Source: a virus
Lineage: Duplodnaviria; Heunggongvirae; Uroviricota; Caudoviricetes
Virus record (IMG/VR): IMGVR_UViG_3300037418_001222
DNA length: 64,000 nucleotides
Reading direction: 5' to 3' (one strand)
Position numbers and translations under genes: made by a program. The stretch's first letter is position 1, and the number at the start of each line of letters is the position of its first letter. The notes under the pieces are model-generated. The model saw only the letters and a program-made list of their open reading frames with translations, made no database searches and was not told the DNA's origin. This document shows positions 1 through 64,000 of this stretch, piece by piece.

Positions 1-1248
1 AAAATAGTGCCGAATTTCCAGTGCAATAGATCATCACATTGCTAGATATTCCAATAACATCCGCCTCAGCAGTGTTATCAGTCCATCCAGCATTTTGAAC
101 CTGAAAAGATGCAGTGTTTCCAGCAGTATAGTAATATGGGGCCGTACCATCCATATAATTGTTACCACTAATAGTGTTTAACAGGAAGTAATTGGTTGTA
201 GTATTCGTGCCGTATTCTGCGGATAGAATAGTATTCACGCCAATCAAAGTTCCATTAGCATAGTAGTTGTATACAGTTTCGCCAGTCGTGAAGATTGCTG
301 TGTTGTTATACCATTGTACATTCGCCATTGGCTGATATACATGCGTTAGCTTTCCGTCTAAAGATGTATTCGTAGATGATACGATATGTACGTTGGAAAG
401 ACTTAGTACTTTTTCGGATACATACATATCGGAATTGATAGTATAACCCCATCCTCCATCATTTAGATAAAATGATACAGTTCCGGTAACTGACTGAAGA
501 TCGGTAACAAGACCTTTAGCTTCGGATCCTGTTCTTGATTCTAGATTTACAATATCTCCTTTTTGGAATCCACTACCTCCACCTATCACTGTTAGATCAG
601 TAAGAGACCCGATCATAGTTGGGAACTCATCTAATGGAGTCGTACTATTGTTCTGTAAAGTGATTATCTCTCCAGTTTCGAATGTACCGGATATAGCAGA
701 AACGTATAGGAGCTCCATGAAAGTAGCTCCAGACTTTCTCCTAACTAGCTTTTCAACGAATGCCGTTGCCCCAGAATTTACTCCCTTTATTATTTGTCCA
801 ACTAATAGTCTATTAACCGACGTAGTAATAATTTCTAGATAATATGGAATAAACCATTCTGACGACGATAGCTTGAAGATATCATTGCCAGGGTAATATA
901 TCTCCGCCTCTGCAGAAAAGATTAGATCAAAGAATAATTTAATGCTATTCTCTGATCCCTTTGATCTATAGAGATCTAGAGCGTTTTTGACGAGTCTCTG
1001 GGTATCCGTTGCTGTATTGAGCTGGATGTTCTTGAGATACTTCTCTTTAAAATAGAGAATGAAGTCACTAACTGTCGTATCAATATCATGATTAGATAGA
1101 TGATGCCTAGCTTGATAGACTGGAGATAAGGTATCCGTCTCCAGCCAATTATAATATTGCTTTACGAATTCGACAAAGAATGGCCCCTCTTCCCTGTATA
1201 TTTCAGGAAATTGACTCTCAATGAAATTAGAAATCTGAGTGTCGAGCA
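1..1248 (-). CDS. virion structural protein, N-terminal >415 aa of an ORF that runs off the window start (baseplate/tail-fibre region, immediately downstream of gp6)
   Basis: Uninterrupted minus-strand ORF from ATG at 1248 to position 1 (hand-translated; MLDTQISNFIESQFPEIYREEGPFFVEFVKQYYNWLE...). Start abuts the gp6 stop. C-terminal part is rich in T/N/Y/G like receptor-binding proteins. Confidence 0.5.
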
Positions 1249-3057
1249 TTATTGTCTAACTGCTTCTACTGTTATAGTTACTTCAGAAGGATCAATTTTC
1301 AATATATCCACATACGATGACGTTATATCAGAATCTTCCGTCACTACATAGAATCTAATTGAGTCTCCGACAAATTTATCACATGAGAAGTTAATTAGCT
1401 GTATCTTTCCAATTGAATAATCTACTGTTCCAATATTCTTCACAAATGTATAGTTTGAATTATCAAGTCTAACTACTCGGAGAGTACCGTTACCATCATC
1501 CTCAACAATTACTGTCTCTCCATTTAATGTAAATGGTGATGAGAAAACGGTCTTAACTTCATTAGTTGGGTGAACGTTAGGAAGTTGTGGAATATCATGC
1601 TCAAGAGAGATTCCAAAGTTGATGTCGATATTTTGAGACGGACCTACTTGTGGTATGATCTTCTTGTATGCGTACACTTTAGTATCATTTGAGATGATTG
1701 ACGCATGAGAAGAATCGATTGTAGCAACTAGTCTTGAACCATATAATGTAGAATTGAAGTCGTCTAAGTTATCGGTGTTAAACTGCGTTATAGAGTTAGA
1801 GATTAGAAGGCTAATTTCATTTGGTTTTAAGTTGGTTACATTTAGATTGTACTTAACCGTAGAATCAATTCGAATGTATGTAAATGTAGGATTCACAAAT
1901 ACTGGTTGAATTGGATTAGCCATCATTGGTTTAATAAAGTTCAAGTATTCTTGCTTCTTTGAGTCAGGAATCAGCTCTAATCCAGATACTGATAGAGCGA
2001 TGAACACCTTACCATATTGTGGTGGATTAACTAACTCACCACCGTACACTGAGATAGCATCAATCTCTGGGAATTGCGATTTTAGAAGAGTCTCGTAATC
2101 TGATGTTGTGATTGCTCTTTGCTGTGTTTGGAAGTGTCGTGGAGCATAGAATCTTATGGACGAAATCGACTCAGGATTGTCTCCACCAATAGCTTTACTA
2201 ATAGTTGTTAAAGAAACTCTTCCAGAGTTGTCTGAGGTTAGATCAGTATCTGGTGAGAATAGAGAAGCACCATTTGGTGTCGCTCCAGATGAAATTCTGT
2301 ACTGAACAGCGATTACAGCTCCATCTGCTGGTTTCCTACCAATAATATCATCACCAAATAGAATCTCATACTTCTCTTGATCAGTAGCCTGCAGGAAGTA
2401 GTTCTTTGAATCAGACGATAATCCAAGTAATGTATCAGACAGCATATACGGGATAATAGTTGATCCATTATCTTCAACTGAGTTAACTACTAATGATGTA
2501 GTGTCTACCATTGGGTTAGATAGAACAAACTGGAGAGATGGATTACTGTAATTCATTACGAACGTTTCAGTGACATAGAATCCTTCGTAGATATCAATAT
2601 CATCTGTTTGGAACTTGTAAGTATTAGTTGTTGGATCTAGATTAGCGTAGTATACCTTAGCTTCATTTGTAGAAAACGTATATGTCTGAAAATTAAATGA
2701 AGTAGTGAACGTAGTCCCCTTTGGGATTAGGAGAGTGTTGTTTCCACTCTGCTCTACGCTAAGTTGTATAGTTGCTGAGGCCGATCTAGCAGATCTAGGT
2801 CTATAATTTAGTTCCTTAGCATGAGAGATAACGGAAGATCTAAGCTGTGCAGAATCCAAAAATGACTCTGACGCAAGCATGTTCTGATAGAATGATTGAA
2901 GAGCGGTGTTATAAGCTAGAAGTTCAATAAGGACAGCAATGTTTGACCCCTCAAAGTCAAAATCTTTGAAAATCGCCTGTGACCTTAAGTGCGTTATTAA
3001 GTTCGCCTTGATAGTATCAAAGTCTAGAGTGGCGATGTTGAGAGAATTGTTTGCCAT
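1249..3057 (-). CDS. gp6: baseplate wedge subunit gp6 (baseplate J-like)
   Basis: 602 aa. N-terminus FKDFDFEGSNIAVLIELLAYNT...SFLDSAQLRSSVISHAKELNYRP matches the T4 gp6 N-terminus as recalled from memory (FLDYDFEGSRLNVLCDLLAYNT...SFMRTANLRSSVVQAAQDNGYLP). Confidence 0.75.
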   Translation of the reverse strand: MANNSLNIATLDFDTIKANLITHLRSQAIFKDFDFEGSNIAVLIELLAYNTALQSFYQNMLASESFLDSAQLRSSVISHAKELNYRPRSARSASATIQLSVEQSGNNTLLIPKGTTFTTSFNFQTYTFSTNEAKVYYANLDPTTNTYKFQTDDIDIYEGFYVTETFVMNYSNPSLQFVLSNPMVDTTSLVVNSVEDNGSTIIPYMLSDTLLGLSSDSKNYFLQATDQEKYEILFGDDIIGRKPADGAVIAVQYRISSGATPNGASLFSPDTDLTSDNSGRVSLTTISKAIGGDNPESISSIRFYAPRHFQTQQRAITTSDYETLLKSQFPEIDAISVYGGELVNPPQYGKVFIALSVSGLELIPDSKKQEYLNFIKPMMANPIQPVFVNPTFTYIRIDSTVKYNLNVTNLKPNEISLLISNSITQFNTDNLDDFNSTLYGSRLVATIDSSHASIISNDTKVYAYKKIIPQVGPSQNIDINFGISLEHDIPQLPNVHPTNEVKTVFSSPFTLNGETVIVEDDGNGTLRVVRLDNSNYTFVKNIGTVDYSIGKIQLINFSCDKFVGDSIRFYVVTEDSDITSSYVDILKIDPSEVTITVEAVRQ

Positions 3058-3088
3058 TGGCTCCAGTTACCATAAGAGAGTCTTCATT

Positions 3089-3096
3089 TATTTATC
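3089..3096 (-). promoter_or_regulatory. candidate T4-type late promoter (GATAAATA, one mismatch to TATAAATA) upstream of gp6
   Basis: Minus strand reads gATAAATAaatgaag...ATG about 40 nt upstream of the gp6 start. Confidence 0.3.
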
Positions 3097-3184
3097 CATT
3101 TTGAGTTAACACTTTCTCGATGTTATCGTTATAAACGACCCAAGAGAATAATTATGATAACGGGCTAGTAATGTTAAAAAACTT

Positions 3185-3213
3185 GTTGACATTTTCCTGG
3201 CACCTGTATACTA
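3185..3213 (+). promoter_or_regulatory. sigma70-type promoter (TTGACA -35, TATACT/TACTAA -10) for the plus-strand cluster 3221-9444
   Basis: cTTGTTGACAttttcctggcacctgTATACTAAgag, then RBS gagagaATG at 3221. Confidence 0.55.
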
Positions 3214-3220
3214 AGAGAGA

Positions 3221-3412
3221 ATGAAAATGCAGGAAAAAGATTTAAGCATTGAATCGAAGAAACTTCTTGACGAAATTGTCAAGGCAATTAATTTTGAAGC
3301 AAAGGATAACCCATTTGCAGAACTTATCTCGAAACTAGATAATATTCCCTATACTCGGGAACAGGCTTTCGATTTAGCTAATAAGAGCATTAAAGAATTC
3401 CTTAAGCATTAG
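3221..3412 (+). CDS. hypothetical protein (63 aa)
   Basis: ORF with RBS directly after the promoter. Confidence 0.45.
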   Translation: MKMQEKDLSIESKKLLDEIVKAINFEAKDNPFAELISKLDNIPYTREQAFDLANKSIKEFLKH

Positions 3413-3414
3413 AA

Positions 3415-3669
3415 TTGGATAGTGGCATGGTGGAGTTTTCTATCGAGGAGCGAGTAATTAGGCTCTTTGAAGACTTGGTTTATAATGAAAATTGCGAGAT
3501 TACCACAGAATCTACTTGGCAGAAGCTAGGGTTAGATTCTCTCGATAAGATCGAGATGGCCATGGATCTCGAAGACGAATTCAATATTGTAGTTCCAGAT
3601 GAAATCATGACACATCTCGAGTGTGTTGGTGACGTGTCCGATTATATCGAAAGAGTTATTTCAAAATGA
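3415..3669 (+). CDS. acyl carrier protein
   Basis: IEERVIRLF...LGLDSLDKIEMAMDLEDEFNIVVPDEI is the ACP phosphopantetheine-attachment motif (E. coli AcpP, recalled from memory: [27 protein letters not shown]). Confidence 0.8.
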   Translation: MDSGMVEFSIEERVIRLFEDLVYNENCEITTESTWQKLGLDSLDKIEMAMDLEDEFNIVVPDEIMTHLECVGDVSDYIERVISK

Positions 3670-3795
3670 GTGAGAGAAATATCATTCGGATCATAGGTGC
3701 GATTTGTCTAACTATCATAGCACTTGCTCTAATTTACACTGGTCACTTTGAATATCTTGGTGGTGTGGCACTTCTAGCATTCTTCCTATACTAAT

Positions 3796-4239
3796 ATGCG
3801 AATTCAATATATCCAAGGAGACTTGATAGAGTCTTCTGAATACGTCATCGCTCACGGATGTAATGCTCAAGGAGTAATGAAATCCGGTATAGCAAAAACT
3901 ATTAGAGAACAATACCCTCTGGTTTTTGAAGATTATTGGCATACATATGAAAGTCAAGGGGACTATTTACGCGTTGGTAGTGTAATTCCGACTGTGTATC
4001 CTGATCGTATTATCTTGAGCATTATCTCTCAAGAATATTATGGTCGAGATCATGATACACGATATGTTTCATATGATGCTATCGCAAAAGCGATAGTCTG
4101 GATAAATGAAAACGGTTACACTAGAGTGGCTTTTCCAAAAATTGGAGCAGGACTTGGCAATGGAAAATGGAGCATTATCTCAAATATCATCGAATCGTAC
4201 TCGGAATTCACTCCGGTTGTATACCACACTGATTCATGA
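3796..4239 (+). CDS. macro domain protein (ADP-ribose binding/hydrolase)
   Basis: IQYIQGDLIESSEYVIAHGCNAQGVMKSGIAKTI and later VAFPKIGAGLGNGKW match the macro-domain GDIT...N.ANxxLxxGGGV and AFPaIStGvyG blocks. Confidence 0.7.
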   Translation: MRIQYIQGDLIESSEYVIAHGCNAQGVMKSGIAKTIREQYPLVFEDYWHTYESQGDYLRVGSVIPTVYPDRIILSIISQEYYGRDHDTRYVSYDAIAKAIVWINENGYTRVAFPKIGAGLGNGKWSIISNIIESYSEFTPVVYHTDS

Positions 4240-4257
4240 TCAAAGACGAGCTAACAA

Positions 4258-4525
4258 AATGTCTAAGAAAATTGATCTCGCTAAGATATTCGGCGTCGAA
4301 GGATTGATCACCCCGAAAACGTTGGTCAATGAGACACCAGAAGATATTAATAAAAAAACACCAAATGATGCGGCTTGGGATATCCGAGCTCTCCTAGACG
4401 AACTAACAATCCGAGTAGCTTCTAAGGACATCCACGGGTGTATTGAGTGCCTTAACGCCATCCAACGCCGTATTGATTTCATGCAAAAGATCGCTAACGA
4501 GATCAAGAACATGGGAAAGAAGTAA
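4258..4525 (+). CDS. hypothetical protein (89 aa; start trimmed from the ORF-track 4106 to remove overlap with the macro gene)
   Basis: ATG at 4258 (MSKKIDLAKIF...) follows the macro-gene stop. Confidence 0.4.
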
Positions 4526-4944
4526 TGGAAATCTACGGCTTCTTTGGTGAGTATAGGTTTCTGTCTAATTTTTATGAGTCACCATTTGAGCTTAATGGTA
4601 AGAAATACCATACCGTAGAGCACTTCTTCCAAGCTTCTAAGGCTTCTAATGAAGAAGACCATGAATATGTTAGGAGCGCTTATTCACCCGGGGTTGCAAA
4701 GCACCGAGGAAGGCGAATTCCTCTTCGAGATGACTGGGAGAAGGTCAAGATCTCAATTATGACCGAGGGTGTTATTGCCAAGTTTGAACAAAATCCCGAA
4801 CTCGGTGAGAAATTGGCCAACACTAGCCCCAAAAACCTTGTAGAATACAATACTTGGGGTGATACATATTGGGGAGTATGTGGAAACAAGGGTTGTAACA
4901 ATCTTGGAAAGATCTTAATGTTTATTCGAGAGACTTTCATATGA
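4525..4944 (+). CDS. NADAR-domain protein (YbiA-like; NAD/ADP-ribose metabolism)
   Basis: FFGEYRFLSNFYESPFELNGKKYHTVEHFFQASKA ... AKFEQNPELGEKL...LVEYN.WGDTYWGVCGNKGCNNLGKILMFIRE aligns motif-for-motif with E. coli YbiA as recalled from memory (FSNFA...GKTWPTSEHYFQAQKF...AKFEQHAELR...YWGDGG.GKGKNRLGYLLMELRE). Confidence 0.8.
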   Translation: MEIYGFFGEYRFLSNFYESPFELNGKKYHTVEHFFQASKASNEEDHEYVRSAYSPGVAKHRGRRIPLRDDWEKVKISIMTEGVIAKFEQNPELGEKLANTSPKNLVEYNTWGDTYWGVCGNKGCNNLGKILMFIRETFI

Positions 4945-5135
4945 AGGTAATACTTAAAAGAGGCCAAATTCCACAAGAAAAGTGGTATCAAACTACTTGT
5001 TCTAACTGTAATACTCATTTTAAGTTCCAAAAGAAAGACTCAAGATACAATTCATCGGCTCGAGATATAGTACACCTAATAGAGTGCCCGGAATGTGATA
5101 AGACGCTTTATCTATCAACTCTTATCGAGTATTAA
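4941..5135 (+). CDS. small zinc-ribbon-like protein (64 aa; CSNC...CPEC)
   Basis: Two CxxC pairs; ATGA overlap with the NADAR stop. Confidence 0.4.
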   Translation: MKVILKRGQIPQEKWYQTTCSNCNTHFKFQKKDSRYNSSARDIVHLIECPECDKTLYLSTLIEY

Positions 5136-5136
5136 A

Positions 5137-5289
5137 ATGAATGTCGTGTATCTAATGAAGAAAGATCCGGAAGAAAGACACCTAAATCGTTATCCCAAAG
5201 GTCGTGAAGGAATTTGTAATGTTGATTCTAATCCCAGTTTTTATCCTAAGCGCGGCAGCCGCCGGAACCGTAGCCATAATTCGAAATAG
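5137..5289 (+). CDS. hypothetical small basic protein (50 aa)
   Basis: Start trimmed to ATG 5137 (MNVVYLMKKDPEE...). Confidence 0.25.
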   Translation: MNVVYLMKKDPEERHLNRYPKGREGICNVDSNPSFYPKRGSRRNRSHNSK

Positions 5290-5297
5290 GTGATTGT

Positions 5298-5807
5298 ATG
5301 ATCATCCCATCTATTATTGTGCTGGTTACCACTGGACTAACAGTAACATCTGGAGCTGGATTAGCATTCAATCAGCGAGTTCCTAGATGGTTGTTTGCTA
5401 TTGGATACTCTTGGTGGTGGCCATTTCGGCAAGATGATGTGGCCTCTCTATTAGCGCTTGATCTTGATACCGATGAGAGTTGTTCTCAATGGAATTATAA
5501 TCGTATAGGATGGCAAACTCTAACTAGTCAGGATGGTAAGTTTCAAATCGTTTGTGATGGAATGAAAGAAGGCCGATACAGAATTACCATTAGGGATTAT
5601 AAGGTTTCTGGAGGAGTGCATGATGTTAGAGCCACCGTATGGGGTGATCAAAAGTTGTATCGTGCTATTGGTCGATGGAAGCGTCGCCGGAACACCTCTA
5701 GTAAGTCTGTGGAAGTGATTGAGGATAAGAAATCTTATAATAGAGCTCTGAAAGCGACTTCTGAACATCTTCTTAAGAAACACGGAAACAAGACTCTTGT
5801 CAAGTAA
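5298..5807 (+). CDS. hypothetical membrane/secreted protein (169 aa, N-terminal TM)
   Basis: Hydrophobic N-terminus IIPSIIVLVTTGLTV. Confidence 0.5.
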   Translation: MIIPSIIVLVTTGLTVTSGAGLAFNQRVPRWLFAIGYSWWWPFRQDDVASLLALDLDTDESCSQWNYNRIGWQTLTSQDGKFQIVCDGMKEGRYRITIRDYKVSGGVHDVRATVWGDQKLYRAIGRWKRRRNTSSKSVEVIEDKKSYNRALKATSEHLLKKHGNKTLVK

Positions 5808-5944
5808 GAAAAAGAAGAACAAAGAACCAGAACCAAAATTTATGAAGTGTGCCATATGCACTGAATGTTATGAGGATATCTACCGACCAGGAAAATGCGT
5901 GTTTGGTGGACCTTATCATGGTTATATTATGATGGAGACTGAAA

Positions 5945-6325
5945 ATGAATAGAGAATTTGTCGAAAAGTGGGTTCATGAGCTTAGGACTACTTCATATGA
6001 GCAGCACCAGTTCGGTTTTTCTACTCCAGTGGCTAGATTTGATGAAGATCCAGAAGAGATGAAGTATGAAGGCTTCTGCTGTTTGGGACTAGCTAACTAC
6101 ATTGGAAGTGGTGATCCTGCAGATACTCATGTTTTGTGCCATAATACTCCTGAGCTCCATACTATTGAAATCGGTGACACCGGAACTGAGCTTATTGGTG
6201 GACGTTCTCTATGGTCTCACCTGGTGGCCATGAATGACGGAATAGGAATCTATGAAAGTTCTCCACGCTCATTCTCTCAAATTGCCGATTTTATCGAAGA
6301 GAAGCTTCTGAAAGAAGAGAACTAA
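5945..6325 (+). CDS. hypothetical protein (126 aa); paralog of 14410-14754
   Basis: Shares KWVxxLRxxxYxQ...CCLG...NDG...FxxIADFIE with the minus-strand ORF at 14410-14754. Confidence 0.5.
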   Translation: MNREFVEKWVHELRTTSYEQHQFGFSTPVARFDEDPEEMKYEGFCCLGLANYIGSGDPADTHVLCHNTPELHTIEIGDTGTELIGGRSLWSHLVAMNDGIGIYESSPRSFSQIADFIEEKLLKEEN

Positions 6326-6558
6326 TGATCTTTTTAGTTATTGTTCTTGTATGGCTGATTGGAATTCCGATCATGTACTACGCGGTGATTAGGTGGGGTA
6401 AAGGCTCTGAAAGTGATGCCGACTTTACCATGTGCCTATTATGGCCACTTATCCTCCCATTCGCTGTTTGTTATGCTTCTTTTGAAGAGATTAAAAAAGT
6501 AGCAAGAGCTCACAAGGAAGCCGACCGAGAGAAAAAGAAGTTAAACTCTAAGAAGTGA
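6325..6558 (+). CDS. small membrane protein (77 aa)
   Basis: Two predicted TM helices; ATGA overlap with the upstream gene. Confidence 0.45.
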   Translation: MIFLVIVLVWLIGIPIMYYAVIRWGKGSESDADFTMCLLWPLILPFAVCYASFEEIKKVARAHKEADREKKKLNSKK

Positions 6559-6644
6559 TTCTTTATGTAGTCTTTCTAGAGCAATTTTTCTAGAGGCCCT
6601 TCTTTTTAAACCGTGACGAATCGAAGAGAAGAAAAGAGATAATC

Positions 6645-6845
6645 ATGCAGTTAGTAGACAAAGATGATGTCCTTAACATTGTCATAGGTGTTGCAACTCT
6701 CATTGTAGTGATCGGAATTACTTACGAGCTAGGTATCTATGCCGCCGTAATTCCACTAGCTCTAGCAACTTTAGTATTCCTTCTAATGGTATCGTGGTTT
6801 ATCGGTGATTGTATTCGAGACCTATTCAGAAAATCGAAAAAGTGA
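6645..6845 (+). CDS. small membrane protein (66 aa)
   Basis: Hydrophobic throughout; RBS gagat. Confidence 0.4.
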   Translation: MQLVDKDDVLNIVIGVATLIVVIGITYELGIYAAVIPLALATLVFLLMVSWFIGDCIRDLFRKSKK

Positions 6846-6857
6846 AACAGTGAAGCA

Positions 6858-7061
6858 GTGAAACACGGATCTACTCTAATACAGATCGCGTTCATGTTAT
6901 CGTGTCTGTCTCTACCAACTCTAATAGAGCTATTCGAAGATATCGGACCAGTAGTATTCTTCGTTCCGACTATGATGCTAATCACAATTCTAGGAATAGC
7001 GTCATACTTGATATACACGGACGTCATCGTTAAAGGAGGAGAGAATGACGAAGAATTGTGA
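6858..7061 (+). CDS. small membrane protein (67 aa)
   Basis: Two hydrophobic segments. Confidence 0.4.
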   Translation: MKHGSTLIQIAFMLSCLSLPTLIELFEDIGPVVFFVPTMMLITILGIASYLIYTDVIVKGGENDEEL

Positions 7062-7215
7062 TAAACAATTGAAGACTCTGAAGAGGTTATTGAACGAGGC
7101 GACTCTAGTCCTCGTAGAGGGAAATGTTATAATTGACACGAGCCGAGGAGAAGAGGTATTCAGGTTGCTAGGTGACATCGCATATCACGGAAATAGAGAG
7201 GCACTGCACTAAAAG
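7045..7215 (+). CDS. hypothetical protein (56 aa; not in ORF track, below 60 aa)
   Basis: RBS GGAGGAGagaATG at 7045; hand-translated MTKNCDKQLKTLKRLLNEATLVLVEGNVIIDTSRGEEVFRLLGDIAYHGNREALH. Confidence 0.3.
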
Positions 7216-7217
7216 AG

Positions 7218-7397
7218 ATGCTTAGATATATTGCTATAGCGCTGTGTGCGTCATTTATCCTGCTATATGGATATACGATCGTCTCTATTCTAATGATACT
7301 TCCAAAGAGTGGCGTGCTCATTACGTCCTTCGGATTGGGAGCCATGGCATGGGACGCGGTTCGTCACGAATGTAAATGTATAAAGGATCTTTTTTGA
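7218..7397 (+). CDS. small membrane protein (59 aa; not in ORF track)
   Basis: Hand-translated MLRYIAIALCASFILLYGYTIVSILMILPKSG...; stop overlaps the next ATG (tgaaATGg). Confidence 0.3.
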   Translation: MLRYIAIALCASFILLYGYTIVSILMILPKSGVLITSFGLGAMAWDAVRHECKCIKDLF

Positions 7398-7398
7398 A

Positions 7399-7650
7399 AT
7401 GGCTAAGGCTATTGTAACCGAACGTAAAGTAGAGATCACCTTGACTCTATCTGAAGAGGAGGCTATCATGCTTCATGCCACGATTGGAAACTCCTTCATA
7501 GGAACGCAAGAGTCTCCACGCAAGTATAGTGACGCTATATACCATGCTCTAGATAGTGTTATTCAAGAGAACGGCCTCATGTCTCGAAGTGTAAAGTGCT
7601 GTAGTCTTCTTCCTCCCGAGGTGATTAAATTCAAAGACGGTGAGTTCTGA
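7399..7650 (+). CDS. hypothetical protein (83 aa)
   Basis: ORF within the co-oriented cluster. Confidence 0.45.
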   Translation: MAKAIVTERKVEITLTLSEEEAIMLHATIGNSFIGTQESPRKYSDAIYHALDSVIQENGLMSRSVKCCSLLPPEVIKFKDGEF

Positions 7651-7808
7651 AAAGATAATGACGCAGAAGATCTATCAATATAAGAATGTAATCTTCAGCT
7701 CACTGAAGACGAGCTCAATACATACGGGCTCGAAGGATGGGCTCTAGTCTCGGAGATGCGTGTCGAGGGAGAGTACGCCTTTAAGTATACGTTCAGGAGA
7801 GAGCTGTA

Positions 7809-8144
7809 ATGATCAGAGTGGTCCTAGACTATTTCAAGAATGACAATTCATACGTACTAGTCAATCCAGACAATGTCGTCTATGCGTACGATGCCATCTC
7901 AAATGAAAAGAGTGTTCCTAATAATCATCCATGTCTGCTTCTGAGATTATCCGACGGAACGGAAATAGTTTGTAAGTCTCTCACCGCATGGGACTGGGAG
8001 AGACTCTACTACTCGAAGCACCTGTGTAAGTGGAGATGGCCGGATAATCATGACTTCGTGTATCCACAACCTAAGGATCGACTGAGACCAACTCTAGAAG
8101 AAAAAGAAAAAGAAAGTCCTCTCCTCAAGCCATTGAACACGTGA
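7809..8144 (+). CDS. hypothetical protein (111 aa)
   Basis: ORF. Confidence 0.5.
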   Translation: MIRVVLDYFKNDNSYVLVNPDNVVYAYDAISNEKSVPNNHPCLLLRLSDGTEIVCKSLTAWDWERLYYSKHLCKWRWPDNHDFVYPQPKDRLRPTLEEKEKESPLLKPLNT

Positions 8145-8151
8145 AGAATCG

Positions 8152-8337
8152 GTGATGTTTATAGTTCTTACACGATCTTGGGAATCTTCATGGTACCAAT
8201 GCTTCGAGGATATAGAAGCCGCTAAAAAGAGTTTTGAATATGGTAGGCGCTATCACCCAAACTGCTGGCTAATAGAAGGTTCCGTAATTCAAGAGAAGAT
8301 TTACGCTGAGAATAATGAAGGAGAGATTCCGTGGTGA
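8152..8337 (+). CDS. hypothetical protein (61 aa)
   Basis: ORF. Confidence 0.4.
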   Translation: MMFIVLTRSWESSWYQCFEDIEAAKKSFEYGRRYHPNCWLIEGSVIQEKIYAENNEGEIPW

Positions 8338-8340
8338 GTA

Positions 8341-8715
8341 ATGATGGATAACATCGGACATAAACCAGGGTGCATATTCAACATTGAGTCAGGATCATGT
8401 ACGTGTGGATGGATAAGCGGTATGGATCGCGGTGAAAGAGAGAAGCTCGTCAAGAAGAGATCCAAGGAATATCAGCTAGAGACTCGCCTCAGAGCTATTG
8501 AAGAGCGCCTTGAGCTACTATTCGAGAAAGTGCAATTAACTCCAGCACCGCTAGATCCCTATACTCTACTAGAGGAGTGGCTCGAGTTACACTTCGATCC
8601 GTGCTTCTACGATCATCACGGATATTGTCAGTCTCACTTCCTTCAGGACAAGGGCTCGTGTATAGTCGAACTCACGAGAAAATTTTTAGAGGAGAGAACA
8701 GATGAAGGACGATAA
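8341..8715 (+). CDS. hypothetical Cys/His-rich protein (124 aa)
   Basis: CxC, CxC and HHGYC clusters. Confidence 0.5.
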   Translation: MMDNIGHKPGCIFNIESGSCTCGWISGMDRGEREKLVKKRSKEYQLETRLRAIEERLELLFEKVQLTPAPLDPYTLLEEWLELHFDPCFYDHHGYCQSHFLQDKGSCIVELTRKFLEERTDEGR

Positions 8716-8863
8716 GACGTGGCTATTCCGAGCTCTCAAGAACTACATGAGATACGACACCACCTCCAACTCGTGGGACCAGGAGATGGCTATTGACGAG
8801 CTCATCTCCGCTCTAGACGACCATATCGATTCTCGTATCAAAGAAATGCTTTCAGCGAAATAG
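8702..8863 (+). CDS. hypothetical protein (53 aa; not in ORF track)
   Basis: ATG 8702 overlaps the upstream stop; hand-translated MKDDKTWLFRALKNYMRYDTTSNSWDQEMAIDELISALDDHIDSRIKEMLSAK. Confidence 0.3.
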   Translation: MKDDKTWLFRALKNYMRYDTTSNSWDQEMAIDELISALDDHIDSRIKEMLSAK

Positions 8864-8889
8864 TTGTCCATTAAGAGCACGATTTTTAT

Positions 8890-9444
8890 ATGATGAAGAG
8901 TCCGAATGTTTTTCTGTATCGAGACATACTACCACCATTCTCGATAACGGTTCACAGTATCGCAGAAGAAATTGAATTCGAACAGAATTACATCAATATA
9001 TACGGAAAAACTCTACCAGAGCCAAGACTCACGGCTCTATACGGTGATCTCCCCTATACGTACTCGAATACTAAGCGATATCCTCGTCCATGGAATAAGA
9101 CTCTATCAGACATCAAACATCTAGTAGAAGAATATTCGGAGCATAGCTTTAATTCTTGCTTGCTTAACTACTATAGAGACGGAAGCGACTCGATAGGGCT
9201 ACACGCAGATGATGAGAGAGAACTAGGGGATAATCCCGTAATAGCGACACTATCGATTGGCGACTCTCGAACAATGTATCTGAGGTGCGAGCAGCTCGAG
9301 AAAAAATTTGAACTTCACCATGGTGACCTCTTCATAATGCTCGGTGATACTCAAAAGTATTGGAAGCACGAGATAAGGAAACAGAAGAACAAGGGTCCGA
9401 GAGTCTCTCTCACGTTCAGGAAAATTTTAGCGGCGCGCGATTGA
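8890..9444 (+). CDS. alkB: AlkB-family 2OG-Fe(II) dioxygenase (alkylation repair)
   Basis: Ordered AlkB motifs GLHADDE (HxD), LHHGDLFIM, H in YWKHEI, RVSLTFR (R-x-LTFR). Confidence 0.8.
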   Translation: MMKSPNVFLYRDILPPFSITVHSIAEEIEFEQNYINIYGKTLPEPRLTALYGDLPYTYSNTKRYPRPWNKTLSDIKHLVEEYSEHSFNSCLLNYYRDGSDSIGLHADDERELGDNPVIATLSIGDSRTMYLRCEQLEKKFELHHGDLFIMLGDTQKYWKHEIRKQKNKGPRVSLTFRKILAARD

Positions 9445-9753
9445 ATTGAGGAATGCTTCTCGAGAAAAATTTCACGAGAAGGAACACTTCAATGGACCTA
9501 TCGAGAAAATTCTGTGAGAGAGGGAACGCTTCAATGGACCCTCATGGATACCAACCTTTGTAATCGTTTGTATGGGACCCATTTAGGCACATTGCCATCC
9601 CTTCGACGAATATATCAAGGTCGAACAGAATTGTCAACAAGTTTATTCAACATCGAGTTGAATATTTTCCTTTACAAAACTACCCGGACCTATTAGAACG
9701 AGAACATCAAGGGGATTGGTTCTCTTTGACGGTTCTTTGAAAGGATTGGGATT

Positions 9754-10041
9754 ATGGAAACGAAGGAACTCTCGACTCGCGCCAAGTTTCGTCTGGAGAT
9801 GGTGAAACTGGTAGTCGACAAGAACCCGAAGAAACCCGGATCTATGAGTTTCGATCGGTTCGAGAAGTACTTCGAGGTGGACAAGCTGGGCGACTACACC
9901 GTCCAGGATTGTCTCGACGCGGGAGTGCGGATGGACGATATCCAGCACGACCGAGCTCACGGGTTCATCATCGTGGGTGAGTCGGAGATCGAGTTGTACG
10001 AAGCGACTCGGCCTCGGGAGATGGTCGAAGGCGACCTCTAG
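9754..10041 (+). CDS. hypothetical protein, member of a 3-copy paralog family (NPKKPGS...RMDDxxHDxAHGFI)
   Basis: NPKKPGSMSF...GVRMDDIQHDRAHGFIIV; GC-rich coding. Confidence 0.5.
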   Translation: METKELSTRAKFRLEMVKLVVDKNPKKPGSMSFDRFEKYFEVDKLGDYTVQDCLDAGVRMDDIQHDRAHGFIIVGESEIELYEATRPREMVEGDL

Positions 10042-10051
10042 AATACCCAAC

Positions 10052-10086
10052 GAGGGGAGATCGATAAGGTCTCCCCTCTCTTTTTG
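10052..10086 (+). terminator. rho-independent terminator
   Basis: GAGGGGAGA-tcgataagg-TCTCCCCTC followed by tcTTTTT. Confidence 0.7.
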
Positions 10087-10182
10087 TGTGTGTTCTACGG
10101 ACATACGACCGACACTATCACGTATCTGATCAGTAGGGTCGCGACGGATACGAGCAACGCGAAGGCGACCATGAACCACATC

Positions 10183-10731
10183 TCAGTTATCCCGACAGAG
10201 CGGAGTGTCCACCACGGATCGGACGTAGGACTCGTTCCCACGAGGGTTGTACCCGAGGATGAGTCCTACGACGCGCCCTTCGGAGTCCAGGACCGGACCA
10301 CCACTCATCCCCTCCTGAAATTGTGCCGATCCGGTGACGACCCACGAGTTGAGCTCGCCCTTCGAGAACGACGGGTTCGATCGAACCACCTGTCCGGTCG
10401 GAGTGATCGAGATCGTCACGACGGATCCCTCGTGATACCCGATCGCCGTGTAGGTCTGCCCTGGGTCGAGTGGTTTGCAGAGCACCTGGAGTGCCGGCGC
10501 CTCGGAGTCGGACCGGAGCATCGCGAAGTCGACGTCTGGAGCCATGCGATTGGACTTCACCCGGACGTCATGAATATTGCATCGTCCGAATTCCCATACA
10601 TGCTCGTCCGTGGCGTATCCATTCTCGACTCGGAACGCGGTTCCGAACTCTACGTCTCCGGAGTTCCGATCATCGCATCGAATCGGCAGGACCTGGGTCG
10701 AGGCCATCAATGCTAGAGCCGCTACAATCAT
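10183..10731 (-). CDS. secreted trypsin-like (S1/chymotrypsin-fold) serine protease
   Basis: N-terminal signal peptide (IVAALALMAST); GMSGGPV is a GDSGGP-like Ser box; TDEHVWEF (His) and DVDFAML (Asp); ~58% GC. Confidence 0.55.
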   Translation of the reverse strand: MIVAALALMASTQVLPIRCDDRNSGDVEFGTAFRVENGYATDEHVWEFGRCNIHDVRVKSNRMAPDVDFAMLRSDSEAPALQVLCKPLDPGQTYTAIGYHEGSVVTISITPTGQVVRSNPSFSKGELNSWVVTGSAQFQEGMSGGPVLDSEGRVVGLILGYNPRGNESYVRSVVDTPLCRDN

Positions 10732-10757
10732 CTAAAACCTCCTCATCTGATACGCCT

Positions 10758-10785
10758 ATTCTAATGGGTATGGAGGAAATGTCAA
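10758..10785 (-). promoter_or_regulatory. sigma70-type early promoter, conserved cassette (minus: TTGACA-N16-TAGAAT)
   Basis: Minus strand reads TTGACAtttcctccatacccatTAGAATagg; drives the protease gene. Confidence 0.6.
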
Positions 10786-10885
10786 CAACTTTATTTTCGC
10801 CGACGAACGGACACCTGCATGGCGAGGCACAGCCCGGAGATGATCAGTAGCTCGACGACAGTGACTATTCCCATCACGGTGCTCG

Positions 10886-11086
10886 TCATAGTTCGACTCC
10901 TCTCTCCACGATTCCGAACCCGACCGAGTCGTCACCCCAGTCGATGAGAACGACTTCTAAGCCGAGGTTTTTCAGGATACGATCGACTTCCTCCAGCGTT
11001 CCACGAGGATCAGTCTTCCAATCGACCGCGCTCTGGAACTTTGGAGTCCTATCGAGTCCGACTTCTTGGACATTGACCTCTCTCAT
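10886..11086 (-). CDS. hypothetical protein (66 aa)
   Basis: ORF with RBS AGGAGG directly after the cassette promoter. Confidence 0.4.
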   Translation of the reverse strand: MREVNVQEVGLDRTPKFQSAVDWKTDPRGTLEEVDRILKNLGLEVVLIDWGDDSVGFGIVERGVEL

Positions 11087-11106
11087 CGGCCACCTCCTAT
11101 TATCAG

Positions 11107-11136
11107 AATACTAATCTGACGGTGGAGAAATGTCAA
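11107..11136 (-). promoter_or_regulatory. sigma70-type early promoter cassette (TTGACA-N17-TAGTAT)
   Basis: Minus: TTGACAtttctccaccgtcagatTAGTATtctgataataGGAGG. Confidence 0.6.
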
Positions 11137-11151
11137 CGGCTTTATTTTTGT

Positions 11152-11466
11152 TTATGCCGGAGTGAACTCGTCCTCTTCGTCGTTCAGGAAGAACTTCACG
11201 ATCGAGTAGTCATACTCGGAATCGCTCCTCTTATCCTCGGATCGAGTGTCAAAGATGCGACATCCCGAGTCGTATCCTCGTCCTCCAATCTCGACGAGAC
11301 GAATCTCCCAGAGCGCTCGAACCCAACCCTGTCGACCCCATGAGTCGAGGTAGTCGTACACCTCCTCCTTCGCCTCGCTCAGCGTCTCTCGCTGAAAGTC
11401 GTGAGATCGGTGACCACGATAGTTGTCCGGATCGTACACACAATACAGCAGTAGAAATCGTCTCAT
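11152..11466 (-). CDS. hypothetical protein (104 aa)
   Basis: ORF, GC-rich. Confidence 0.45.
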   Translation of the reverse strand: MRRFLLLYCVYDPDNYRGHRSHDFQRETLSEAKEEVYDYLDSWGRQGWVRALWEIRLVEIGGRGYDSGCRIFDTRSEDKRSDSEYDYSIVKFFLNDEEDEFTPA

Positions 11467-11870
11467 GATACCTCTCCTGGTAGCCTACGACCAATCGTTC
11501 CATCGATGAGCTCGACGGACTGGACGTAGGTGTGCTGAAACAACCAACGAAAGAAGTCCTCGGGGTCGTGCCACGCTCCAGGAACCGGATCGAGCATCAC
11601 GACTACTTCGAGCTTCATCGTCGACGCGATCGGTGACACCGGGTAAGCGTTCGGGTTCTTCCTAGCCATAGCAATCGAACCTCCTCTCAGCATCGCCATC
11701 TCGTAGCACCGAAATATGGCGGTAGCCTCTCCATCAATCCCAGCCTCATCGAACTGTCGGAGCGCGTCCGGAACATTCTTCGCGGTGCACATCCACAGAT
11801 CCGAATCGGCTCCATAGACGATTAGATACGTGCTCTCTTCTTCCATGTCTACCTCTCCTATCCAATACAC
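11463..11870 (-). CDS. hypothetical protein (135 aa)
   Basis: ORF; 4-nt ATGA overlap with the downstream gene. Confidence 0.5.
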   Translation of the reverse strand: MYWIGEVDMEEESTYLIVYGADSDLWMCTAKNVPDALRQFDEAGIDGEATAIFRCYEMAMLRGGSIAMARKNPNAYPVSPIASTMKLEVVVMLDPVPGAWHDPEDFFRWLFQHTYVQSVELIDGTIGRRLPGEVS

Positions 11871-11872
11871 CC

Positions 11873-11901
11873 ACTCTAATAGGCGCTGGATGAAATGTCA
11901 A
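11873..11901 (-). promoter_or_regulatory. sigma70-type early promoter cassette (TTGACA-N17-TAGAGT)
   Basis: Minus: cgccTATTGACAtttcatccagcgcctatTAGAGTgggtgtattggataGGAGAGG. Confidence 0.55.
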
Positions 11902-11910
11902 TAGGCGATG

Positions 11911-12258
11911 TTATAACCAAGTAGCGCAACAGCGAGGATCCTCGCTGTACTTGATCCATCGCTTCACGAAACCGTTGCCGAACGTCATCGCTCCTTCCTC
12001 TCCATCGAGGCTCGGGCTCGTCCACCAGAATGCTCCTCGAGGCTCGCAGCGCAGCACATTGATGGCGATGATTTCCGCGGTCTTACCACCGCTGTGCGGA
12101 TTAAAACCAGGATCATAATGCAGTCGTAGCAGCGCCTCGCAGAACGTGTCGACCTCATCCTTGTGGATGATCTCCTTGTTGTAGGAGTTGCTGTTCTGAA
12201 AGAGATACTCGACGATGCAGAAGTCGCTGACAGGGAGCGAAGAATAATCTGGTCTCAT
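11911..12258 (-). CDS. hypothetical protein (115 aa)
   Basis: ORF. Confidence 0.5.
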   Translation of the reverse strand: MRPDYSSLPVSDFCIVEYLFQNSNSYNKEIIHKDEVDTFCEALLRLHYDPGFNPHSGGKTAEIIAINVLRCEPRGAFWWTSPSLDGEEGAMTFGNGFVKRWIKYSEDPRCCATWL

Positions 12259-12385
12259 GTCTACCTCTCCTTAGAAGAGTGGTGGCCGACGGGAACAGGG
12301 AAACGCCAACCACCACTCATCGAAAGAGAGTCGAAGCTCGAAGGAGGGTCGGGGTCGAGACTCCGTAGCCCCGACCCCTTCCCCA

Positions 12386-12691
12386 TTAGCGACCGAGCTC
12401 GAAGGGCTGGGTCAGTTCGATGAAGCCGTGAGCCGCATCGTGACGGACGTCGTCCATCCGATAGCCGGCGGCGAACAGCGCGGCGACGGTGACGGGCTTT
12501 CCCTTCGCGGCCTTGCAGGCCTTGATGAGAGCATCGTACCGCACCGCCGAAGCCGAACCGGGCTTCTTGGGGTTGGTGGAACCCTTTTCCGTCAGGGTGA
12601 CCGTCGACCCTTCGCGCCACTGGGTGCGCTTCGACTTGGTCTCGGCCTCGGCATTCTCGATCACTTCCGCTTCGTTGGTCTTCGGCATTTC
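12386..12691 (-). CDS. hypothetical protein (101 aa), second member of the NPKKPGS paralog family; start trimmed from the ORF-track 13063 because that ORF reads through the promoter
   Basis: RBS aaaAGGAGGtaagtgaaATG (MPKTNEAEV...); ...NPKKPGSASAVRYDAL...GYRMDDVRHDAAHGFIEL. Confidence 0.5.
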   Translation of the reverse strand, partial: EMPKTNEAEVIENAEAETKSKRTQWREGSTVTLTEKGSTNPKKPGSASAVRYDALIKACKAAKGKPVTVAALFAAGYRMDDVRHDAAHGFIELTQPFELGR

Positions 12692-12737
12692 ACTTACCTC
12701 CTTTTCCGCATCGGGGTAATTCCCAATCGGTATGATC

Positions 12738-12765
12738 AGTCTATACAAACCGGAAGAAATGTCAA
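12738..12765 (-). promoter_or_regulatory. sigma70-type early promoter cassette (TTGACA-N16-TAGACT)
   Basis: Minus: gttaTTGACAtttcttccggtttgtaTAGACTgatc. Confidence 0.5.
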
Positions 12766-12865
12766 TAACTTTTTTTTCGATATTGAAGATACTGCTACCG
12801 TCGAAGATTCCCCTTATACACGCGCGGACGTAATTCCTTTTATCTACACGCGAAGGCCTACTAGT

Positions 12866-12988
12866 GTCGTCGTCTCGGCTATCATTTCTATATACGCGAG
12901 ACGACGACAGTACACGCCGAGCGAGCGAGCGAGCGAGCGTACAGCCGTCTCGCGACGAGCGTACTGATGATGGGTCTCGCGACGAGCG
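12866..12988. repeat. non-coding repeat block: 13-bp perfect inverted repeat, (GAGC)5 microsatellite, 15-bp direct repeat x2
   Basis: TGTCGTCGTCTCG (12866-12878) / CGAGACGACGACA (12897-12909); gagcgagcgagcgagcgagcg at 12919-12939; GTCTCGCGACGAGCG at 12947-12961 and 12974-12988. Confidence 0.6.
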
Positions 12989-13122
12989 AGCTGAAAGATT
13001 TTGTTCGATGATGTGTGAGTGAGCGAACAGCGCCGCGAGCGTCTCATTGAGTTGGATGGCCACGTCGAGCGATCATACGTGGGAGCGAGCGAGATGACGG
13101 TTGTTTTCATAACAGGGATTCT

Positions 13123-13282
13123 TAACCATGTGGTTTAATTACAACCTGAAGTTCTTTCTTCAGCTCATCGATTTCTTGTCTCTGTCGTATTATAGTACGA
13201 GCCATCGATACGATATGTCCTGGATGCACGCTCGTTAGTCCGTCTAGAGACTTCGCTATCGTCGCTACAGCATTATCGGTCA
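13123..13282 (-). CDS. hypothetical small protein (52 aa; not in ORF track)
   Basis: Hand-translated MTDNAVATIAKSLDGLTSVHPGHIVSMARTIIRQRQEIDELKKELQVVIKPHG; start overlaps the upstream stop. Confidence 0.25.
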
Positions 13283-13570
13283 TCGATTCTTCTTCCATAC
13301 CGTCTTATCGAACCACGAGCGCATCTGTTTCAACTTACGGAGAGATGGCATTCGATAGAATCTGACAGGATTTCCATATTCGTTATATGGTTCGTGACGG
13401 AAGCCGTATGTTCCTTTGTAGTCGATTTCTTTGATCTCGGAGACGTGATAAGTTCGTTCGTGTTTCCAGACGTCGATTACGACTACGTGAGACTCGTCTA
13501 CACAGCGAACTACGCGTCCCGGTATGAATAGGTCTTCTCCACCGACGTCGACTATCGTGTTTCGCCTCAT
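13280..13570 (-). CDS. hypothetical protein (96 aa)
   Basis: ORF. Confidence 0.45.
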   Translation of the reverse strand: MRRNTIVDVGGEDLFIPGRVVRCVDESHVVVIDVWKHERTYHVSEIKEIDYKGTYGFRHEPYNEYGNPVRFYRMPSLRKLKQMRSWFDKTVWKKNR

Positions 13571-13848
13571 GAGTTACTCGATAGCTTGTTCTCAACGGCA
13601 TCCGCGAGCTCGCCGAACGTGCTCTTGTTGAGTATGTATCTTGGCGGATCGGGGATCATTCGATAGCATCCGTCGAAGCCTCTCCAATCATCCGGACCGA
13701 CGTTTGGATCGTCACTTCGCCCTGTCTCTTTCAGGAACTGAGCCATGGCACATCTCTCGGGAGAGAGGTAGTTGTACTTCTCGTCTCTGGGCTTCGTCTT
13801 CACCCAGTCCAAGAACTCTCGCGCCGTAAAGTCGAGGTTGGCCATCGT
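13567..13848 (-). CDS. hypothetical protein (93 aa; start trimmed to the RBS-preceded ATG)
   Basis: aaAGGAGAaagaacgATG (MANLDFTAREF...). Confidence 0.45.
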   Translation of the reverse strand, partial: TMANLDFTAREFLDWVKTKPRDEKYNYLSPERCAMAQFLKETGRSDDPNVGPDDWRGFDGCYRMIPDPPRYILNKSTFGELADAVENKLSSNS

Positions 13849-13927
13849 TCTTTCTCCTTTTCCTACTCTCCGAACTTCTCTTGGATCGTTAGAGTTCTCG
13901 AGGATTTGATAAGTCTTGCTCGGCATA

Positions 13928-14395
13928 TTAAACCTCATGGTTAAGTGTTCTCGAGTTCCGGTTGTTCGTTTGATTCCTCCGAATCCACTGGTTCGCTTCA
14001 TCTTCGCTGATGAAGCCACGCCAAGTGATTTCGTCGACCCTCACTCGACTCATGAGACCAGAGCGACGACCGCACGCTGGACATGAAGCTGACATCTCGT
14101 AGATGTACCAGCGTTCATCTGTCCCATGAAATACCGTCTGATATTGAACGGCAGGAGCACCAGGTCGGTTAATGACTCTAGGTAGCTCTCGAGCGTTTGA
14201 TTGAAGGATAAATCCAGAAGCCGCCATGATCATACACGACGTCTCTCGATATTTCTTTACGTACTCGATTGGAGCTCGAACCTCGAGACCCCCGTCAAAA
14301 GACGGACCGTCGATAACGACTACCTCTTCTCCTGTCGACCAAACAACCGGTTTATCCCAGTCTACTGGTTCGACGGGATTCTTGAAGTCGATCAT
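13928..14395 (-). CDS. hypothetical protein (155 aa)
   Basis: ORF. Confidence 0.5.
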   Translation of the reverse strand: MIDFKNPVEPVDWDKPVVWSTGEEVVVIDGPSFDGGLEVRAPIEYVKKYRETSCMIMAASGFILQSNARELPRVINRPGAPAVQYQTVFHGTDERWYIYEMSASCPACGRRSGLMSRVRVDEITWRGFISEDEANQWIRRNQTNNRNSRTLNHEV

Positions 14396-14409
14396 CGCTT
14401 AGGTCCTTC

Positions 14410-14754
14410 TTATAGCATCTTCTCGATGTAGTCGGCGATCTCTTCGAACGTCTTTCCTTGGTCGTTCATATCGGCGAGTCTGTTTACAATGGTGGCTCTA
14501 TATGATCCGTCTCGAGCCGGTGGTGGGAGTCCTACTGAAGCGCATAATTCGTCAGGAGGTAATGAGCAATTACCATCACACATACGATAACCATCGTAAA
14601 AATTTTCGTCCCATTTTCCGGCGACATCAACAAGGACACCCAGGCAGCACATCTTATTACTGCCTGCCATAGCGAGGTGTCCATCGAGTTGTGTGTACTC
14701 TCCAGAACGAAGAGCCGATACCCACTTCGCTTTGATCTCCGGGTTCATTGGCAT
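14410..14754 (-). CDS. hypothetical protein (114 aa), paralog of 5945-6325; start trimmed because the ORF-track start lies inside the promoter
   Basis: AGGTGGtctgaaaATG; KWVSALRSGEYTQ...CCLGVL...NDQGKTFEEIADYIE. Confidence 0.5.
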   Translation of the reverse strand: MPMNPEIKAKWVSALRSGEYTQLDGHLAMAGSNKMCCLGVLVDVAGKWDENFYDGYRMCDGNCSLPPDELCASVGLPPPARDGSYRATIVNRLADMNDQGKTFEEIADYIEKML

Positions 14755-14779
14755 TTTCAGACCACCTCCTATTATCAGT

Positions 14780-14809
14780 ATTCTAATCTGATAATGAGAA
14801 AATGTCAAT
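14780..14809 (-). promoter_or_regulatory. sigma70-type early promoter cassette with embedded stem-loop (TTGACA-N17-TAGAAT)
   Basis: Minus: gcctaTTGACAttttctcattatcagatTAGAATactgataataGGAGGTGG; ATTATCAG/CTGATAAT inverted repeat brackets the -10. Confidence 0.65.
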
Positions 14810-14814
14810 AGGCA

Positions 14815-15027
14815 CTATTTCGGTTGATACCAGCCGGCCAGGATCATCGCTCGATCCCATTTCTCTCTATTGTCTTTGCTCAGTGCCGGTAGAAATGGAT
14901 GTTGACCATTTCTCTCGTAAGTAATGGAATCGACATAAGCTTTCGACCTCGGTTTATATCGTTTGCAGATGATATTGTCTCCATCCACTTCGAATTCGAG
15001 ATGAAAGCGAGGTGCTTCGTCTCTCAT
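14815..15027 (-). CDS. hypothetical protein (70 aa)
   Basis: ORF. Confidence 0.4.
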   Translation of the reverse strand: MRDEAPRFHLEFEVDGDNIICKRYKPRSKAYVDSITYERNGQHPFLPALSKDNREKWDRAMILAGWYQPK

Positions 15028-15175
15028 GATAGAGTCTCCAGCGATTTCTTGAGTTTGTTTTTATTTTGACATAGAAGAGGAAAGTTGTGGCGATGACGAG
15101 CTTCTGCTAGAGATCCAATACGAAGTCTCTTACCGCAAAGGCATTTCGTATATTCAGACCAGTGGCGGCGGGCGC

Positions 15176-15478
15176 TCATTTTTCGTCCCTCAGATCTTCA
15201 GTGACTTCGAATGTTCCACCCCTCTGTAAACAGAGTTGAATGAAGCAATCCTTGCACACGCTCATCGAGCCGAGTATTCCATCATCTGACTTTGTTTCAG
15301 TCACAATGAGCTCGGGTTTATTTCTGCACCGCCACATTCTGTCACTTCGGCGCGCACCACCCACTTTCTCGCCCGTCACCGGATTTTCTCCAGCCGGTCC
15401 AAACGCGAATGGCGACCACGTCTTATTGGGACGTAGTGCCTGACACTGAGTACGATCAGGCGGTGTAAGATCTGTCAT
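15176..15478 (-). CDS. hypothetical Cys-rich protein (100 aa)
   Basis: ORF. Confidence 0.45.
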   Translation of the reverse strand: MTDLTPPDRTQCQALRPNKTWSPFAFGPAGENPVTGEKVGGARRSDRMWRCRNKPELIVTETKSDDGILGSMSVCKDCFIQLCLQRGGTFEVTEDLRDEK

Positions 15479-15744
15479 GATATTCCCTCGAATAGAGTAG
15501 CCTCGAGCGCCTCACCGACCGTGATCGCATCTGGTTCGACCCAGTCGCCGTTGGCCTCCTGAACGAGTATCGTCTTTCCGGTGAGACTGAGTCGATCATC
15601 GAGGATCATCATCATTTCAGAAATGTTCGTCCCGACGATAACATCGACTGTAATCCAACAGTCCATAATGAACTGCAAGACACAGACCATAATACCACCA
15701 TCGTCTAGCTTCGTGGCCGTGACCCGATACGTAATATTATTCAT
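15475..15744 (-). CDS. hypothetical protein (89 aa; start trimmed to MNNITYR with GGAGG RBS)
   Basis: cgaggcGGAGGccagcATGaataat; removes the 89-nt overlap with the upstream ORF. Confidence 0.45.
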   Translation of the reverse strand: MNNITYRVTATKLDDGGIMVCVLQFIMDCWITVDVIVGTNISEMMMILDDRLSLTGKTILVQEANGDWVEPDAITVGEALEATLFEGIS

Positions 15745-16135
15745 GCTGGCCTCCGCCTCGATAGCCTCCCGGCATCTCGTCATCCTCATCTGGTTGGAAG
15801 CAGTCGGTATACAGCTTCGCCTCACTTAGGCGATCCTTCACGATTTCGATTCCGATCTTCTCGAGGGCCTCATCGAGTGTCTGGAACTCACCCAAGTCCT
15901 GAGAGTCATATTCGGCAGGATGTTCGTATGTTTGATATGAGATCTGGACGTCTTTGGATACCAACCATCCGGTCTGCTCGTCGAAGCATTTCGATTCCGG
16001 AGGCCACAGTTGATAGTTGTTCGATATCCTATAAGATCCTTCCTCGTCAGAGAACGCGACCTCGCCGAGCCACATATATTCGGCGAAGGTGCCTATGAAG
16101 AGCTTGTCGCGCTCTTTCTGCTTCTCGTCTCTCAT
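15737..16135 (-). CDS. hypothetical acidic protein (132 aa)
   Basis: ORF. Confidence 0.5.
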   Translation of the reverse strand: MRDEKQKERDKLFIGTFAEYMWLGEVAFSDEEGSYRISNNYQLWPPESKCFDEQTGWLVSKDVQISYQTYEHPAEYDSQDLGEFQTLDEALEKIGIEIVKDRLSEAKLYTDCFQPDEDDEMPGGYRGGGQHE

Positions 16136-16437
16136 CGGATGCTCGTCCTCTTTATGATATCGAGGACGACCGCTGCGAATCGTTCTTTTGGATTGTCGAG
16201 ATCGTCTCTGAGATAAAAGTCGTCTATCGCGAGTTGGAAGAAGCTTCCGATGCCGAATCCACTTTCAGTGATTCGACCACAGATAAAACCATAGGCCTCA
16301 CCATCTTTTGATGTTGTCCATACATCAGCGGAAATGGGATAGTTGTCACGATTCCTTGTCTCGTCAAGAACGAAGCCATTCTTTTCGAGAGCACTCTTCG
16401 CCGTATCGTAGGCGATATCACTAATCGTATATCTCAT
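16132..16437 (-). CDS. hypothetical protein (101 aa)
   Basis: ORF directly after the cassette promoter. Confidence 0.5.
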   Translation of the reverse strand: MRYTISDIAYDTAKSALEKNGFVLDETRNRDNYPISADVWTTSKDGEAYGFICGRITESGFGIGSFFQLAIDDFYLRDDLDNPKERFAAVVLDIIKRTSIR

Positions 16438-16459
16438 TTACCACCTCCTATTATCAGAT

Positions 16460-16489
16460 ATTCTAATCCGACTAAGAGAAAATGTCAAT
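16460..16489 (-). promoter_or_regulatory. sigma70-type early promoter cassette (TTGACA-N17-TAGAAT)
   Basis: Minus: cgcctaTTGACAttttctcttagtcggatTAGAATatctgataataGGAGGTGG. Confidence 0.65.
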
Positions 16490-16495
16490 AGGCGA

Positions 16496-16780
16496 TTACA
16501 TGAACCGCGATAGAGCGAATCCAATCGCCCAGATCACCGCGATTTTAAAGATTGGAGCAAGGACACCAACCACATCCTCGTTAGAGTCTTTATTTGGAAC
16601 ATCTTGATGCGTTAAAAAACTCATGATGAGTGCCATTCCGATGCCCTGAACGACATGAATTGGACTTACATGGAGAGGAACTACAAACCAGTTCCATAGA
16701 GATGTTAGAACGAGCCCTCGAAATAGTGCGATCAACACACCATAAGCGATGATAGCAAGCATCACTAATACGAACGGCAT
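16496..16780 (-). CDS. membrane protein (94 aa, 3 TM)
   Basis: Hydrophobic ORF. Confidence 0.5.
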   Translation of the reverse strand: MPFVLVMLAIIAYGVLIALFRGLVLTSLWNWFVVPLHVSPIHVVQGIGMALIMSFLTHQDVPNKDSNEDVVGVLAPIFKIAVIWAIGFALSRFM

Positions 16781-16781
16781 T

Positions 16782-17321
16782 TTACCCTCCTACTTCTTCC
16801 TTCGTTGTAAGAAACTTCTGATACTCGGCCATTTTCTCTTTCATTTGGCTTTTGTTAAGCTTGTTGCTGCTGAAATAGTTGAGGAAGATTGGAGTACCGC
16901 CGGCGAGGATATACCTAATTCTGGCAGCCGCTCCCTGTGGAGTGTTATCACACTCTGACCAGTCACTAGAGAATAAGAAATGCCAACATTCAGGCTGATA
17001 TTCATAATTGGTAGGATGACAGCCGAATACTCTCGCTGAGTAGTCATTCCAATCGATTTCAGAGTAAGAATCGAATAGTTCGGAACGACGTAGTTTAATT
17101 CCTGCTGCCGGCCCATGCCCCACCGCGCATGCCACGGTTCCACAATTTTGTATGTATTCTTGTGTGTGCCCCTCTTGAAGAATTTCTTCGGGATCTTCAC
17201 CACAATCTCCATCATGGCCAAGGTACGTAGCCATGTCGAAGTGGGTGTAATCGGGTGGAAGCGAGTCGAGATAATTCGCTAGCGTCTCAAGATTTCTTTT
17301 CTGAGCTTTCGTCAGTTTCAT
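16782..17321 (-). CDS. hypothetical protein (179 aa)
   Basis: ORF. Confidence 0.5.
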   Translation of the reverse strand: MKLTKAQKRNLETLANYLDSLPPDYTHFDMATYLGHDGDCGEDPEEILQEGHTQEYIQNCGTVACAVGHGPAAGIKLRRSELFDSYSEIDWNDYSARVFGCHPTNYEYQPECWHFLFSSDWSECDNTPQGAAARIRYILAGGTPIFLNYFSSNKLNKSQMKEKMAEYQKFLTTKEEVGG

Positions 17322-17332
17322 AATTGTTCTCC

Positions 17333-17542
17333 TTAGAACACTCCCTGATTGAGAGTTAGTCCAACGTACCGATCACCCTCGATCTGACCATCGAGATAAT
17401 GACGACCACACTTACAACTGATCCAAAGACATCCTTCCTCGTCCTCCTGGACCTCCCTACGAGCATCCTTACCGATGCAAGTAAATCCATCATCAGTGTA
17501 CAAGATCGTTCCTTTAGAGACTTTGGAAACGAGAACGCTCAT
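17333..17542 (-). CDS. hypothetical Cys-rich protein (69 aa; start trimmed to MSVLVSK)
   Basis: GGAGGgttttattATG after the promoter. Confidence 0.45.
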   Translation of the reverse strand: MSVLVSKVSKGTILYTDDGFTCIGKDARREVQEDEEGCLWISCKCGRHYLDGQIEGDRYVGLTLNQGVF

Positions 17543-17567
17543 AATAAAACCCTCCAAATTCCCCTTT

Positions 17568-17596
17568 ATCTTATAAGGAGAAAGAGAAAATGTCAA
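17568..17596 (-). promoter_or_regulatory. sigma70-type early promoter cassette (TTGACA-N17-TAAGAT)
   Basis: Minus: cgattaTTGACAttttctctttctccttaTAAGATaaagg. Confidence 0.55.
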
Positions 17597-17611
17597 TAAT
17601 CGAATTCATGT

Positions 17612-17851
17612 TCAACCAGTAGAACTCGTCGGCTGGTGTCCCTTGCACTCGGGAGCATTGTCGATCACAAATATACTATCGTGTGTCGTAGTGATGTATA
17701 TTGCTCGACCAAATGCATCGCATTGATGATGAACATATTCGGCGACACGAGTGGGTTTATCGTTTTGCAAGTCTTTTATTGGAGAGTTCGGTGGAGCTTT
17801 GTTGCATCCAACTAACAACGCACAGATGATTAATGAATACTTCTTCATCAA
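17612..17851 (-). CDS. putative lipoprotein (79 aa)
   Basis: Signal peptide with lipobox LLVGC. Confidence 0.5.
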   Translation of the reverse strand: MMKKYSLIICALLVGCNKAPPNSPIKDLQNDKPTRVAEYVHHQCDAFGRAIYITTTHDSIFVIDNAPECKGHQPTSSTG

Positions 17852-17854
17852 ACC

Positions 17855-18049
17855 CTAATCCTCTCTGGGATATTTTCGAGCCATTCTATTCAGCACCCTC
17901 GATATTCCACAAAGTATAAACGAAACGGAGAGGTAAAATAGAGAGGCAGTCATTCGATCTTCATACGTTAGATAGATCGAAGTCAGAGAATACAATATCG
18001 AAAATATAACAAATTCGATCCAGAGCAAATTCAAAGACTTACGAGTCAT
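17855..18049 (-). CDS. small membrane protein (64 aa; start trimmed to the GGAG-preceded ATG)
   Basis: cctctGGAGtagatATGactcg removes the 107-nt overlap with the upstream ORF. Confidence 0.4.
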   Translation of the reverse strand: MTRKSLNLLWIEFVIFSILYSLTSIYLTYEDRMTASLFYLSVSFILCGISRVLNRMARKYPRED

Positions 18050-18053
18050 ATAT

Positions 18054-18590
18054 CTACTCCAGAGGAATAGCGATGAGGTGACCACCCATAAATTCATGAA
18101 AGCGAGCACCAACTCTCTTGAGGTCGGCCTCTGCGTTCTCAAAATTGTGTTGGTCTTCAACTGTGCTTCCTATTGAAAATAAACCTTGAAAGAGACTTCG
18201 AACATGGCGAATCATCTGTTGCTCGGACTTAAATCTCCATTTGCTGTTGACTTCTCCTTCTCGATCGATGTACAGCAACAGGAACGGCATAGCATCGAGT
18301 TCGTCCTTGTACCACTCGTCCCATAGATATCGAGCCGCGGCTTCAAGCGTTACGAAGTCCTTCTCTGTGGTCTCAATATGCACACTCCACGTTCCGTTCT
18401 TGTTCTGAGTGATTACACCCAGATTGTCGAAGCGCTCGATCTGTGGAAAGTCATCTCTCCTAACCACTATCTTGGGTTGCATAAAGACGACACCCGGACA
18501 TGGCTCGGGGAAGTCATGATAACCATCGATCATGAGTGTTCTGATGTCGCTCGTAAAGACGGCGAGCTTTCTCCATTCTTCATATTTCAT
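18054..18590 (-). CDS. hypothetical protein (178 aa)
   Basis: ORF. Confidence 0.5.
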   Translation of the reverse strand: MKYEEWRKLAVFTSDIRTLMIDGYHDFPEPCPGVVFMQPKIVVRRDDFPQIERFDNLGVITQNKNGTWSVHIETTEKDFVTLEAAARYLWDEWYKDELDAMPFLLLYIDREGEVNSKWRFKSEQQMIRHVRSLFQGLFSIGSTVEDQHNFENAEADLKRVGARFHEFMGGHLIAIPLE

Positions 18591-18856
18591 GATCGATACC
18601 TCCCATTTTTGATGAACTGATTTTCAATCGGTTCTCGCCTAGGTTCATATGGACGAAACCCCTGCTCGTTAAGCATCTCGACAAATTTAACGAGACCAAG
18701 ATCGGTATGACATATCATACCGTCTCGAAGTGAAACAAGGCATGGGTTTAATGAACACCTTTCATAACCAATGAGAAAGTGTTCGGTATTGGGGCCGCGA
18801 TGCACGATTTGCCCATAGTTTGAATTAACGTCCTCCGGCATCCAGACATATTTCAT
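18587..18856 (-). CDS. hypothetical protein (89 aa)
   Basis: ORF, ATGA overlap. Confidence 0.45.
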   Translation of the reverse strand: MKYVWMPEDVNSNYGQIVHRGPNTEHFLIGYERCSLNPCLVSLRDGMICHTDLGLVKFVEMLNEQGFRPYEPRREPIENQFIKNGRYRS

Positions 18857-19290
18857 TCGGCATCTCCGGTGGTCATCAATAATCCATCCGACACTCCTGA
18901 CACTGCTTTTTCGCCGACATCAGTGTTGATTGTCTTCGGGAGATTTGCTTGCGCGTCACGACGAATACGATACTCGATCTCTCGAATATCATTGTCCATG
19001 ACTCGCTTGATCCACTTCGATCTCGATTCCATCGGAAAGACGTTGGTCTTAAGACCAATATGGCGTCGAACCTGCTCGAGAGTGATCGGTTCGCCCTTTG
19101 GCCACTGCGACATGGCGTCAGAAGCTGCAACTCGGAGATAGAACTCGATGTAGTTCTTCTCGGTGATCTCACCCATGCCGGCCGAAATTGTTGAAAAGAT
19201 GATCGATTGAGTCTTGGGGAGAGGCATTCCATCGTCTCCCAAGAGCTCCTTGAAGTCCTTGACCTTCGTCAATTCAAATGATAGCGACAT
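18853..19290 (-). CDS. hypothetical protein (145 aa)
   Basis: ORF directly after the cassette promoter. Confidence 0.5.
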   Translation of the reverse strand: MSLSFELTKVKDFKELLGDDGMPLPKTQSIIFSTISAGMGEITEKNYIEFYLRVAASDAMSQWPKGEPITLEQVRRHIGLKTNVFPMESRSKWIKRVMDNDIREIEYRIRRDAQANLPKTINTDVGEKAVSGVSDGLLMTTGDAE

Positions 19291-19310
19291 AATCCACCTC
19301 CTATTCTCAT

Positions 19311-19338
19311 AATCTAATCTGATTATGAGAAAATGTCA
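19311..19338 (-). promoter_or_regulatory. sigma70-type early promoter cassette with stem-loop (TTGACA-N16-TAGATT)
   Basis: Minus: gccaTTGACAttttctcataatcagatTAGATTatgagaataGGAGGTGG; TCTCATAATC/GATTATGAGA inverted repeat. Confidence 0.6.
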
Positions 19339-19348
19339 ATGGCTTTTA

Positions 19349-19894
19349 TTACGAACAACATTGAGAGCAAGGGCGATCTTCTCCCTCCCCGTCGCCAGCA
19401 TCGAATGTTGTTGAAGCAGGGTCGATACCAGAGCCTCCACAACGATCGCATTCTCCTTCTTCGTACTCGTCCTCTGATGGATTCGTATTGATCCGAATGT
19501 GTCCGAACACGAGGTCGCCGTCACCAGTACTTCGATTACACTCACTCGCTACGTGAATAACGTCATCGAATGTGTGAATGGTCCCGAGCTCCTCGATCTC
19601 TTTCAGTTTCTCTTTGTCACACATTTCGAGAGGAATGATTCCAATGGAGCCAGAATCAACGCAATAGTCGAATCCATCCGATCCTCGATATCGGCCATCA
19701 CCCCAAAGAGTGTTGAAAACTGCAAAACGCATGCCATTCGAGAGGTTGAACTCTCCCTGTAGAATACGGCCACCAAGAAGGGTCTGAGCATTTGGTTCGC
19801 AGCCAATAAGTTTCAGATACTCTTGATCGTAGAGTTCACGGTTGAGCACGTAACATGGATCACCGATATAATATCGCCCCGGTAGTAGAGTCAT
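19349..19894 (-). CDS. hypothetical protein (181 aa, Cys-rich acidic C-terminus)
   Basis: ORF. Confidence 0.5.
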   Translation of the reverse strand: MTLLPGRYYIGDPCYVLNRELYDQEYLKLIGCEPNAQTLLGGRILQGEFNLSNGMRFAVFNTLWGDGRYRGSDGFDYCVDSGSIGIIPLEMCDKEKLKEIEELGTIHTFDDVIHVASECNRSTGDGDLVFGHIRINTNPSEDEYEEGECDRCGGSGIDPASTTFDAGDGEGEDRPCSQCCS

Positions 19895-20172
19895 GTTAGT
19901 TCCTCCTCGAATTTTACGAAACCATAGATGTGGCGAAGAATATCTTTAAGCGCTTCAATGACCGCTTCATCACACATCTCACCTCGATAATTGGTTTCCT
20001 TATATGCAGGGTCATTCATTTCTCGAATAACCTCATTGATAAGAGGAATGGGTGCATTCATATTCTGAAGAGCCGTTCTCATTCCATCTGTATCGTTTCG
20101 ATATGCGACGGCGAGGTTTCGTGCACCATCAAAAACGAGGAGATCATATTTTCGTTTTTCAGACGTAGTCAT
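19891..20172 (-). CDS. hypothetical protein (93 aa; start trimmed to the GGAGGG-preceded ATG)
   Basis: gagagaGGAGGGactgacATG; removes the overlap with the upstream ORF. Confidence 0.45.
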   Translation of the reverse strand: MTTSEKRKYDLLVFDGARNLAVAYRNDTDGMRTALQNMNAPIPLINEVIREMNDPAYKETNYRGEMCDEAVIEALKDILRHIYGFVKFEEELT

Positions 20173-20173
20173 G

Positions 20174-20728
20174 TCAGTCCCTCCTCTCTCCACAATGAAT
20201 GCACATGTCGAATGCCGGCTCGATGAGATTTCCATCTTCATCGACGCTTTCAACGAACTCATGTTGACAGAGTTCTTCGGCTGCGCCTCTCATTCGAGTC
20301 CAGCAGGCTTCTGGATCGGACGCAAACTCTTCTCTGGTCACGCAACTTCCTTCGAGAACCTTGGTGGCATCATCGATGTCTAGACCGAGTTTTAGAGCTA
20401 TAAACCCCACTCCCGGAAGAGTCCGTCTCTCTTTCTCGAGTTCCTCTTCCAGTCGATCATCGGAGATCAGGGCACCGCCACGATCATATTGCATGGCCCG
20501 ATTCTCTTTTTCGAGATAGGCTGAGTGTGCCTTGGTGTATTCGCTATTGTAGTGACCCCAGAAGAACTCACGTGGTTCTTTAGAACCAGGATCTCGAACG
20601 AAGGAATGGGCGATATACTCGGTAGTGTTTCCATCCTTGTCGAGACGCTCTCGGAGAATAAATCCTCCTGGTTGCGTAGACTCATCACCACGAGTATACG
20701 CAATCTTAAGGACCTTGAACGGCATCAT
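20174..20728 (-). CDS. hypothetical protein (184 aa)
   Basis: ORF after the cassette promoter. Confidence 0.5.
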   Translation of the reverse strand: MMPFKVLKIAYTRGDESTQPGGFILRERLDKDGNTTEYIAHSFVRDPGSKEPREFFWGHYNSEYTKAHSAYLEKENRAMQYDRGGALISDDRLEEELEKERRTLPGVGFIALKLGLDIDDATKVLEGSCVTREEFASDPEACWTRMRGAAEELCQHEFVESVDEDGNLIEPAFDMCIHCGERRD

Positions 20729-20747
20729 CCACCTCCTTTATTCTCCC

Positions 20748-20776
20748 TATCTTATTAGGAGAATGAGAAAACGTCA
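20748..20776 (-). promoter_or_regulatory. sigma70-type early promoter cassette (TTGACG-N17-TAAGAT)
   Basis: Minus: gcccTTGACGttttctcattctcctaaTAAGATagggagaataaaGGAGGTGG. Confidence 0.55.
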
Positions 20777-21010
20777 AGGGCTTTTATTTTGTTTGTCCTT
20801 GCTTCTCGACTTGTTCTTGAGGTAGTTCTTACCGAGTCGAATAAATGGCTTGGTGATCGCCATGAAGATGACTCCATCACCACCACAAGCGCAACACGGC
20901 CACCAGATCATTGGTTTGAATGTTATGAGGCTACCAGAGCCTCCACATAGTCGACATATCATGAGACATGCAACCATTCCACAGTAAACCACTGATTGGG
21001 AATTCTGCAC
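20774..21010 (-). CDS. hypothetical Cys-rich small protein (78 aa)
   Basis: ORF; overlaps 20959-21216 by 52 nt in another frame. Confidence 0.35.
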   Translation of the reverse strand: MQNSQSVVYCGMVACLMICRLCGGSGSLITFKPMIWWPCCACGGDGVIFMAITKPFIRLGKNYLKNKSRSKDKQNKSP

Positions 21011-21216
21011 GACAAGATATCAGAGAGAATACTGTTTGTGTAGTCTCTCATTTCAGCAGCTGGAGAAGCTCCAATCCAATCTTGAAAACGGTCACCATAT
21101 TCAGCACCGGAAGAGCGAAGAGTATATCCTCGCTCTTCCATGATATCTTTAACGAGTTTATCGCTTCGTGCTGACTTGATATCGTCGGGTTCAACGGGTC
21201 GGCTAATTCTAATCAT
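20959..21216 (-). CDS. hypothetical protein (85 aa)
   Basis: ORF. Confidence 0.4.
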   Translation of the reverse strand: MIRISRPVEPDDIKSARSDKLVKDIMEERGYTLRSSGAEYGDRFQDWIGASPAAEMRDYTNSILSDILSCRIPNQWFTVEWLHVS

Positions 21217-21464
21217 CCCCCGAATCTCCTATCAATGAATAAGATGGGTTGCCGGACCGACACCAACCAGATCTACCGGCAACCCCAGCTCTCCAGTCGG
21301 TTGATTCCATCTAACCGAGAGCTGTTTTCTATTCATAAGGTCGGCACGGCCTCCAAGGCGCTATCCTTGATATCAAATACTCTGCCGATGAGTACATGCG
21401 GATCTTTTTCTTTAAGACAAAAGATCACATGGTTCTTCTGGTCCCTATCTTGTTCTCCTTCTCC

Positions 21465-21632
21465 TTATGAGAGCGCCACTCCAACCGGATTTCCATTGAA
21501 GCGCTGAATTACACCAAATCGATGACTCTCCCACCGAGTAGACTCTAATGGAGCCGCGATATAGCTGATACTGGGATGACGGCTCAGTGAATTAAGAACC
21601 GAAGCCCTTCTTTCCGCTCTCTTCTGATCCAT
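21465..21632 (-). CDS. hypothetical small protein (55 aa; not in ORF track)
   Basis: GGAGGTGGttggagattATG after promoter 21669-21697; hand-translated MDQKRAERRASVLNSLSRHPSISYIAAPLESTRWESHRFGVIQRFNGNPVGVALS. Confidence 0.3.
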   Translation of the reverse strand: MDQKRAERRASVLNSLSRHPSISYIAAPLESTRWESHRFGVIQRFNGNPVGVALS

Positions 21633-21668
21633 AATCTCCAACCACCTCCAATAATGAATTCTCTTAAA

Positions 21669-21697
21669 AATCTAATCCAAGCAGGAGAAAATGTCAA
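21669..21697 (-). promoter_or_regulatory. sigma70-type early promoter cassette (TTGACA-N16-TAGATT)
   Basis: Minus: gcctaTTGACAttttctcctgcttggatTAGATTtttaag. Confidence 0.55.
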
Positions 21698-21706
21698 TAG
21701 GCATTT

Positions 21707-22018
21707 TCATGCCGCTTTAGACTTGATCAGCTGAACGTGACCAGACTCACAGGCTCGCTCGACTATCTCCTGGATGTCGTCGAAGTGCTTTGCAAGCTCA
21801 TTAACAATCTCTAATTTTGGAACCTGAGCAAGCAATAAGTCGACAGTCTCCTCGATTGCTAGAGAGGCTACCTGATGGGCCTTCATCGCTTTGTCCAAGA
21901 TCATCCAATTATCACACGACGGATTCTCTCTGAACGCATTAGAAGCATTAGAGAGATACTGGCCAGTGATCTCGGTGGCGTACGCACGAACTCCCATTAG
22001 ATAACCTCCCTTATTCAA
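21707..22018 (-). CDS. hypothetical protein (103 aa)
   Basis: ORF. Confidence 0.5.
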   Translation of the reverse strand: MNKGGYLMGVRAYATEITGQYLSNASNAFRENPSCDNWMILDKAMKAHQVASLAIEETVDLLLAQVPKLEIVNELAKHFDDIQEIVERACESGHVQLIKSKAA

Positions 22019-22579
22019 CTAAGCCGAAACCCTGGATGATTTGATGCGTGATGGTGTACAACCGATAGAAGAAGCTGAGCTTTCTAGAGGCTTCTTCTTC
22101 TCCGGTGCTTTATATGGCTCGAGAACTTCTAACATATGGAAGTCGATCCAGTCTCCTCCCTTTAGCTCCCCATTCGAGGCCTCGGGAACAACGAGAGCCT
22201 GTGGTGCATTGTATGATAGAGTAACTGCCAAGTGAGTCACACGCCCAACTAATCCAGTCGTGTAGTCTTTGACTTTATCTCCAAGATTGATCGTATTCGG
22301 AGGAATTTCGTTTTTGTGCCGTTCAGGATGCGCTTGAACGAGTTCGAGACGAGTGCCAGGATATGATTCTATAGTTGTCCTTTTAAGAGCACTCTGTTCG
22401 CCTTTTACATCGATTAGCAGATCAATTGTGAAGGTGTCGCATCCAGAAATATGGAAATCTCGTTTGACCAAGATGCCTTGAATGCTTGGATTGAAGATAT
22501 CCCGAACTTCATCACCCAACTTAAAGTTCCAGGCCTGTGATCCTGGCGTTGGAATGTTTGGAATGAACTTCTTAGTCAT
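22019..22579 (-). CDS. hypothetical protein (186 aa)
   Basis: ORF. Confidence 0.5.
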   Translation of the reverse strand: MTKKFIPNIPTPGSQAWNFKLGDEVRDIFNPSIQGILVKRDFHISGCDTFTIDLLIDVKGEQSALKRTTIESYPGTRLELVQAHPERHKNEIPPNTINLGDKVKDYTTGLVGRVTHLAVTLSYNAPQALVVPEASNGELKGGDWIDFHMLEVLEPYKAPEKKKPLESSASSIGCTPSRIKSSRVSA

Positions 22580-22594
22580 CGTCCTCTCCTTTGG

Positions 22595-22771
22595 TTAAAG
22601 CGATTGGTACTTGGATCGAGTTCCATTCGTAGATGCGAACCTGTCAAATGGAGAGCGATTGTTGTCACTCTCCTTGGCTGTTGGAAACAGCGTCTTGGCC
22701 TTTCCTCGAGTCGGAATCTTCTTCACCTTAACTGGTTTACCGTGTTTGTCTAACAACTCCTTCTGTTCCAT
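22595..22771 (-). CDS. hypothetical small basic protein (58 aa; not in ORF track)
   Basis: GGAGGGattatcATG; hand-translated MEQKELLDKHGKPVKVKKIPTRGKAKTLFPTAKESDNNRSPFDRFASTNGTRSKYQSL. Confidence 0.3.
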   Translation of the reverse strand: MEQKELLDKHGKPVKVKKIPTRGKAKTLFPTAKESDNNRSPFDRFASTNGTRSKYQSL

Positions 22772-22842
22772 GATAATCCCTCCATCCGATTTGGTTCCCC
22801 ACTATAAACCAGATTATACTCGAAGTAAACTGCATTATCTTA

Positions 22843-23115
22843 TTACGGTAGGGGATAGAGTTCGGTGATACCATGATGGTGCAGCTCCTCGATCCGCTCG
22901 CACGAGATAAAACGAAACGCCCGTTTCCGGACGTCATAAACTGATATCAAGTTGTATTTCTTTGGATCGAATGAGAGTCCAACCCCTTTGACTCCTTTTC
23001 GAACTCCAGTTCGAGCTTGCATGAACCTCTCTTCATCATTTGTTCGTTTGATGAAGATAACGGTGAAGATCCGTCCATCTGATATCTTGGGTTCGATTTC
23101 AGCTGCTCTTGGCAT
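22843..23115 (-). CDS. hypothetical protein (90 aa)
   Basis: ORF. Confidence 0.45.
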   Translation of the reverse strand: MPRAAEIEPKISDGRIFTVIFIKRTNDEERFMQARTGVRKGVKGVGLSFDPKKYNLISVYDVRKRAFRFISCERIEELHHHGITELYPLP

Positions 23116-23449
23116 TATCCACCAAATGCAATGTCATTCGAACTTCGAGTATACGATCAATTTTTTCAACAAGATGGAGAGGATCTATTTTCATCGGGCA
23201 TTTCATATCGAGATCGGTGGAGAGAAGCCAAGTATGGCATTCAATCAACCACATCTTCATCTCATTGAGAAGGTTATTCTCGGCAAGAAATTCATCTGCC
23301 ATTTTCTGTTGTTTAGCTGGTTCCGGAGTAGGGAAGAATACTCGTCTCATCTCTAGGAGACAATCATGATAACCCTGTTGATAGTCGCTATCAGGTGGAT
23401 CTTTCTCGCCAAGTGCAATCATGTCGTTAAGATATTCTTCGAGATCCAT
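23099..23449 (-). CDS. hypothetical protein (116 aa; start trimmed to MDLEEY)
   Basis: atGGAGGTGGaaATGgatctc after promoter 23469-23497. Confidence 0.5.
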   Translation of the reverse strand: MDLEEYLNDMIALGEKDPPDSDYQQGYHDCLLEMRRVFFPTPEPAKQQKMADEFLAENNLLNEMKMWLIECHTWLLSTDLDMKCPMKIDPLHLVEKIDRILEVRMTLHLVDNAKSS

Positions 23450-23468
23450 TTCCACCTCCATTTTCTCT

Positions 23469-23497
23469 ATCTTAATTCGATTATAAGAAAATGTCAA
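23469..23497 (-). promoter_or_regulatory. sigma70-type early promoter cassette (TTGACA-N17-TAAGAT)
   Basis: Minus: gaaaTTGACAttttcttataatcgaatTAAGATagag. Confidence 0.55.
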
Positions 23498-23499
23498 TT

Positions 23500-23700
23500 T
23501 CAAATTATTTGCGGAGTGAGCTTCTCCTCACCGATCCATGATCGGCCCTTCTTGTAGATCGAGTAGTATTCGTAAGGCTGGTTCATGGCGTTCACATGAG
23601 ATCCAGCCTTACGAAGTCTAATCTCGTTTTCATTCTCGTGATACTTGATCGTATATCCAAGCTTATACGACTGAGTAATGAGCGATGCTTTGCTAGCCAT
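23500..23700 (-). CDS. hypothetical protein (66 aa)
   Basis: ORF. Confidence 0.45.
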   Translation of the reverse strand: MASKASLITQSYKLGYTIKYHENENEIRLRKAGSHVNAMNQPYEYYSIYKKGRSWIGEEKLTPQII

Positions 23701-23712
23701 TAATCCCCCAGT

Positions 23713-23949
23713 TCATTTGCTCAGATTCGGATTCGGGTGATGTGGTTCAACCCAGAGGACACGATCAAAGTACGAGAAATGTGCTCCTCCTGGAGGAGCA
23801 CCATAGTTTGCAGCATTGATGATTATCTCCGCTATAGACTTAGGATCAGACGCGAAATCATCCCAGTATTCTTGACCTCGAAGAGTAAGACATTTCGTGT
23901 CTGCATCATCAACTGAAATGCCATACCGATTTCCTTGTCTGATCGTCAT
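23713..23949 (-). CDS. hypothetical protein (78 aa; start trimmed to MTIRQG)
   Basis: GGTGGGAGttcgggtaATGacg after promoter 23994-24021. Confidence 0.45.
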   Translation of the reverse strand: MTIRQGNRYGISVDDADTKCLTLRGQEYWDDFASDPKSIAEIIINAANYGAPPGGAHFSYFDRVLWVEPHHPNPNLSK

Positions 23950-23993
23950 TACCCGAACTCCCACCGAGATGAAACATATCTCCCATGACTAGA

Positions 23994-24021
23994 ATACTAA
24001 ACTATTCGTTACAAAATGTCA
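23994..24021 (-). promoter_or_regulatory. sigma70-type early promoter cassette (TTGACA-N16-TAGTAT)
   Basis: Minus: gcccTTGACAttttgtaacgaatagtTTAGTATtcta. Confidence 0.55.
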
Positions 24022-24774
24022 AGGGCTTTTATACGGTTCGCCTTCAACCCATAATATATCTATCGGTGCTCCTTGAGAGTCATCGAATACCCCAATAGCA
24101 AGACGGCCTGTATACCAAGCAAAAGTATCTAGATCAGTACGACCACTTAGGAGAATTGGACCCTTAGCCCACTGTTCGTGTCCATGAACGATGTGTTTAT
24201 CATAGTTGGCATCCTTGTGAATACCGGACATCTCATCTGGCCACTTCCAGTTCTCATCGAAACAATACCAGGTGAGTTCATCTACATCGTGATTGGCTGC
24301 AGGTTTCCCCCTCTTCAAACCACCAGCGTGAACAAACACTTGCTTATCAGTCTCAATATAAAATGGAAGTGAGTATATCCACGCCAGGTCCTCTTTGAGA
24401 GATCCTTTTAGTGGCATGAGAGCATCGCCATCTTCATATCCATATGACATGAGAGTGGTATATCCACCATTCCCCATCCACCATGTAAGAGAAGCGCCTC
24501 CGGTGCAGCACCTAAACATCATGTCTTCGTGATTACCACGAATAACTTTGAGTGGAAGAACGGTCAATTCTGGATACTTAGACTCGTTGTCTAGTATCTC
24601 TTGCATCGTCTTAATGATTCCGGCGGACTCTGGACCTCGATCGACAAAGTCACCTAAGACGATAAACTGAGATTCTGGTCGGCCCCTGTTAGACCAATCA
24701 GCAAGCGCTTTGGATCGCGCCTTCGTAAAGAGATCGAGACGACCATGAAGATCGCCAATAGCGTATGTTATCAT
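24019..24774 (-). CDS. Ser/Thr protein phosphatase (PPP family, lambda-PPase-like metallophosphoesterase)
   Basis: GDLHG, GDFVDRG and GNHE phosphoesterase motifs in order. Confidence 0.8.
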   Translation of the reverse strand: MITYAIGDLHGRLDLFTKARSKALADWSNRGRPESQFIVLGDFVDRGPESAGIIKTMQEILDNESKYPELTVLPLKVIRGNHEDMMFRCCTGGASLTWWMGNGGYTTLMSYGYEDGDALMPLKGSLKEDLAWIYSLPFYIETDKQVFVHAGGLKRGKPAANHDVDELTWYCFDENWKWPDEMSGIHKDANYDKHIVHGHEQWAKGPILLSGRTDLDTFAWYTGRLAIGVFDDSQGAPIDILWVEGEPYKSP

Positions 24775-24953
24775 TTTTGAACTCGAACATTTGGAAAGAA
24801 TTTTTGGATCAATTCTTCAGAACATTTGTCTCCGGTTGGCCCATATCTCTCGAAAAATTTGTCGCACATACTACACCCATCTCTTGGCCGATGATAGAAA
24901 TTACAGAATGGGTGATGGAGATATTTCTCGCTAAATGGAATGAACTCGCTCAC
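24771..24953 (-). CDS. hypothetical Cys/His-rich small protein (60 aa)
   Basis: ORF, ATGA overlap. Confidence 0.4.
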   Translation of the reverse strand: MSEFIPFSEKYLHHPFCNFYHRPRDGCSMCDKFFERYGPTGDKCSEELIQKFFPNVRVQK

Positions 24954-25201
24954 AGTGGCTGCTTGTAAGTGTAGACGTTCTGCTTATTGCGAACATCAAA
25001 GGTCTCGCCGTTGATTGTAACCTTGTCGGCTACTCTATCTCCAGTCTCCTGAATGCTCTGAAGCACGGGAAGGGTTTGACTGAACATATATCCATCGTTG
25101 TCTTCTTTGTCGAAGTTCTCAATGGTAATGGTCTTATCACCGTGATCGATGTAAGTCATCGTCCAGACGACTCCGCCGACATTGATGCATGCTTTATTCA
25201 T
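24950..25201 (-). CDS. hypothetical protein (83 aa)
   Basis: ORF. Confidence 0.45.
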   Translation of the reverse strand: MNKACINVGGVVWTMTYIDHGDKTITIENFDKEDNDGYMFSQTLPVLQSIQETGDRVADKVTINGETFDVRNKQNVYTYKQPL

Positions 25202-25535
25202 GCTTTTTATCCTGAGTTAGTTTGTTTGATAGTGTTTGGGTGGCGAGCAGAACCATAGATGGGGTGGTACCGTGCTCGCCACCCGCTGCTCGTCGCCGGG
25301 AGGTGGTGGAGGGTGGCGACGAGCAGTTTCGAAAAACTTCGATAACCGACTTCCAATGATTATCGTTCGCCGGTTGATATTTCTTTACTCGAGAGAAACT
25401 CGATAATACTCCATTCTCTATCACTCGTACAGCCGGTGAGTCATTATCACCACCATACACGATGAGAACCGCTCTAACCATACTATCGAGCACACAGTCT
25501 CCATCAGAAAGAGGACTATATATTGTTTCCATCAA
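25194..25535 (-). CDS. hypothetical protein; ORF reads through a GC-rich twin-hairpin element, true extent uncertain
   Basis: The C-terminal third (SSPPSTTSRRRAAGGEHGTT) is encoded by the palindromic GC-rich segment 25238-25326. Confidence 0.3.
   Translation of the reverse strand: MMETIYSPLSDGDCVLDSMVRAVLIVYGGDNDSPAVRVIENGVLSSFSRVKKYQPANDNHWKSVIEVFRNCSSPPSTTSRRRAAGGEHGTTPSMVLLATQTLSNKLTQDKKHE
25238..25326. repeat. GC-rich twin palindrome (two 12-bp perfect stems) embedded in AT-rich sequence
   Basis: GGGTGGCGAGCA (25238-25249) / TGCTCGCCACCC (25273-25284); CTGCTCGTCGCC (25286-25297) / GGCGACGAGCAG (25315-25326). About 70% GC against about 40% flanks. Confidence 0.6.
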
Positions 25536-25543
25536 AATGTCAA
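25515..25543 (-). promoter_or_regulatory. sigma70-type early promoter (TTGACA-N17-TATAGT)
   Basis: Minus: ccTTGACAttttgatggaaacaataTATAGTcctc. Confidence 0.5.
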
Positions 25544-25738
25544 GGAATTTTTACTCGCTCCAATCTGATTGACGGTAACAATGAATTTCGAGCCATCTTT
25601 CCAATACAGCAGAAACTCATTATAGTCAAGGGGTTCCACTCGACTAACAAGAGGAATCTTTTCGAGAGTCGTGTGAGCAAGGCGGCGGGTGATACCTGCC
25701 TCGTTCTCATGCTGTCTTTCGAATTTCACTTCGCTCAC
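25532..25738 (-). CDS. hypothetical protein (68 aa, GTG start)
   Basis: ataGGAGatactGTGagcgaa after promoter 25760-25788. Confidence 0.4.
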   Translation of the reverse strand: MSEVKFERQHENEAGITRRLAHTTLEKIPLVSRVEPLDYNEFLLYWKDGSKFIVTVNQIGASKNSLTF

Positions 25739-25759
25739 ACAGTATCTCCTATTCTGAGT

Positions 25760-25788
25760 ATTCTAATTCACCCAGAATAAAACGTCAA
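25760..25788 (-). promoter_or_regulatory. sigma70-type early promoter cassette with stem-loop (TTGACG-N17-TAGAAT)
   Basis: Minus: cgcctaTTGACGttttattctgggtgaatTAGAATactcagaataGGAG; TATTCTG/CAGAATA stem. Confidence 0.6.
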
Positions 25789-25802
25789 TAGGCGTTTTTC
25801 AG

Positions 25803-26948
25803 TCATTCTTCGGGTCCGTATTCGATTAGAGCTCGCACAAACCCATTCTGTGTGATCGACAAGATACACGCGTCACCGTGTCTCTTCTTGTAGCTGTTCA
25901 CCAGCTCGATAGCCCTCTTAAACGAGATCTTCATCTTCTCTTCTTGTTCATTCTCTTCGGTCTGAACAATTGGAGGGATGAGTGTAATCGCTTCAGTCGC
26001 AGGAGGTAGTTCCTGTTTCGCCTCACGATGAACCTGAGTCGTCTTTTTCGAAGACTCTATCATCTCTGGCCCGGTAAGCTCTTCTCGCTTCTCCTTATCT
26101 TTTCCACGAATGATGGGAGGTTCTCGATTTTCTGGAACTCGAAAGTAGAATGAGTCGTCATCCTGCCTGACTAATCTCGCATTAGTCGCTCGGAACATAC
26201 CCAGAGCCGAAGCTCCCGAAACATTTTGTTTGGTCATCATCAGAGTAAATTGCGTATGAGCCGAGTCATATGACCCAGAAGCAATTCCTGCCGATTTCTG
26301 TTTTCCTGGTGGAAGCTTCGCTCTCGATACTCGAATGACCGGCTCCTCCTGAGGTGAGTCTTGAATGAGCTCAAGAGACCAGTGACCGCTTGGTTTGAAG
26401 TTGTCCTTGTTAACAAAGGCCTCGAACATCGGAGAGTCCATAGGAACATAAAATGATATATTCCTATCGTTGATTCCAATCTTGGCGTCCATATGAGCTC
26501 CTATTGCTATCTGTGGTAGCGGATCGAGTGGTACTACTTTAGAGAAATGGCGATGTATCTGCTGTTGGAGACTCGATGTATGTGAGGCTTCCTTGCGATG
26601 TGGAGTCTTCCGTCCACTCTCGACGCACTTGGGACATCTCCTTTTTCGAGTGTCCCATCCTTTCTTTTGTAGTTTTTTACGAATAACTTCTGGTGGATAT
26701 CTCTTGGAGATATGCCACTCTTGATCGTCTGTACATGTAGAGCACTCAAGATATACTACTGTAATACCTCCGGGTGCGTCTTTGTATCTAATTGGATGAT
26801 CGAGATGTATGGCGTGTGCTACGGCGCCCGCCCATCCAGCGTCCACCATTACGATAATCTCCCCCAGTCGCAGCCACACTGTTTGCATTTCCATCGACCA
26901 GTATTTGCCTCTAAGTGTGCTCCGGCTGGACCACATCTTAGAATACAT
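25803..26948 (-). CDS. hypothetical protein (381 aa; zinc-finger-like CxxC...CPKC N-terminal region)
   Basis: Long ORF; internal ORF-track calls at 26240-26479 and 26534-26749 are alternate frames. Confidence 0.55.
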   Translation of the reverse strand: MYSKMWSSRSTLRGKYWSMEMQTVWLRLGEIIVMVDAGWAGAVAHAIHLDHPIRYKDAPGGITVVYLECSTCTDDQEWHISKRYPPEVIRKKLQKKGWDTRKRRCPKCVESGRKTPHRKEASHTSSLQQQIHRHFSKVVPLDPLPQIAIGAHMDAKIGINDRNISFYVPMDSPMFEAFVNKDNFKPSGHWSLELIQDSPQEEPVIRVSRAKLPPGKQKSAGIASGSYDSAHTQFTLMMTKQNVSGASALGMFRATNARLVRQDDDSFYFRVPENREPPIIRGKDKEKREELTGPEMIESSKKTTQVHREAKQELPPATEAITLIPPIVQTEENEQEEKMKISFKRAIELVNSYKKRHGDACILSITQNGFVRALIEYGPEE

Positions 26949-27012
26949 TTGGTTCGATTAAATTTCGTGGATACGAATCGAATGCACTTATCGATTTTTT
27001 CTCGCATTTCGA

Positions 27013-27183
27013 TTAATCCATATGAAGAGAGTGGCCGTCATCATTCATCGACCTGATGTGTCGATGATTGTTCCTCTCGAGTGATCCTCTCACTCTCATC
27101 ATTCCGATTGGGGAGATCTGGCGAGGAAGCCGAATTCGAAAGATATGTCCGTACTGGTTTACGGATTCAACGATAATGTCCAT
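27013..27183 (-). CDS. hypothetical small protein (56 aa; not in ORF track)
   Basis: ccatGGAGGTGGattgATG after promoter 27211-27239; hand-translated MDIIVESVNQYGHIFRIRLPRQISPIGMMRVRGSLERNNHRHIRSMNDDGHSLHMD. Confidence 0.3.
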   Translation of the reverse strand: MDIIVESVNQYGHIFRIRLPRQISPIGMMRVRGSLERNNHRHIRSMNDDGHSLHMD

Positions 27184-27210
27184 CAATCCACCTCCATGGT
27201 TTGTAAGGAT

Positions 27211-27239
27211 ATCTTATTAACTTGATAGGAAAATGTCAA
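27211..27239 (-). promoter_or_regulatory. sigma70-type early promoter cassette (TTGACA-N17-TAAGAT)
   Basis: Minus: gcctaTTGACAttttcctatcaagttaaTAAGATatcc. Confidence 0.55.
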
Positions 27240-27253
27240 TAGGCATTTTCATG

Positions 27254-27289
27254 AACAACAAAAAGGGCCAGAGCATTACACTCTGGCCC
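27254..27289 (-). terminator. rho-independent terminator (minus strand) for 27315-27791
   Basis: Minus: GGGCCAGAG-tgtaatg-CTCTGGCCC followed by TTTTTGTTGTT. Confidence 0.7.
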
Positions 27290-27314
27290 TAGTGTGGCAC
27301 GCTGATCTCGCAGG

Positions 27315-27791
27315 TTAGGCGTTGGTCTTTTCGGTAGTCTCGGTCTTCACCGGCTCCGGAAGATATCCCCACTTGATGAGGCTCGCCTCGCTCGGAGGAT
27401 TCTTCAGGCCGAGCAGGTACTTCGCCTGCTCTTCCTTCGACCCATCGATCGGGAAGTTCTTCGCCTCCTCGTCGACGAGGATATGGCGGCGGTCGGCATC
27501 CCAGGTGAGATCCTTCCCGCGAACACCACGAGCCTTGCATTCATCTGCATTGGTCATGACGCAGGTCGGCCCATACTTCTCATAGAAGCCATAGGACTGC
27601 GAACCGGGACGCTTCGGATTCGGAGCGATCACGACGATTGCGGTCGGTTCGACCTGAGCCGTTTCCTGAGCCGCATCCGTTCCGCCGTCGGTGGCCGGCT
27701 TCGGCATCGTACGTCCGGTGGAGGCAGTCTGGGAAGCTCCGGTTGCCGCCGATCGGGCACCGGCTCTGGATTGAGTCTTGGTTTCGGCCAT
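27315..27791 (-). CDS. hypothetical protein (158 aa), third member of the NPK(K/R)PGS family, with low-complexity A/T/G/S-rich N-terminus
   Basis: Start trimmed to GGAGagtgccaaATG (MAETKTQ...); ...NPKRPGSQSYGFYEKY...GVRGKDLTWDADRRHILVD. GC-rich. Confidence 0.5.
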   Translation of the reverse strand: MAETKTQSRAGARSAATGASQTASTGRTMPKPATDGGTDAAQETAQVEPTAIVVIAPNPKRPGSQSYGFYEKYGPTCVMTNADECKARGVRGKDLTWDADRRHILVDEEAKNFPIDGSKEEQAKYLLGLKNPPSEASLIKWGYLPEPVKTETTEKTNA

Positions 27792-28048
27792 TTGGCACTC
27801 TCCATTTGCTTGTTTCGGAAGAACAATTTCATCCGATGTATTGATTTCTAATACCAACTGGCACGATTGTAAAGGGTTTTTTCATCGAACGAGAAAATAA
27901 ATTAGCGAACAATAAATCACGCCTTATAATATACGTACACGCGCGCGTAGGCCGTTTGTATCTGTTAATTCCTATCAAGAAAAAAGCCCTTTACAGCGAA
28001 TGAAAACTTGTATATGGTAAGGGAGTTGGATGCAAATGAGAGGAAAAA

Positions 28049-29014
28049 ATGGCAGCCATTCTACCCCCTGATCGTCGTCCCCAGATCATCTCGACTAGGC
28101 GTCGAATTGGTCCGGGACATGAAATAAACACTTCAGGACGAGATGATGCGTTGGATGTAAAGTTCTTCTCCAACGCGAACAGACAACTCAGATATCAGAA
28201 TCTACCTGATATGGATTCGACTGAAACGGACGAAGACATCGTCAGGAAACTCACTGAGCGATTTGAAATCATGAACGAAATGACTATTGAAGCTGCCGAG
28301 GGTCGCTGCCGTGGTCTCGTGATTTCTGGTCCCGGTGGCGTCGGAAAGACCTTTGAGATCGACCGAACCATTAAGGAGATCGATCCCACCGGTGAGCGGT
28401 GTGCATCTCGATCTGGATATTCTACTCCAGTGGGTCTCATTCGTTTATTGCACCAGTTCAGAGATGAGGACTCGGTGCTGAAGCTGGATGATATTGACTC
28501 CATCTTCAACGATGAGAAGGCTCTCAATTTTCTGAAGATCGCCACCGATACGACCCAGCAGCGCATTATTGCGTATGAGACCAATGGGACGATTATGGCC
28601 CATGATGGAGACATCCTCCCTTCAAAGTTCGAGTATAATGGATCTTTGATCTATTGCACGAACTTGGACTTTGATGCCCTGATCGATAAGGGCTCCAAGT
28701 TGTCTCCTCACTTCGAAGCTCTTATGACTCGATCCCACTATATCGATTTGGGGATGAGAACCAAGAGGGACTACCTCATCAGAGTCTTTATGGTGTCGGA
28801 TGAAGGACTCTTCGATAACGTTCAGGGTGGTGCTCTGAATGAACAGGAGAAGAAGGATGTCCTGAACTTCATCGATACCTATCATCGCAACCTTCGGGAG
28901 TGCTCACTTCGAATGGCTTTGAAGATCGGATCTCTTCGAAAGGCATGGAAGGAAGGCGATCCCCACTCGTGGGAGCGGAAGGCTCTAATTACCTGTTGCA
29001 AGGGAGTTCGTTAA
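28049..29014 (+). CDS. P-loop NTPase (AAA-like; Walker A GPGGVGKT, Walker B LKLDDID)
   Basis: LVISGPGGVGKTF and SVLKLDDIDSI; 321 aa; preceded by a divergent promoter region. Confidence 0.55.
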   Translation: MAAILPPDRRPQIISTRRRIGPGHEINTSGRDDALDVKFFSNANRQLRYQNLPDMDSTETDEDIVRKLTERFEIMNEMTIEAAEGRCRGLVISGPGGVGKTFEIDRTIKEIDPTGERCASRSGYSTPVGLIRLLHQFRDEDSVLKLDDIDSIFNDEKALNFLKIATDTTQQRIIAYETNGTIMAHDGDILPSKFEYNGSLIYCTNLDFDALIDKGSKLSPHFEALMTRSHYIDLGMRTKRDYLIRVFMVSDEGLFDNVQGGALNEQEKKDVLNFIDTYHRNLRECSLRMALKIGSLRKAWKEGDPHSWERKALITCCKGVR

Positions 29015-29015
29015 T

Positions 29016-29375
29016 ATGGAGATCATTCCGTCAGAATTGAAACTTATTCTTCTCACGAAAAATGAGAGGGAAAAGTTCGACACTCTTACGAAAGAGGATC
29101 AGGACAAAATCTTATATATGCTGGACTTGGAAACGATGGTCCCTATTGTGGTCGCTCTAGAAGGATCGAATGTAGCGTCGCTTCGACTTATTATCAAAGC
29201 GCTCGATATCGCTGTCGATCATCTTCCGGATCGTCTACACAAAGTTCTTAATGATACAAGGGACATGTTCTATACCGTTTTGTCTCAGACTATGATGACG
29301 GTAATGGATGGAAATTGTCCTGATTGTGGTGAACCATTAGAGGAGCACTCTGATGAGTCTCATAGCATCAACTAA
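29016..29375 (+). CDS. hypothetical protein (119 aa; C-terminal CPDC)
   Basis: ORF translationally coupled to the ATPase gene. Confidence 0.5.
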   Translation: MEIIPSELKLILLTKNEREKFDTLTKEDQDKILYMLDLETMVPIVVALEGSNVASLRLIIKALDIAVDHLPDRLHKVLNDTRDMFYTVLSQTMMTVMDGNCPDCGEPLEEHSDESHSIN

Positions 29376-29520
29376 TAGGTTCACCGAGCTCGTGATAAGA
29401 GTTTATATCGCACTCTCGACGATCAAGATGATTGGTCCTGAAGATCCTCGAATTGGTGAACTTGGAGAACGTGGAGAGATTCTACTCGAATATCTATCGC
29501 GCCGGGTGAAGAGATAACGA
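29353..29520 (+). CDS. hypothetical small protein (55 aa; not in ORF track)
   Basis: ATG overlaps the end of the upstream gene; hand-translated MSLIASTNRFTELVIRVYIALSTIKMIGPEDPRIGELGERGEILLEYLSRRVKR. Confidence 0.3.
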
Positions 29521-29548
29521 GTTCCTCTGTGCATCCAACAGCCAGAGG

Positions 29549-29590
29549 GGGCGGTGGGGAACGTTGGGTCTCCACCGCCCAATTTTATTA
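29549..29590 (+). terminator. rho-independent terminator
   Basis: GGGCGGTGG-ggaacgttgggtct-CCACCGCCC followed by aaTTTTATT. Confidence 0.65.
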
Positions 29591-29779
29591 CTTCAGCCGT
29601 TCTCGATGCATGGTAATAATTGGTTCATCGAGATCTCTAAGATTGTAGCACCAGACCGATACTGGTGCGTTGCAAGCGGGACAATCTCTAGTATTGGCGG
29701 CCGCCTCCCATTTTCGGACATTCCTCTTGTACCACCGGCTAGGATTAGTCGGTGTAATATGTATCGGTCGTCTAGGCAT
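29588..29779 (-). CDS. hypothetical protein (63 aa; CPAC)
   Basis: aAAGGAGGGctgacATG after promoter 29841-29870. Confidence 0.4.
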   Translation of the reverse strand: MPRRPIHITPTNPSRWYKRNVRKWEAAANTRDCPACNAPVSVWCYNLRDLDEPIITMHRERLK

Positions 29780-29840
29780 GTCAGCCCTCCTTTAAAATGA
29801 CCTCATATCCCTTCGGTCATTAGGGCCTTGTTGCAGGATC

Positions 29841-29870
29841 CTTCTAATCCATTTCCAGAAATTTGTCAAT
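29841..29870 (-). promoter_or_regulatory. sigma70-type promoter (TTGACA-N18-TAGAAG)
   Basis: Minus: gctaTTGACAaatttctggaaatggatTAGAAGgatc. Confidence 0.5.
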
Positions 29871-30047
29871 AGCAAATTTATCGATATCTAGATTCCCATT
29901 ATAAAGGGAAAATTCAATACCAAACGCAATCCAGATTGCCCTTCTGAATGGCCTTCTGGAATATTTTCGATTAAAAGGGTATATCCTATTGCTAATTGAT
30001 AACCTTGATTCTCTGATCATCTGAGTCAATGTTGCCTTACATTCCTA

Positions 30048-30076
30048 TTGACAATTTCTAGAACTCCATGTATAAT
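30048..30076 (+). promoter_or_regulatory. consensus sigma70 promoter (TTGACA-N17-TATAAT) for the DUF72 gene
   Basis: ctaTTGACAatttctagaactccatgTATAATgaagatgg. Confidence 0.7.
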
Positions 30077-30102
30077 GAAGATGGGCCAGAAGAGGTGTAT
30101 AG

Positions 30103-30879
30103 ATGTATTTAATTGGCACGTCAGGATTTCAATACGGCCACTGGAAGGGAACATTCTACCCAGAGGGTACGAAGGAATTGTTCTCGTTCTATCAAACGTG
30201 GTTCAATACGGTAGAGATAAATTCGTCATTCTATCATATGCCAAAGAGAACGACGTGTGAGTCATGGAACAATAAGACTCCGGATGACTTTAAGTTTGTG
30301 CTAAAGGCGCCAAGAGGAATCACTCACTATTGTAAGCTATCCAATAATTGCTACTCGATAGTATGTGACTTCATTAGAGCCACCGAACCATTGATAGATA
30401 AGATCGCTTGTATTCTCTGGCAGTTCCCTCCGTCATTCAGGATGAACTCTCAAACAGTAGATCGTCTTGGATATTTCTGTGAGCAGATACAACCATGGTT
30501 TCCGTATTCGGCATTCGAATTTAGGCATGACTCATGGTTAGACGAAAGGATAGTAAATGCTCTAATAGACTACGACTTCGAATACGTGAGGTCGGATCAT
30601 CGAAATATGAACTCCCTCTTCTTTCCAAGACCAAAGTCGAAGTTCTCTTACTTTCGAATGCACGGTCCGAAGGGAAATTACAGAGGATCCTATTCGGATG
30701 TTACACTAGATAGGATTGCGGCCGAAATGAGAGAGACTGAGTTCTCGTTAGCGTATTTCGATAATGACTTCGATGTGGGAGCACCGTACGATGCTCAGAA
30801 ACTAATTGGCAGATTAAGTAGTGAAGTACGCCCAACGAGCCTTATGTCTGCGAGTAACGACTATTGGGGTGGTCCATGA
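30103..30879 (+). CDS. DUF72 (YecE-like TIM-barrel) family protein
   Basis: LIGTSGFQYGHWKGTFYPEGTKELFSFYQTWFNTVEINSSFYHMP...WNNKTPDDFKFVLKAP matches the DUF72 signature G.sGW.y..W.g.FYP......L..Y...F..VEiN.tFY. Confidence 0.65.
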   Translation: MYLIGTSGFQYGHWKGTFYPEGTKELFSFYQTWFNTVEINSSFYHMPKRTTCESWNNKTPDDFKFVLKAPRGITHYCKLSNNCYSIVCDFIRATEPLIDKIACILWQFPPSFRMNSQTVDRLGYFCEQIQPWFPYSAFEFRHDSWLDERIVNALIDYDFEYVRSDHRNMNSLFFPRPKSKFSYFRMHGPKGNYRGSYSDVTLDRIAAEMRETEFSLAYFDNDFDVGAPYDAQKLIGRLSSEVRPTSLMSASNDYWGGP

Positions 30880-32133
30880 TACTTTAATCTGACCATTAGC
30901 GCCTGCACCACCAGGAGATGAGGACGATCCTCCACCTCCACCACCACCAGGAACCGAGCCGCCTAAACCCGTGCCTCCAGCAGAGCCTGTGCCAGCCGTT
31001 GAAACCTTTGCACCGCCTTGGCCACCAGCGCCGCCATCGGGCGAGCCTGCCGTGCCCGCCGCGGGGCGTGTAGTGGATGTCGCCGTTGAGCCTGCCGCGC
31101 CCGCACCGCCGGCGCCTGCGGAGCCTGCACCGCCCCCGCCTGAACCACCGCCTTGGGTGCCGCCACCGCCGCCTGCACCACCGTTACCACCAGCATAGCT
31201 GATTTGCCCTGTAGTAGCAGTAGCACCGTTGACTGTAGAACCGCTTGCAGTAACGCCGTTCGCGCCACCATTGGCCACGGCATAGTCAACAGAACTTTTT
31301 GTCGCCTTCGATGTGCCACCAGAAGTGCCGTTGCCGCTGGCCGATCCGGCAGTGCCCCCCGTTCCAACAGTGAGCGTGATGACATCGCCGTTGGTGACGG
31401 AGAAAGTTTGCAGACAGTATGCGCCGCCCGCACCACCAGAACCTTTACCGCCGCCTCCGCCGCCGCCCGCGCCCCAACTTTCAATCTGTATAGCGGTCGT
31501 GCCGGAGGGAGGATCATTCGCGCCGCCGCCGCCGACCGTGATGGTGGTCGTTCCGGTCGCAGTGATTGTCTCGGTGGTGATACTACCCGATGTTTCCACG
31601 ACGAGATACGGATTTTTACCCGCACCGACTACGGCATCGGCGGCATATAACTGGATAGAAGCTGTGGCTGTTGGCGCGGATGTGCTCTCCACAACGTCTT
31701 CGGTTAAGAGCAGACCATAAGTAGACGAGACGGAATAACTGCCAAGGACTATGGCCGATGTTCCGTTAGAGAGAACGGCAGCACTTCCTATAGACGTGCC
31801 CGCCAGTGTCGCACCGGCGACAAAGTTACTTGTTCCGGAACCGGACCACGTATCAGTGTAAGCATTGATATTACGGCCAGTGACGGTGCCGTTTTGGGTT
31901 ACGTATAGGGTAGCCGTCCCTCCTGACGGCATCGCGCTGGTATCGAAATGAAGGAAGCTCTCGTTTACAGTGTAAGTACTCGCATTCAGCCAGCCGGAGG
32001 CGTTATCTAATGTTGTTCCAGTAGCGCCGGCGGCTAGCGTCGATGAGCCTGCTCGAGCATTCAACCACGCAGCATCTGTCGAGGTTACGGTGTAGTCATC
32101 TGTGTTCGCGTAGGCGACATACTTTAGACCCAT
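30814..32133 (-). CDS. glycine-rich tail-fibre-like protein (439 aa)
   Basis: Long poly-Gly/Ala/Ser/Thr tracts (GGGGGGGKGSGGAGG...); the GC-rich Gly codons generate the spurious overlapping ORFs in the track. Confidence 0.55.
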   Translation of the reverse strand: MGLKYVAYANTDDYTVTSTDAAWLNARAGSSTLAAGATGTTLDNASGWLNASTYTVNESFLHFDTSAMPSGGTATLYVTQNGTVTGRNINAYTDTWSGSGTSNFVAGATLAGTSIGSAAVLSNGTSAIVLGSYSVSSTYGLLLTEDVVESTSAPTATASIQLYAADAVVGAGKNPYLVVETSGSITTETITATGTTTITVGGGGANDPPSGTTAIQIESWGAGGGGGGGKGSGGAGGAYCLQTFSVTNGDVITLTVGTGGTAGSASGNGTSGGTSKATKSSVDYAVANGGANGVTASGSTVNGATATTGQISYAGGNGGAGGGGGTQGGGSGGGGAGSAGAGGAGAAGSTATSTTRPAAGTAGSPDGGAGGQGGAKVSTAGTGSAGGTGLGGSVPGGGGGGGSSSSPGGAGANGQIKVSWTTPIVVTRRHKARWAYFTT

Positions 32134-32483
32134 TATCTCGCGTCCTCAAGAAACTGTTTAGCGTACGAGACGAGTTGAGTAGTAGTTGCATTGTCTGGTA
32201 TGTTAATGCTGGTGAGAACTCTTAGGTCTAAATTTTTATTAATCGCACCTTTTCCATTTCCTGCCGATACTGAATATCGAAACACTAGAGCATCTACACC
32301 AGAAGGAACTATTTCATGACTATTATAGATATTTCCTTTTGGCTGACACCAATCAGAATAGGGTCCAGTAACGCTCACACACGAAAATAGAGTGTAAGTT
32401 AGTCCATTAAATGTGAATGGTACATTGATAATCGATTGGACGGCAGAAGCAATTGTATCAAACGCGACTTTACTTTGCATCAA
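32133..32483 (-). CDS. hypothetical structural protein (116 aa)
   Basis: ORF translationally coupled between two fibre-like genes. Confidence 0.45.
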   Translation of the reverse strand: MMQSKVAFDTIASAVQSIINVPFTFNGLTYTLFSCVSVTGPYSDWCQPKGNIYNSHEIVPSGVDALVFRYSVSAGNGKGAINKNLDLRVLTSINIPDNATTTQLVSYAKQFLEDAR

Positions 32484-35400
32484 TTACTCCGTTAATTTGA
32501 TCATGATATCCGATGGAGCATTAGTTGTATCTGCTGGAGCTTGAATATAAACGTTATTTCCAGATGATACTGCCGTTGTACTTAATGAAATAGTACCACT
32601 ATTTGAAGTTGAAAACACTATGTTTCCAATATTAGTACCATCTTTAAATATTGTAAATGATACTGATGCCGCCGAAGCAGTGAGTGATTTTGCCGAACTA
32701 CTTGTAGCATTTAATGTCATAGCATAAGGAGCTAGACCACCACCAATATATTCACTGTTAGCTGGCTTTCCAGAACAAAATACCATTAAAGCCTTCGCAT
32801 TTGTTGGTCCAGTAGGACCTGTTGATCCTTGAGAGCCAGTGAATCCAGTAGGACCGGTCGAACCCTGGCTTCCTGTAAATCCAGTCGGTCCTGTCGAGCC
32901 CTGTGATCCTGTAAATCCAGTTGGTCCCGTCGATCCCTGGGATCCAGTGAATCCTGTAGGACCGGTAGAGCCTTGAGAGCCAGTGAATCCAGTAGTTCCA
33001 GTGGTGCCTTGGCTTCCTGTAAATCCGGTTGGCCCTGTCGAGCCCTGGGATCCAGTGAATCCGGTTGGTCCTGTCGTTCCTTGAGAACCAGTAAATCCAG
33101 TCGGTCCTGTCGAACCCTGAGATCCTGTAAATCCAACATCACCACTTCTGCTAAAATTTAATACGAGAGGAGCTGAGTTAGCCGGAAGAGCTCCAGAAAC
33201 GTACGTAACGGTTATTGTTCTATATCCAGTTGAGTCTACAACAGAACCCGTTACTTTGAATATAACTGGTGCATTCGCCGTATTGGCTGACTGGAAAATC
33301 ATGTATCCATGAACTCCAGTGGTTGAGTCATCAAAAGTATCTAGCCACGCAGTAACATCAGTAGACGATACGTCTACATTATCAATATAGATCGATGTAA
33401 CGGATGCTATTGTTGCTGAATTAAACCTAACATTTCCATTTCCTGGATCGGCATTGGTAATAGTCGTACTAAATGTGTATGGAATTCCTCCCATACTTCC
33501 AATAGATCCAGTGAATCCGGTTGGCCCAGTTAGACCAGTCGATCCCTGAGATCCTGTGAATCCTGTCGGTCCTGTTGGACCAGTTGAACCTTGTGAACCT
33601 GTGAACCCAGTTGGTCCTGTCGAACCCTGACTACCTGTAAATCCAACGTCACCAGTTCTACTAAAACTTAATACTAATGATGATGCATTTGTTGGTAGAG
33701 ATCCAGAAAGATACGTTACCGATATTGTTCTGTATCCGGTTGAGTCTACAACTGAGCCTGTTACTTTAAAAATAACTGGAGTTGACGATATAGATGCCGA
33801 CTCAAACACCATATACCCATGTGTTGAAGTTGTAGAGTCATCAAAAGTATCCAACCATGCAGTAACATCAGTTCCAGAAGAATCTAAATTATCGATATAA
33901 ATCGATGTTACAGATGCAATAGTCGCAGAGTTAAATCGTACTGTTCCATTTCCTGGATCAGAATTAGTAATAGTTGTACTAAATGTGTATGGAACTCCAG
34001 CTCTGGTTCCAACTGAACCAGTAAAACCCGTTGGTCCGGTTGGGCCAGTTGATCCAGCAGTTCCTTGTGATCCGGTGAATCCTGTTGGACCTGTCGGACC
34101 AGTAGATCCAGCAGTTCCCTGAGAACCAGTGAATCCTGTCGAGCCTTGTGATCCGGTAAAACCCGTAGGCCCCGTTGGGCCAGTCGAGCCCTGACTTCCA
34201 GTGAAGCCAGTTGCCCCTTGTGATCCTGTAAACCCAGTTGGTCCCGTTGGACCAGTAGATCCCTGTGATCCGGTGAAACCTATTGCGCCTTGGCTTCCAG
34301 TAAAGCCAGTTGGGCCTGTTGGACCCGTTGAACCTTGAGAACCGGTAAAGCCAGTTGGTCCTGTCGGCCCTGTCGCTCCCTGTGATCCAGTAAATCCTGT
34401 CGGTCCGGTCGTTCCTGTTGATCCATCAGCTCCAGCACTACCAGTATAACCAATCGGTCCCTGTGGCCCAGTAGGACCAGCTACTGTCGACGCTGATCCG
34501 GTGAATCCTGTTGGACCAGTTGAACCCTGTGATCCAGTGAAGCCAGTTGGTCCAATAGAACCAACATCGCCCTGTGATCCTGTATAACCTATATCGCCTT
34601 GTGATCCAGTAAATCCAATAACACCTTGTGATCCGGCATATCCTGTTGAACCTTGAGATCCTGTAAATCCAATTGATCCAGTAAATCCGGTAACGCCTTG
34701 TGATCCAGTATAGCCAATATCACCTTGTGATCCAGTAAATCCTACTTGGCCCTGAATCTTTCCTACATCTTGCCATGAGGATCCATTCCACACCCAGAGG
34801 TCGCCATTAATAAGATATGCATCTCCAGACGAACCAGATGCAGGAAGATCGGCGGAACTCGCTAGGGTTCCGATAATATTGATTCCTTGTCCAATCGATC
34901 CTGTGTATCCAATAGATCCCGTATAACCGGTGTCGCCCTGAGAGCCAGTGAATCCTACTTGTCCTTGAGGTCCCATTGAACCCACTGAACCAGTGAATCC
35001 TATAACTCCCTGCGAACCAGTATACCCGGTCGATCCTTGTGATCCAGTAAATCCAATATCACCCTGTGATCCAGCGTATCCGGTTACGCCTATTGGACCC
35101 TCAATACCTTGTGATCCAGTGAATCCAATGTTTCCTTGAGAGCCAGTATATCCAGTAGCTCCGTCAGCACCAGAACTTCCGGTGAATCCGATTGAACCAG
35201 TGTATCCAAGCTGTCCCGGTGCCGTTGATGCAGAACCAGTATAACCCGTTGTTCCTTGAGAACCAGTATATCCGATTGAACCCGTATATCCTACCGATCC
35301 AGTATATCCATCTCTACCAATAAATCCAGCAGATCCAGTGTATCCTCTAGCAACCTGCAATATCTCCATTTCCATAGAGGTATTCGCGATGGTGTATGTC

Positions 35401-35525
35401 ACGGCATCAGAATCAAAAGATTGTAATACGTCAATTTGAATCGAGTATGGATTACCAATATCGACTATGTTTGTTGGAACGGATCCAAGCTGTGTTATAT
35501 CTTCAATACGGAGACTATAAACCAT
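32484..35525 (-). CDS. collagen-like triple-helix repeat fibre protein (1013 aa)
   Basis: Hundreds of G-X-Y triplets ([13 protein letters not shown]...), interrupted by two ~110-aa near-identical globular repeats ([37 protein letters not shown]...) and one central domain. Confidence 0.75.
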
Positions 35526-35850
35526 TTGTGACGTTCACCTGTACCGAATTTTCTAGAAACACGGTATTATCACTTTTCGACGCATTTACAACTAGAACGT
35601 ATCCAGATCCTAGATGAGAAAGTTGAGATGTTTGTGTGCTATCCAGATCAATTTGAACCGTGTTTCCATTTGGTATTGCGGTGATAGGAAATGGAACCGG
35701 ACCACCCTTTACTTGATATGGAAGTGATACGCTTACAGTCCATGTTCCATCGTTTAAGTTTACATCGGTTCCATCATTTAGAAGATGAATAATAAGTGAC
35801 TTTGGATAGCCCTTAACGATTCTTATAGACGACATACTACTCCCCTTCAA
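35515..35850 (-). CDS. hypothetical structural protein (111 aa)
   Basis: ORF; 11-nt overlap with the collagen-like gene. Confidence 0.5.
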
Positions 35851-35889
35851 TTGTTCTATTTATTACATTTCGTTTCCGCTAATTTGCTA

Positions 35890-35918
35890 TTGACATTTTC
35901 CAGTAATAAGATTAGAGT
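35890..35918 (+). promoter_or_regulatory. sigma70-type promoter (TTGACA-N17-TAGAGT)
   Basis: gctaTTGACAttttccagtaataagatTAGAGTaatt. Confidence 0.55.
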
Positions 35919-35946
35919 AATTTCTAAACGCAAAAGGAGTGAAATT

Positions 35947-36204
35947 GTGGGTATTCATGCGTTGCCTCTAAAGAAGATTAGTAATGGTTTTGATACGACT
36001 GATATCTACATCAAGCGTATCAAAGAACACATTTCAAAAACGAAGCCAATGATGAAATCTGAAGTTGCTTCGTTTCTTAATCTTTCCGATGCGAGAACTG
36101 GAGAGATACTTCAACTGGCTCGAGAAGAGGGATCAATCATTAAGATCAGGAAGGGCCACCTCATCTACTGGGGAATTCCTGAAGAAGAATCAGTTAATCC
36201 TTGA
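35947..36204 (+). CDS. putative winged-helix DNA-binding protein (85 aa, GTG start)
   Basis: aaAGGAGtgaaattGTG; SEVASFLNLSDARTGEILQLAREEGSIIKIRKG looks like an HTH. Confidence 0.4.
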   Translation: MGIHALPLKKISNGFDTTDIYIKRIKEHISKTKPMMKSEVASFLNLSDARTGEILQLAREEGSIIKIRKGHLIYWGIPEEESVNP

Positions 36205-36229
36205 CATTTTCTGTAGAATATGATAGGAT
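36201..36229 (+). promoter_or_regulatory. sigma70-type promoter (TTGACA-N17-TAGGAT) for the DNA ligase gene
   Basis: ccTTGACAttttctgtagaatatgaTAGGATccaaaagATG. Confidence 0.5.
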
Positions 36230-36236
36230 CCAAAAG

Positions 36237-37406
36237 ATGGAAATATTAAAGACAATATATAAGCGGACATCTTCAGGAGCCATTCAGATCTGGTATGGAG
36301 AGCTCGATGGTGGGGGTCGATATCGGACTTCATCCGGTCAGCAACATGGAGCAATCACTACTTCGGAATGGACTCAGTGCGAGGCGAAGAATGTTGGTAG
36401 GTCCAATGCTACTACAGCTATAGAGCAGGCTAGAGCCGAACTCGAGGCTATGTATACCAAGCGCCTCGAAAGAGAATATCACGAGGACATCGCTGATATC
36501 GATAAGAAGCGCTTCGTGAAACCAATGCTAGCCGATAAGTGGAAGGATCGCAAACATAAGATTCCTACTGGATCAGTCATCTTCATTCAGCCGAAGCTCG
36601 ATGGAATGAGAGCGATCGCTCAGGCATCTTCACTCACCAAGTCTGGAGTAGCTTTCACTTCGAGAGACGGAAAGCTTATTCCGGGAGCTCAGCATCTCGA
36701 AGAGCATCTGGCTCCTCTATTTGAACGAAATCCAGATCTTCTCCTCGATGGAGAACTCTACAACCATGACTACAAAGATAAGTTTGAGCAACTCATTTCG
36801 GCTCTTAAACGTGAACCGAAAAATGAGGAGGAGAGGCAGCGCGCTCGATCGGTGGTTCAGTACCATGTCTATGATCTACCTAGTGAGTCAAGCTCGAACT
36901 TCGCCGTTCGGTTCGCTGCTCTCTCCGAACTCTTTGAAAATGAACCCGAGCTCAGACACGAGTTCCTGAGGGAAGTTCCAACATATTCAGTCATTTGGGG
37001 TGTGGAAGACGCCGCTGAAAAATTCGATAGTAAGATATCCGAATTTCTAGACGCTGGGTATGAAGGCGGAATAGCTCGACTCAATACACCTTATGAATTC
37101 AAGCGATCAAAGGGTCTCTTGAAGGTCAAGGACTTTATGGACGAAGAGTTTGAGATCGTCGATATAGTGGAAGGAAAAGGAAACTGGACTGGATACGCTA
37201 AGACGGTATTCATTAAGTTGCCCAATGGAGAGACTTCGAAAGCTACCGTGAAGGGCAATCAAGAATACTGCAAGAGACTACTCGAACAAAGAAACGATGC
37301 AATCGGAAAGATGGGAACTGTTACCTTTTTCAGATACACGAACTATGGTGTTCCCTATCTCCCGGTATTCAAGGGAGTTCGATGGGACGATGCTAGGAAT
37401 GGATGA
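36237..37406 (+). CDS. ATP-dependent DNA ligase
   Basis: Motif I IQPKLDGMRA (KxDGxR), motif III LLDGELY, motif IV YEGGIARL, motif V LLKVKDF. Start set at MEILKT downstream of the promoter. Confidence 0.85.
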   Translation: MEILKTIYKRTSSGAIQIWYGELDGGGRYRTSSGQQHGAITTSEWTQCEAKNVGRSNATTAIEQARAELEAMYTKRLEREYHEDIADIDKKRFVKPMLADKWKDRKHKIPTGSVIFIQPKLDGMRAIAQASSLTKSGVAFTSRDGKLIPGAQHLEEHLAPLFERNPDLLLDGELYNHDYKDKFEQLISALKREPKNEEERQRARSVVQYHVYDLPSESSSNFAVRFAALSELFENEPELRHEFLREVPTYSVIWGVEDAAEKFDSKISEFLDAGYEGGIARLNTPYEFKRSKGLLKVKDFMDEEFEIVDIVEGKGNWTGYAKTVFIKLPNGETSKATVKGNQEYCKRLLEQRNDAIGKMGTVTFFRYTNYGVPYLPVFKGVRWDDARNG

Positions 37407-38119
37407 TGAGAATCATTGGAGGTCATGACTACTACGATTCGGCTCAAGCATACGGCCACGATCCGAATATTGTTTTCGTGAGAGATACAACGACTCTTCC
37501 AAAGAAGACGTTTGATCGACCATACGCCGATATCTATTTTGTTGAACCTGAGAAAGTCAAGAATCACTCTTGGAAGGATAGACACAAATTTATTCAACTG
37601 AGAACTGGGAAGTGGACATTCGACCCGGTGTATATTATCTTTTGTGGTAAGAGATACATTGGATTAAAGTGTGAACATGAACCAGCCAGAATTTCAGAAA
37701 ATAAATTCTATGTGAAAGAACAGACCCAAGTGTTCTGGAAGAAATCTGAATTAGACGCATGGTCGCGGCTTGGGGACATGGTTCCTATCATCAAAGATGT
37801 AATAGGCTTGAGAGATCATAAGAATCATCTATTCTCTATAGAAGATGTTACCGGGCACGAATACTCATTCCTTATTAAGGAGAGGATTAGTATTGCAATC
37901 TATATGGATTTCACAGAGCAATGGGCAATTAATAGTATCGGACTGAAGGATCTTCAATTCTTTAGATTATTCTCTGCTACTGATGCGTTCCAAGAGCTTG
38001 ATATGTGGATGTCTGGAGCCCTTGGTCTTCCTGGAAATCCTATGGTTGAAGTTAGTGATAGAGACCGAATGTTCAAACACGGAATGGATAAATGGTCTTT
38101 CAGAAAGAAAGTTCGATAG
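37403..38119 (+). CDS. hypothetical protein (238 aa)
   Basis: ORF, ATGA overlap with the ligase stop. Confidence 0.5.
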   Translation: MMRIIGGHDYYDSAQAYGHDPNIVFVRDTTTLPKKTFDRPYADIYFVEPEKVKNHSWKDRHKFIQLRTGKWTFDPVYIIFCGKRYIGLKCEHEPARISENKFYVKEQTQVFWKKSELDAWSRLGDMVPIIKDVIGLRDHKNHLFSIEDVTGHEYSFLIKERISIAIYMDFTEQWAINSIGLKDLQFFRLFSATDAFQELDMWMSGALGLPGNPMVEVSDRDRMFKHGMDKWSFRKKVR

Positions 38120-38475
38120 TGTATATTTTTCTTGACGATATTCGGTTTCCTGGAGATGTTACTATTATCGAAGGATTCCCGCGCGTCCCGAATTCCCGAT
38201 GGTTTATTGTTAGAACAATTGAAGAGTTTAGACAAATCGTGCACGGATGTCTAGAAGATATCGAACACATCGCATTTGATCATGATCTAGGACTATCCCA
38301 CTACATGGGAGATATGTCCGACGAGAAGACCGGTTATGACTGTGCCAAGTATCTCGTAGAACAGTGTATAGAGCAGAACCTTCCACTTCCAAACTTCTCC
38401 TGTCATTCTATGAATCCTGCTGGAAGACAGAATATCCTATCTTACTTGGAGTGTTTTCGTAAGACACAAATGTAG
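38092..38475 (+). CDS. conserved phage protein with cyclic-phosphate-processing-receiver-like motifs (start may be GTG at 38119)
   Basis: IFLDDIRFP...ISFDHDLG-like AFDHDLGL...TGYDCAKYLVEQ...FSCHSMNPAG. Confidence 0.45.
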   Translation: MVFQKESSIVYIFLDDIRFPGDVTIIEGFPRVPNSRWFIVRTIEEFRQIVHGCLEDIEHIAFDHDLGLSHYMGDMSDEKTGYDCAKYLVEQCIEQNLPLPNFSCHSMNPAGRQNILSYLECFRKTQM

Positions 38476-38560
38476 TTTACTTTTGTTCAAGCATGTAATA
38501 TAAAAGTCCAGTTAGTATTATTGCTAACTAACAAAACCACTCCAGTAGGAATTGATATAA

Positions 38561-39445
38561 ATGCCTGAAGCTGAAGTTACACCTAAGACTTCTTTCAAGA
38601 ATCTCGTCGGGGATTTCTTGGAAGGAAAGAATGCAAGTCATGAAAAGTTCCATTCTCTAGAGAACACTCTCTTCAATGACAGGACTATTATCGCTCGTCG
38701 TTGTAATGATGGAACTATTATTCTCGCCGAGAATGGTGTTCTCCCAACAGAACTTAATGACCAACTAATTGGTCAGATGTTCGCAAAGTCTCAGAAGTAT
38801 AATCGAGTTGATGACTTCTGTTCTCTCACTGATCCAATGAAACGTGTTGCTGATCTGAAGAACGGTAATTTCGATCAATTTGAGACTATCGCAAATCTGT
38901 TTCAATTTCCTTTTGAAGCAAGGGATATCGCAGCAATTACTCGAGCGAAGGAGTTCACGGCTCGAGTATCTGACTTCTTCTCGAAACTTCAGAAGGAAGA
39001 ACAGGATCGAATTCGAACAGCAGAGGAAAAGGAGCGTGCCGAGCGCGTGGCTCGAGAAGCTATCTCCTGGGACACTGGAGTTGGATCTACATCAAATCCA
39101 CACGTGGAAGGAGCGGGAGGAGGTCAACGACTTCGTCTAAAGAAAAAGACGAAGAGTGATCGCTATGAAATGGTTGAAACTTCTACAGGTCACGCACTCA
39201 CTCTGAACCAAGCTAAGAAGACTTGGGATTTCGCTTCTAAGTTTTGGCATGGGGGTAAATTACTTTCAAGTTACGGAGCAAGTAGGACCATTTCTAGCAG
39301 TTCTGGCTATTATGGTAGATCCAGTTCCAGAAGTGCCGAAGTTCATCATGATCGAGTTCACTTTGGATGTCAGAGAGTTACTCGAAAGGAAGCAGAGCGT
39401 TTCGCTGATGCTATGGGCTGGGAAAGGGCCAAGAAGACTAAATGA
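38561..39445 (+). CDS. hypothetical protein (294 aa)
   Basis: ORF. Confidence 0.5.
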   Translation: MPEAEVTPKTSFKNLVGDFLEGKNASHEKFHSLENTLFNDRTIIARRCNDGTIILAENGVLPTELNDQLIGQMFAKSQKYNRVDDFCSLTDPMKRVADLKNGNFDQFETIANLFQFPFEARDIAAITRAKEFTARVSDFFSKLQKEEQDRIRTAEEKERAERVAREAISWDTGVGSTSNPHVEGAGGGQRLRLKKKTKSDRYEMVETSTGHALTLNQAKKTWDFASKFWHGGKLLSSYGASRTISSSSGYYGRSSSRSAEVHHDRVHFGCQRVTRKEAERFADAMGWERAKKTK

Positions 39446-39609
39446 ATATTATTGAACGAGCAAAAAAGATTCAGAAGATCATGATGAATACCGGTTTTGG
39501 ATTGGCAGCCGAACAGTTCATCGGTCGTGTCATGTCTGAATATTCGACACGTGAATTTGAGCGTATCGAGCGAGCGTGGCTTAATTATGTTAAGTATAGA
39601 CCCATTTAA
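39442..39609 (+). CDS. hypothetical small protein (55 aa; not in ORF track)
   Basis: ATGA overlap; hand-translated MNIIERAKKIQKIMMNTGFGLAAEQFIGRVMSEYSTREFERIERAWLNYVKYRPI. Confidence 0.3.
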   Translation: MNIIERAKKIQKIMMNTGFGLAAEQFIGRVMSEYSTREFERIERAWLNYVKYRPI

Positions 39610-39619
39610 GAATCCTCTA

Positions 39620-39627
39620 TATAAATA
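39620..39627 (+). promoter_or_regulatory. TATAAATA (T4-type late-promoter core) 4 nt upstream of the homing-endonuclease ATG
   Basis: ctcTATATAAATAgtggATGaag. Confidence 0.3.
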
Positions 39628-39631
39628 GTGG

Positions 39632-40375
39632 ATGAAGAATAAGCCATCATCAGGATTTGTCTATATCTGGTTTGATTTCAAATGTAAGCGCTATTACATT
39701 GGATCTCATTGGGGACATTCTGATGATGGCTATATTTGTAGTTCTAAATGGATGAAATCTGCTTATAGAAAACGACCTTATGATTTTAAGAGACGAATCT
39801 TAGCAATAAAATTTGATGAAACCTCTCTCCTTCAAGAAGAAGGAAAATGGTTATCGTTAATCAAGGATAATGAATTAGGAACTAGATATTATAATTTAAG
39901 TAATCATCAACCAAACCATTGGTGTACAGTTCCTAAGTCTAGACTTACAATACAAGAGAAACTTTCCAAATCTCAGATTGGCAAGAAACTTACAGAAGAA
40001 CATAAAGAGAATATTCGTATAGCTTTAAGGAAAAGTTATCAAAATAATCCTGAACCCTGGAAGGGTAGAATGCCAACAAAAAGTGCTAGAGAAAATTATT
40101 CTAAAGCCACTAAGAAAAAACACGAGGAAGGAAAATTTGGTATAAAGGGTCGTGTGTGGTATTATAATCCCATTTTACAGAAGAGAATCGTAATACAAAA
40201 AAGCGATACGCCTCCTGAAGGTTTTATTAAGGGGAGAGGAAAATTGGGTAGTTATTTCTATAATCCTCAGACAGGAGAAGAAGTGATCAAAGATAAGTGT
40301 CCAGATGGATTTATTAGTGGAAGAAATCCAGAATACATTCGCAAAATGCAAGACAACAGATGGAAGTTTACCTAA
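39632..40375 (+). CDS. GIY-YIG homing endonuclease (Seg/I-TevI-like, with NUMOD-like repeats)
   Basis: SSGFVYIWFDFKCKRYYIGSH is the GIY-(10)-YIG motif; downstream KLSKSQIGKKLTEEHKENIRIAL-type repeats. 3' end overlaps the gp25 3' end convergently. Confidence 0.7.
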   Translation: MKNKPSSGFVYIWFDFKCKRYYIGSHWGHSDDGYICSSKWMKSAYRKRPYDFKRRILAIKFDETSLLQEEGKWLSLIKDNELGTRYYNLSNHQPNHWCTVPKSRLTIQEKLSKSQIGKKLTEEHKENIRIALRKSYQNNPEPWKGRMPTKSARENYSKATKKKHEEGKFGIKGRVWYYNPILQKRIVIQKSDTPPEGFIKGRGKLGSYFYNPQTGEEVIKDKCPDGFISGRNPEYIRKMQDNRWKFT

Positions 40376-40790
40376 TTCTCGAAAGTATGGTTGAGAACTG
40401 GAGTGTCTGAGCCGGCGCATTCACCATTGAAAAAGTAACGTAGATCAAGTAAGCGTTCGACTCCTCTTGGGGTTGGACGCTTACTAGTAAGAGATTGACG
40501 CGTGGTTCATATTGAGTAATTGTTGTAGTTATCTCGGTCCTGATAAGATCAGTCGTGATATCATCAAAGGGTTCAAATAGAAGTTTCTTTAGACCACATC
40601 CAATATTAGAGCTAGTGATCCTCTCACCACGATTAGTAGTGATTAAGTTCTTCATGGCTCTAATTACTGCGCGCTCGTTAGTCACCTTGGCGATCTCTCC
40701 AGAGATAGGATTCAAGTCAAGGTTCATCAGAAAATCAGAATAGAGATCCTGCTGCTTCTGCTTTGGTGTATACTTGTCGGCTCTACTCAT
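40368..40790 (-). CDS. gp25: baseplate wedge subunit gp25 (gpW/lysozyme-like fold)
   Basis: DLYSDF...AVIRAMKNLITTNRGERITSSNIGCGLKKLLFEPFDDITTDLIRTEITTTITQYEPRVNLL parallels T4 gp25 as recalled from memory (LGLRSIKNSLLGIITTRKGSRPFDPEFGCDLSDQLFENMTPLTADTVERNIESAVRNYEPRI). Confidence 0.7.
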   Translation of the reverse strand: MSRADKYTPKQKQQDLYSDFLMNLDLNPISGEIAKVTNERAVIRAMKNLITTNRGERITSSNIGCGLKKLLFEPFDDITTDLIRTEITTTITQYEPRVNLLLVSVQPQEESNAYLIYVTFSMVNAPAQTLQFSTILSRIR

Positions 40791-40793
40791 CTG

Positions 40794-41393
40794 TTATCCT
40801 TGGACGATATTTACTGGTGATCCCTTAAGAGTGAGTGGTCCACCCTTAGAATTAATTCTAATCGTCTCACCCTCCATATCGATACTTCCTCCACTAACTA
40901 TCGATGTACTTCCATTAACCGATATCTCGGCATTCCCCTTGACCTCAGCGTTCATGTTTCCATTAACGGAAGTGTGCATAGATCCCTTCACCTTAGTGTA
41001 GGAGTCACCATTAACCATATTTATTGAATCACCAAGCGTAGCAATAGTAGAATCTCCCTTACAAACTGTATAGGAATCTCCATCTACTTCTTGATAGACG
41101 TCTCCTTTGACAACTAGTTTGTAATTACCGGCGACTAAGATATCCTCATTATTATCGATAGTAAGAGTGAGCCCACCCTTCACGTATTGAAAGTCATCCT
41201 TTACTACTAGAGTGACTCTTCTACCGTCCTCGGTAACCTCCCAGTATGTTCCTGCTTTATGAGCTTCTCTAAGTCTCTCATGCCCCGGTGTATCATCCAC
41301 GTGTTTTTCATGTCCAGACCTAGATACATGGGTCTGACAAAATGGGTATTTCGAAGAGAAAGTACTCTTAGGTAGTCTCGATGAGTCAGTCAT
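40794..41393 (-). CDS. gp5: gp5-like baseplate hub spike, C-terminal beta-helix module (separate ORF)
   Basis: Repeating V-x-G-x beta-helix octads (VKGDVYQEVDGDSYTVCKGDSTIATLGDSINMVNGDSYTKVKGSMHTSVNGNMNAEVKGNAEISVNG...). Confidence 0.55.
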   Translation of the reverse strand: MTDSSRLPKSTFSSKYPFCQTHVSRSGHEKHVDDTPGHERLREAHKAGTYWEVTEDGRRVTLVVKDDFQYVKGGLTLTIDNNEDILVAGNYKLVVKGDVYQEVDGDSYTVCKGDSTIATLGDSINMVNGDSYTKVKGSMHTSVNGNMNAEVKGNAEISVNGSTSIVSGGSIDMEGETIRINSKGGPLTLKGSPVNIVQG

Positions 41394-42283
41394 TATACTT
41401 TACTCGCTAGTGAGCTTAGAGTTGAATCTAAGCTAGTCATTATATTGTTCATCACAAATCTACTTCCATTAAGCTGAGTTATCACATCTTGGGTGGTATT
41501 GATTGGTAACTTAGACGTTCTTGTAGCAATGCTTCCAGCCAAAGAATTAATCGAATCCATGATCGTTGACGAGCTAGGTAAACTTCCAGAAAGACCTGGA
41601 ATTGTCCCAGAACTAGAGTCCACCGTATTAACAATAGTTCCTATATCTGTGCTAGATATAGGAAGCTGACTTGACACAGACGAAGTAGCTTGAGATACAA
41701 ATGATTGAATGGCGCTTCCTGCAATATTCAGACCATTTGCTTTAATAGAGTTCTTTAGATTATTGAAGTTAGTGATAGTATCTTTAGTGGCAGATATAGC
41801 ACCAATAATATCACCGGACTGTACTTCTTTCAGCATCTGTTCTATACCCTGACCAGTAAACTGAATAGTAGCAATCGTGGTATTAAAAGCGAACTTTAGA
41901 TTCTGAGTTCCAACAGAGATGACGCTGGTATTTAGAACCTCGTTAAAGTCTTCTCCTCTATCGATCTTAGGAAAGTCGTATACGCTATTTGCCACTCCTC
42001 CCAGTGTTCCATCGATTAGAGGAATTTGTTTAGCGGAGTCGGCAAAATACCCTACTACAGTCGATCCTTTCACGAGTCCGGTAGTAGGACCTGCAACTCC
42101 ATTATGGACAGGATTCGTAACAGGGAATACGCATCTAGCCCAAGGGAGATCGCTATCAGGAATTCGGACTGCGTCATCATGTAGTCCGAATATTCTGATC
42201 TTTAGTCGACTAGACTGTTCTGGATCAAAGACGTCAATTACTTCTCCTATAAACCTATCCATTGGCTGCCTCTTTGTATCCAC
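41393..42283 (-). CDS. gp5: gp5-like baseplate hub, N-terminal OB-fold module (no lysozyme domain)
   Basis: FIGEVIDVFDPEQSSRLKIRIFGLHDD...LPWARCVFPVTNP...GLVKGSTVVGYFADSAKQIPLIDGTL parallels the T4 gp5 N-terminus as recalled from memory (FVGVVEDVMDP...GRVRIRV.GIH...LPWA...P.VGS.V.GFF.DG). Alternative start at 42262. Confidence 0.6.
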   Translation of the reverse strand: MDTKRQPMDRFIGEVIDVFDPEQSSRLKIRIFGLHDDAVRIPDSDLPWARCVFPVTNPVHNGVAGPTTGLVKGSTVVGYFADSAKQIPLIDGTLGGVANSVYDFPKIDRGEDFNEVLNTSVISVGTQNLKFAFNTTIATIQFTGQGIEQMLKEVQSGDIIGAISATKDTITNFNNLKNSIKANGLNIAGSAIQSFVSQATSSVSSQLPISSTDIGTIVNTVDSSSGTIPGLSGSLPSSSTIMDSINSLAGSIATRTSKLPINTTQDVITQLNGSRFVMNNIMTSLDSTLSSLASKV

Positions 42284-43487
42284 CCTTTACAACTTCCATC
42301 GAACACGTATATCTAGGATTGTTTCCTTCTGACGAAATTTCATGACGTAAAAACGCGATAAGATATTTACCACTTAGAAGATGATGTTCTTCTGCTGGAC
42401 CACTAGACGTAGCATTTTCTAATACCTTAACCTCGATCATCTGTCCGGCGGTAAGCTCAGAATCCCCAAATACGTGAAGAAGTAATCCGCCCTGTGAGAA
42501 GAGAGTAGTAATATTGTTCTTTAAGCCCGAATTTTCAGAGATAAATGTGTCTGGATTACTAGAATCGTGAAACACATTTAGAAGTTTTCCTGATGATCTT
42601 CCATACTGTTTCAACTCATCTGAGTCTGGGTCCTTAAGTGTGCCATCCGCATTCTTGAAGTTAGATGGATCGAACTTAGTTGATTTTCGAGAATATTGAA
42701 GGGTCTTAAAGTCAAACTTACTTACATCCACTGATAGACCACCATCACCAATTCTACTTACGGTATTATACTGAGATGGTTGTTCATAGTTGATTAAATT
42801 TCTGAAGATCGGTAGAGTGATATCTGTTCTAATGGTCTCATCATTAGTGAACACTCTATCTCCGGTACCTCCAGACATGAGTTTTTCTATTGTTTTAAAG
42901 TGATAACCCGTTTGATTCTCAAAGAATACAAATGCAGATGATTTATCGTCAACAGAAATAGACCTCTTTCTTATCATTGATATAGCATTAAAAGGATTCT
43001 CATTTTGGATGATTATCTTTTGAATTCCTTTTGTCTGTTGAACATCTACCTGCTTCTTGGTTCCAAGATAATACGTAATAATATCAGAGACCATTGAAGA
43101 AATATTTGTATTATACGACTTCATGACGAGATTAGATTTATTTCGAAGAACTTCTGGTGATGTCGCTAAGAGCATAAAGATCTTGGATCTCATGTTCTCT
43201 GAAGGACCAGCATCTTTGATATCTGTAACAATTAAGTCGTACTTTAAGTCTTTTCTTCCTGGCGTACAGAACTGGATCAGGAGTCTCTGTCCTCCTAAGA
43301 TAGGAAGTTGTGAGGCGATGTTCTTAGTGTCCCAAACAGTTATCTCCACCATTATACCAGGAGTGAAGATAGATTCAAATATTGATATGTTCTTGACGTG
43401 TTCAAGAATATTCACTACACCCTTGTTAGTGAATAGAGATATTGTCTTGATCTGAATATCGCCTGGAACTTGTTGAACAGAAGTCAT
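42255..43487 (-). CDS. baseplate hub protein (gp27-like position), 410 aa
   Basis: Immediately upstream of gp5 and downstream of gp53, as the hub trimer gene is in T4-likes; no motif-level match shown. Confidence 0.4.
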   Translation of the reverse strand: MTSVQQVPGDIQIKTISLFTNKGVVNILEHVKNISIFESIFTPGIMVEITVWDTKNIASQLPILGGQRLLIQFCTPGRKDLKYDLIVTDIKDAGPSENMRSKIFMLLATSPEVLRNKSNLVMKSYNTNISSMVSDIITYYLGTKKQVDVQQTKGIQKIIIQNENPFNAISMIRKRSISVDDKSSAFVFFENQTGYHFKTIEKLMSGGTGDRVFTNDETIRTDITLPIFRNLINYEQPSQYNTVSRIGDGGLSVDVSKFDFKTLQYSRKSTKFDPSNFKNADGTLKDPDSDELKQYGRSSGKLLNVFHDSSNPDTFISENSGLKNNITTLFSQGGLLLHVFGDSELTAGQMIEVKVLENATSSGPAEEHHLLSGKYLIAFLRHEISSEGNNPRYTCSMEVVKGGYKEAANG

Positions 43488-43489
43488 TA

Positions 43490-44143
43490 TTACTCCGACA
43501 TCAAAGTCTTAAGATTATCTACCGCTGTCGTTAGTAATTTAGAATCGAGTAGTTGAATATAAGACTTCTTGATATTCTCTTCAGTTTCATGATCCCATGC
43601 CGTAACAGCATCCCAATAAGAAGATTCTTCTGAAGGAATCGAAAGAGTTATATTTCCATTTCCATCCTGAGCCACAGCTTGATAGTCTATTTGTTTTCTC
43701 ACATATGTAGCTGGTTTATTGAAAGAATCGTATACCGGTGTCCAATATTTTCTCTCATATGGTTGAAGAGTATCAAATTGTGATTGCGATAGAACTCTAT
43801 CATCAGCATACCAATTTACACGGTACGATATGATCTTATTCTGAGCCTCCTCTATTGATCCATAATTCTGAATGATATACTCGTTAAAAGTGTTTTCATC
43901 CATTGGCCAATCATAATATGGATCAATTATATTGTTTGAGAAGTATACTAACCATTCTAGGTTAGGATCTCCATAGTATCTTTCTGCTATCGTTCTAGCT
44001 CTCATTCCATCTTTGACCGTATATGGATAGAACGTATAAACGGTGCTGAAGATTGAATTAAGTATGGCTGTTCTCTCCATTATGTTAATGGCAGAGAGTG
44101 CTCCATATGTGATAGAAGGAAATGATTGAAAATATGCATCCAT
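43490..44143 (-). CDS. gp53: baseplate wedge subunit gp53
   Basis: RTIAERYYGDPNLEWLVYFSNNIIDPYYDWPMDEN parallels T4 gp53 as recalled from memory (ELANAIYGNPQLYWVLLMCNDNYDPYYGWITSQ). Confidence 0.6.
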   Translation of the reverse strand: MDAYFQSFPSITYGALSAINIMERTAILNSIFSTVYTFYPYTVKDGMRARTIAERYYGDPNLEWLVYFSNNIIDPYYDWPMDENTFNEYIIQNYGSIEEAQNKIISYRVNWYADDRVLSQSQFDTLQPYERKYWTPVYDSFNKPATYVRKQIDYQAVAQDGNGNITLSIPSEESSYWDAVTAWDHETEENIKKSYIQLLDSKLLTTAVDNLKTLMSE

Positions 44144-44145
44144 GG

Positions 44146-45177
44146 TTAGATATTTCCAAGATTTAGTGGTGGACTTATGACATTAGAAAAGTCACCATTG
44201 ATAGTAGGGAAGCTGTTTCCAGAACCAGAGTCTCCATCTCCTCCACGCCATAGTTCTATTTCTGTTAGAGCAATCTCAAATAGAATTTCAAGCGGAGCGC
44301 TTGACGTGTAGAATCCTGGACGATCATTTGGAGTATAGTTTACATTGACATCAGTTAGAACACATGGTTTGAATTTATACGTCTTATCAATAACGGCATC
44401 CGGCTGAAACTTAGGCCAAACGATATGAGGGTACTTAAAGAATCCACCGGCTCCTAGAGTTAGTAGCTCTGGATAAGCCATCTTTTTGAATGTATCTGTA
44501 ATATTCTTAATGGTTGTACTCTCTTCCTGAGATTTCGGCGCGAGTCTCCATTGGAATCTATGATGCTTAAACTTAGGACCCTTCAACATAACAGTCATGA
44601 ATGGGTTGTCAGCTAGTCCAGCAATCTGTTCTAGAGATCCGATTGCTCCTTCCTCTCCTAGACCTTTTGCCGCACTAGATAAACCATCTATGATTTTATT
44701 GACGCCCCAGCCCGAGACACCCTGACTTAGGCCAGAAACAGCATCTCCTATATTCTTTTCTAGTTGACCTACTCCACCGGTCTTGAGTAGGTCAACTGGT
44801 GATCCATTTTCATGCGCTAGGGATAAAGCTTCTCCAAGAATATGTCCAGGAGTCTCTGCATAGTTAATATTGTTATAGTCAAGCATATTGTTCGGTATAG
44901 GCAAGCAGATATAATCTGTAACACCATTGCTCTTAAGACCCTGAAATTGGTTAGGTCTTTGATACTCTTCAAATCCGAACGTGATATAGTACTTTGGTCT
45001 ATCGTGTGGAAAATTCAAGATATTTAAATTCTTAGTCGAATCTATCGATGAGGATGGATCAGAACTAGATAGACGAGGTCTATTTAAATTCCCTGAGCGC
45101 GGGTCATCGAGCCAATTTGTAAATGGCTGTACGGCGGTAGATATTCCTGAAGATATCCAGTCGAGGAAGCCCGGCAT
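44146..45177 (-). CDS. baseplate-associated structural protein (343 aa; gp48/gp54-position candidate)
   Basis: First gene of the minus-strand baseplate operon, behind a TATAAATA late-promoter core. Confidence 0.4.
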   Translation of the reverse strand: MPGFLDWISSGISTAVQPFTNWLDDPRSGNLNRPRLSSSDPSSSIDSTKNLNILNFPHDRPKYYITFGFEEYQRPNQFQGLKSNGVTDYICLPIPNNMLDYNNINYAETPGHILGEALSLAHENGSPVDLLKTGGVGQLEKNIGDAVSGLSQGVSGWGVNKIIDGLSSAAKGLGEEGAIGSLEQIAGLADNPFMTVMLKGPKFKHHRFQWRLAPKSQEESTTIKNITDTFKKMAYPELLTLGAGGFFKYPHIVWPKFQPDAVIDKTYKFKPCVLTDVNVNYTPNDRPGFYTSSAPLEILFEIALTEIELWRGGDGDSGSGNSFPTINGDFSNVISPPLNLGNI

Positions 45178-45204
45178 TGATTTCCTTTATAAGTAGAAGA
45201 GCTC

Positions 45205-45696
45205 TTGTATCATTTATTTATAGACACTCTGATGGCCTACAAAGGACCTTTCCAACCTCTTAATCCAAACAAATATAGAGGTAACGTAAACAACATCATA
45301 TATCGTTCTCGATGGGAGTTCCGTTTTATGTCATTTTTGGACAGGGACAAAGATGTTATTGAGTGGAGTAGCGAAGAATTTTTCATACCCTATAGGTGTA
45401 AGACTGATGGGAGGGTTCATAGATACTTTCCAGACTTTAAGATCAAGGTCAAGGATAAGAACGGCAAGATAAAGACTAAGGTCATCGAGATCAAGCCCCA
45501 TGGTCAGACTTTTCGTCCCGTTAAGCCGACGAAGGTAACAAAGCGTTACCTTAATGAGGCATACACATATATGAAGAATAAGTCAAAATGGGACGCCGCT
45601 AGAGAATGGTGTGCTAATCGTGGATATGAATTCCAAATTATTACAGAGAAGCACCTACCCGGAGTATTTGACATAAATAAGAATAATGCCAGATAG
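45205..45696 (+). CDS. hypothetical protein (163 aa), possibly nuclease-fold (gp4-like head-completion candidate)
   Basis: YRSRWEFRFMSFLDRDKDVIEWSSEEFFIPYR...DGRVHRYFPDFKIKV...IEIKP resembles a PD-(D/E)xK-type core. Divergent from the baseplate operon, as genes 4/53 are in T4. Confidence 0.35.
   Translation: MYHLFIDTLMAYKGPFQPLNPNKYRGNVNNIIYRSRWEFRFMSFLDRDKDVIEWSSEEFFIPYRCKTDGRVHRYFPDFKIKVKDKNGKIKTKVIEIKPHGQTFRPVKPTKVTKRYLNEAYTYMKNKSKWDAAREWCANRGYEFQIITEKHLPGVFDINKNNAR
45215..45222 (-). promoter_or_regulatory. T4-type late promoter core TATAAATA (minus strand) for the baseplate operon 45177-40368
   Basis: Minus: cTATAAATAaatgatacaagagctcttctacttataaaggaaatcaATG. Confidence 0.5.
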
Positions 45697-46327
45697 CACT
45701 AAGACATCAGGATCGGCGGATTATCTATTTCAGAAGATTGCTTCTGGAAAACCTACGAATGTGTCTGCTGATTCCAAGAGAACAGATGCAAGAAGGTGGT
45801 TTAGAGAGCGAGCTGCTGAGATAACTCAGGTTAATGCAAAGAGGTTCTTCTCAAAGGCCGATGAGAATAGAATGATCAATATTGTCGGGAAGGATCAGAT
45901 AGGTCAGATGTTCACATTCTGGTATGACGCTAAACATAAGAAGACACTCCCATATTGGGATCAGTTTCCTCTTATATTCGTTATTGAGTCGTATTCGGAT
46001 GGATTCCTTGGAATCAACATGCACTATCTACCTCCGGCATATAGAGCCAAACTAATGGATGCTCTATATACGACTAGTAAGTCGAAGAAGTCTGATAGTG
46101 ATAAGCTACTAATATCATATCAATTGCTTAAGAGTGCATCTAAATATAGGTACTTCAAACCCTGTGTCAAGAGATACCTCTTCAGTCAGGTCTCTTCTAA
46201 GTTCATGGTCATTAGATCAGATGAGTGGGATATGGCTCTATGTCTTCCACTCGAAAGATTTAAGAAGGTTAGAAAAGAAATTGTTTGGGAAGAGTCCCTA
46301 GATAAGATTCAAGACGAGGAACAATAA
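45686..46327 (+). CDS. hypothetical structural-module protein (213 aa)
   Basis: ORF in the co-transcribed plus-strand structural cluster. Confidence 0.5.
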   Translation: MPDSTKTSGSADYLFQKIASGKPTNVSADSKRTDARRWFRERAAEITQVNAKRFFSKADENRMINIVGKDQIGQMFTFWYDAKHKKTLPYWDQFPLIFVIESYSDGFLGINMHYLPPAYRAKLMDALYTTSKSKKSDSDKLLISYQLLKSASKYRYFKPCVKRYLFSQVSSKFMVIRSDEWDMALCLPLERFKKVRKEIVWEESLDKIQDEEQ

Positions 46328-46329
46328 AG

Positions 46330-47007
46330 GTGGCCTTCAACGCTCAAGAATTTAGATCTATCGTAGATGATATGGGGTTGATGAGAACTAATAAGTTCCT
46401 CGTCAGATTCCCTATTCCTAATAAGATCGCCTCAGTTATTCCAGAATCGGCGATGGGATCAAATCTTTCATTCTTCTGTAAGGCAGCCCCTCTCCCTGGC
46501 CTTGGTATTCTTACTCAGGACATTTACAGATATGGATATGGTCCTATCGAGCGTAGACCATATGGATCGGTTGTTAACGATATTATGTTTCAGTTCTATG
46601 TTGATTCGGAGAATATGATCCGAAAGTGGTTCAGAAGTTGGATTCGTCTAATTATGAATCCCGATTCTGGAAAGGGAATGAACTCTACTTATGATCAAAC
46701 TGGTCAGTCAGCATATGAGTTCTCCTATAAAGAAGATTATGCGGTTGATGTAAATATCATTGCTTTCGATCAAGAAGGAAATCCACGAATCTCAGTCACT
46801 CTAATTGAGTGTTTTCCAAACTTTATTGGAGATATCACACAGGACTGGGATCATAAAAATCAGAATATGATTATGCCTGTTGCATTTACATTTAGAGACT
46901 GGTACGAAGAATCTATATCTGACACCAGTTTTAATTGGTCACCAGATATCACCGCTGGAGTCAATCAAACTTCATCTATATTGAACCTAATTGAAGGTCT
47001 ATTTTAA
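46330..47007 (+). CDS. tail-tube-fold baseplate protein (gp19/gp48/gp54 family)
   Basis: FFCKAAPLPGLG and ITQDWDHKNQNMIMPVAFTFRDWYEE parallel T4 gp19 FQCKATALPAG and LQLDWDSNNEIQTFEVTLALDYWE (recalled from memory). Confidence 0.55.
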   Translation: MAFNAQEFRSIVDDMGLMRTNKFLVRFPIPNKIASVIPESAMGSNLSFFCKAAPLPGLGILTQDIYRYGYGPIERRPYGSVVNDIMFQFYVDSENMIRKWFRSWIRLIMNPDSGKGMNSTYDQTGQSAYEFSYKEDYAVDVNIIAFDQEGNPRISVTLIECFPNFIGDITQDWDHKNQNMIMPVAFTFRDWYEESISDTSFNWSPDITAGVNQTSSILNLIEGLF

Positions 47008-47025
47008 TATTAAAGCGAGTTCATA

Positions 47026-47733
47026 ATGAGTTCATTACCTAAGACAAAGCATCCTATTTTTGATGAGAAGTTACCATCAACCGGAAAGCCAATTAAATAC
47101 AGACAGATGTTAGTTCGTGAAGAGAAGATTCTCCTCATGGCTAAGTCGTCTGGTGATAATGCTGATATAAACAGAGCAATTAAACAAGTAGTAAATAATT
47201 GTCTACTTGATCAGAATATTGATTTACTTACTACGTTTGATATCGAGTATATGTTTATTAAGATTGCATCTGGATCTATTGGAAATGTAGTGGATCTAGT
47301 ATTCATTGATAAGGAAGATGAAAAGGAATACGAGTTCCAGGTGGATCTAGATAAAGTTGAGATTAAGTATCCAGAAAAGATAGAATCTCAAGTAAAGATC
47401 AGTGATGATCTAGCCATCTCTCTTAAATATCCTCCGGCGTCTCTATTCGATGAGAAGCTTGTCGCCGAAAAATCAGAAGACGCGTATGAGTTCTTAGCAG
47501 CAAAATGCATCGACAAGATCTTTAGTGAGGAAGATGTATATATTGCTTCTGATTATTCAACCGATGAGTTGATAGAATATGTGAAAGATCTCACTCCAAA
47601 AGAATACAATAAAGTTAAAGCATTCATCGCCTCAACACCACATCTCTATCACGAGATCAACTATCAGAATAGTAAGGGAACAGAACGAAAGATTGTTCTG
47701 AGTACGCTATCTGATTTTTTTACGCTGTTTTAA
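47026..47733 (+). CDS. hypothetical baseplate-cluster protein (235 aa)
   Basis: ORF; ends in a T7 run followed by a start-less conserved-looking ORF. Confidence 0.5.
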   Translation: MSSLPKTKHPIFDEKLPSTGKPIKYRQMLVREEKILLMAKSSGDNADINRAIKQVVNNCLLDQNIDLLTTFDIEYMFIKIASGSIGNVVDLVFIDKEDEKEYEFQVDLDKVEIKYPEKIESQVKISDDLAISLKYPPASLFDEKLVAEKSEDAYEFLAAKCIDKIFSEEDVYIASDYSTDELIEYVKDLTPKEYNKVKAFIASTPHLYHEINYQNSKGTERKIVLSTLSDFFTLF

Positions 47734-47913
47734 ACTATACTACTCTTGAAGATTACTATCAACTACTTCATGCTCTAGAGTTCCATCATCACTACTTGAC
47801 TAGTGAAGTGGAGAATTGGATTATATTCGAGAGAGATATTAAGGTTCAATTCATTCGTGACTTCTTAGAGTATAAGAAGCAACAAGAGAAACAAAATATC
47901 TAACGAACTTTTC

Positions 47914-47921
47914 CATAAATA
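47914..47921 (+). promoter_or_regulatory. candidate late promoter core CATAAATA about 30 nt upstream of the 47951 ATG
   Basis: ttcCATAAATAcaaagtagttaatttattGGAGAGtacagATG. Confidence 0.35.
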
Positions 47922-47950
47922 CAAAGTAGTTAATTTATTGGAGAGTACAG

Positions 47951-48241
47951 ATGGCTGATGATCAGGATCCTAAAAAGGCAGATGTTCCTGTAGAAGAAGA
48001 ACACGCCGTCTGGACCTCTCGTAGGAGAATGGCTTGGGTTTCATTGTGGGCTATTATTATCCCTACACTGTTCATCATAGTTCATATTTCAGATCCAAAC
48101 GTCTTGAGCAAACTAGCTGATCTAATGTCATGGTACTATCTAAGCCTAGCCTCAATCGTTGGAGCATTCCTTGGATTCACAACTTGGGCTAATATAGTAG
48201 GTAGAGGAGGATGGAGAAGAGATGATCCCGACGCTCAATGA
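47951..48241 (+). CDS. membrane protein (96 aa, 2 TM)
   Basis: ORF with RBS GGAGAG. Confidence 0.45.
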   Translation: MADDQDPKKADVPVEEEHAVWTSRRRMAWVSLWAIIIPTLFIIVHISDPNVLSKLADLMSWYYLSLASIVGAFLGFTTWANIVGRGGWRRDDPDAQ

Positions 48242-49850
48242 CTTAACCGCTAATGATAATAGCGCCGCTCTGAAGGCGTCAGCAGAATCAGAGCAGATCT
48301 CCATCTTGTACAAGAGATTGGCTCAAGACCAAAGAGATATCTCTGCGTCACTCAATAAGACTATGTCTAGAATTATGAATAGACATAATGCCCATGACTC
48401 AACTCCAGCATCACTGGATAATGATAATATTCGTGAATCATATGTCAGACCAAAAGAGAATGCTAATAAGGCTATCAACTCTACTCTCGATAAGATGATT
48501 GATAAATTCACGCCAGAAGAAGACGGTGTTAAGCTTTATAGTTGGGAGAATGACAACCAACAAGACTTCTATACTCTATCTCGAAGAAATCCAACAGATG
48601 ATGATCATAATGAGACTCTGGATAGGATTATGGCACAGCAAGCAAGTGCTAAAGAAGAGGCATCGAGAGAAGAAGTTACTCCCATTGCCTATAAAAACCA
48701 TGAGGAGAGCGAGCACTCGATCCTAAAGGGAATCGAGAATGGTACGACCAATATTCTAGATATATTGAAACAGATCAATAGTTCTGTTGGAGATATGGAT
48801 GAGAAGTTATCTCTAAACTTAGAGAAGTTACAAGCATCTCATGAGAAAGTTGCAAACTCTTTAACTGGTTCTGAGAGTGGAGCATCAAATCCATTCTTAG
48901 CCGCTCTTAAGCAAGAGAAGGAAGACGAGGATGCAGATGCTCAAGAGAAGAAACAGAAAGATGGTGGCTTAAGATCTGTTCTAAAGGGAATTACAGCTGG
49001 TGTTGTTGCTACGGTAGGTGGAGTTACTGGAAGTGCGGTTGGAAGTCTTCTGCCTCATAATGCTGCAGAGCCAGGAGGAGGATATGATGGATCTCAACAG
49101 GCACCAGAACAGAAATCATCTTCTCTAGCTAGAAGGGGTGGAAGAATTCCTGTTGAACAAATATCTAGATCTAGACAGAACATGGAGATATCTCTATTTA
49201 AAGCTTTTAAGAAGCAGGGATATACCGATGAGGGATCTAAGACAATGGTTGCCGAAGTTGGTAGAGAGAATGGGTTTAGAGAAGATCTAATTTTTGGAAC
49301 TCATATCGATCCAGGAAATAAGGCATTGAATGAAGGTATCATTTCTTGGCAGGGTTCTAGAAGAGAAAAACTACAAGAATTTCTTAAGAGCAGAGGTCTT
49401 CTAGATAAGAATGGACGCATGATACACTCTCAGGCTACTATAGATGCTCAAGCAGAATTTTTAGCCAATGAGATGAAACAAAATAAAAGTATGAGAAGAG
49501 CCGATACGATTCTTAGAGATCCAACAAAAAAATATGGCAATATTGAAGCAGAGGTTGGTGATCATGTAGTGCAATGGAGAAGAACGGATCCAAAATATTC
49601 GGCCTCTGGATATAGAAATCAAAATGAAGCTTATTCTGAGGTTAGTGAATTACTTAAGAAGCCAAACACTCGTGGCCAAATGTTAAATCAACAGTCGGCT
49701 CAAAATACGGCCAAGGGAAATGTAGTAGTTGTTCAAAACAACAATACTACAAATGTATCCTCTTCTCAGAAATCTAATCCACAACCATCTAAGCCTAAAA
49801 TTCTGGCTGCGAGAAGTCCAGAATGGTGGCAGCCAAGTTATTGGTTCTAA
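48222..49850 (+). CDS. large structural protein (542 aa), candidate baseplate hub / tail-length determinator (gp29-like position)
   Basis: Long ORF with a Gly-rich hydrophobic segment VATVGGVTGSAVGSLLP; position in the baseplate cluster. Confidence 0.4.
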   Translation: MIPTLNDLTANDNSAALKASAESEQISILYKRLAQDQRDISASLNKTMSRIMNRHNAHDSTPASLDNDNIRESYVRPKENANKAINSTLDKMIDKFTPEEDGVKLYSWENDNQQDFYTLSRRNPTDDDHNETLDRIMAQQASAKEEASREEVTPIAYKNHEESEHSILKGIENGTTNILDILKQINSSVGDMDEKLSLNLEKLQASHEKVANSLTGSESGASNPFLAALKQEKEDEDADAQEKKQKDGGLRSVLKGITAGVVATVGGVTGSAVGSLLPHNAAEPGGGYDGSQQAPEQKSSSLARRGGRIPVEQISRSRQNMEISLFKAFKKQGYTDEGSKTMVAEVGRENGFREDLIFGTHIDPGNKALNEGIISWQGSRREKLQEFLKSRGLLDKNGRMIHSQATIDAQAEFLANEMKQNKSMRRADTILRDPTKKYGNIEAEVGDHVVQWRRTDPKYSASGYRNQNEAYSEVSELLKKPNTRGQMLNQQSAQNTAKGNVVVVQNNNTTNVSSSQKSNPQPSKPKILAARSPEWWQPSYWF

Positions 49851-49960
49851 AATTGAATTTTGTGGTCACTCAGATGGCCAGAGAGAATAATTTAGAATCC
49901 GGCAATAAATCTGGCCATCCGGCTAGAATTCCATTTCTAGTACCATTTTCTGGAACAAGA

Positions 49961-49998
49961 AAGCAATAAAGAAAAAGGGAGGGAATTTAATCCCTCCC
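49961..49998 (-). terminator. rho-independent terminator downstream of gp32 (minus strand)
   Basis: Minus: GGGAGGGA-ttaaat-TCCCTCCC followed by TTTTTTCTTTATT. Confidence 0.65.
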
Positions 49999-50030
49999 CT
50001 ATCCTTAGTCACTAGTAACTAAGGTGTGAC

Positions 50031-50957
50031 TCAATCATCATTCGCGAGTTTTTGGAAGTATGATAGAGTATCTTCTACATCATCGGATGCAGTCGTATCA
50101 AATGGAGACGCAGCCTCTTCATGAGTAGTTCCAAGATCGAATGGAAGATCATTTTCATCTTCCGCGCGAGCATTGGCTCTTTGATGAGCTGGTGCAGACT
50201 CGAATCCAAGTCCAAGAACCTGGTCTAGTTTCTTCTTTAGTTCATCAAATGACTTGAAGTTCTCAGGAGCAAGAATCGCCTCGAGTGAGTGACACTGCTT
50301 CCAGATATTCTCAAGCTGATCATCATCTTCAGAGATAGATGAAGGTTCATCGAACTCTGACTTATCATAGTTACGATATCCTTCAACCTGACGAATCTTG
50401 AGCTTGAAATTAGCGCCCTCCCACATATCAAATGGGTTCATTGGCTTCTCATCTTCGAACTCTGGGTTCATCTTCTCGTTGAGCTTATTGAAGATCTTCT
50501 TTCCGTACTTGTACTTGAAGACCTTACCTTCGTTCTCTGGGTTAGACGCATCCTTGACTACGAGGATGTTAGATACGAAGTGAAGGCGGCGCTTCTGCTT
50601 ACGAGCTTGCTTACGCTCAGGAGAATTATCATCCTGAGAAGCATTCCAAAGCTTTCCATTGAATTGAGCGACAGGATCTTCCTGTCCGATAGAAGTCAGT
50701 GAGTTCTCAATATACCACTTACCAGTTGGTCCCTGGAATCCGTGATCCCAGTATCGTACATATGGAGAGGTTTCACCGGCTGGTGCAGGTAGAAATCGAA
50801 TTACCGCGTACCCATTTCCTGCTTTATCGACTGTAGGAGACCAGAATGTCTCGTCCTTGGTACGCTCATTACCCTTAGTGAGCTTGTCTAGTTCGCCTGA
50901 TAGTTTTTCGAAAGCTTGTTTTCTATTTTTACGTAATTCAGCAAAGTTATTTACCAT
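50031..50957 (-). CDS. gp32: single-stranded DNA-binding protein gp32
   Basis: AGNGYAVIRFLP, GKWYIE, SNILVVKDASNPENEGKVFKYKYGKKI and WEGANFKLKIRQVEGYRNYDKSEF match T4 gp32 blocks. Start trimmed to MVNNFAE (the ORF-track N-terminus overlaps the neighbouring endonuclease gene). Confidence 0.85.
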   Translation of the reverse strand: MVNNFAELRKNRKQAFEKLSGELDKLTKGNERTKDETFWSPTVDKAGNGYAVIRFLPAPAGETSPYVRYWDHGFQGPTGKWYIENSLTSIGQEDPVAQFNGKLWNASQDDNSPERKQARKQKRRLHFVSNILVVKDASNPENEGKVFKYKYGKKIFNKLNEKMNPEFEDEKPMNPFDMWEGANFKLKIRQVEGYRNYDKSEFDEPSSISEDDDQLENIWKQCHSLEAILAPENFKSFDELKKKLDQVLGLGFESAPAHQRANARAEDENDLPFDLGTTHEEAASPFDTTASDDVEDTLSYFQKLANDD

Positions 50958-51603
50958 TTGTATATCCTTGTATAACAGTATATCCGAGTTTTTCTTTTCG
51001 GTATTTGAAAATGCTAGAGGCCGATACATTAACAAGTTTTGCTGCTTTACTAGCCGGCATGTTAATAGTAGCGAGAAGAAACTCCCGAGTCAATGGGAGC
51101 TTTCTCCACCCTTTGTTTGGACCAGGATTACGCTTTCTTGAAGCACTCATCTTGGCTCTAACTTCAGGTCTAGAAAGAGCTTCTCTGGCTCTAGCTGCGT
51201 TCATAATTAATTTTGCTTCGTGTTCTGGACTCTTTGATCCTTTCATCGAAGCTATGTGTTCCTCACTAAACGGAACACCTTTAATGTGACCACCAGATTG
51301 TCCATTACATGGACCTCCACTAGTAGCATTAATCCATTTTGGATTATTCACAACTTTTAGCCGCTTTAGAACTTTATGTTCCCAAGCTTGAGCTTTAGCT
51401 GGTAGATCGAAAACTTTTCGGATTTCAAAGAAGTAATCTTCAGGATTCTTCTTGAATTTGATACGGAGTCTCTTACTGGAGGTGAAATACGTTTTACCTA
51501 AATCTGAAGGATTATAATCCCTAGCAAAACGGACTCCATAGTAGCACCTACCAGAAGACTTTTCAACGATTAAGTATGTGTACGGTATTCCTGTATAACT
51601 CAT
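50947..51603 (-). CDS. GIY-YIG-like homing endonuclease with NUMOD-like repeats and C-terminal HTH (Seg-like)
   Basis: IPYTYLIVEKSSGRCYYGVRFA is a GIY-YIG variant; SEEHIASMKGSKSPEHEAKL repeats; C-terminal ASKAAKLVNVSASSIFKYRK. Adjacent to gene 32. Confidence 0.55.
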   Translation of the reverse strand: MSYTGIPYTYLIVEKSSGRCYYGVRFARDYNPSDLGKTYFTSSKRLRIKFKKNPEDYFFEIRKVFDLPAKAQAWEHKVLKRLKVVNNPKWINATSGGPCNGQSGGHIKGVPFSEEHIASMKGSKSPEHEAKLIMNAARAREALSRPEVRAKMSASRKRNPGPNKGWRKLPLTREFLLATINMPASKAAKLVNVSASSIFKYRKEKLGYTVIQGYTNGK

Positions 51604-51724
51604 ATGTTTGTATGTTATTAGTATGTGTTTGTATATTCACAGGCATCATAACAAAAATCCTTTACAGGAGTAGATTGGAAAGAAGTGACGAGAGAATAAT
51701 TCCCTTACCTTCCAACCTACTTTA

Positions 51725-51753
51725 TTTATATCATAGTAATGCAGAAATGTCAA
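51725..51753 (-). promoter_or_regulatory. sigma70-type early promoter (TTGACA-N17-TATAAA) upstream of the Seg-like gene
   Basis: Minus: ccTTGACAtttctgcattactatgaTATAAAtaaag. Confidence 0.5.
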
Positions 51754-51775
51754 GGAAATTATGAGGACTTAAATC

Positions 51776-52141
51776 TCATGTTCCAGTATAATTCTCCCAC
51801 CTATCCCTCATTCTTTGAATAACCTCTTCAGGAACATTATGAATATTTCCATGATTTCCCTCAATGGTAATCACAGTATGAGGATATGGAAGGTCTAGAT
51901 ATCTTTGAAATTCCCAGAGACGAGTAAAAGTATTACTTACAACAGTATCAAAACCATCTTTCAAGGATCTAACAACTTCATGAAAACACTTATCATGACA
52001 GGAATGGTCTGTTGGATCGAATACATATTCTCCATCCTTAAACCTGAACTGATCGGATTCATAGTGGGGAATCCCCATGTTCTTAGCAAAAGTAGACTTT
52101 CCTGATCCCGGAAGACCTCTTACAATATACAAGTGTGCCAT
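51776..52141 (-). CDS. P-loop kinase-like NTPase (121 aa; Walker A GLPGSGKST)
   Basis: MAHLYIVRGLPGSGKSTFAK... resembles small nucleotide/nucleoside kinase (AAA_33-like) folds; start trimmed to the ATG overlapping the upstream stop. Confidence 0.5.
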   Translation of the reverse strand: MAHLYIVRGLPGSGKSTFAKNMGIPHYESDQFRFKDGEYVFDPTDHSCHDKCFHEVVRSLKDGFDTVVSNTFTRLWEFQRYLDLPYPHTVITIEGNHGNIHNVPEEVIQRMRDRWENYTGT

Positions 52142-52614
52142 TACGATTCTAGCTTCTCTACTTTCCATTTAGGCTTCATATCTGTGGAGCATCCACACTC
52201 ACAGATAAGATTCGCCGAGTCAATCACCATATCATCAGAAATCTCTGTGAAGAACTTCTTCTCTATGTCATCAAATGTATTACCGTTTTGTGGATCTAGA
52301 ATTTTGAATCCATCCCAGAATATGGAATGAGTTCCTCCTTCGTTATTCACTGACTTGACCGATAGAATAGCTCTACGCCCAAATAACATCTCTCTCCAAA
52401 AAGAGTTACTGATTCGGTGATTATGGTCATAAACGTTTTTATAACATACATCAAGATGATTTAGAATAGAGCTTGCATGAGTCCCACTTGAAGAAGTGTA
52501 TGCTCCGCTTATACTTGCAACATTCAAGACATAGTCATAATCGAGACCAGTGGCCATAGCTACAGAAGCTATGACACACTGATCATTAGTCTTTTGGTTA
52601 ATTAAATCAGGCAT
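52141..52614 (-). CDS. putative papain-like (C39-like) cysteine peptidase
   Basis: QKTNDQCVIASVAMATG (Gln ... Cys nucleophile spacing as in C39), later GGTHSIFWDG (His) and D/N. Confidence 0.4.
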   Translation of the reverse strand: MPDLINQKTNDQCVIASVAMATGLDYDYVLNVASISGAYTSSSGTHASSILNHLDVCYKNVYDHNHRISNSFWREMLFGRRAILSVKSVNNEGGTHSIFWDGFKILDPQNGNTFDDIEKKFFTEISDDMVIDSANLICECGCSTDMKPKWKVEKLES

Positions 52615-54028
52615 GCTCTTCTCTAAGAATTTGTTGAACCTTTGATGGATTTAATTGAAGCTTGGCGCGTTCTCTGATCTCGTCGAAGGTCGTTTTATTG
52701 AAGAGTTTGCCATTAACAAATCTTTCAACCAAGAGATTCTCCTCGCTTCCAAGATCCTTTGAGTTAATAGTCTTGTACTTCCCATTGTCTCTAATGAGCG
52801 CCAACATTCCCTTCTTAGATCTCTTTCCCGAGTCGGTAATCGGATCCTTGAAAACATCTACCCATGTACCATTAATCTTAGCGGCCGAACATTTCATGGC
52901 GAATTTGAGCGTATCTCGATTCACTTGCTGAAGTAGAGCTCCACCCTGGCCAAATGCAACATTGTCTGCGCTATATCCGGAGAGAGTTAGTGAGAAGAGA
53001 ATAGACCTGATACTCTTATGATCAATTCCATCTCCTTGGATTATCCTTACATTATTAAGAACCTTGAATCCCTTTGAGTTAATCGTATGTCCAAAGTATT
53101 GATCAAGGATCTTAGCGCACTGAGTCACCACCACAGAAGGATCACCAGAGTCCGGTCGAATAACTACAGTCGCTCCAGAATGAAGAACGTCTGCCTTTAG
53201 CATTGTTCCCCATTTTCGGCAGGCTCTATAGATGTCGTAAGAGTCTGAAACGCATGCGACAAGACCACCTGGTTTAGCGTGTTGTTTGAGCATGTTTCTG
53301 AACGATGCTTCTTCACCGTCACGACCCCATGAGGTGACCGTTGAGTGTTCCATAGCAGGAATACTGAATCCCACTGGACCTGATGCTCCATAATGTCGCA
53401 TGATATGGCTGAGCGCTTCGACGGTGTCCGTGCCCATAAAATTGATAAGGTGTGCTGTTCCGCCAATTGCCGCAGACTCTTTAGAACTGACGCCTCTCGC
53501 TCCGAAATCGTGGAGCTTGAAACCAATTCCAGCAGGGTCTCCAGTTCGCTCCAGCGATTCAAGAATGATCTCCTTTGAGTGATACGAATTAGATGCGACA
53601 GTGGTTGGATACCAAATTGCCCGAAGCAAAGCCGTCTCAAGAAACGAAGTCAGCCACCAACACTTTGGATCGGTGTTCACAATAGTAACGAGTACATTCG
53701 ATGGTGGAAGAACGGTTCCCTCGTCAATTCCCATGATACTAACCGGAAGACGACCATTGTGGACCAAACGAATGTATTCCCATCCCTCTCGATAGAAAGG
53801 TAGTCCGTGCGCCGTTACGATTGCTTCAGCTTCATCGATCATCTCTAACGTAATTGGATTATCTCGAAGATAATGAAGAAACGGTTGAAGACCATTGTAT
53901 ACGATCTTGTCGTATTGGCCACCACGAGACTCGATGTATGAATACACATACTCAGTTCCCTCTGGATATTGGTTCCACTGAGAGTATTTGTACGAGTCGG
54001 TGTCTAGAATAATGTTATTTTGTAGCAT
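52607..54028 (-). CDS. nadV: nicotinamide phosphoribosyltransferase (NAMPT/NadV)
   Basis: N-terminal ILDTDSYKYSQWNQYP signature and 473-aa length typical of NAMPT. Confidence 0.85.
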   Translation of the reverse strand: MLQNNIILDTDSYKYSQWNQYPEGTEYVYSYIESRGGQYDKIVYNGLQPFLHYLRDNPITLEMIDEAEAIVTAHGLPFYREGWEYIRLVHNGRLPVSIMGIDEGTVLPPSNVLVTIVNTDPKCWWLTSFLETALLRAIWYPTTVASNSYHSKEIILESLERTGDPAGIGFKLHDFGARGVSSKESAAIGGTAHLINFMGTDTVEALSHIMRHYGASGPVGFSIPAMEHSTVTSWGRDGEEASFRNMLKQHAKPGGLVACVSDSYDIYRACRKWGTMLKADVLHSGATVVIRPDSGDPSVVVTQCAKILDQYFGHTINSKGFKVLNNVRIIQGDGIDHKSIRSILFSLTLSGYSADNVAFGQGGALLQQVNRDTLKFAMKCSAAKINGTWVDVFKDPITDSGKRSKKGMLALIRDNGKYKTINSKDLGSEENLLVERFVNGKLFNKTTFDEIRERAKLQLNPSKVQQILREEHA

Positions 54029-54069
54029 GTAAAACTCCTTTACAATTTTTGAGAGTAAGTGTCTATCAC

Positions 54070-54255
54070 TTACTTTACGTAAACTTTTTTGTCACTTTGT
54101 GGGCATTTAATAAAACGGCAAAGATCAGATCCTCCGGCGTAATCATAATGTATGAATTCATTAACTTCAGATAAGAGGTACTCAAGAATTGATGAACAAT
54201 TCTTACAAGTGACTCTATGAACATATTGGGGATCAGATCCAATAACCTTAACCAT
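54070..54255 (-). CDS. zinc-ribbon small protein (61 aa; CKNC...CRFIKC)
   Basis: Two Cys pairs. Confidence 0.4.
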   Translation of the reverse strand: MVKVIGSDPQYVHRVTCKNCSSILEYLLSEVNEFIHYDYAGGSDLCRFIKCPQSDKKVYVK

Positions 54256-55210
54256 TCACTTTCTCCTGTGGAACGTGAACCTGCTTCTTACCAAAACCGG
54301 CTGATGGTTTTGCCTTATCTGGATTTTGCTTCATCCAATCCTGGACAAACCAAAGCTGACCACATCCACCACCAATTGTATCCTGTCCAGCAGGATCAAA
54401 TACACGAGTGTCATATCCACGAGATACAAGCTTTTCTGCAAAGTCCACTGCCAACTTTCGCTGAAAGTCATTAGTCGCTGGCATACCATCATTACGCTCA
54501 CAAATGACTGAAACCGTAGCACTAAATGCGTGTGGGGCAAATAGTTTAACTAGACGATCAACGTCTTCATCGGAAGTATTATCTTCGTGCGCACAATAGT
54601 TAAAGAACGGCTTTCTCTCATTAGAGACAGCAGTCATCCAAATCATTCCCTGAATAGCCATATCTTGTAGGTCCCACTTATTTTTAAATGGAACGAGTTT
54701 ATTTCGAGCTTCATCAGTAGATTCGTGTACAGAAAATTGCAAACCAACTGTTGGAATTTCTGCAGATGCTTTTAGGAATTCGTGCCAACTCTCTGTTCCA
54801 GATACGTTAGGTCCAGAAGTAGATACGAGCAGTCGGGCATGGGGATACTTCTCATAGAGCGTATACATCGCTGGAATGAGAGCCTTCAAGTTAAGAAGAG
54901 GTTCGCCCATTGACATGAACATCACCTGGAGCTTCTTCATATCTGAAGCACTCACTCCGGTCTGCTCGATGGAATAATCAACTTGATTGACAATTTCCTC
55001 AGAGGTAAGGTTCCGAACGAAATAGTCACCAGCTCCACAGAAACGGCAGCCAACCGGACAACCCGACTGAGTAGAACAGCAGATAACAGTCCTCTCTTCG
55101 TAAGTTGGATATCGATAGAGCACGCTCTCCGCTACGGCGTTATCTTTCGAATAGACGAATTTTGCTACGTTCTCTGCCTCGTCATCAATTCGCTTAATGT
55201 TATTCCACAT
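54248..55210 (-). CDS. radical SAM methyltransferase of the RlmN/Cfr family (N-terminally truncated relative to RlmN)
   Basis: CPVGCRFC (CxxxCxxC), MSMGEPLLN, LVSTSG, SVHE and C-terminal GGGCGQL correspond to RlmN blocks CALGCKFC, MGMGEPLLN, LSTSG, SLHA and AACGQL (recalled from memory). Confidence 0.65.
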   Translation of the reverse strand: MWNNIKRIDDEAENVAKFVYSKDNAVAESVLYRYPTYEERTVICCSTQSGCPVGCRFCGAGDYFVRNLTSEEIVNQVDYSIEQTGVSASDMKKLQVMFMSMGEPLLNLKALIPAMYTLYEKYPHARLLVSTSGPNVSGTESWHEFLKASAEIPTVGLQFSVHESTDEARNKLVPFKNKWDLQDMAIQGMIWMTAVSNERKPFFNYCAHEDNTSDEDVDRLVKLFAPHAFSATVSVICERNDGMPATNDFQRKLAVDFAEKLVSRGYDTRVFDPAGQDTIGGGCGQLWFVQDWMKQNPDKAKPSAGFGKKQVHVPQEKVNG

Positions 55211-55221
55211 ATCAAAGATCC

Positions 55222-56271
55222 TTATTTCGCTAGAGGAATAAAGTGAGTGATAATATCATAATGGTCGTCAAAGAGAAGTTCTCTCTTAATATCTACGAAT
55301 GGGACCCATCGAGCCTTCTCAGCGTCATCCGATCCCTTGATCTTAGGAAGTTTCCACTCTCCACCTTGTAGACCAATATGAGCTGCAAAAGTGATAGACC
55401 TACCCAGCTGAGATCGTCCTTTAGCAGAGAAGTTCTCAACCTTCTTGATACATCCTCTTAAGACTTTTTCTGGAACATCGATGCACGTCTCTTCCTTAAG
55501 TTCTCGGATGATTCCATCAATTGGAGTATTATCTTTGATAGCATCAAAGTATCCACCGGGAAGCGCCCAGAGACCGCGACCGGGATGAGCTCTCCTCTTG
55601 ATAAGGAGAATGTGTCCAGATTGGACCACAACTGCGTCGCATGTAACGGCGACAACTGGATATGGAAGAAGTCCTCTATATCGTTCCTTGCAGGCATCGA
55701 TTATCTTCTTTTCATCCATAATATTCTGGTAATGTTCAGTCTCTCGAAATAAACGAAGAAACTGTAGAACTGAAGTAGGAACAACCCCAACCAACCAACT
55801 CTCGTTATAACATGGAGAAAAGTATAGGTTTCGAATGTCTGTAGCGTTCAGAATCTCAACGGGCTCGATGTCGATATATTCCCATTGAGGGAACATCTCA
55901 AGATACTCCTTGGTCTCATTGTCCTTCTTGTGACCAATGAGACCAACGACTCCATTCTCATGTTTACTAACGATATTTTGAATTCTGGCAACCCATCCAT
56001 CATCATCATAGAGAGTATCTACGTTATATTCGATAACAAATGACGCTAGAGTAGAATCAGATATTCTACGTAATTCTGGGATCATCATCTTATGACGCTC
56101 CTCAACCGTCCACGGATTCTTCGGTGAACGGGGTGCGTATGCAGATCCAATGATGATGATTACTTGCTTAGCGAGCTTTCCAGCTCTTTCGAGTAGCTCT
56201 ATATGAGCTTTATGGAGACCTTGAAATCTCCCGAGTACGACTAGTGTATCATATTTCTTATTCATTCGCAA
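55222..56271 (-). CDS. natV: bifunctional NMN adenylyltransferase / Nudix ADP-ribose pyrophosphatase (NadM-Nudix, NatV-like)
   Basis: N-terminal nucleotidyltransferase GRFQGLHKAH (HxGH); C-terminal Nudix box GGYFDAIKDNTPIDGIIRELKEETCI. Confidence 0.8.
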   Translation of the reverse strand: MRMNKKYDTLVVLGRFQGLHKAHIELLERAGKLAKQVIIIIGSAYAPRSPKNPWTVEERHKMMIPELRRISDSTLASFVIEYNVDTLYDDDGWVARIQNIVSKHENGVVGLIGHKKDNETKEYLEMFPQWEYIDIEPVEILNATDIRNLYFSPCYNESWLVGVVPTSVLQFLRLFRETEHYQNIMDEKKIIDACKERYRGLLPYPVVAVTCDAVVVQSGHILLIKRRAHPGRGLWALPGGYFDAIKDNTPIDGIIRELKEETCIDVPEKVLRGCIKKVENFSAKGRSQLGRSITFAAHIGLQGGEWKLPKIKGSDDAEKARWVPFVDIKRELLFDDHYDIITHFIPLAK

Positions 56272-56318
56272 AACTCCTTTGCGTTATCACAGAACGAGTC
56301 TATCTCGTTCTTCCTTAT

Positions 56319-56558
56319 TTATCCTCTTAATCTTGGAGTCCATTCTCTCCATTTACCGTAGTGGAAGTTCTCTTCTTTCTGTTTCTTTGAGTTAATGGTG
56401 AACTCTGGTTCACCAAGAGCTTCGAGAATATCGTATTTTAGCTCGTTCCATTCAGTTGCAAAGCATAGTCCAATTGCTTGGACTCGATCTGGACTATATG
56501 GAACTTCTTTTTGTCGGGAGAGTAATTCATCATGAAGTGAGATGAGATTATCAAACAT
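56319..56558 (-). CDS. hypothetical protein (79 aa)
   Basis: ORF. Confidence 0.4.
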   Translation of the reverse strand: MFDNLISLHDELLSRQKEVPYSPDRVQAIGLCFATEWNELKYDILEALGEPEFTINSKKQKEENFHYGKWREWTPRLRG

Positions 56559-56767
56559 TAGCTTTCCATAGCCAAGATAGCGGTGACCTTTGGGCTGCCA
56601 ATAATTCTAGAACCAAACATCATTGGTTCTTTGGAATTTCTCAGCATGCCTTTGACATCTTCCTTTGCTTGTTCTGTTATCTGCTTCATGGTACAGTCAG
56701 GACCCCAACAGCTTTTCACTGGAATTTCTAAAGTAATAGTAACTCTTGCAGAAACTGAATTACTCAT
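56558..56767 (-). CDS. hypothetical protein (69 aa)
   Basis: ORF, coupled. Confidence 0.4.
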   Translation of the reverse strand: MSNSVSARVTITLEIPVKSCWGPDCTMKQITEQAKEDVKGMLRNSKEPMMFGSRIIGSPKVTAILAMES

Positions 56768-56975
56768 AGACCGTTACTCCATTGCAAGTAACTTTCATTG
56801 GATCGATTGGTTTCTTTCCAGTGAAGACTCGACCCTTTCCTCCTGTCTCTTCACTTTCCCATTCATCATATAGTGGAATAGGAGGAATTGTATCTCCGTT
56901 TTTAAGAGCTTGCCAACAAGCCTGAGCATATCCCCACTGAATATTATGGCGATTATTGCCAGTTAGCTTTGCCAT
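56760..56975 (-). CDS. hypothetical protein (71 aa)
   Basis: ORF, coupled. Confidence 0.4.
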   Translation of the reverse strand: MAKLTGNNRHNIQWGYAQACWQALKNGDTIPPIPLYDEWESEETGGKGRVFTGKKPIDPMKVTCNGVTVYE

Positions 56976-57105
56976 TAATCACCACCATTCTTAATCTGCT
57001 TATAAAGTTCAAACAATAATACTGAAACGCCAGCCCATAACAAAATAACCATAGGAGCAAGGATTAAAATTAAAGCAATCGTACCAATATCCATTTCAAC
57101 CTCAT

Positions 57106-57143
57106 TTGAAAAGAAGGGGAGAGATGTTTAGTCCCTCCCCTTC
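57106..57143 (-). terminator. rho-independent terminator after the SPFH gene
   Basis: GAAGGGGAG-agatgtttagtcc-CTCCCCTTC; minus strand followed by TTTTCAA, plus strand by aaTTTCTT. Confidence 0.6.
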
Positions 57144-57149
57144 AATTTC

Positions 57150-57980
57150 TTACTTGTCGATTGAAATCATGGGAGTGCCATTACCCATGACCTGGGGAAG
57201 GTGCCCGTCCCACTTCTCGAGTTTGGTCTGCTCAAGGATCTCAGGATTAGAGCGAATGGCATCACCCTTGATCTGCATGGCCTTAGCATCACCCTCGGCT
57301 TCAGCAATCTTGGCATTAGCATTTGCCTGAACAGTAGCCACGTTAGCCTGAGCCGCGAGCGCCTGCTGTTCATTAGCGATCTTAGCATTGATCTGCTGCA
57401 TCACCTGATCCGGAACTCGAATATTCGAAGCCCAGTAGAGCTGATCGACGACGAGTCCATAAGGAGCGAAGTACCTCTGAACATCAGCAAGAGCCTTATT
57501 AGCGAGCTCTGCCTTACGAGGTCCATAGATATCCTCAACTCCCATCTGAGAGGCTTCCTCGACGATAGCATTTCGAACAGAGTTCCTCAATGGACCAGCT
57601 ACGATTCCATCCATATCGGTACGATACTTCTGGAATAGAATCGGCGCCTTGGCCGCGTCGACATGATAAGCAACAGCGACGTCGGCAGTCAGACCAAGAC
57701 CATTCTTATCCTGGAAGGTGATCTCCTCGTTATTAGCCTTGCCCTCGTCTGAGGAGCGAGTCCAAGTATATGTAGAGGTGAACACCGGATATTCGTAGAT
57801 GCTGGTTCCAGGAAGAGTGACATACTTTCCGACAGGAAGAGCAACGTTAGATACGCCAGCCGAACTACCGAAGTTCGAAACCTTAATACCAACATGCCCG
57901 GGATGAACACTGGAGCAACTGGTTAGTCCTCCGATGATGAGGAACAAGACAAATGCTACCGCACCAATTAATTTACCCAT
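57150..57980 (-). CDS. SPFH/band-7 (prohibitin-like) lipoprotein
   Basis: Signal peptide plus lipobox GGLTSC; SPFH core followed by a coiled-coil Ala/Gln-rich tail (QQALAAQANVATVQANANAKIAEAEG). Confidence 0.65.
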   Translation of the reverse strand: MGKLIGAVAFVLFLIIGGLTSCSSVHPGHVGIKVSNFGSSAGVSNVALPVGKYVTLPGTSIYEYPVFTSTYTWTRSSDEGKANNEEITFQDKNGLGLTADVAVAYHVDAAKAPILFQKYRTDMDGIVAGPLRNSVRNAIVEEASQMGVEDIYGPRKAELANKALADVQRYFAPYGLVVDQLYWASNIRVPDQVMQQINAKIANEQQALAAQANVATVQANANAKIAEAEGDAKAMQIKGDAIRSNPEILEQTKLEKWDGHLPQVMGNGTPMISIDK

Positions 57981-57995
57981 AATATAGATCGTCTC

Positions 57996-58187
57996 CTATT
58001 TGCTAACCTCTTTTGCAAGAGCATTAACGATTTTTGCTACAATTGGAATGTACACAAGAAGCCCTAATACTGCAACTACAAGAATGACAGTATTGTGAGC
58101 ATTGAAGGCCAGAGCAAAGCCGACTCCCAGACTACCGGTCAATGTGACCAATAGAATTGTGAGCAAATAGACTTTAGTTAAATTCAT
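57996..58187 (-). CDS. small membrane protein (63 aa)
   Basis: Hydrophobic ORF. Confidence 0.4.
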   Translation of the reverse strand: MNLTKVYLLTILLVTLTGSLGVGFALAFNAHNTVILVVAVLGLLVYIPIVAKIVNALAKEVSK

Positions 58188-58245
58188 AATTAGCCTCCAA
58201 TAGATAATCCTATAAACTAGTGCCAGTCAAATGTAAACTACATTA

Positions 58246-58500
58246 TTACCAGTCACACAAGTGAGATAAACCATATTGTTTAAGATCACTAGCGATTGAC
58301 ATATACCTAAGAACATTCTCAATGCTCTTCTTGCATCTCTTATCCTGTAACAAATCGATAGCTTTATGTTCAGGAAAATCATCACCTTCTTCTTCTAATC
58401 TTTTCTCGTTTTCTTTAATAGATTCATCAAGACCAACTAACATATCTACTAAATTTGCTCTAGTGATACTATCTGCTACATCATAGTCTATAGTAATCAT
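58246..58500 (-). CDS. hypothetical protein (84 aa)
   Basis: ORF. Confidence 0.4.
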   Translation of the reverse strand: MITIDYDVADSITRANLVDMLVGLDESIKENEKRLEEEGDDFPEHKAIDLLQDKRCKKSIENVLRYMSIASDLKQYGLSHLCDW

Positions 58501-58910
58501 TTATTTGTCCTATTAAGGATATCAGAAACATTGTAATTCTTTGGATCAGGAACCTCGTCGAAATTGACATATGATGATAGTCTTATCTCTAAGAAGCGTG
58601 ATCCATCTAGTTTATATTGCCAAATAGAGACGAGCCCATTCATAGTTATCCATGATCCAAACTCTTGAGCTATAAAAGTATAGTCAGAACCAGAATATTG
58701 TAAAATATAGAGCCATTCTACATCATAGAGTTTTGGAGGCCTCTTTCCTTGTTCGGCGGCATCAACGATCTGGAGCTTGAGCTCCTCTATCTTCATTCTA
58801 TACCAATTGATTCGGTCTTGACTCATTTGAGATTTGATAGTATTCGCAAACTTCTTTCCAAGAGCGAATTTATCACTCTGATAGTCACCGGATGCGACAG
58901 AAATAATCAT
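58497..58910 (-). CDS. hypothetical protein (137 aa)
   Basis: ORF. Confidence 0.45.
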   Translation of the reverse strand: MIISVASGDYQSDKFALGKKFANTIKSQMSQDRINWYRMKIEELKLQIVDAAEQGKRPPKLYDVEWLYILQYSGSDYTFIAQEFGSWITMNGLVSIWQYKLDGSRFLEIRLSSYVNFDEVPDPKNYNVSDILNRTNK

Positions 58911-59491
58911 ACATTCTCCGAGAACTTCTCTACGACGATCTTTCTAAACTTAGATGCGTCATACTTCATGAATGGTTGATACTTTATTATCTTCCTACGA
59001 ATATCTTTCCAGATGGGGTCGTATTCTAGTGAATTATTCCACCGTCCAAAAGCTTTCGTAATATGGAGGAGAATAATGAGCGACTCCAGAGAAACTTGTC
59101 CTCCGAGGTACTTTTTAAGTAGTGGAGGATGTCCTCCAGCTTCCATTCTAAAGTTGTCGTCAAAGTTCGGCTCGAGGAGTTCCATTTCACATCTAAAATT
59201 GTAGGAAAGCGCTTGGTTCCTCTTGAGCCAGTCTTTGTATCGTCTTTCTGATGCGTCATTTGTAACTAATTCTCCAATCCAAATGCTTGGATCATTAATA
59301 AGATTTGCTAGGATGAATGATTGAGGATCTCTATGCTTAGATAGTTTATCGAAATAGAACTTGTCTCTTCTATTCTCAAATGAGTTTACCGAGGCAGATA
59401 CCTTACCGTTATACTTGAAGAAGCTGTAAGAGTCTCGAGTGAAGTGTTGCTTAAGAGCTAGATAGAGTTTGTAGACCTCGAATGGTGTCAT
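58907..59491 (-). CDS. hypothetical protein (194 aa)
   Basis: ORF. Confidence 0.5.
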   Translation of the reverse strand: MTPFEVYKLYLALKQHFTRDSYSFFKYNGKVSASVNSFENRRDKFYFDKLSKHRDPQSFILANLINDPSIWIGELVTNDASERRYKDWLKRNQALSYNFRCEMELLEPNFDDNFRMEAGGHPPLLKKYLGGQVSLESLIILLHITKAFGRWNNSLEYDPIWKDIRRKIIKYQPFMKYDASKFRKIVVEKFSENV

Positions 59492-59592
59492 GTTCTTTTC
59501 TCATTAGAGACCACGTCTTTCATTTAAGATCTGAATTCCAAATGTAATCACTACGACAATCAAAAATAAAATGTATAGGAACTCAAACATTA

Positions 59593-59808
59593 TTATTTCT
59601 CTGAATCGTTAACATAATTATGTCCAACGTATCCAGCACATGATAAGAATCGATTAAATATCTCTGCTAACCTATCATGAGTGATTGCCTCTCCTGATAT
59701 AGAGATATCTAATGTTTCTGGTGAGTCATTATCACAAGTTCTAACCATAGAGAACTTGAACGTCTCACAAAGATCTTTAACAATATCTTGTTGCATGATT
59801 ACAGGCAT
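59593..59808 (-). CDS. hypothetical protein (71 aa)
   Basis: ORF. Confidence 0.4.
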   Translation of the reverse strand: MPVIMQQDIVKDLCETFKFSMVRTCDNDSPETLDISISGEAITHDRLAEIFNRFLSCAGYVGHNYVNDSEK

Positions 59809-60299
59809 TATCGTCTCTTCCAGAAATTAAGGTGTTCAAGTAGTGGATTCAACCAATTTGTCATAACACAGAAGTTAGTATCAAATGGTGGCTTATGATG
59901 CTTGGCGTGTTGTTTGGGTGACTGAAGTATTCCAGTTTCTTGAAGTAGTTTAATAGCCTTTGGAGCCTTAGACGGTCTATGAGAGAAGTAGTGTATTTCA
60001 TTTGCTATAGCAGAACCAATCAAGAAAGTTATAGAGAAGACAGAAAGACCGAATAGAAGAAACCACATAGATCCAACTATGAGTGCAGTAACTATTGCGG
60101 CGAGATTGCGACCAATAAACCCATTCTTCTCAAATGCTAGAGGTTCTTTATGGTGAAGAGCATTAGGAACTATTATCCACTTACCAATTATCGGCCAGCT
60201 CTCATTTCCAAACGTATCTTCCCACCAGTGGAATACACCAGTGGCTAGGTCAGCTAATAACCATCCAAGAACTATCTGGCCTACGATTGAAAAGATCAT
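59808..60299 (-). CDS. His-box integral membrane protein of the fatty-acid desaturase/hydroxylase superfamily (TMEM189/CarF-like)
   Basis: Four His clusters (HWWED, HHKEP, HYFSH, HAKHH) separated by TM segments; 163 aa. Confidence 0.45.
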   Translation of the reverse strand: MIFSIVGQIVLGWLLADLATGVFHWWEDTFGNESWPIIGKWIIVPNALHHKEPLAFEKNGFIGRNLAAIVTALIVGSMWFLLFGLSVFSITFLIGSAIANEIHYFSHRPSKAPKAIKLLQETGILQSPKQHAKHHKPPFDTNFCVMTNWLNPLLEHLNFWKRR

Positions 60300-60523
60300 A
60301 TGTCAAATGGAAGTTTCGCTGAGGATTTAAGTATATTGAGGTTCTCTGCTTCGACTTGAACTCGAGCCTTTAGAACTTGATCACGCCTAATTAGAGCCGC
60401 CGCCGTCTCTACATCGATATCATTCTCATGACACCAGTGGCAGATAGCGTCGATAATATTAGACTCTTCTGTTTTTGTAAGTCTTTCGATCTCTTTAGCG
60501 AGATCGACATTAAATTTTGACAT
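60296..60523 (-). CDS. hypothetical protein (75 aa)
   Basis: ORF. Confidence 0.4.
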   Translation of the reverse strand: MSKFNVDLAKEIERLTKTEESNIIDAICHWCHENDIDVETAAALIRRDQVLKARVQVEAENLNILKSSAKLPFDI

Positions 60524-60524
60524 C

Positions 60525-60791
60525 TCAATCTTCGTGTTGATAGTGAACCATAGTATGCTTGTCCATTATAAACCATACTAGGCACTGTGTAAAGGCAAAA
60601 GTGAAGAGAATAATCTCTAGTGTAGGACCAATGAGGAGATACGCGAGAAACACAGTCATAACATCTGTAGCTAGTATGGTTAAGTAGAATGCTACTCGTT
60701 CATAAGGACAAGCAATATTAACCATAGCATAACCAGCAAGAATAAATCCAGCTAGAATGCCTAGGACTATTGGAATCCAATACAAAATCAT
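60525..60791 (-). CDS. membrane protein (88 aa)
   Basis: Hydrophobic ORF. Confidence 0.4.
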   Translation of the reverse strand: MILYWIPIVLGILAGFILAGYAMVNIACPYERVAFYLTILATDVMTVFLAYLLIGPTLEIILFTFAFTQCLVWFIMDKHTMVHYQHED

Positions 60792-60794
60792 GAT

Positions 60795-61118
60795 TTAGTG
60801 CTTGTAGAGTTGCCTCGCCTTAGATGGATCATCGTCCATCATATTAATCACTGCTTCGAGTTGCCTGGCGTATTCGACTAAGATTAGAAGATCGTCAGAG
60901 TTTACATACACGTTACGCGAATTGTTTGACTTAAGAACCTTTAGTTCTAGATCATCAATAAGCTTTGTCATTATCGAATGTTTACAAACATTGCCCATTG
61001 AAGCGCCCTCCTCTTGGCGCTCATTATTTATGGTAGCAATGGGCCTGGAAGCAATGTAAGTTATTGCTGATAATAAAATAGATGTGGCGACTAAGCCTAT
61101 GAGGAGATTACGTTTCAT
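60795..61118 (-). CDS. secreted/periplasmic small protein (107 aa, signal peptide)
   Basis: N-terminal MKRNLLIGLVATSILLSAITYIAS. Confidence 0.45.
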   Translation of the reverse strand: MKRNLLIGLVATSILLSAITYIASRPIATINNERQEEGASMGNVCKHSIMTKLIDDLELKVLKSNNSRNVYVNSDDLLILVEYARQLEAVINMMDDDPSKARQLYKH

Positions 61119-61137
61119 GTGTAATACTATAAGAAGA

Positions 61138-61213
61138 TGGAGCCCCCGCGGGGAGTCGAACCCCGTGCTGCTGGTTTAGAAGACCTGCGCCCGAAATCCG
61201 TCGGCGAGGGCTC
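61138..61213 (-). tRNA. tRNA-Arg (anticodon UCU), 76 nt with encoded CCA
   Basis: Minus strand GAGCCCTCGCCGACGGATTTCGGGCGCAGGTCTTCTAAACCAGCAGCACGGGGTTCGACTCCCCGCGGGGGCTCCA. T-arm CGGGG-TTCGACT-CCCCG; anticodon arm CAGGT-CTTCTAA-ACCAG places UCU at 34-36. Acceptor and D-arm need wobble or shifted pairs. Confidence 0.65.
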
Positions 61214-61217
61214 AAAA

Positions 61218-61472
61218 TTATTTCTTATTTATAGAAGCCGAAGGAAGTATATCCCAGAAGGTGATCTTCTTATGAGCTAGAATTCTGAACACTAGAGTTG
61301 CTATCCAGAGACCAGCTGTAACGATCTTATCGACATTTCCGGCGGTGAGAATTAAAGCCCAAGAAGCTGGTAGTGCTCCACCAGATGCTGCCGATGAGAT
61401 TACGGCTGAGATCGCGGTCAATAGTCCAAACCAAATAGTTCTAGACTGCCACCACTTCTTAGTCTCGTCCAT
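61218..61472 (-). CDS. small membrane protein (84 aa, 2 TM; holin-like topology)
   Basis: Two hydrophobic helices and a charged C-terminus. Confidence 0.4.
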   Translation of the reverse strand: MDETKKWWQSRTIWFGLLTAISAVISSAASGGALPASWALILTAGNVDKIVTAGLWIATLVFRILAHKKITFWDILPSASINKK

Positions 61473-61659
61473 CTATATTCCTATCGTTTACGTACTCGGT
61501 ATTTATTTCAACCATATCATCTATCTCAATGACAGACAATAGATCACCAAAATAAGAGAGTGAGTCTATCTTATCTTGTGCCTCTTCTTTAGTTTGGAAC
61601 CTTCCAAACTGCCAGAGGATTTTTCCACAATCAACAATAGCCCAAGTCATCTCGTGCAC
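61459..61659 (-). CDS. hypothetical protein (66 aa)
   Basis: ORF. Confidence 0.35.
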   Translation of the reverse strand: MHEMTWAIVDCGKILWQFGRFQTKEEAQDKIDSLSYFGDLLSVIEIDDMVEINTEYVNDRNIDGRD

Positions 61660-61822
61660 TACTATCTTTCGACTTAATGGGATCTTTCGACTTACCGTTA
61701 ATAATGTAGTTCATAAGTTCATCAGCCACATGGATGACTTGTTGATGACTAGAATGTGGCCATATCTCACGTGCTAATTCAAGGCAAGAAAGTCTTAGTG
61801 AATAAAATTCCGAACTAGTCAT
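61631..61822 (-). CDS. hypothetical protein (63 aa)
   Basis: ORF. Confidence 0.35.
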   Translation of the reverse strand: MTSSEFYSLRLSCLELAREIWPHSSHQQVIHVADELMNYIINGKSKDPIKSKDSSARDDLGYC

Positions 61823-62109
61823 GACGCGTTGGTATTTCCAGCGTTATGAGATTCGGCACCGGCCTGAAGACCATCACTCAACATGATGCATGAGGTGATA
61901 AAGTCTAATCTCTTCTGAGGTGTGTCTAGTCTTTCGTGAGCAATGACATCCTTAGCTGTCGACTTACCAGTCATAATATTGATACAATCTTGTTCTCGAA
62001 CCAGAGTGTATGCCTCAATCTGTTGTTCAGTTGGTTCTGACTTGGCTACCGGAGCGGAGAAGGCTGGTGATGCGGTTACTAACAATGCCGCAATGATCAA
62101 TGATTTCAT
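61819..62109 (-). CDS. secreted small protein (96 aa, signal peptide)
   Basis: MKSLIIAALLVTASPAFSAP. Confidence 0.45.
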   Translation of the reverse strand: MKSLIIAALLVTASPAFSAPVAKSEPTEQQIEAYTLVREQDCINIMTGKSTAKDVIAHERLDTPQKRLDFITSCIMLSDGLQAGAESHNAGNTNAS

Positions 62110-62433
62110 GGAGAAGCTTTCGTTTGAATGAAGTGGGAGCTTCTGTTGCTAGGTGCTCCCGAACCCCGGAGACCTGATTAGGCAGCTAGTGCCATGTCTC
62201 CAGCGAACGAGTTATCGTTTGCGTTTACTTTTTTGATCTGTCTAGGTAGATCAAACCTGAACGAAGAATTCTACTAATCATCTTACGTCGAAACCATTCG
62301 CCCCCATATCTATTTTGTTGGTGGAGGCGGAGGGTAATGAGCCCTCGTCCGTACAAACTTTTGTAGTTTCTATTTACGTCCATTATTCACCATCAGCATT
62401 TCTGCATCAGGTAGAATTTCTAATCTATTTATT

Positions 62434-62462
62434 CTTATACTACACTATTCTTAAAATGTCAA
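62434..62462 (-). promoter_or_regulatory. sigma70-type early promoter (TTGACA-N17-TATAAG) with ~330-nt leader
   Basis: Minus: cttgTTGACAttttaagaatagtgtagTATAAGaata. Confidence 0.5.
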
Positions 62463-62643
62463 CAAGTATTTTAATCTAAGAACCTTATAATCTGGAGAGG
62501 ACTCGGAAGATCTGGATTCTTATCATTAATATACTTGACGTGACTAATGATATCCTCTTTATCTCTCCATGGAACGCACTCACCATTGACTACTCGGCCT
62601 GTGCACCTACGCATGGATCCATTGCCAAACATGATGTCGGCTC

Positions 62644-63222
62644 TCATACATTCTCCTTTGGATGTTCAGGAGGAGGTAGTAGAGCGCGGAGTTCATTTGC
62701 TACAGTTGAGTCCTGCTTTCCGAGAATCTTCTTCTCGATCATCTCGACCGTATCGATATATCCATTCGTTATTCTCTCCGTCAGGATCGCCTCAGTGTCT
62801 GAGCTAAGCTTCTTCTTCTTAAGATACTTAGCCCTCTTTTCCCACCTCTTAACGGCTCCATTCAATATATAGTCGTCATACGCGGAGACCGGAGGTCGAA
62901 GAATAGAGTCATTTTTGCTATTGATCTCGAGTTCTATTCGTCCCTTCCTGTTCATTAGAACTCGACACTTAAGAGACTTACTTACGAGAGTAGGAATTCT
63001 GGAATAGCAATAATGACTATCCTGTTTCCATATCTCACAATTGTAGTCCGAGTCGATGAGACCGGCGATAGTAGTGCAGGCGTCGTCTGGAACAAATGCA
63101 CCCCACCACCATCCTATTGCTGAAGAATAGACAGACCTAGGAAACCTCTTCTCGTCGATGGCATCCAATCCCTTCCAGATAGCCGCCGCTCCCGAAGCGA
63201 GTCCAGCAATTATTAGTAGCAT
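62644..63222 (-). CDS. hypothetical membrane-anchored protein (192 aa)
   Basis: N-terminal TM helix; ORF. Confidence 0.5.
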   Translation of the reverse strand: MLLIIAGLASGAAAIWKGLDAIDEKRFPRSVYSSAIGWWWGAFVPDDACTTIAGLIDSDYNCEIWKQDSHYCYSRIPTLVSKSLKCRVLMNRKGRIELEINSKNDSILRPPVSAYDDYILNGAVKRWEKRAKYLKKKKLSSDTEAILTERITNGYIDTVEMIEKKILGKQDSTVANELRALLPPPEHPKENV

Positions 63223-63459
63223 TTATCCTCTTCCTTCTGGACAAGATGATGGTGGAACTTGTTTAGATTGTTGTTGAGTGGGAGCACTATTTTCTTGAGG
63301 AGTATCTGGTAGATAGTGCGTCAAAATAATCCCACCCCCGATCAATAGAGCACCTATAATAGCAGATAAACAACTCTCCTCTTCTACAGAGAATAGAATA
63401 CAAAATACTCCAATTATGAGCATTCCAAGAATGAGAATTCCAAGAATGAGAAAACCCAT
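63223..63459 (-). CDS. small membrane protein (78 aa)
   Basis: Hydrophobic ORF. Confidence 0.4.
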   Translation of the reverse strand: MGFLILGILILGMLIIGVFCILFSVEEESCLSAIIGALLIGGGIILTHYLPDTPQENSAPTQQQSKQVPPSSCPEGRG

Positions 63460-63875
63460 TAATTACCTCCAGCCTCTCTACCCTGTGGTAGAGCCACGAC
63501 ATCACCGACACTCATTAGATCCGAATTATCACCATTAACTACACACGCCACATTGTAGGTATCACCTAGTGGTCTAACGGTCATCCATGTAAAAGAATTC
63601 TTATCATCATCCTGTGCACCATTGATCTCCATCTTAATGATCTCTACTGGAGCTCCATGACACGCGTCTGATGCATTCTTGAGCGGAGGATATGATACGT
63701 TGGACGGCTTTAGAACAATAACTTTATGAATGTAGGTCACCTGTCTAGTAACGTGATCAGTTATTATTCTCCGATGAGTTGGAACATAAAACATTAGTCC
63801 CGCGCCTACAGCTAACTGAAGTATGACTCCGGACAATATCCAGAGTGAATTCCGACGCCTATTAGAAGTATACAT
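63459..63875 (-). CDS. membrane-anchored protein (138 aa)
   Basis: N-terminal TM helix; ORF downstream of promoter 63907-63935. Confidence 0.45.
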   Translation of the reverse strand: MYTSNRRRNSLWILSGVILQLAVGAGLMFYVPTHRRIITDHVTRQVTYIHKVIVLKPSNVSYPPLKNASDACHGAPVEIIKMEINGAQDDDKNSFTWMTVRPLGDTYNVACVVNGDNSDLMSVGDVVALPQGREAGGN

Positions 63876-63906
63876 GAATACTATCTACCTTTGAAACCCC
63901 ACTAGG

Positions 63907-63935
63907 ATTATATCCATGTGATCAAGAATTGTCAA
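63907..63935 (-). promoter_or_regulatory. consensus sigma70 early promoter (TTGACA-N17-TATAAT)
   Basis: Minus: cccTTGACAattcttgatcacatggaTATAATccta. Confidence 0.65.
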
Positions 63936-64000
63936 GGGAATTCTTGAGTCGTAACTGGGCCGCCTCCCAGATTGGAAGATTCTTAATTCCCTCTTTCCTA

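Follow-up and report, generated by a model that had tools for sequence, protein, structure and literature searches.

Among the class A radical SAM methylases, only RlmN and Cfr have been characterised, and the substrate of both is RNA. RlmN (TIGR00048; PDB 3RF9, 5HR7), a dual-specificity C2-methyltransferase of 23S rRNA A2503 and tRNA A37, and Cfr (NF000424, TIGR04432; PDB 9P0P), a C8-methyltransferase of 23S rRNA A2503, have in common a positively charged RNA-binding region in the N-terminal domain. In Cfr this domain gives most of the contacts to helices H91/H92, and the mutants R25A and Q28A are inactive. Two described systems of NAD+ metabolism are also relevant to the gene reported here. 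The phage NAD+ reconstitution pathway 2 (NARP2), as in Vibrio phage KVP40, consists of NAMPT and NMNAT; it has been described as two genes, and the word 'radical' is absent from the text of two NARP papers. The reconstruction of the NrtR regulon likewise includes no radical SAM gene in its list; of genes without a known function it mentions nrtX and nrtY alone (PMC2330246). Our literature searches found no paper on the radical SAM (rSAM) family described below or on its linkage to NAD salvage, and this linkage is the main new result.

The window analysed, a stretch of 64,000 nucleotides from a caudoviricete virus (IMG/VR record IMGVR_UViG_3300037418_001222), belongs to a T4-like phage that is new at the DNA level; a megablast search of 50,697 phage records with 8 kb of sequence surrounding the gene gave no match. 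The rSAM ORF lies at positions 54,248 to 55,210 on the minus strand, starts with an ATG that has an AAGGA-like ribosome-binding site on its 5' side, and encodes 320 amino acids. Promoter and terminator scans stayed at chance level. A first-pass annotation had placed the ORF at exactly these positions and had read it as a phage radical SAM enzyme of the RlmN/Cfr type that lacks the N-terminal domain. The ORF is real and the family-level call was right, and all the motifs listed in its support (CxxxCxxC, a second Cys pair, MGEPLLN, STSG and GGGCGQL) are found. The ligands of the [4Fe-4S] cluster, C51-x3-C55-x2-C58 (55,037 to 55,060, minus strand), are invariant across all relatives. Both mechanistic cysteines, for which a comparison with Cys118 and Cys355 of E. 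coli RlmN had been proposed, are present: in the alignment C44 (55,079 to 55,081, minus strand) corresponds to RlmN C118 and Cfr C105, which resolve the enzyme-substrate crosslink, and C283 (54,362 to 54,364, minus strand), in the GGGCGQL block, to the methyl carriers RlmN C355 and Cfr C338. Neither of these two residues varies among 33 close relatives, and most distant relatives have them as well. The MGEPLLN block (residues 101-107; 54,890 to 54,910, minus strand) has G102, E103 and N107 in common with RlmN and Cfr, and the STSG block comprises residues 130-133. Altogether E28, C44, C51/55/58, G102, E103, N107, S130, T131, S160, R169 and C283-G-Q-L are invariant in the aligned query, RlmN and Cfr.

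By both sequence and fold, the nearest relatives of the rSAM protein are RlmN and Cfr, and the similarity is far beyond chance. The Pfam model Radical_SAM (PF04055) matches with 33.6 bits (cut-off 29.5). Among NCBIfam models, those of RlmN and Cfr match best, all with scores below their cut-offs: 95.8 bits against 290 for the RlmN model TIGR00048 (E=2.5e-27), 85.6 against 633 for NF008396, and 81.2 against 530, 69.3 against 550 and 70.8 against 468 for the Cfr models NF000424, TIGR04432 and PRK14453. Neither of the outcomes named beforehand as contradicting the family call occurred, as the second catalytic cysteine is in place and the protein falls into no other radical SAM subfamily; an assignment to QueE or the PflA type was rejected, every NCBIfam match outside RlmN/Cfr having E > 0.004. 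RlmN and Cfr are also the sole sequence matches in the PDB (E. coli RlmN 3rf9, E=6e-18), and the AlphaFold2 model of the protein (pLDDT 95.2) has RlmN/Cfr structures as its top 11 Foldseek matches, with TM 0.59-0.73 and E=1e-18 to 6e-12 compared to 8e-6 for the next family. With RlmN, the best match in sequence and fold, it shares the partial TIM-barrel core and the beta-sheet extension, the CxxxCxxC motif, the methyl-carrying and resolving cysteines, and the MGEP, ST, SxH and CGQL blocks, and with Cfr the fold and the mechanism-defining residues. However, the identity is 23% to RlmN and 27% to Cfr, whereas RlmN and Cfr are 36% identical to each other and, judged by its sequence, the rSAM protein is neither of the two as they are curated.

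Rather, it is a member of a large and uncharacterised branch of proteins of about 280-340 aa, mostly phage-borne, which on identity levels and signature residues makes up a third branch among the class A (RlmN/Cfr-type) radical SAM methylases. Only a distinct branch is claimed, because the clade boundaries in neighbour-joining trees are poorly supported: the grouping of all short forms was recovered in 0/100 bootstraps, the motif-defined core in 0/60 and the largest clade free of canonical sequences in 13/100. The N-terminal extensions of three relatives (P0122, P0123 and P0126) have no Pfam match, and their starts may be miscalled. In PHROGs, the protein gives only a weak match, to the unannotated family phrog_24834.

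The rSAM protein departs from both RlmN and Cfr in the parts that bind RNA. The HhH2 RNA-binding N-terminal domain of RlmN has no counterpart in the query. This absence had been noticed at first pass and holds, but the size of about 100 residues then given does not: the missing part (HhH2 domain and linker) comes to about 65-75 residues, because residue 14 of the query aligns with position 80 of TIGR00048 and residue 34 with residue 108 of RlmN. The beta-sheet extension which follows the HhH2 domain is retained, and the query begins there. The Cfr N-terminal rRNA-contact residues Y24, R25, Q28 and K49 are absent. In the remaining core, where residues were mapped to RlmN and Cfr by sequence alignment and not by a superposed complex, Cfr R184/RlmN R206 is replaced by A125 (Ala or a gap in the comparison with RlmN), Cfr N288 by T232, and Cfr R327-S328-x-F330/RlmN R344-K345-T346-R347 by F271-D272-P273-A274, and all of these replacements are invariant in 33 close relatives. 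The last of them opens the clade signature F271-D272-P273-A274-G275-Q276-D277 (54,380 to 54,400, minus strand), which takes the place of RlmN R344-K345-T346-R347-G-D-D; the Cfr residues that match this signature bind the target nucleotide at its ribose and phosphate. The branch also has a conserved C-terminal tail of its own (W-x-V-Q-x-W ... A-K/R-P-S-x-G ... H-x-P) and, unlike RlmN, is acidic, the 120 closest clusters having a median pI of 5.3 and a net charge of -9.

These differences bear on two rival readings. One, raised at first pass as a possible mobile Cfr-type resistance determinant, and extended here to an RlmN replacement methylating 23S A2503, appears extremely unlikely. It draws on homology at the family level only, and on the name '23S rRNA (adenine2503-C2)-methyltransferase' which JGI pipelines give to relatives by similarity, and it is at odds with the low scores (69-81 bits for Cfr models whose cut-offs are 468-550, and 96 for RlmN with its cut-off of 290), with the absence or alteration of the N-terminal domain and of the Cfr residues for H90 and the A2503 phosphate, and with the fact that the hosts already carry RlmN. 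Nor was the gene, unlike cfr, found on resistance plasmids: among the 72,556 plasmids of PLSDB there is no close homolog and no relative above about 34% identity, the matches being ordinary cfr/rlmN genes at 26-34%. The resistance angle has no support, and the rSAM gene is probably not an antibiotic-resistance gene.

The other reading, doubtful but with a substantial claim to attention, is that the protein has remained an RNA methyltransferase that recognises its target without the N-terminal domain, making m2A or m8A on tRNA (at A37 or elsewhere), on rRNA or on some other RNA, for instance the 5' adenosine of NAD-capped RNA. Each of its characterised relatives is an RNA C-methylase and these are its sole significant sequence and fold matches; moreover, the beta-sheet extension retains residues that stack against the target adenosine, Y34 aligning with Cfr Y97, which binds the target ribose, and R199/K200 with Cfr R249/K250, which contact rRNA bases. 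On the other hand, the domain with the most tertiary-structure RNA contacts in Cfr is missing, basic residues that contact the backbone have become Phe, Asp, Pro and Ala, and the clade is acidic. The initial suggestion that a phage copy could retarget ribosome or tRNA methylation is weakened by the loss of the RNA-binding domain, the replacement of several backbone-contact residues and the acidity of the protein. The alternative offered with it, a different adenosine substrate, fits best, and is sharpened by the NAD+ salvage neighbourhood of the gene.

In the window, the rSAM gene is part of one co-directional string in the order NMNAT-Nudix, rSAM, a 61-aa zinc-ribbon ORF and NAMPT. The upstream gene (55,222 to 56,271, minus strand) encodes an NMNAT fused to a Nudix domain (PF01467, PF00293) and its stop lies 11 nt from the rSAM start, while the downstream NAMPT gene (PF04095, PF18127) occupies 52,607 to 54,028 on the minus strand. 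The window encodes both NARP2 enzymes together, with rSAM, which is no defined component of that two-gene pathway, as an extra gene inside the pair. The 61-aa Cys-rich ORF (54,070 to 54,255, minus strand) resembles a zinc ribbon or rubredoxin knuckle, begins with an ATG in an 8-nt overlap with the rSAM stop, and is found again in 7 loci beside either rSAM or the NMNAT gene; its product may possibly serve as electron donor or partner of the rSAM protein. The string ends with a 130-aa AAA_33 P-loop kinase-like protein (51,776 to 52,168, minus strand), homologs of which occur in 4 rSAM loci.

Early and replication genes (gp32, gp59 and ligase) also surround the rSAM gene in the window, and in temperate relatives the gene has DnaB, SSB and YqaJ beside it. 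Such surroundings would suit an anti-restriction enzyme whose substrate for C-methylation is adenine, either in the DNA of the phage or in a deoxynucleotide precursor; the use of tRNA-modification homologs (TGT/DpdA) on DNA by phages is a precedent. In P0227, a distant relative with 33% identity, the protein carries a fused HD dNTP-triphosphohydrolase-like domain, but this fusion is cellular in context and falls outside the orthologous clade. As the protein is acidic and has no DNA-binding domain, as genes for editing the dNTP pool are not consistently linked to it, and as its cellular orthologs lie in NAD operons and not in restriction-modification contexts, a DNA substrate is very unlikely. 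The chemistry speaks against it as well, since the two-SAM class A reaction is slow and ill-suited to the millions of bases per burst that DNA modification requires.

The linkage of rSAM to NAD genes extends far beyond this window. With neighbourhoods delimited by a crude longest-ORF caller and BLAST clusters, a NARP2 gene lies within 10 kb of the rSAM gene in 24 of 81 viral loci from IMG/VR and GenBank, mostly 1-4 genes away and in several different gene orders, and these loci fall in 9 of the 19 rSAM groups defined at 65% identity. Compared to the 3.7% of phage records that have a NAMPT-family gene anywhere, the binomial probability is 1e-12 for the loci and 9e-9 for the groups. When gene identities are taken from Pfam, any NAD/ADPR gene is found nearby in 33 of the 81 loci. 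The phage NAD recycling sets that include rSAM, this window among them, are made up of NAMPT, NMNAT-Nudix, PRPP synthetase, Macro and NADAR genes. In one relative (P0134) the rSAM is itself fused to Nudix and followed by NAMPT and a stand-alone NMNAT, a fusion that a search with it found to be a single cluster (singleton). However, more than half of the loci have no NAD gene within 10 kb, examples being T5-like Stenotrophomonas phages, Salmonella phage Arash, Vibrio phages, Bradyrhizobium-type prophages and a common gut prophage. Conversely, most cultured phages bearing NAMPT lack this rSAM gene, judged among the matches listed, where the 60 top NAMPT matches and the 40 rSAM matches have no phage in common.

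The same neighbourhoods contain genes that would be expected with an RNA substrate. tRNA genes are present within 10 kb in 21 of the 81 loci, and directly flank the rSAM gene in phage ANB28 and in loci L048 and L059; RNA ligase and metallophosphoesterase genes recur nearby. If RNA were the target, the NAD neighbours would owe their presence to co-regulation, or to an island of accessory or anti-defence genes common to both, and not to a common substrate. Yet tRNA genes are linked to rSAM much less strongly and tightly than NAD genes, and the NAD linkage also holds in cellular operons without tRNA genes. Furthermore, the tRNAs predicted by ARAGORN in the window, Ile-GAU and Arg-UCU, are not of the type that carries m2A37 in E. 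coli, where these tRNAs carry t6A37.

Evidence from cellular genomes comes from an independent set of species genomes, in which NAD genes lie within 10 kb of the rSAM gene in 19 of 62 loci and within 3 genes in 14. The gene sets around these rSAM copies, pncA-pncB-nadD-nadE-nadK-nrtR, span several phyla, and the copies are internal members of NrtR-regulated NAD operons in Saccharibacteria, Actinobacteria and Firmicutes. The arrangement is pncA-pncB-rSAM-nadE-nadD-nadK-nrtR in a Firmicutes MAG (L143), pncA-rSAM-nrtR in Ornithinimicrobium (L123), and pncB-pncA <> rSAM <> nrtR-nadE in Saccharibacteria, with MetRS, ATP synthase and FtsX as flanking genes. Stops and starts overlap in the bacterial rSAM/NAD operons, and this context contrasts with the housekeeping role of RlmN. 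To judge from an identity of 45-58%, equal length and shared signature motifs, the operon copies are clear orthologs of the phage gene; one of them (L166) is fragmented. The notion that all matches on genome contigs are prophages was rejected, as MetRS, ATP synthase, FtsX, MFS and glycosyltransferase genes flank several loci.

Shared ancestry or hot spots of accessory genes might nevertheless have produced the NAD neighbourhood as an artefact, with the rSAM protein having an unrelated or even non-catalytic role. The lack of NAD genes at most loci, the crowding of accessory genes into the same regions of large phages and the fragmented operon copy are consistent with this. Such an explanation is improbable, however, in view of a linkage that recurs in 9 of the 19 rSAM groups, in varied orders, in phage as well as chromosomal settings and in several phyla, and that involves two salvage routes (NAMPT/NMNAT and PncA/PncB/NadD/NadE). 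Strongly conserved catalytic residues, in more than 120 clusters at >=65% identity, also argue against a non-catalytic role.

Because of the lost RNA-binding features and the NAD-gene neighbours, we consider the chances about even that the rSAM protein is a class A C-methylase tied to NAD+/ADP-ribose turnover with a substrate other than 23S rRNA A2503. By analogy with the mechanism of RlmN and Cfr, one SAM would methylate Cys283, and reductive cleavage of a second would give a 5'-deoxyadenosyl radical that takes a hydrogen from the S-methyl group. The methylene radical so formed would add to an electron-poor sp2 carbon, which in the known enzymes is C2 or C8 of an adenine, and Cys44 would resolve the covalent adduct, leaving a C-methyl group on the substrate. 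Our leading guess for this substrate is an adenine carried by a free adenine dinucleotide or by ADP-ribose (NAD+, NaAD or ADPR). More tentatively, the protein could be the first class A methylase acting on a small molecule, methylating C2 or C8 of the adenine of NAD+, NaAD or ADP-ribose as a third component of the NAD+ module. The slowness of class A enzymes is an argument against their converting a metabolite pool of millimolar size in bulk. In the phage, the rSAM protein would work beside NAD+ reconstitution, the pathway by which host immunity based on NAD+ depletion is countered.

The rSAM proteins represent a large and conserved branch of the class A methylases that has no N-terminal domain, has a remodelled substrate surface and appears to be wired into NAD+ recycling in both phages and bacteria. 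This suggests either a new class of substrates for class A chemistry or a link between RNA methylation and NAD+ turnover. Thousands of phage entries that carry the 23S rRNA methyltransferase name are probably mislabelled, and ought not to be taken for Cfr-like resistance genes. For phage biology, the branch offers a candidate for an additional player in the conflict over NAD+ with host immunity (Thoeris, DSR and SIR2-type NADases). If the proposed function is true, its consequence would be a modified dinucleotide pool or the disabling of ADP-ribose-derived signals, and rSAM would constitute an unrecognised third component of bacterial NAD+ salvage and reconstitution and of the anti-immunity modules of phages.

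The ORF of the radical SAM protein (rSAM) occupies 54248-55210 on the minus strand and encodes 320 aa from an ATG start that lies 11 nt past the stop of the upstream gene and follows an AAGGA-like ribosome-binding site; a 61-aa Cys-rich ORF begins before it ends, with an ATG that overlaps the rSAM stop by 8 nt. All motifs named in the first-pass annotation are present, namely the cluster motif (C51-x3-C55-x2-C58) and the MGEPLLN (residues 101-107), STSG (130-133) and GGGCGQL blocks, the last of which holds C283. The mechanistic cysteine pair is likewise conserved, as a HMMER alignment with E. coli RlmN (3RF9) matches C44 to C118, C51/55/58 to C125/129/132 and C283 to C355, a pairing that MAFFT reproduces with Klebsiella RlmN and S. 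aureus Cfr (C105 and C338 in Cfr). Pfam recognizes only the generic Radical_SAM domain. The eight best NCBIfam models are all RlmN or Cfr (E 2.5e-27 to 1.5e-17; all others E > 0.004), the solved structures matched by the sequence are RlmN and Cfr only, and an AlphaFold2 model (mean pLDDT 95.2, pTM 0.93, 78-sequence alignment) retrieves the same two enzymes with Foldseek (E about 3e-18 to 6e-12, TM 0.59-0.73), followed after a gap by MqnE, TigE, NifB and viperin (E ~1e-5). Together with both cysteines, these matches place the protein in the RlmN/Cfr family and not in another radical SAM subfamily, and the model shows a predicted fold of the RlmN/Cfr-type (class A) methylases with the full catalytic set.

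The family assignment thus stands, but membership in RlmN or Cfr proper does not. The scores fall far under the curated NCBIfam cut-offs (95.8 bits vs 290 for TIGR00048, 69-81 vs 468-550 for the Cfr models), and the identity of rSAM over trimmed columns is 23% with RlmN and 27% with Cfr, against 36% between those two. Short forms, i.e. relatives without the N-terminal domain, share a mean identity of 41% among themselves and 26% vs the canonical forms, and in a neighbour-joining tree the query falls within a clade of 66 members, none of them canonical, the exact boundary of which is poorly supported. Judged by these identities and this clade, rSAM represents a class A branch of its own, belonging to neither characterised subfamily.

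A protein database search returned 5,896 relatives at E <= 1e-5, annotated at source as 'hypothetical' or 'radical SAM', and as 'RlmN' by similarity. Identity is 65-90% and length 309-337 aa in the best 120 clusters, which are mostly metagenomic, many of them on contigs of 50-570 kb. In an exhaustive search of 50%-identity representatives the short forms (about 270-340 aa) make up a continuum down to ~30% identity, canonical-length forms (about 350-370 aa), which have the N-terminal domain, first appearing at E ~1e-21 to 1e-27. Cultured carriers at 47-60% identity comprise T5-like Stenotrophomonas and Xanthomonas phages, Salmonella phage Arash, a group of Vibrio phages and Aeromonas phage Ahp1, alongside a 462-kb uncultured phage; in the BUCTxx99 and JGB6 phage records the homologous region is annotated 'prohibitin family protein'. 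Among 185,579 species (one genome each) ~70 short-type copies are scattered over Alpha- and Betaproteobacteria, Actinobacteria, Saccharibacteria, Firmicutes, Bacteroidota and others, a pattern typical of mobile or phage-borne genes. The suggestion that the gene is a mobile Cfr-type resistance determinant is unlikely, since a plasmid search found zero close relatives and the Cfr cut-offs are missed. Outside the orthologous clade, yet one more nucleotide-enzyme fusion, is a 759-aa protein (P0227, locus L093 724-3003) in which a short RlmN-like domain (33% identity), also without the N-terminal domain, is fused to an HD/HD_assoc dGTPase-like triphosphohydrolase, the gene adjoining histidinol dehydrogenase and aconitase in a cellular context.

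As the first-pass annotation proposed, the N-terminal domain is missing, although the lost part (HhH2 domain plus linker) amounts to about 65-75 residues in the alignments rather than ~100. Its sequence starts with the beta-sheet extension that joins this domain to the core in RlmN/Cfr, and the four N-terminal strands of the model are consistent with the extension being kept. The cryo-EM structure of Cfr with rRNA shows the N-terminal domain anchoring the H90/H91/H92 junction; its positively charged region is reported to be crucial for rRNA binding, and the R25A and Q28A mutants are inactive. Published Cfr contacts were mapped by sequence alignment onto the query and 33 close relatives. The aligned catalytic and SAM-site residues E28 (Cfr E91) and the five cysteines are invariant, and Y34 (Cfr Y97) and R199/K200 (Cfr R249/K250) appear retained, while residues by which Cfr holds the RNA backbone are apparently swapped for others that are equally invariant: Cfr R184/RlmN R206 for A125, Cfr N288 for T232, and Cfr R327-S328-x-F330 (RlmN R344-K345-T346-R347) for F271-D272-P273-A274. 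Cfr uses R327, S328 and N288 to hold its target nucleotide by the ribose O4' and the phosphate, and the invariant Asp that takes the position of the phosphate-binding Ser/Lys would be better suited to a free ribose diol or a metal-pyrophosphate than to an internal phosphodiester. The 120 closest clusters are all acidic (median pI 5.3, net charge -9, range -18 to -3). Taken together, the RNA-binding domain is lost and the substrate surface is predicted to be remodelled and acidic.

The window, which has no near relative at the DNA level, is a T4-like phage encoding a gp6-type baseplate wedge, a gp5-type hub, tail tube and baseplate proteins, a collagen-like tail fibre, an ATP-dependent DNA ligase, gp32 and gp59. 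The rSAM gene lies in a co-directional string running gp59 ... SPFH ... NMNAT-Nudix, rSAM, 61-aa Zn-ribbon, NAMPT, 157 aa, AAA_33 kinase-like ... gp32. NAMPT and NMNAT constitute NAD+ reconstitution pathway 2 (NARP2), which in phage KVP40 rebuilds NAD+ and defeats Thoeris and DSR2. The Cys-rich ORF (54070-54255, minus strand) has CxxCG ... CPxC knuckles and only a weak double zinc ribbon match; here it is translationally coupled to rSAM. Such ORFs, 61-65 aa long and also recorded at L053, L055, L058, L061 and L082, neighbour rSAM or NMNAT in 7 loci, and a role as a rubredoxin-like electron donor or as a partner protein is possible.

Other features of the window were recorded. The gene 2 kb upstream of rSAM (57150-57980, minus strand) encodes an SPFH/Band 7 (prohibitin-like) protein that carries a lipoprotein-like signal at its N terminus, and between gp59 and the tRNA/tmRNA region a 163-aa protein (59808-60299, minus strand) strongly matches Lipid_desat (PF10520, 144 bits) and more weakly FA_hydroxylase, an odd membrane-lipid enzyme for a phage. 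Carriage of a tmRNA is unusual for phages; the one at 62132-62458 (minus strand) is a two-piece (permuted) gene of alphaproteobacterial type (Rfam RF01849, 111.6 bits; RF04321, 115.5 bits), with the tag peptide ANDNSFAGDMALAA according to ARAGORN. It hints at an alphaproteobacterial host, which fits the records of the closest rSAM relatives (Bradyrhizobium, Phenylobacterium, Micropepsaceae). ARAGORN also calls tRNA-Ile(GAU) at 27022-27105 (plus strand) and tRNA-Arg(UCU) at 61138-61211 (minus strand), sites at which Rfam finds no tRNA at gathering score; either call may be false or mark a divergent phage tRNA. The GC content is 0.52-0.55 at 10000-14000 and 30000-32000 vs 0.37-0.45 elsewhere, and the latter patch, containing a tail-fibre-assembly-like gene, adjoins the gene of the collagen-like tail fibre (1013 aa, 32484-35525), a picture suggestive of host-range modules that are mosaic or were exchanged recently.

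Neighbourhoods were compared across 81 loci from IMG/VR, GenBank phages and metagenomes with 46-90% identical homologs, using a simple, crude greedy ORF caller and BLAST clustering. Neighbours are extremely diverse (2,794 ORFs in 2,122 clusters). The three largest clusters are NMNAT-Nudix (22 loci), NAMPT (21) and a Macro-domain protein (15). Further neighbours that recur, all Pfam-confirmed, are a nucleoside 2-deoxyribosyltransferase-like protein, NADAR, PRPP synthetase, the Zn-ribbon ORF, the AAA_33 protein, an RNA ligase and a metallophosphoesterase. Gene orders vary (NMNAT-NAMPT-x-rSAM, NMNAT-rSAM-NAMPT, rSAM-NAMPT, NMNAT-Zn-rSAM-Macro-NDT-NAMPT). A NARP2 gene occurs in 24 of the 81 loci, representing 9 of 19 rSAM groups at 65% identity, with both genes in 18, and at least one NAD/ADP-ribose gene in 33. 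Against a background of 3.7% of 50,697 phage records with a NAMPT-family gene anywhere in the record, the binomial P is 1.4e-12 for loci and 8.6e-9 for groups. In Ahp1, NAMPT lies 11 kb upstream of the homolog. A metagenomic rSAM-Nudix fusion (P0134, 42% identity), followed by NAMPT and a stand-alone NMNAT, is given little weight, being a single cluster. Two 170-176 kb contigs with 61% identical rSAM, from MAGs recorded as 'archaeon' and 'Methanobacterium sp.' (L102, L114), are probably mis-binned phage contigs; the L114 copy is accompanied by genes for PRPP synthetase, NAMPT, Macro and NDT, strung together as in a phage. In more than half of all loci no NAD gene can be recognised in the vicinity; these include Arash, the Vibrio phages, Bradyrhizobium-type prophages, an abundant mouse-gut prophage and the T5-like phages, where the homolog sits amid tRNA genes.

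The linkage recurs in cells. Among 62 short-type loci from species genomes, NAD genes occur within 10 kb in 19 and within three genes in 14, the partners belonging to the Preiss-Handler salvage route rather than NAMPT/NMNAT: Pfam confirms PncA (isochorismatase fold), PncB (NAPRTase N and C domains), NadD, NadE and the Nudix-type regulator NrtR, and an NAD kinase-like cluster is assigned by sequence motif only. A Firmicutes MAG (L143) has the order Nudix-x-pncA-pncB-rSAM-nadE-x-nadD-x-nadK-nrtR with stop/start overlaps on either side of rSAM, an Ornithinimicrobium murale isolate (L123) has overlapping pncA-rSAM-nrtR, and in five Saccharibacteria loci (L108, L112, L118, L120, L122) pncB-pncA diverges from rSAM, which is followed by nrtR-nadE; MetRS and TatD flank several of the latter. 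Flanking ATP synthase, FtsX/MacB, MFS, glycosyltransferase and UvrD genes indicate a chromosomal, not phage, setting. The operon copies equal the window protein in length, are 45-58% identical to it and keep the signatures VICCS, FNYC, SVICE and FDPAGQDxIGGGCGQLWxVQxW, by which they are classed as orthologs. In a Bacilli MAG pncA-pncB-Nudix-nadE-nadD operon (L166, 10034-10851) the homolog is split into fragments of 86 and 80 aa, probably a pseudogene or assembly error.

The linkage to genes acting on NAD+-cleavage products is hence strong, replicated and found in several lineages, and covers both nicotinamide (NAMPT, PncA) and ADP-ribose (Nudix, NrtR, Macro, NADAR, PRPP synthetase). We suggest that rSAM functions within NAD+/ADP-ribose turnover, where it would C-methylate an electron-poor sp2 carbon, via the RlmN/Cfr mechanism, on a substrate other than A2503 of 23S rRNA; a free adenine dinucleotide or ADP-ribose is the leading candidate. 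That it acts instead on RNA, either tRNA or NAD-capped RNA, is less likely but a serious rival: every known relative acts on RNA, class A enzymes are slow, and tRNA genes sometimes adjoin the homologs (within 10 kb in 21 of the 81 loci), a weaker and looser association than that of the NARP2 genes. Modification of DNA is unlikely. A literature search found no paper on this rSAM family or its link to NAD salvage. If a free adenine dinucleotide or ADP-ribose is indeed methylated, rSAM would, as we tentatively propose, open a new substrate class for class A chemistry.
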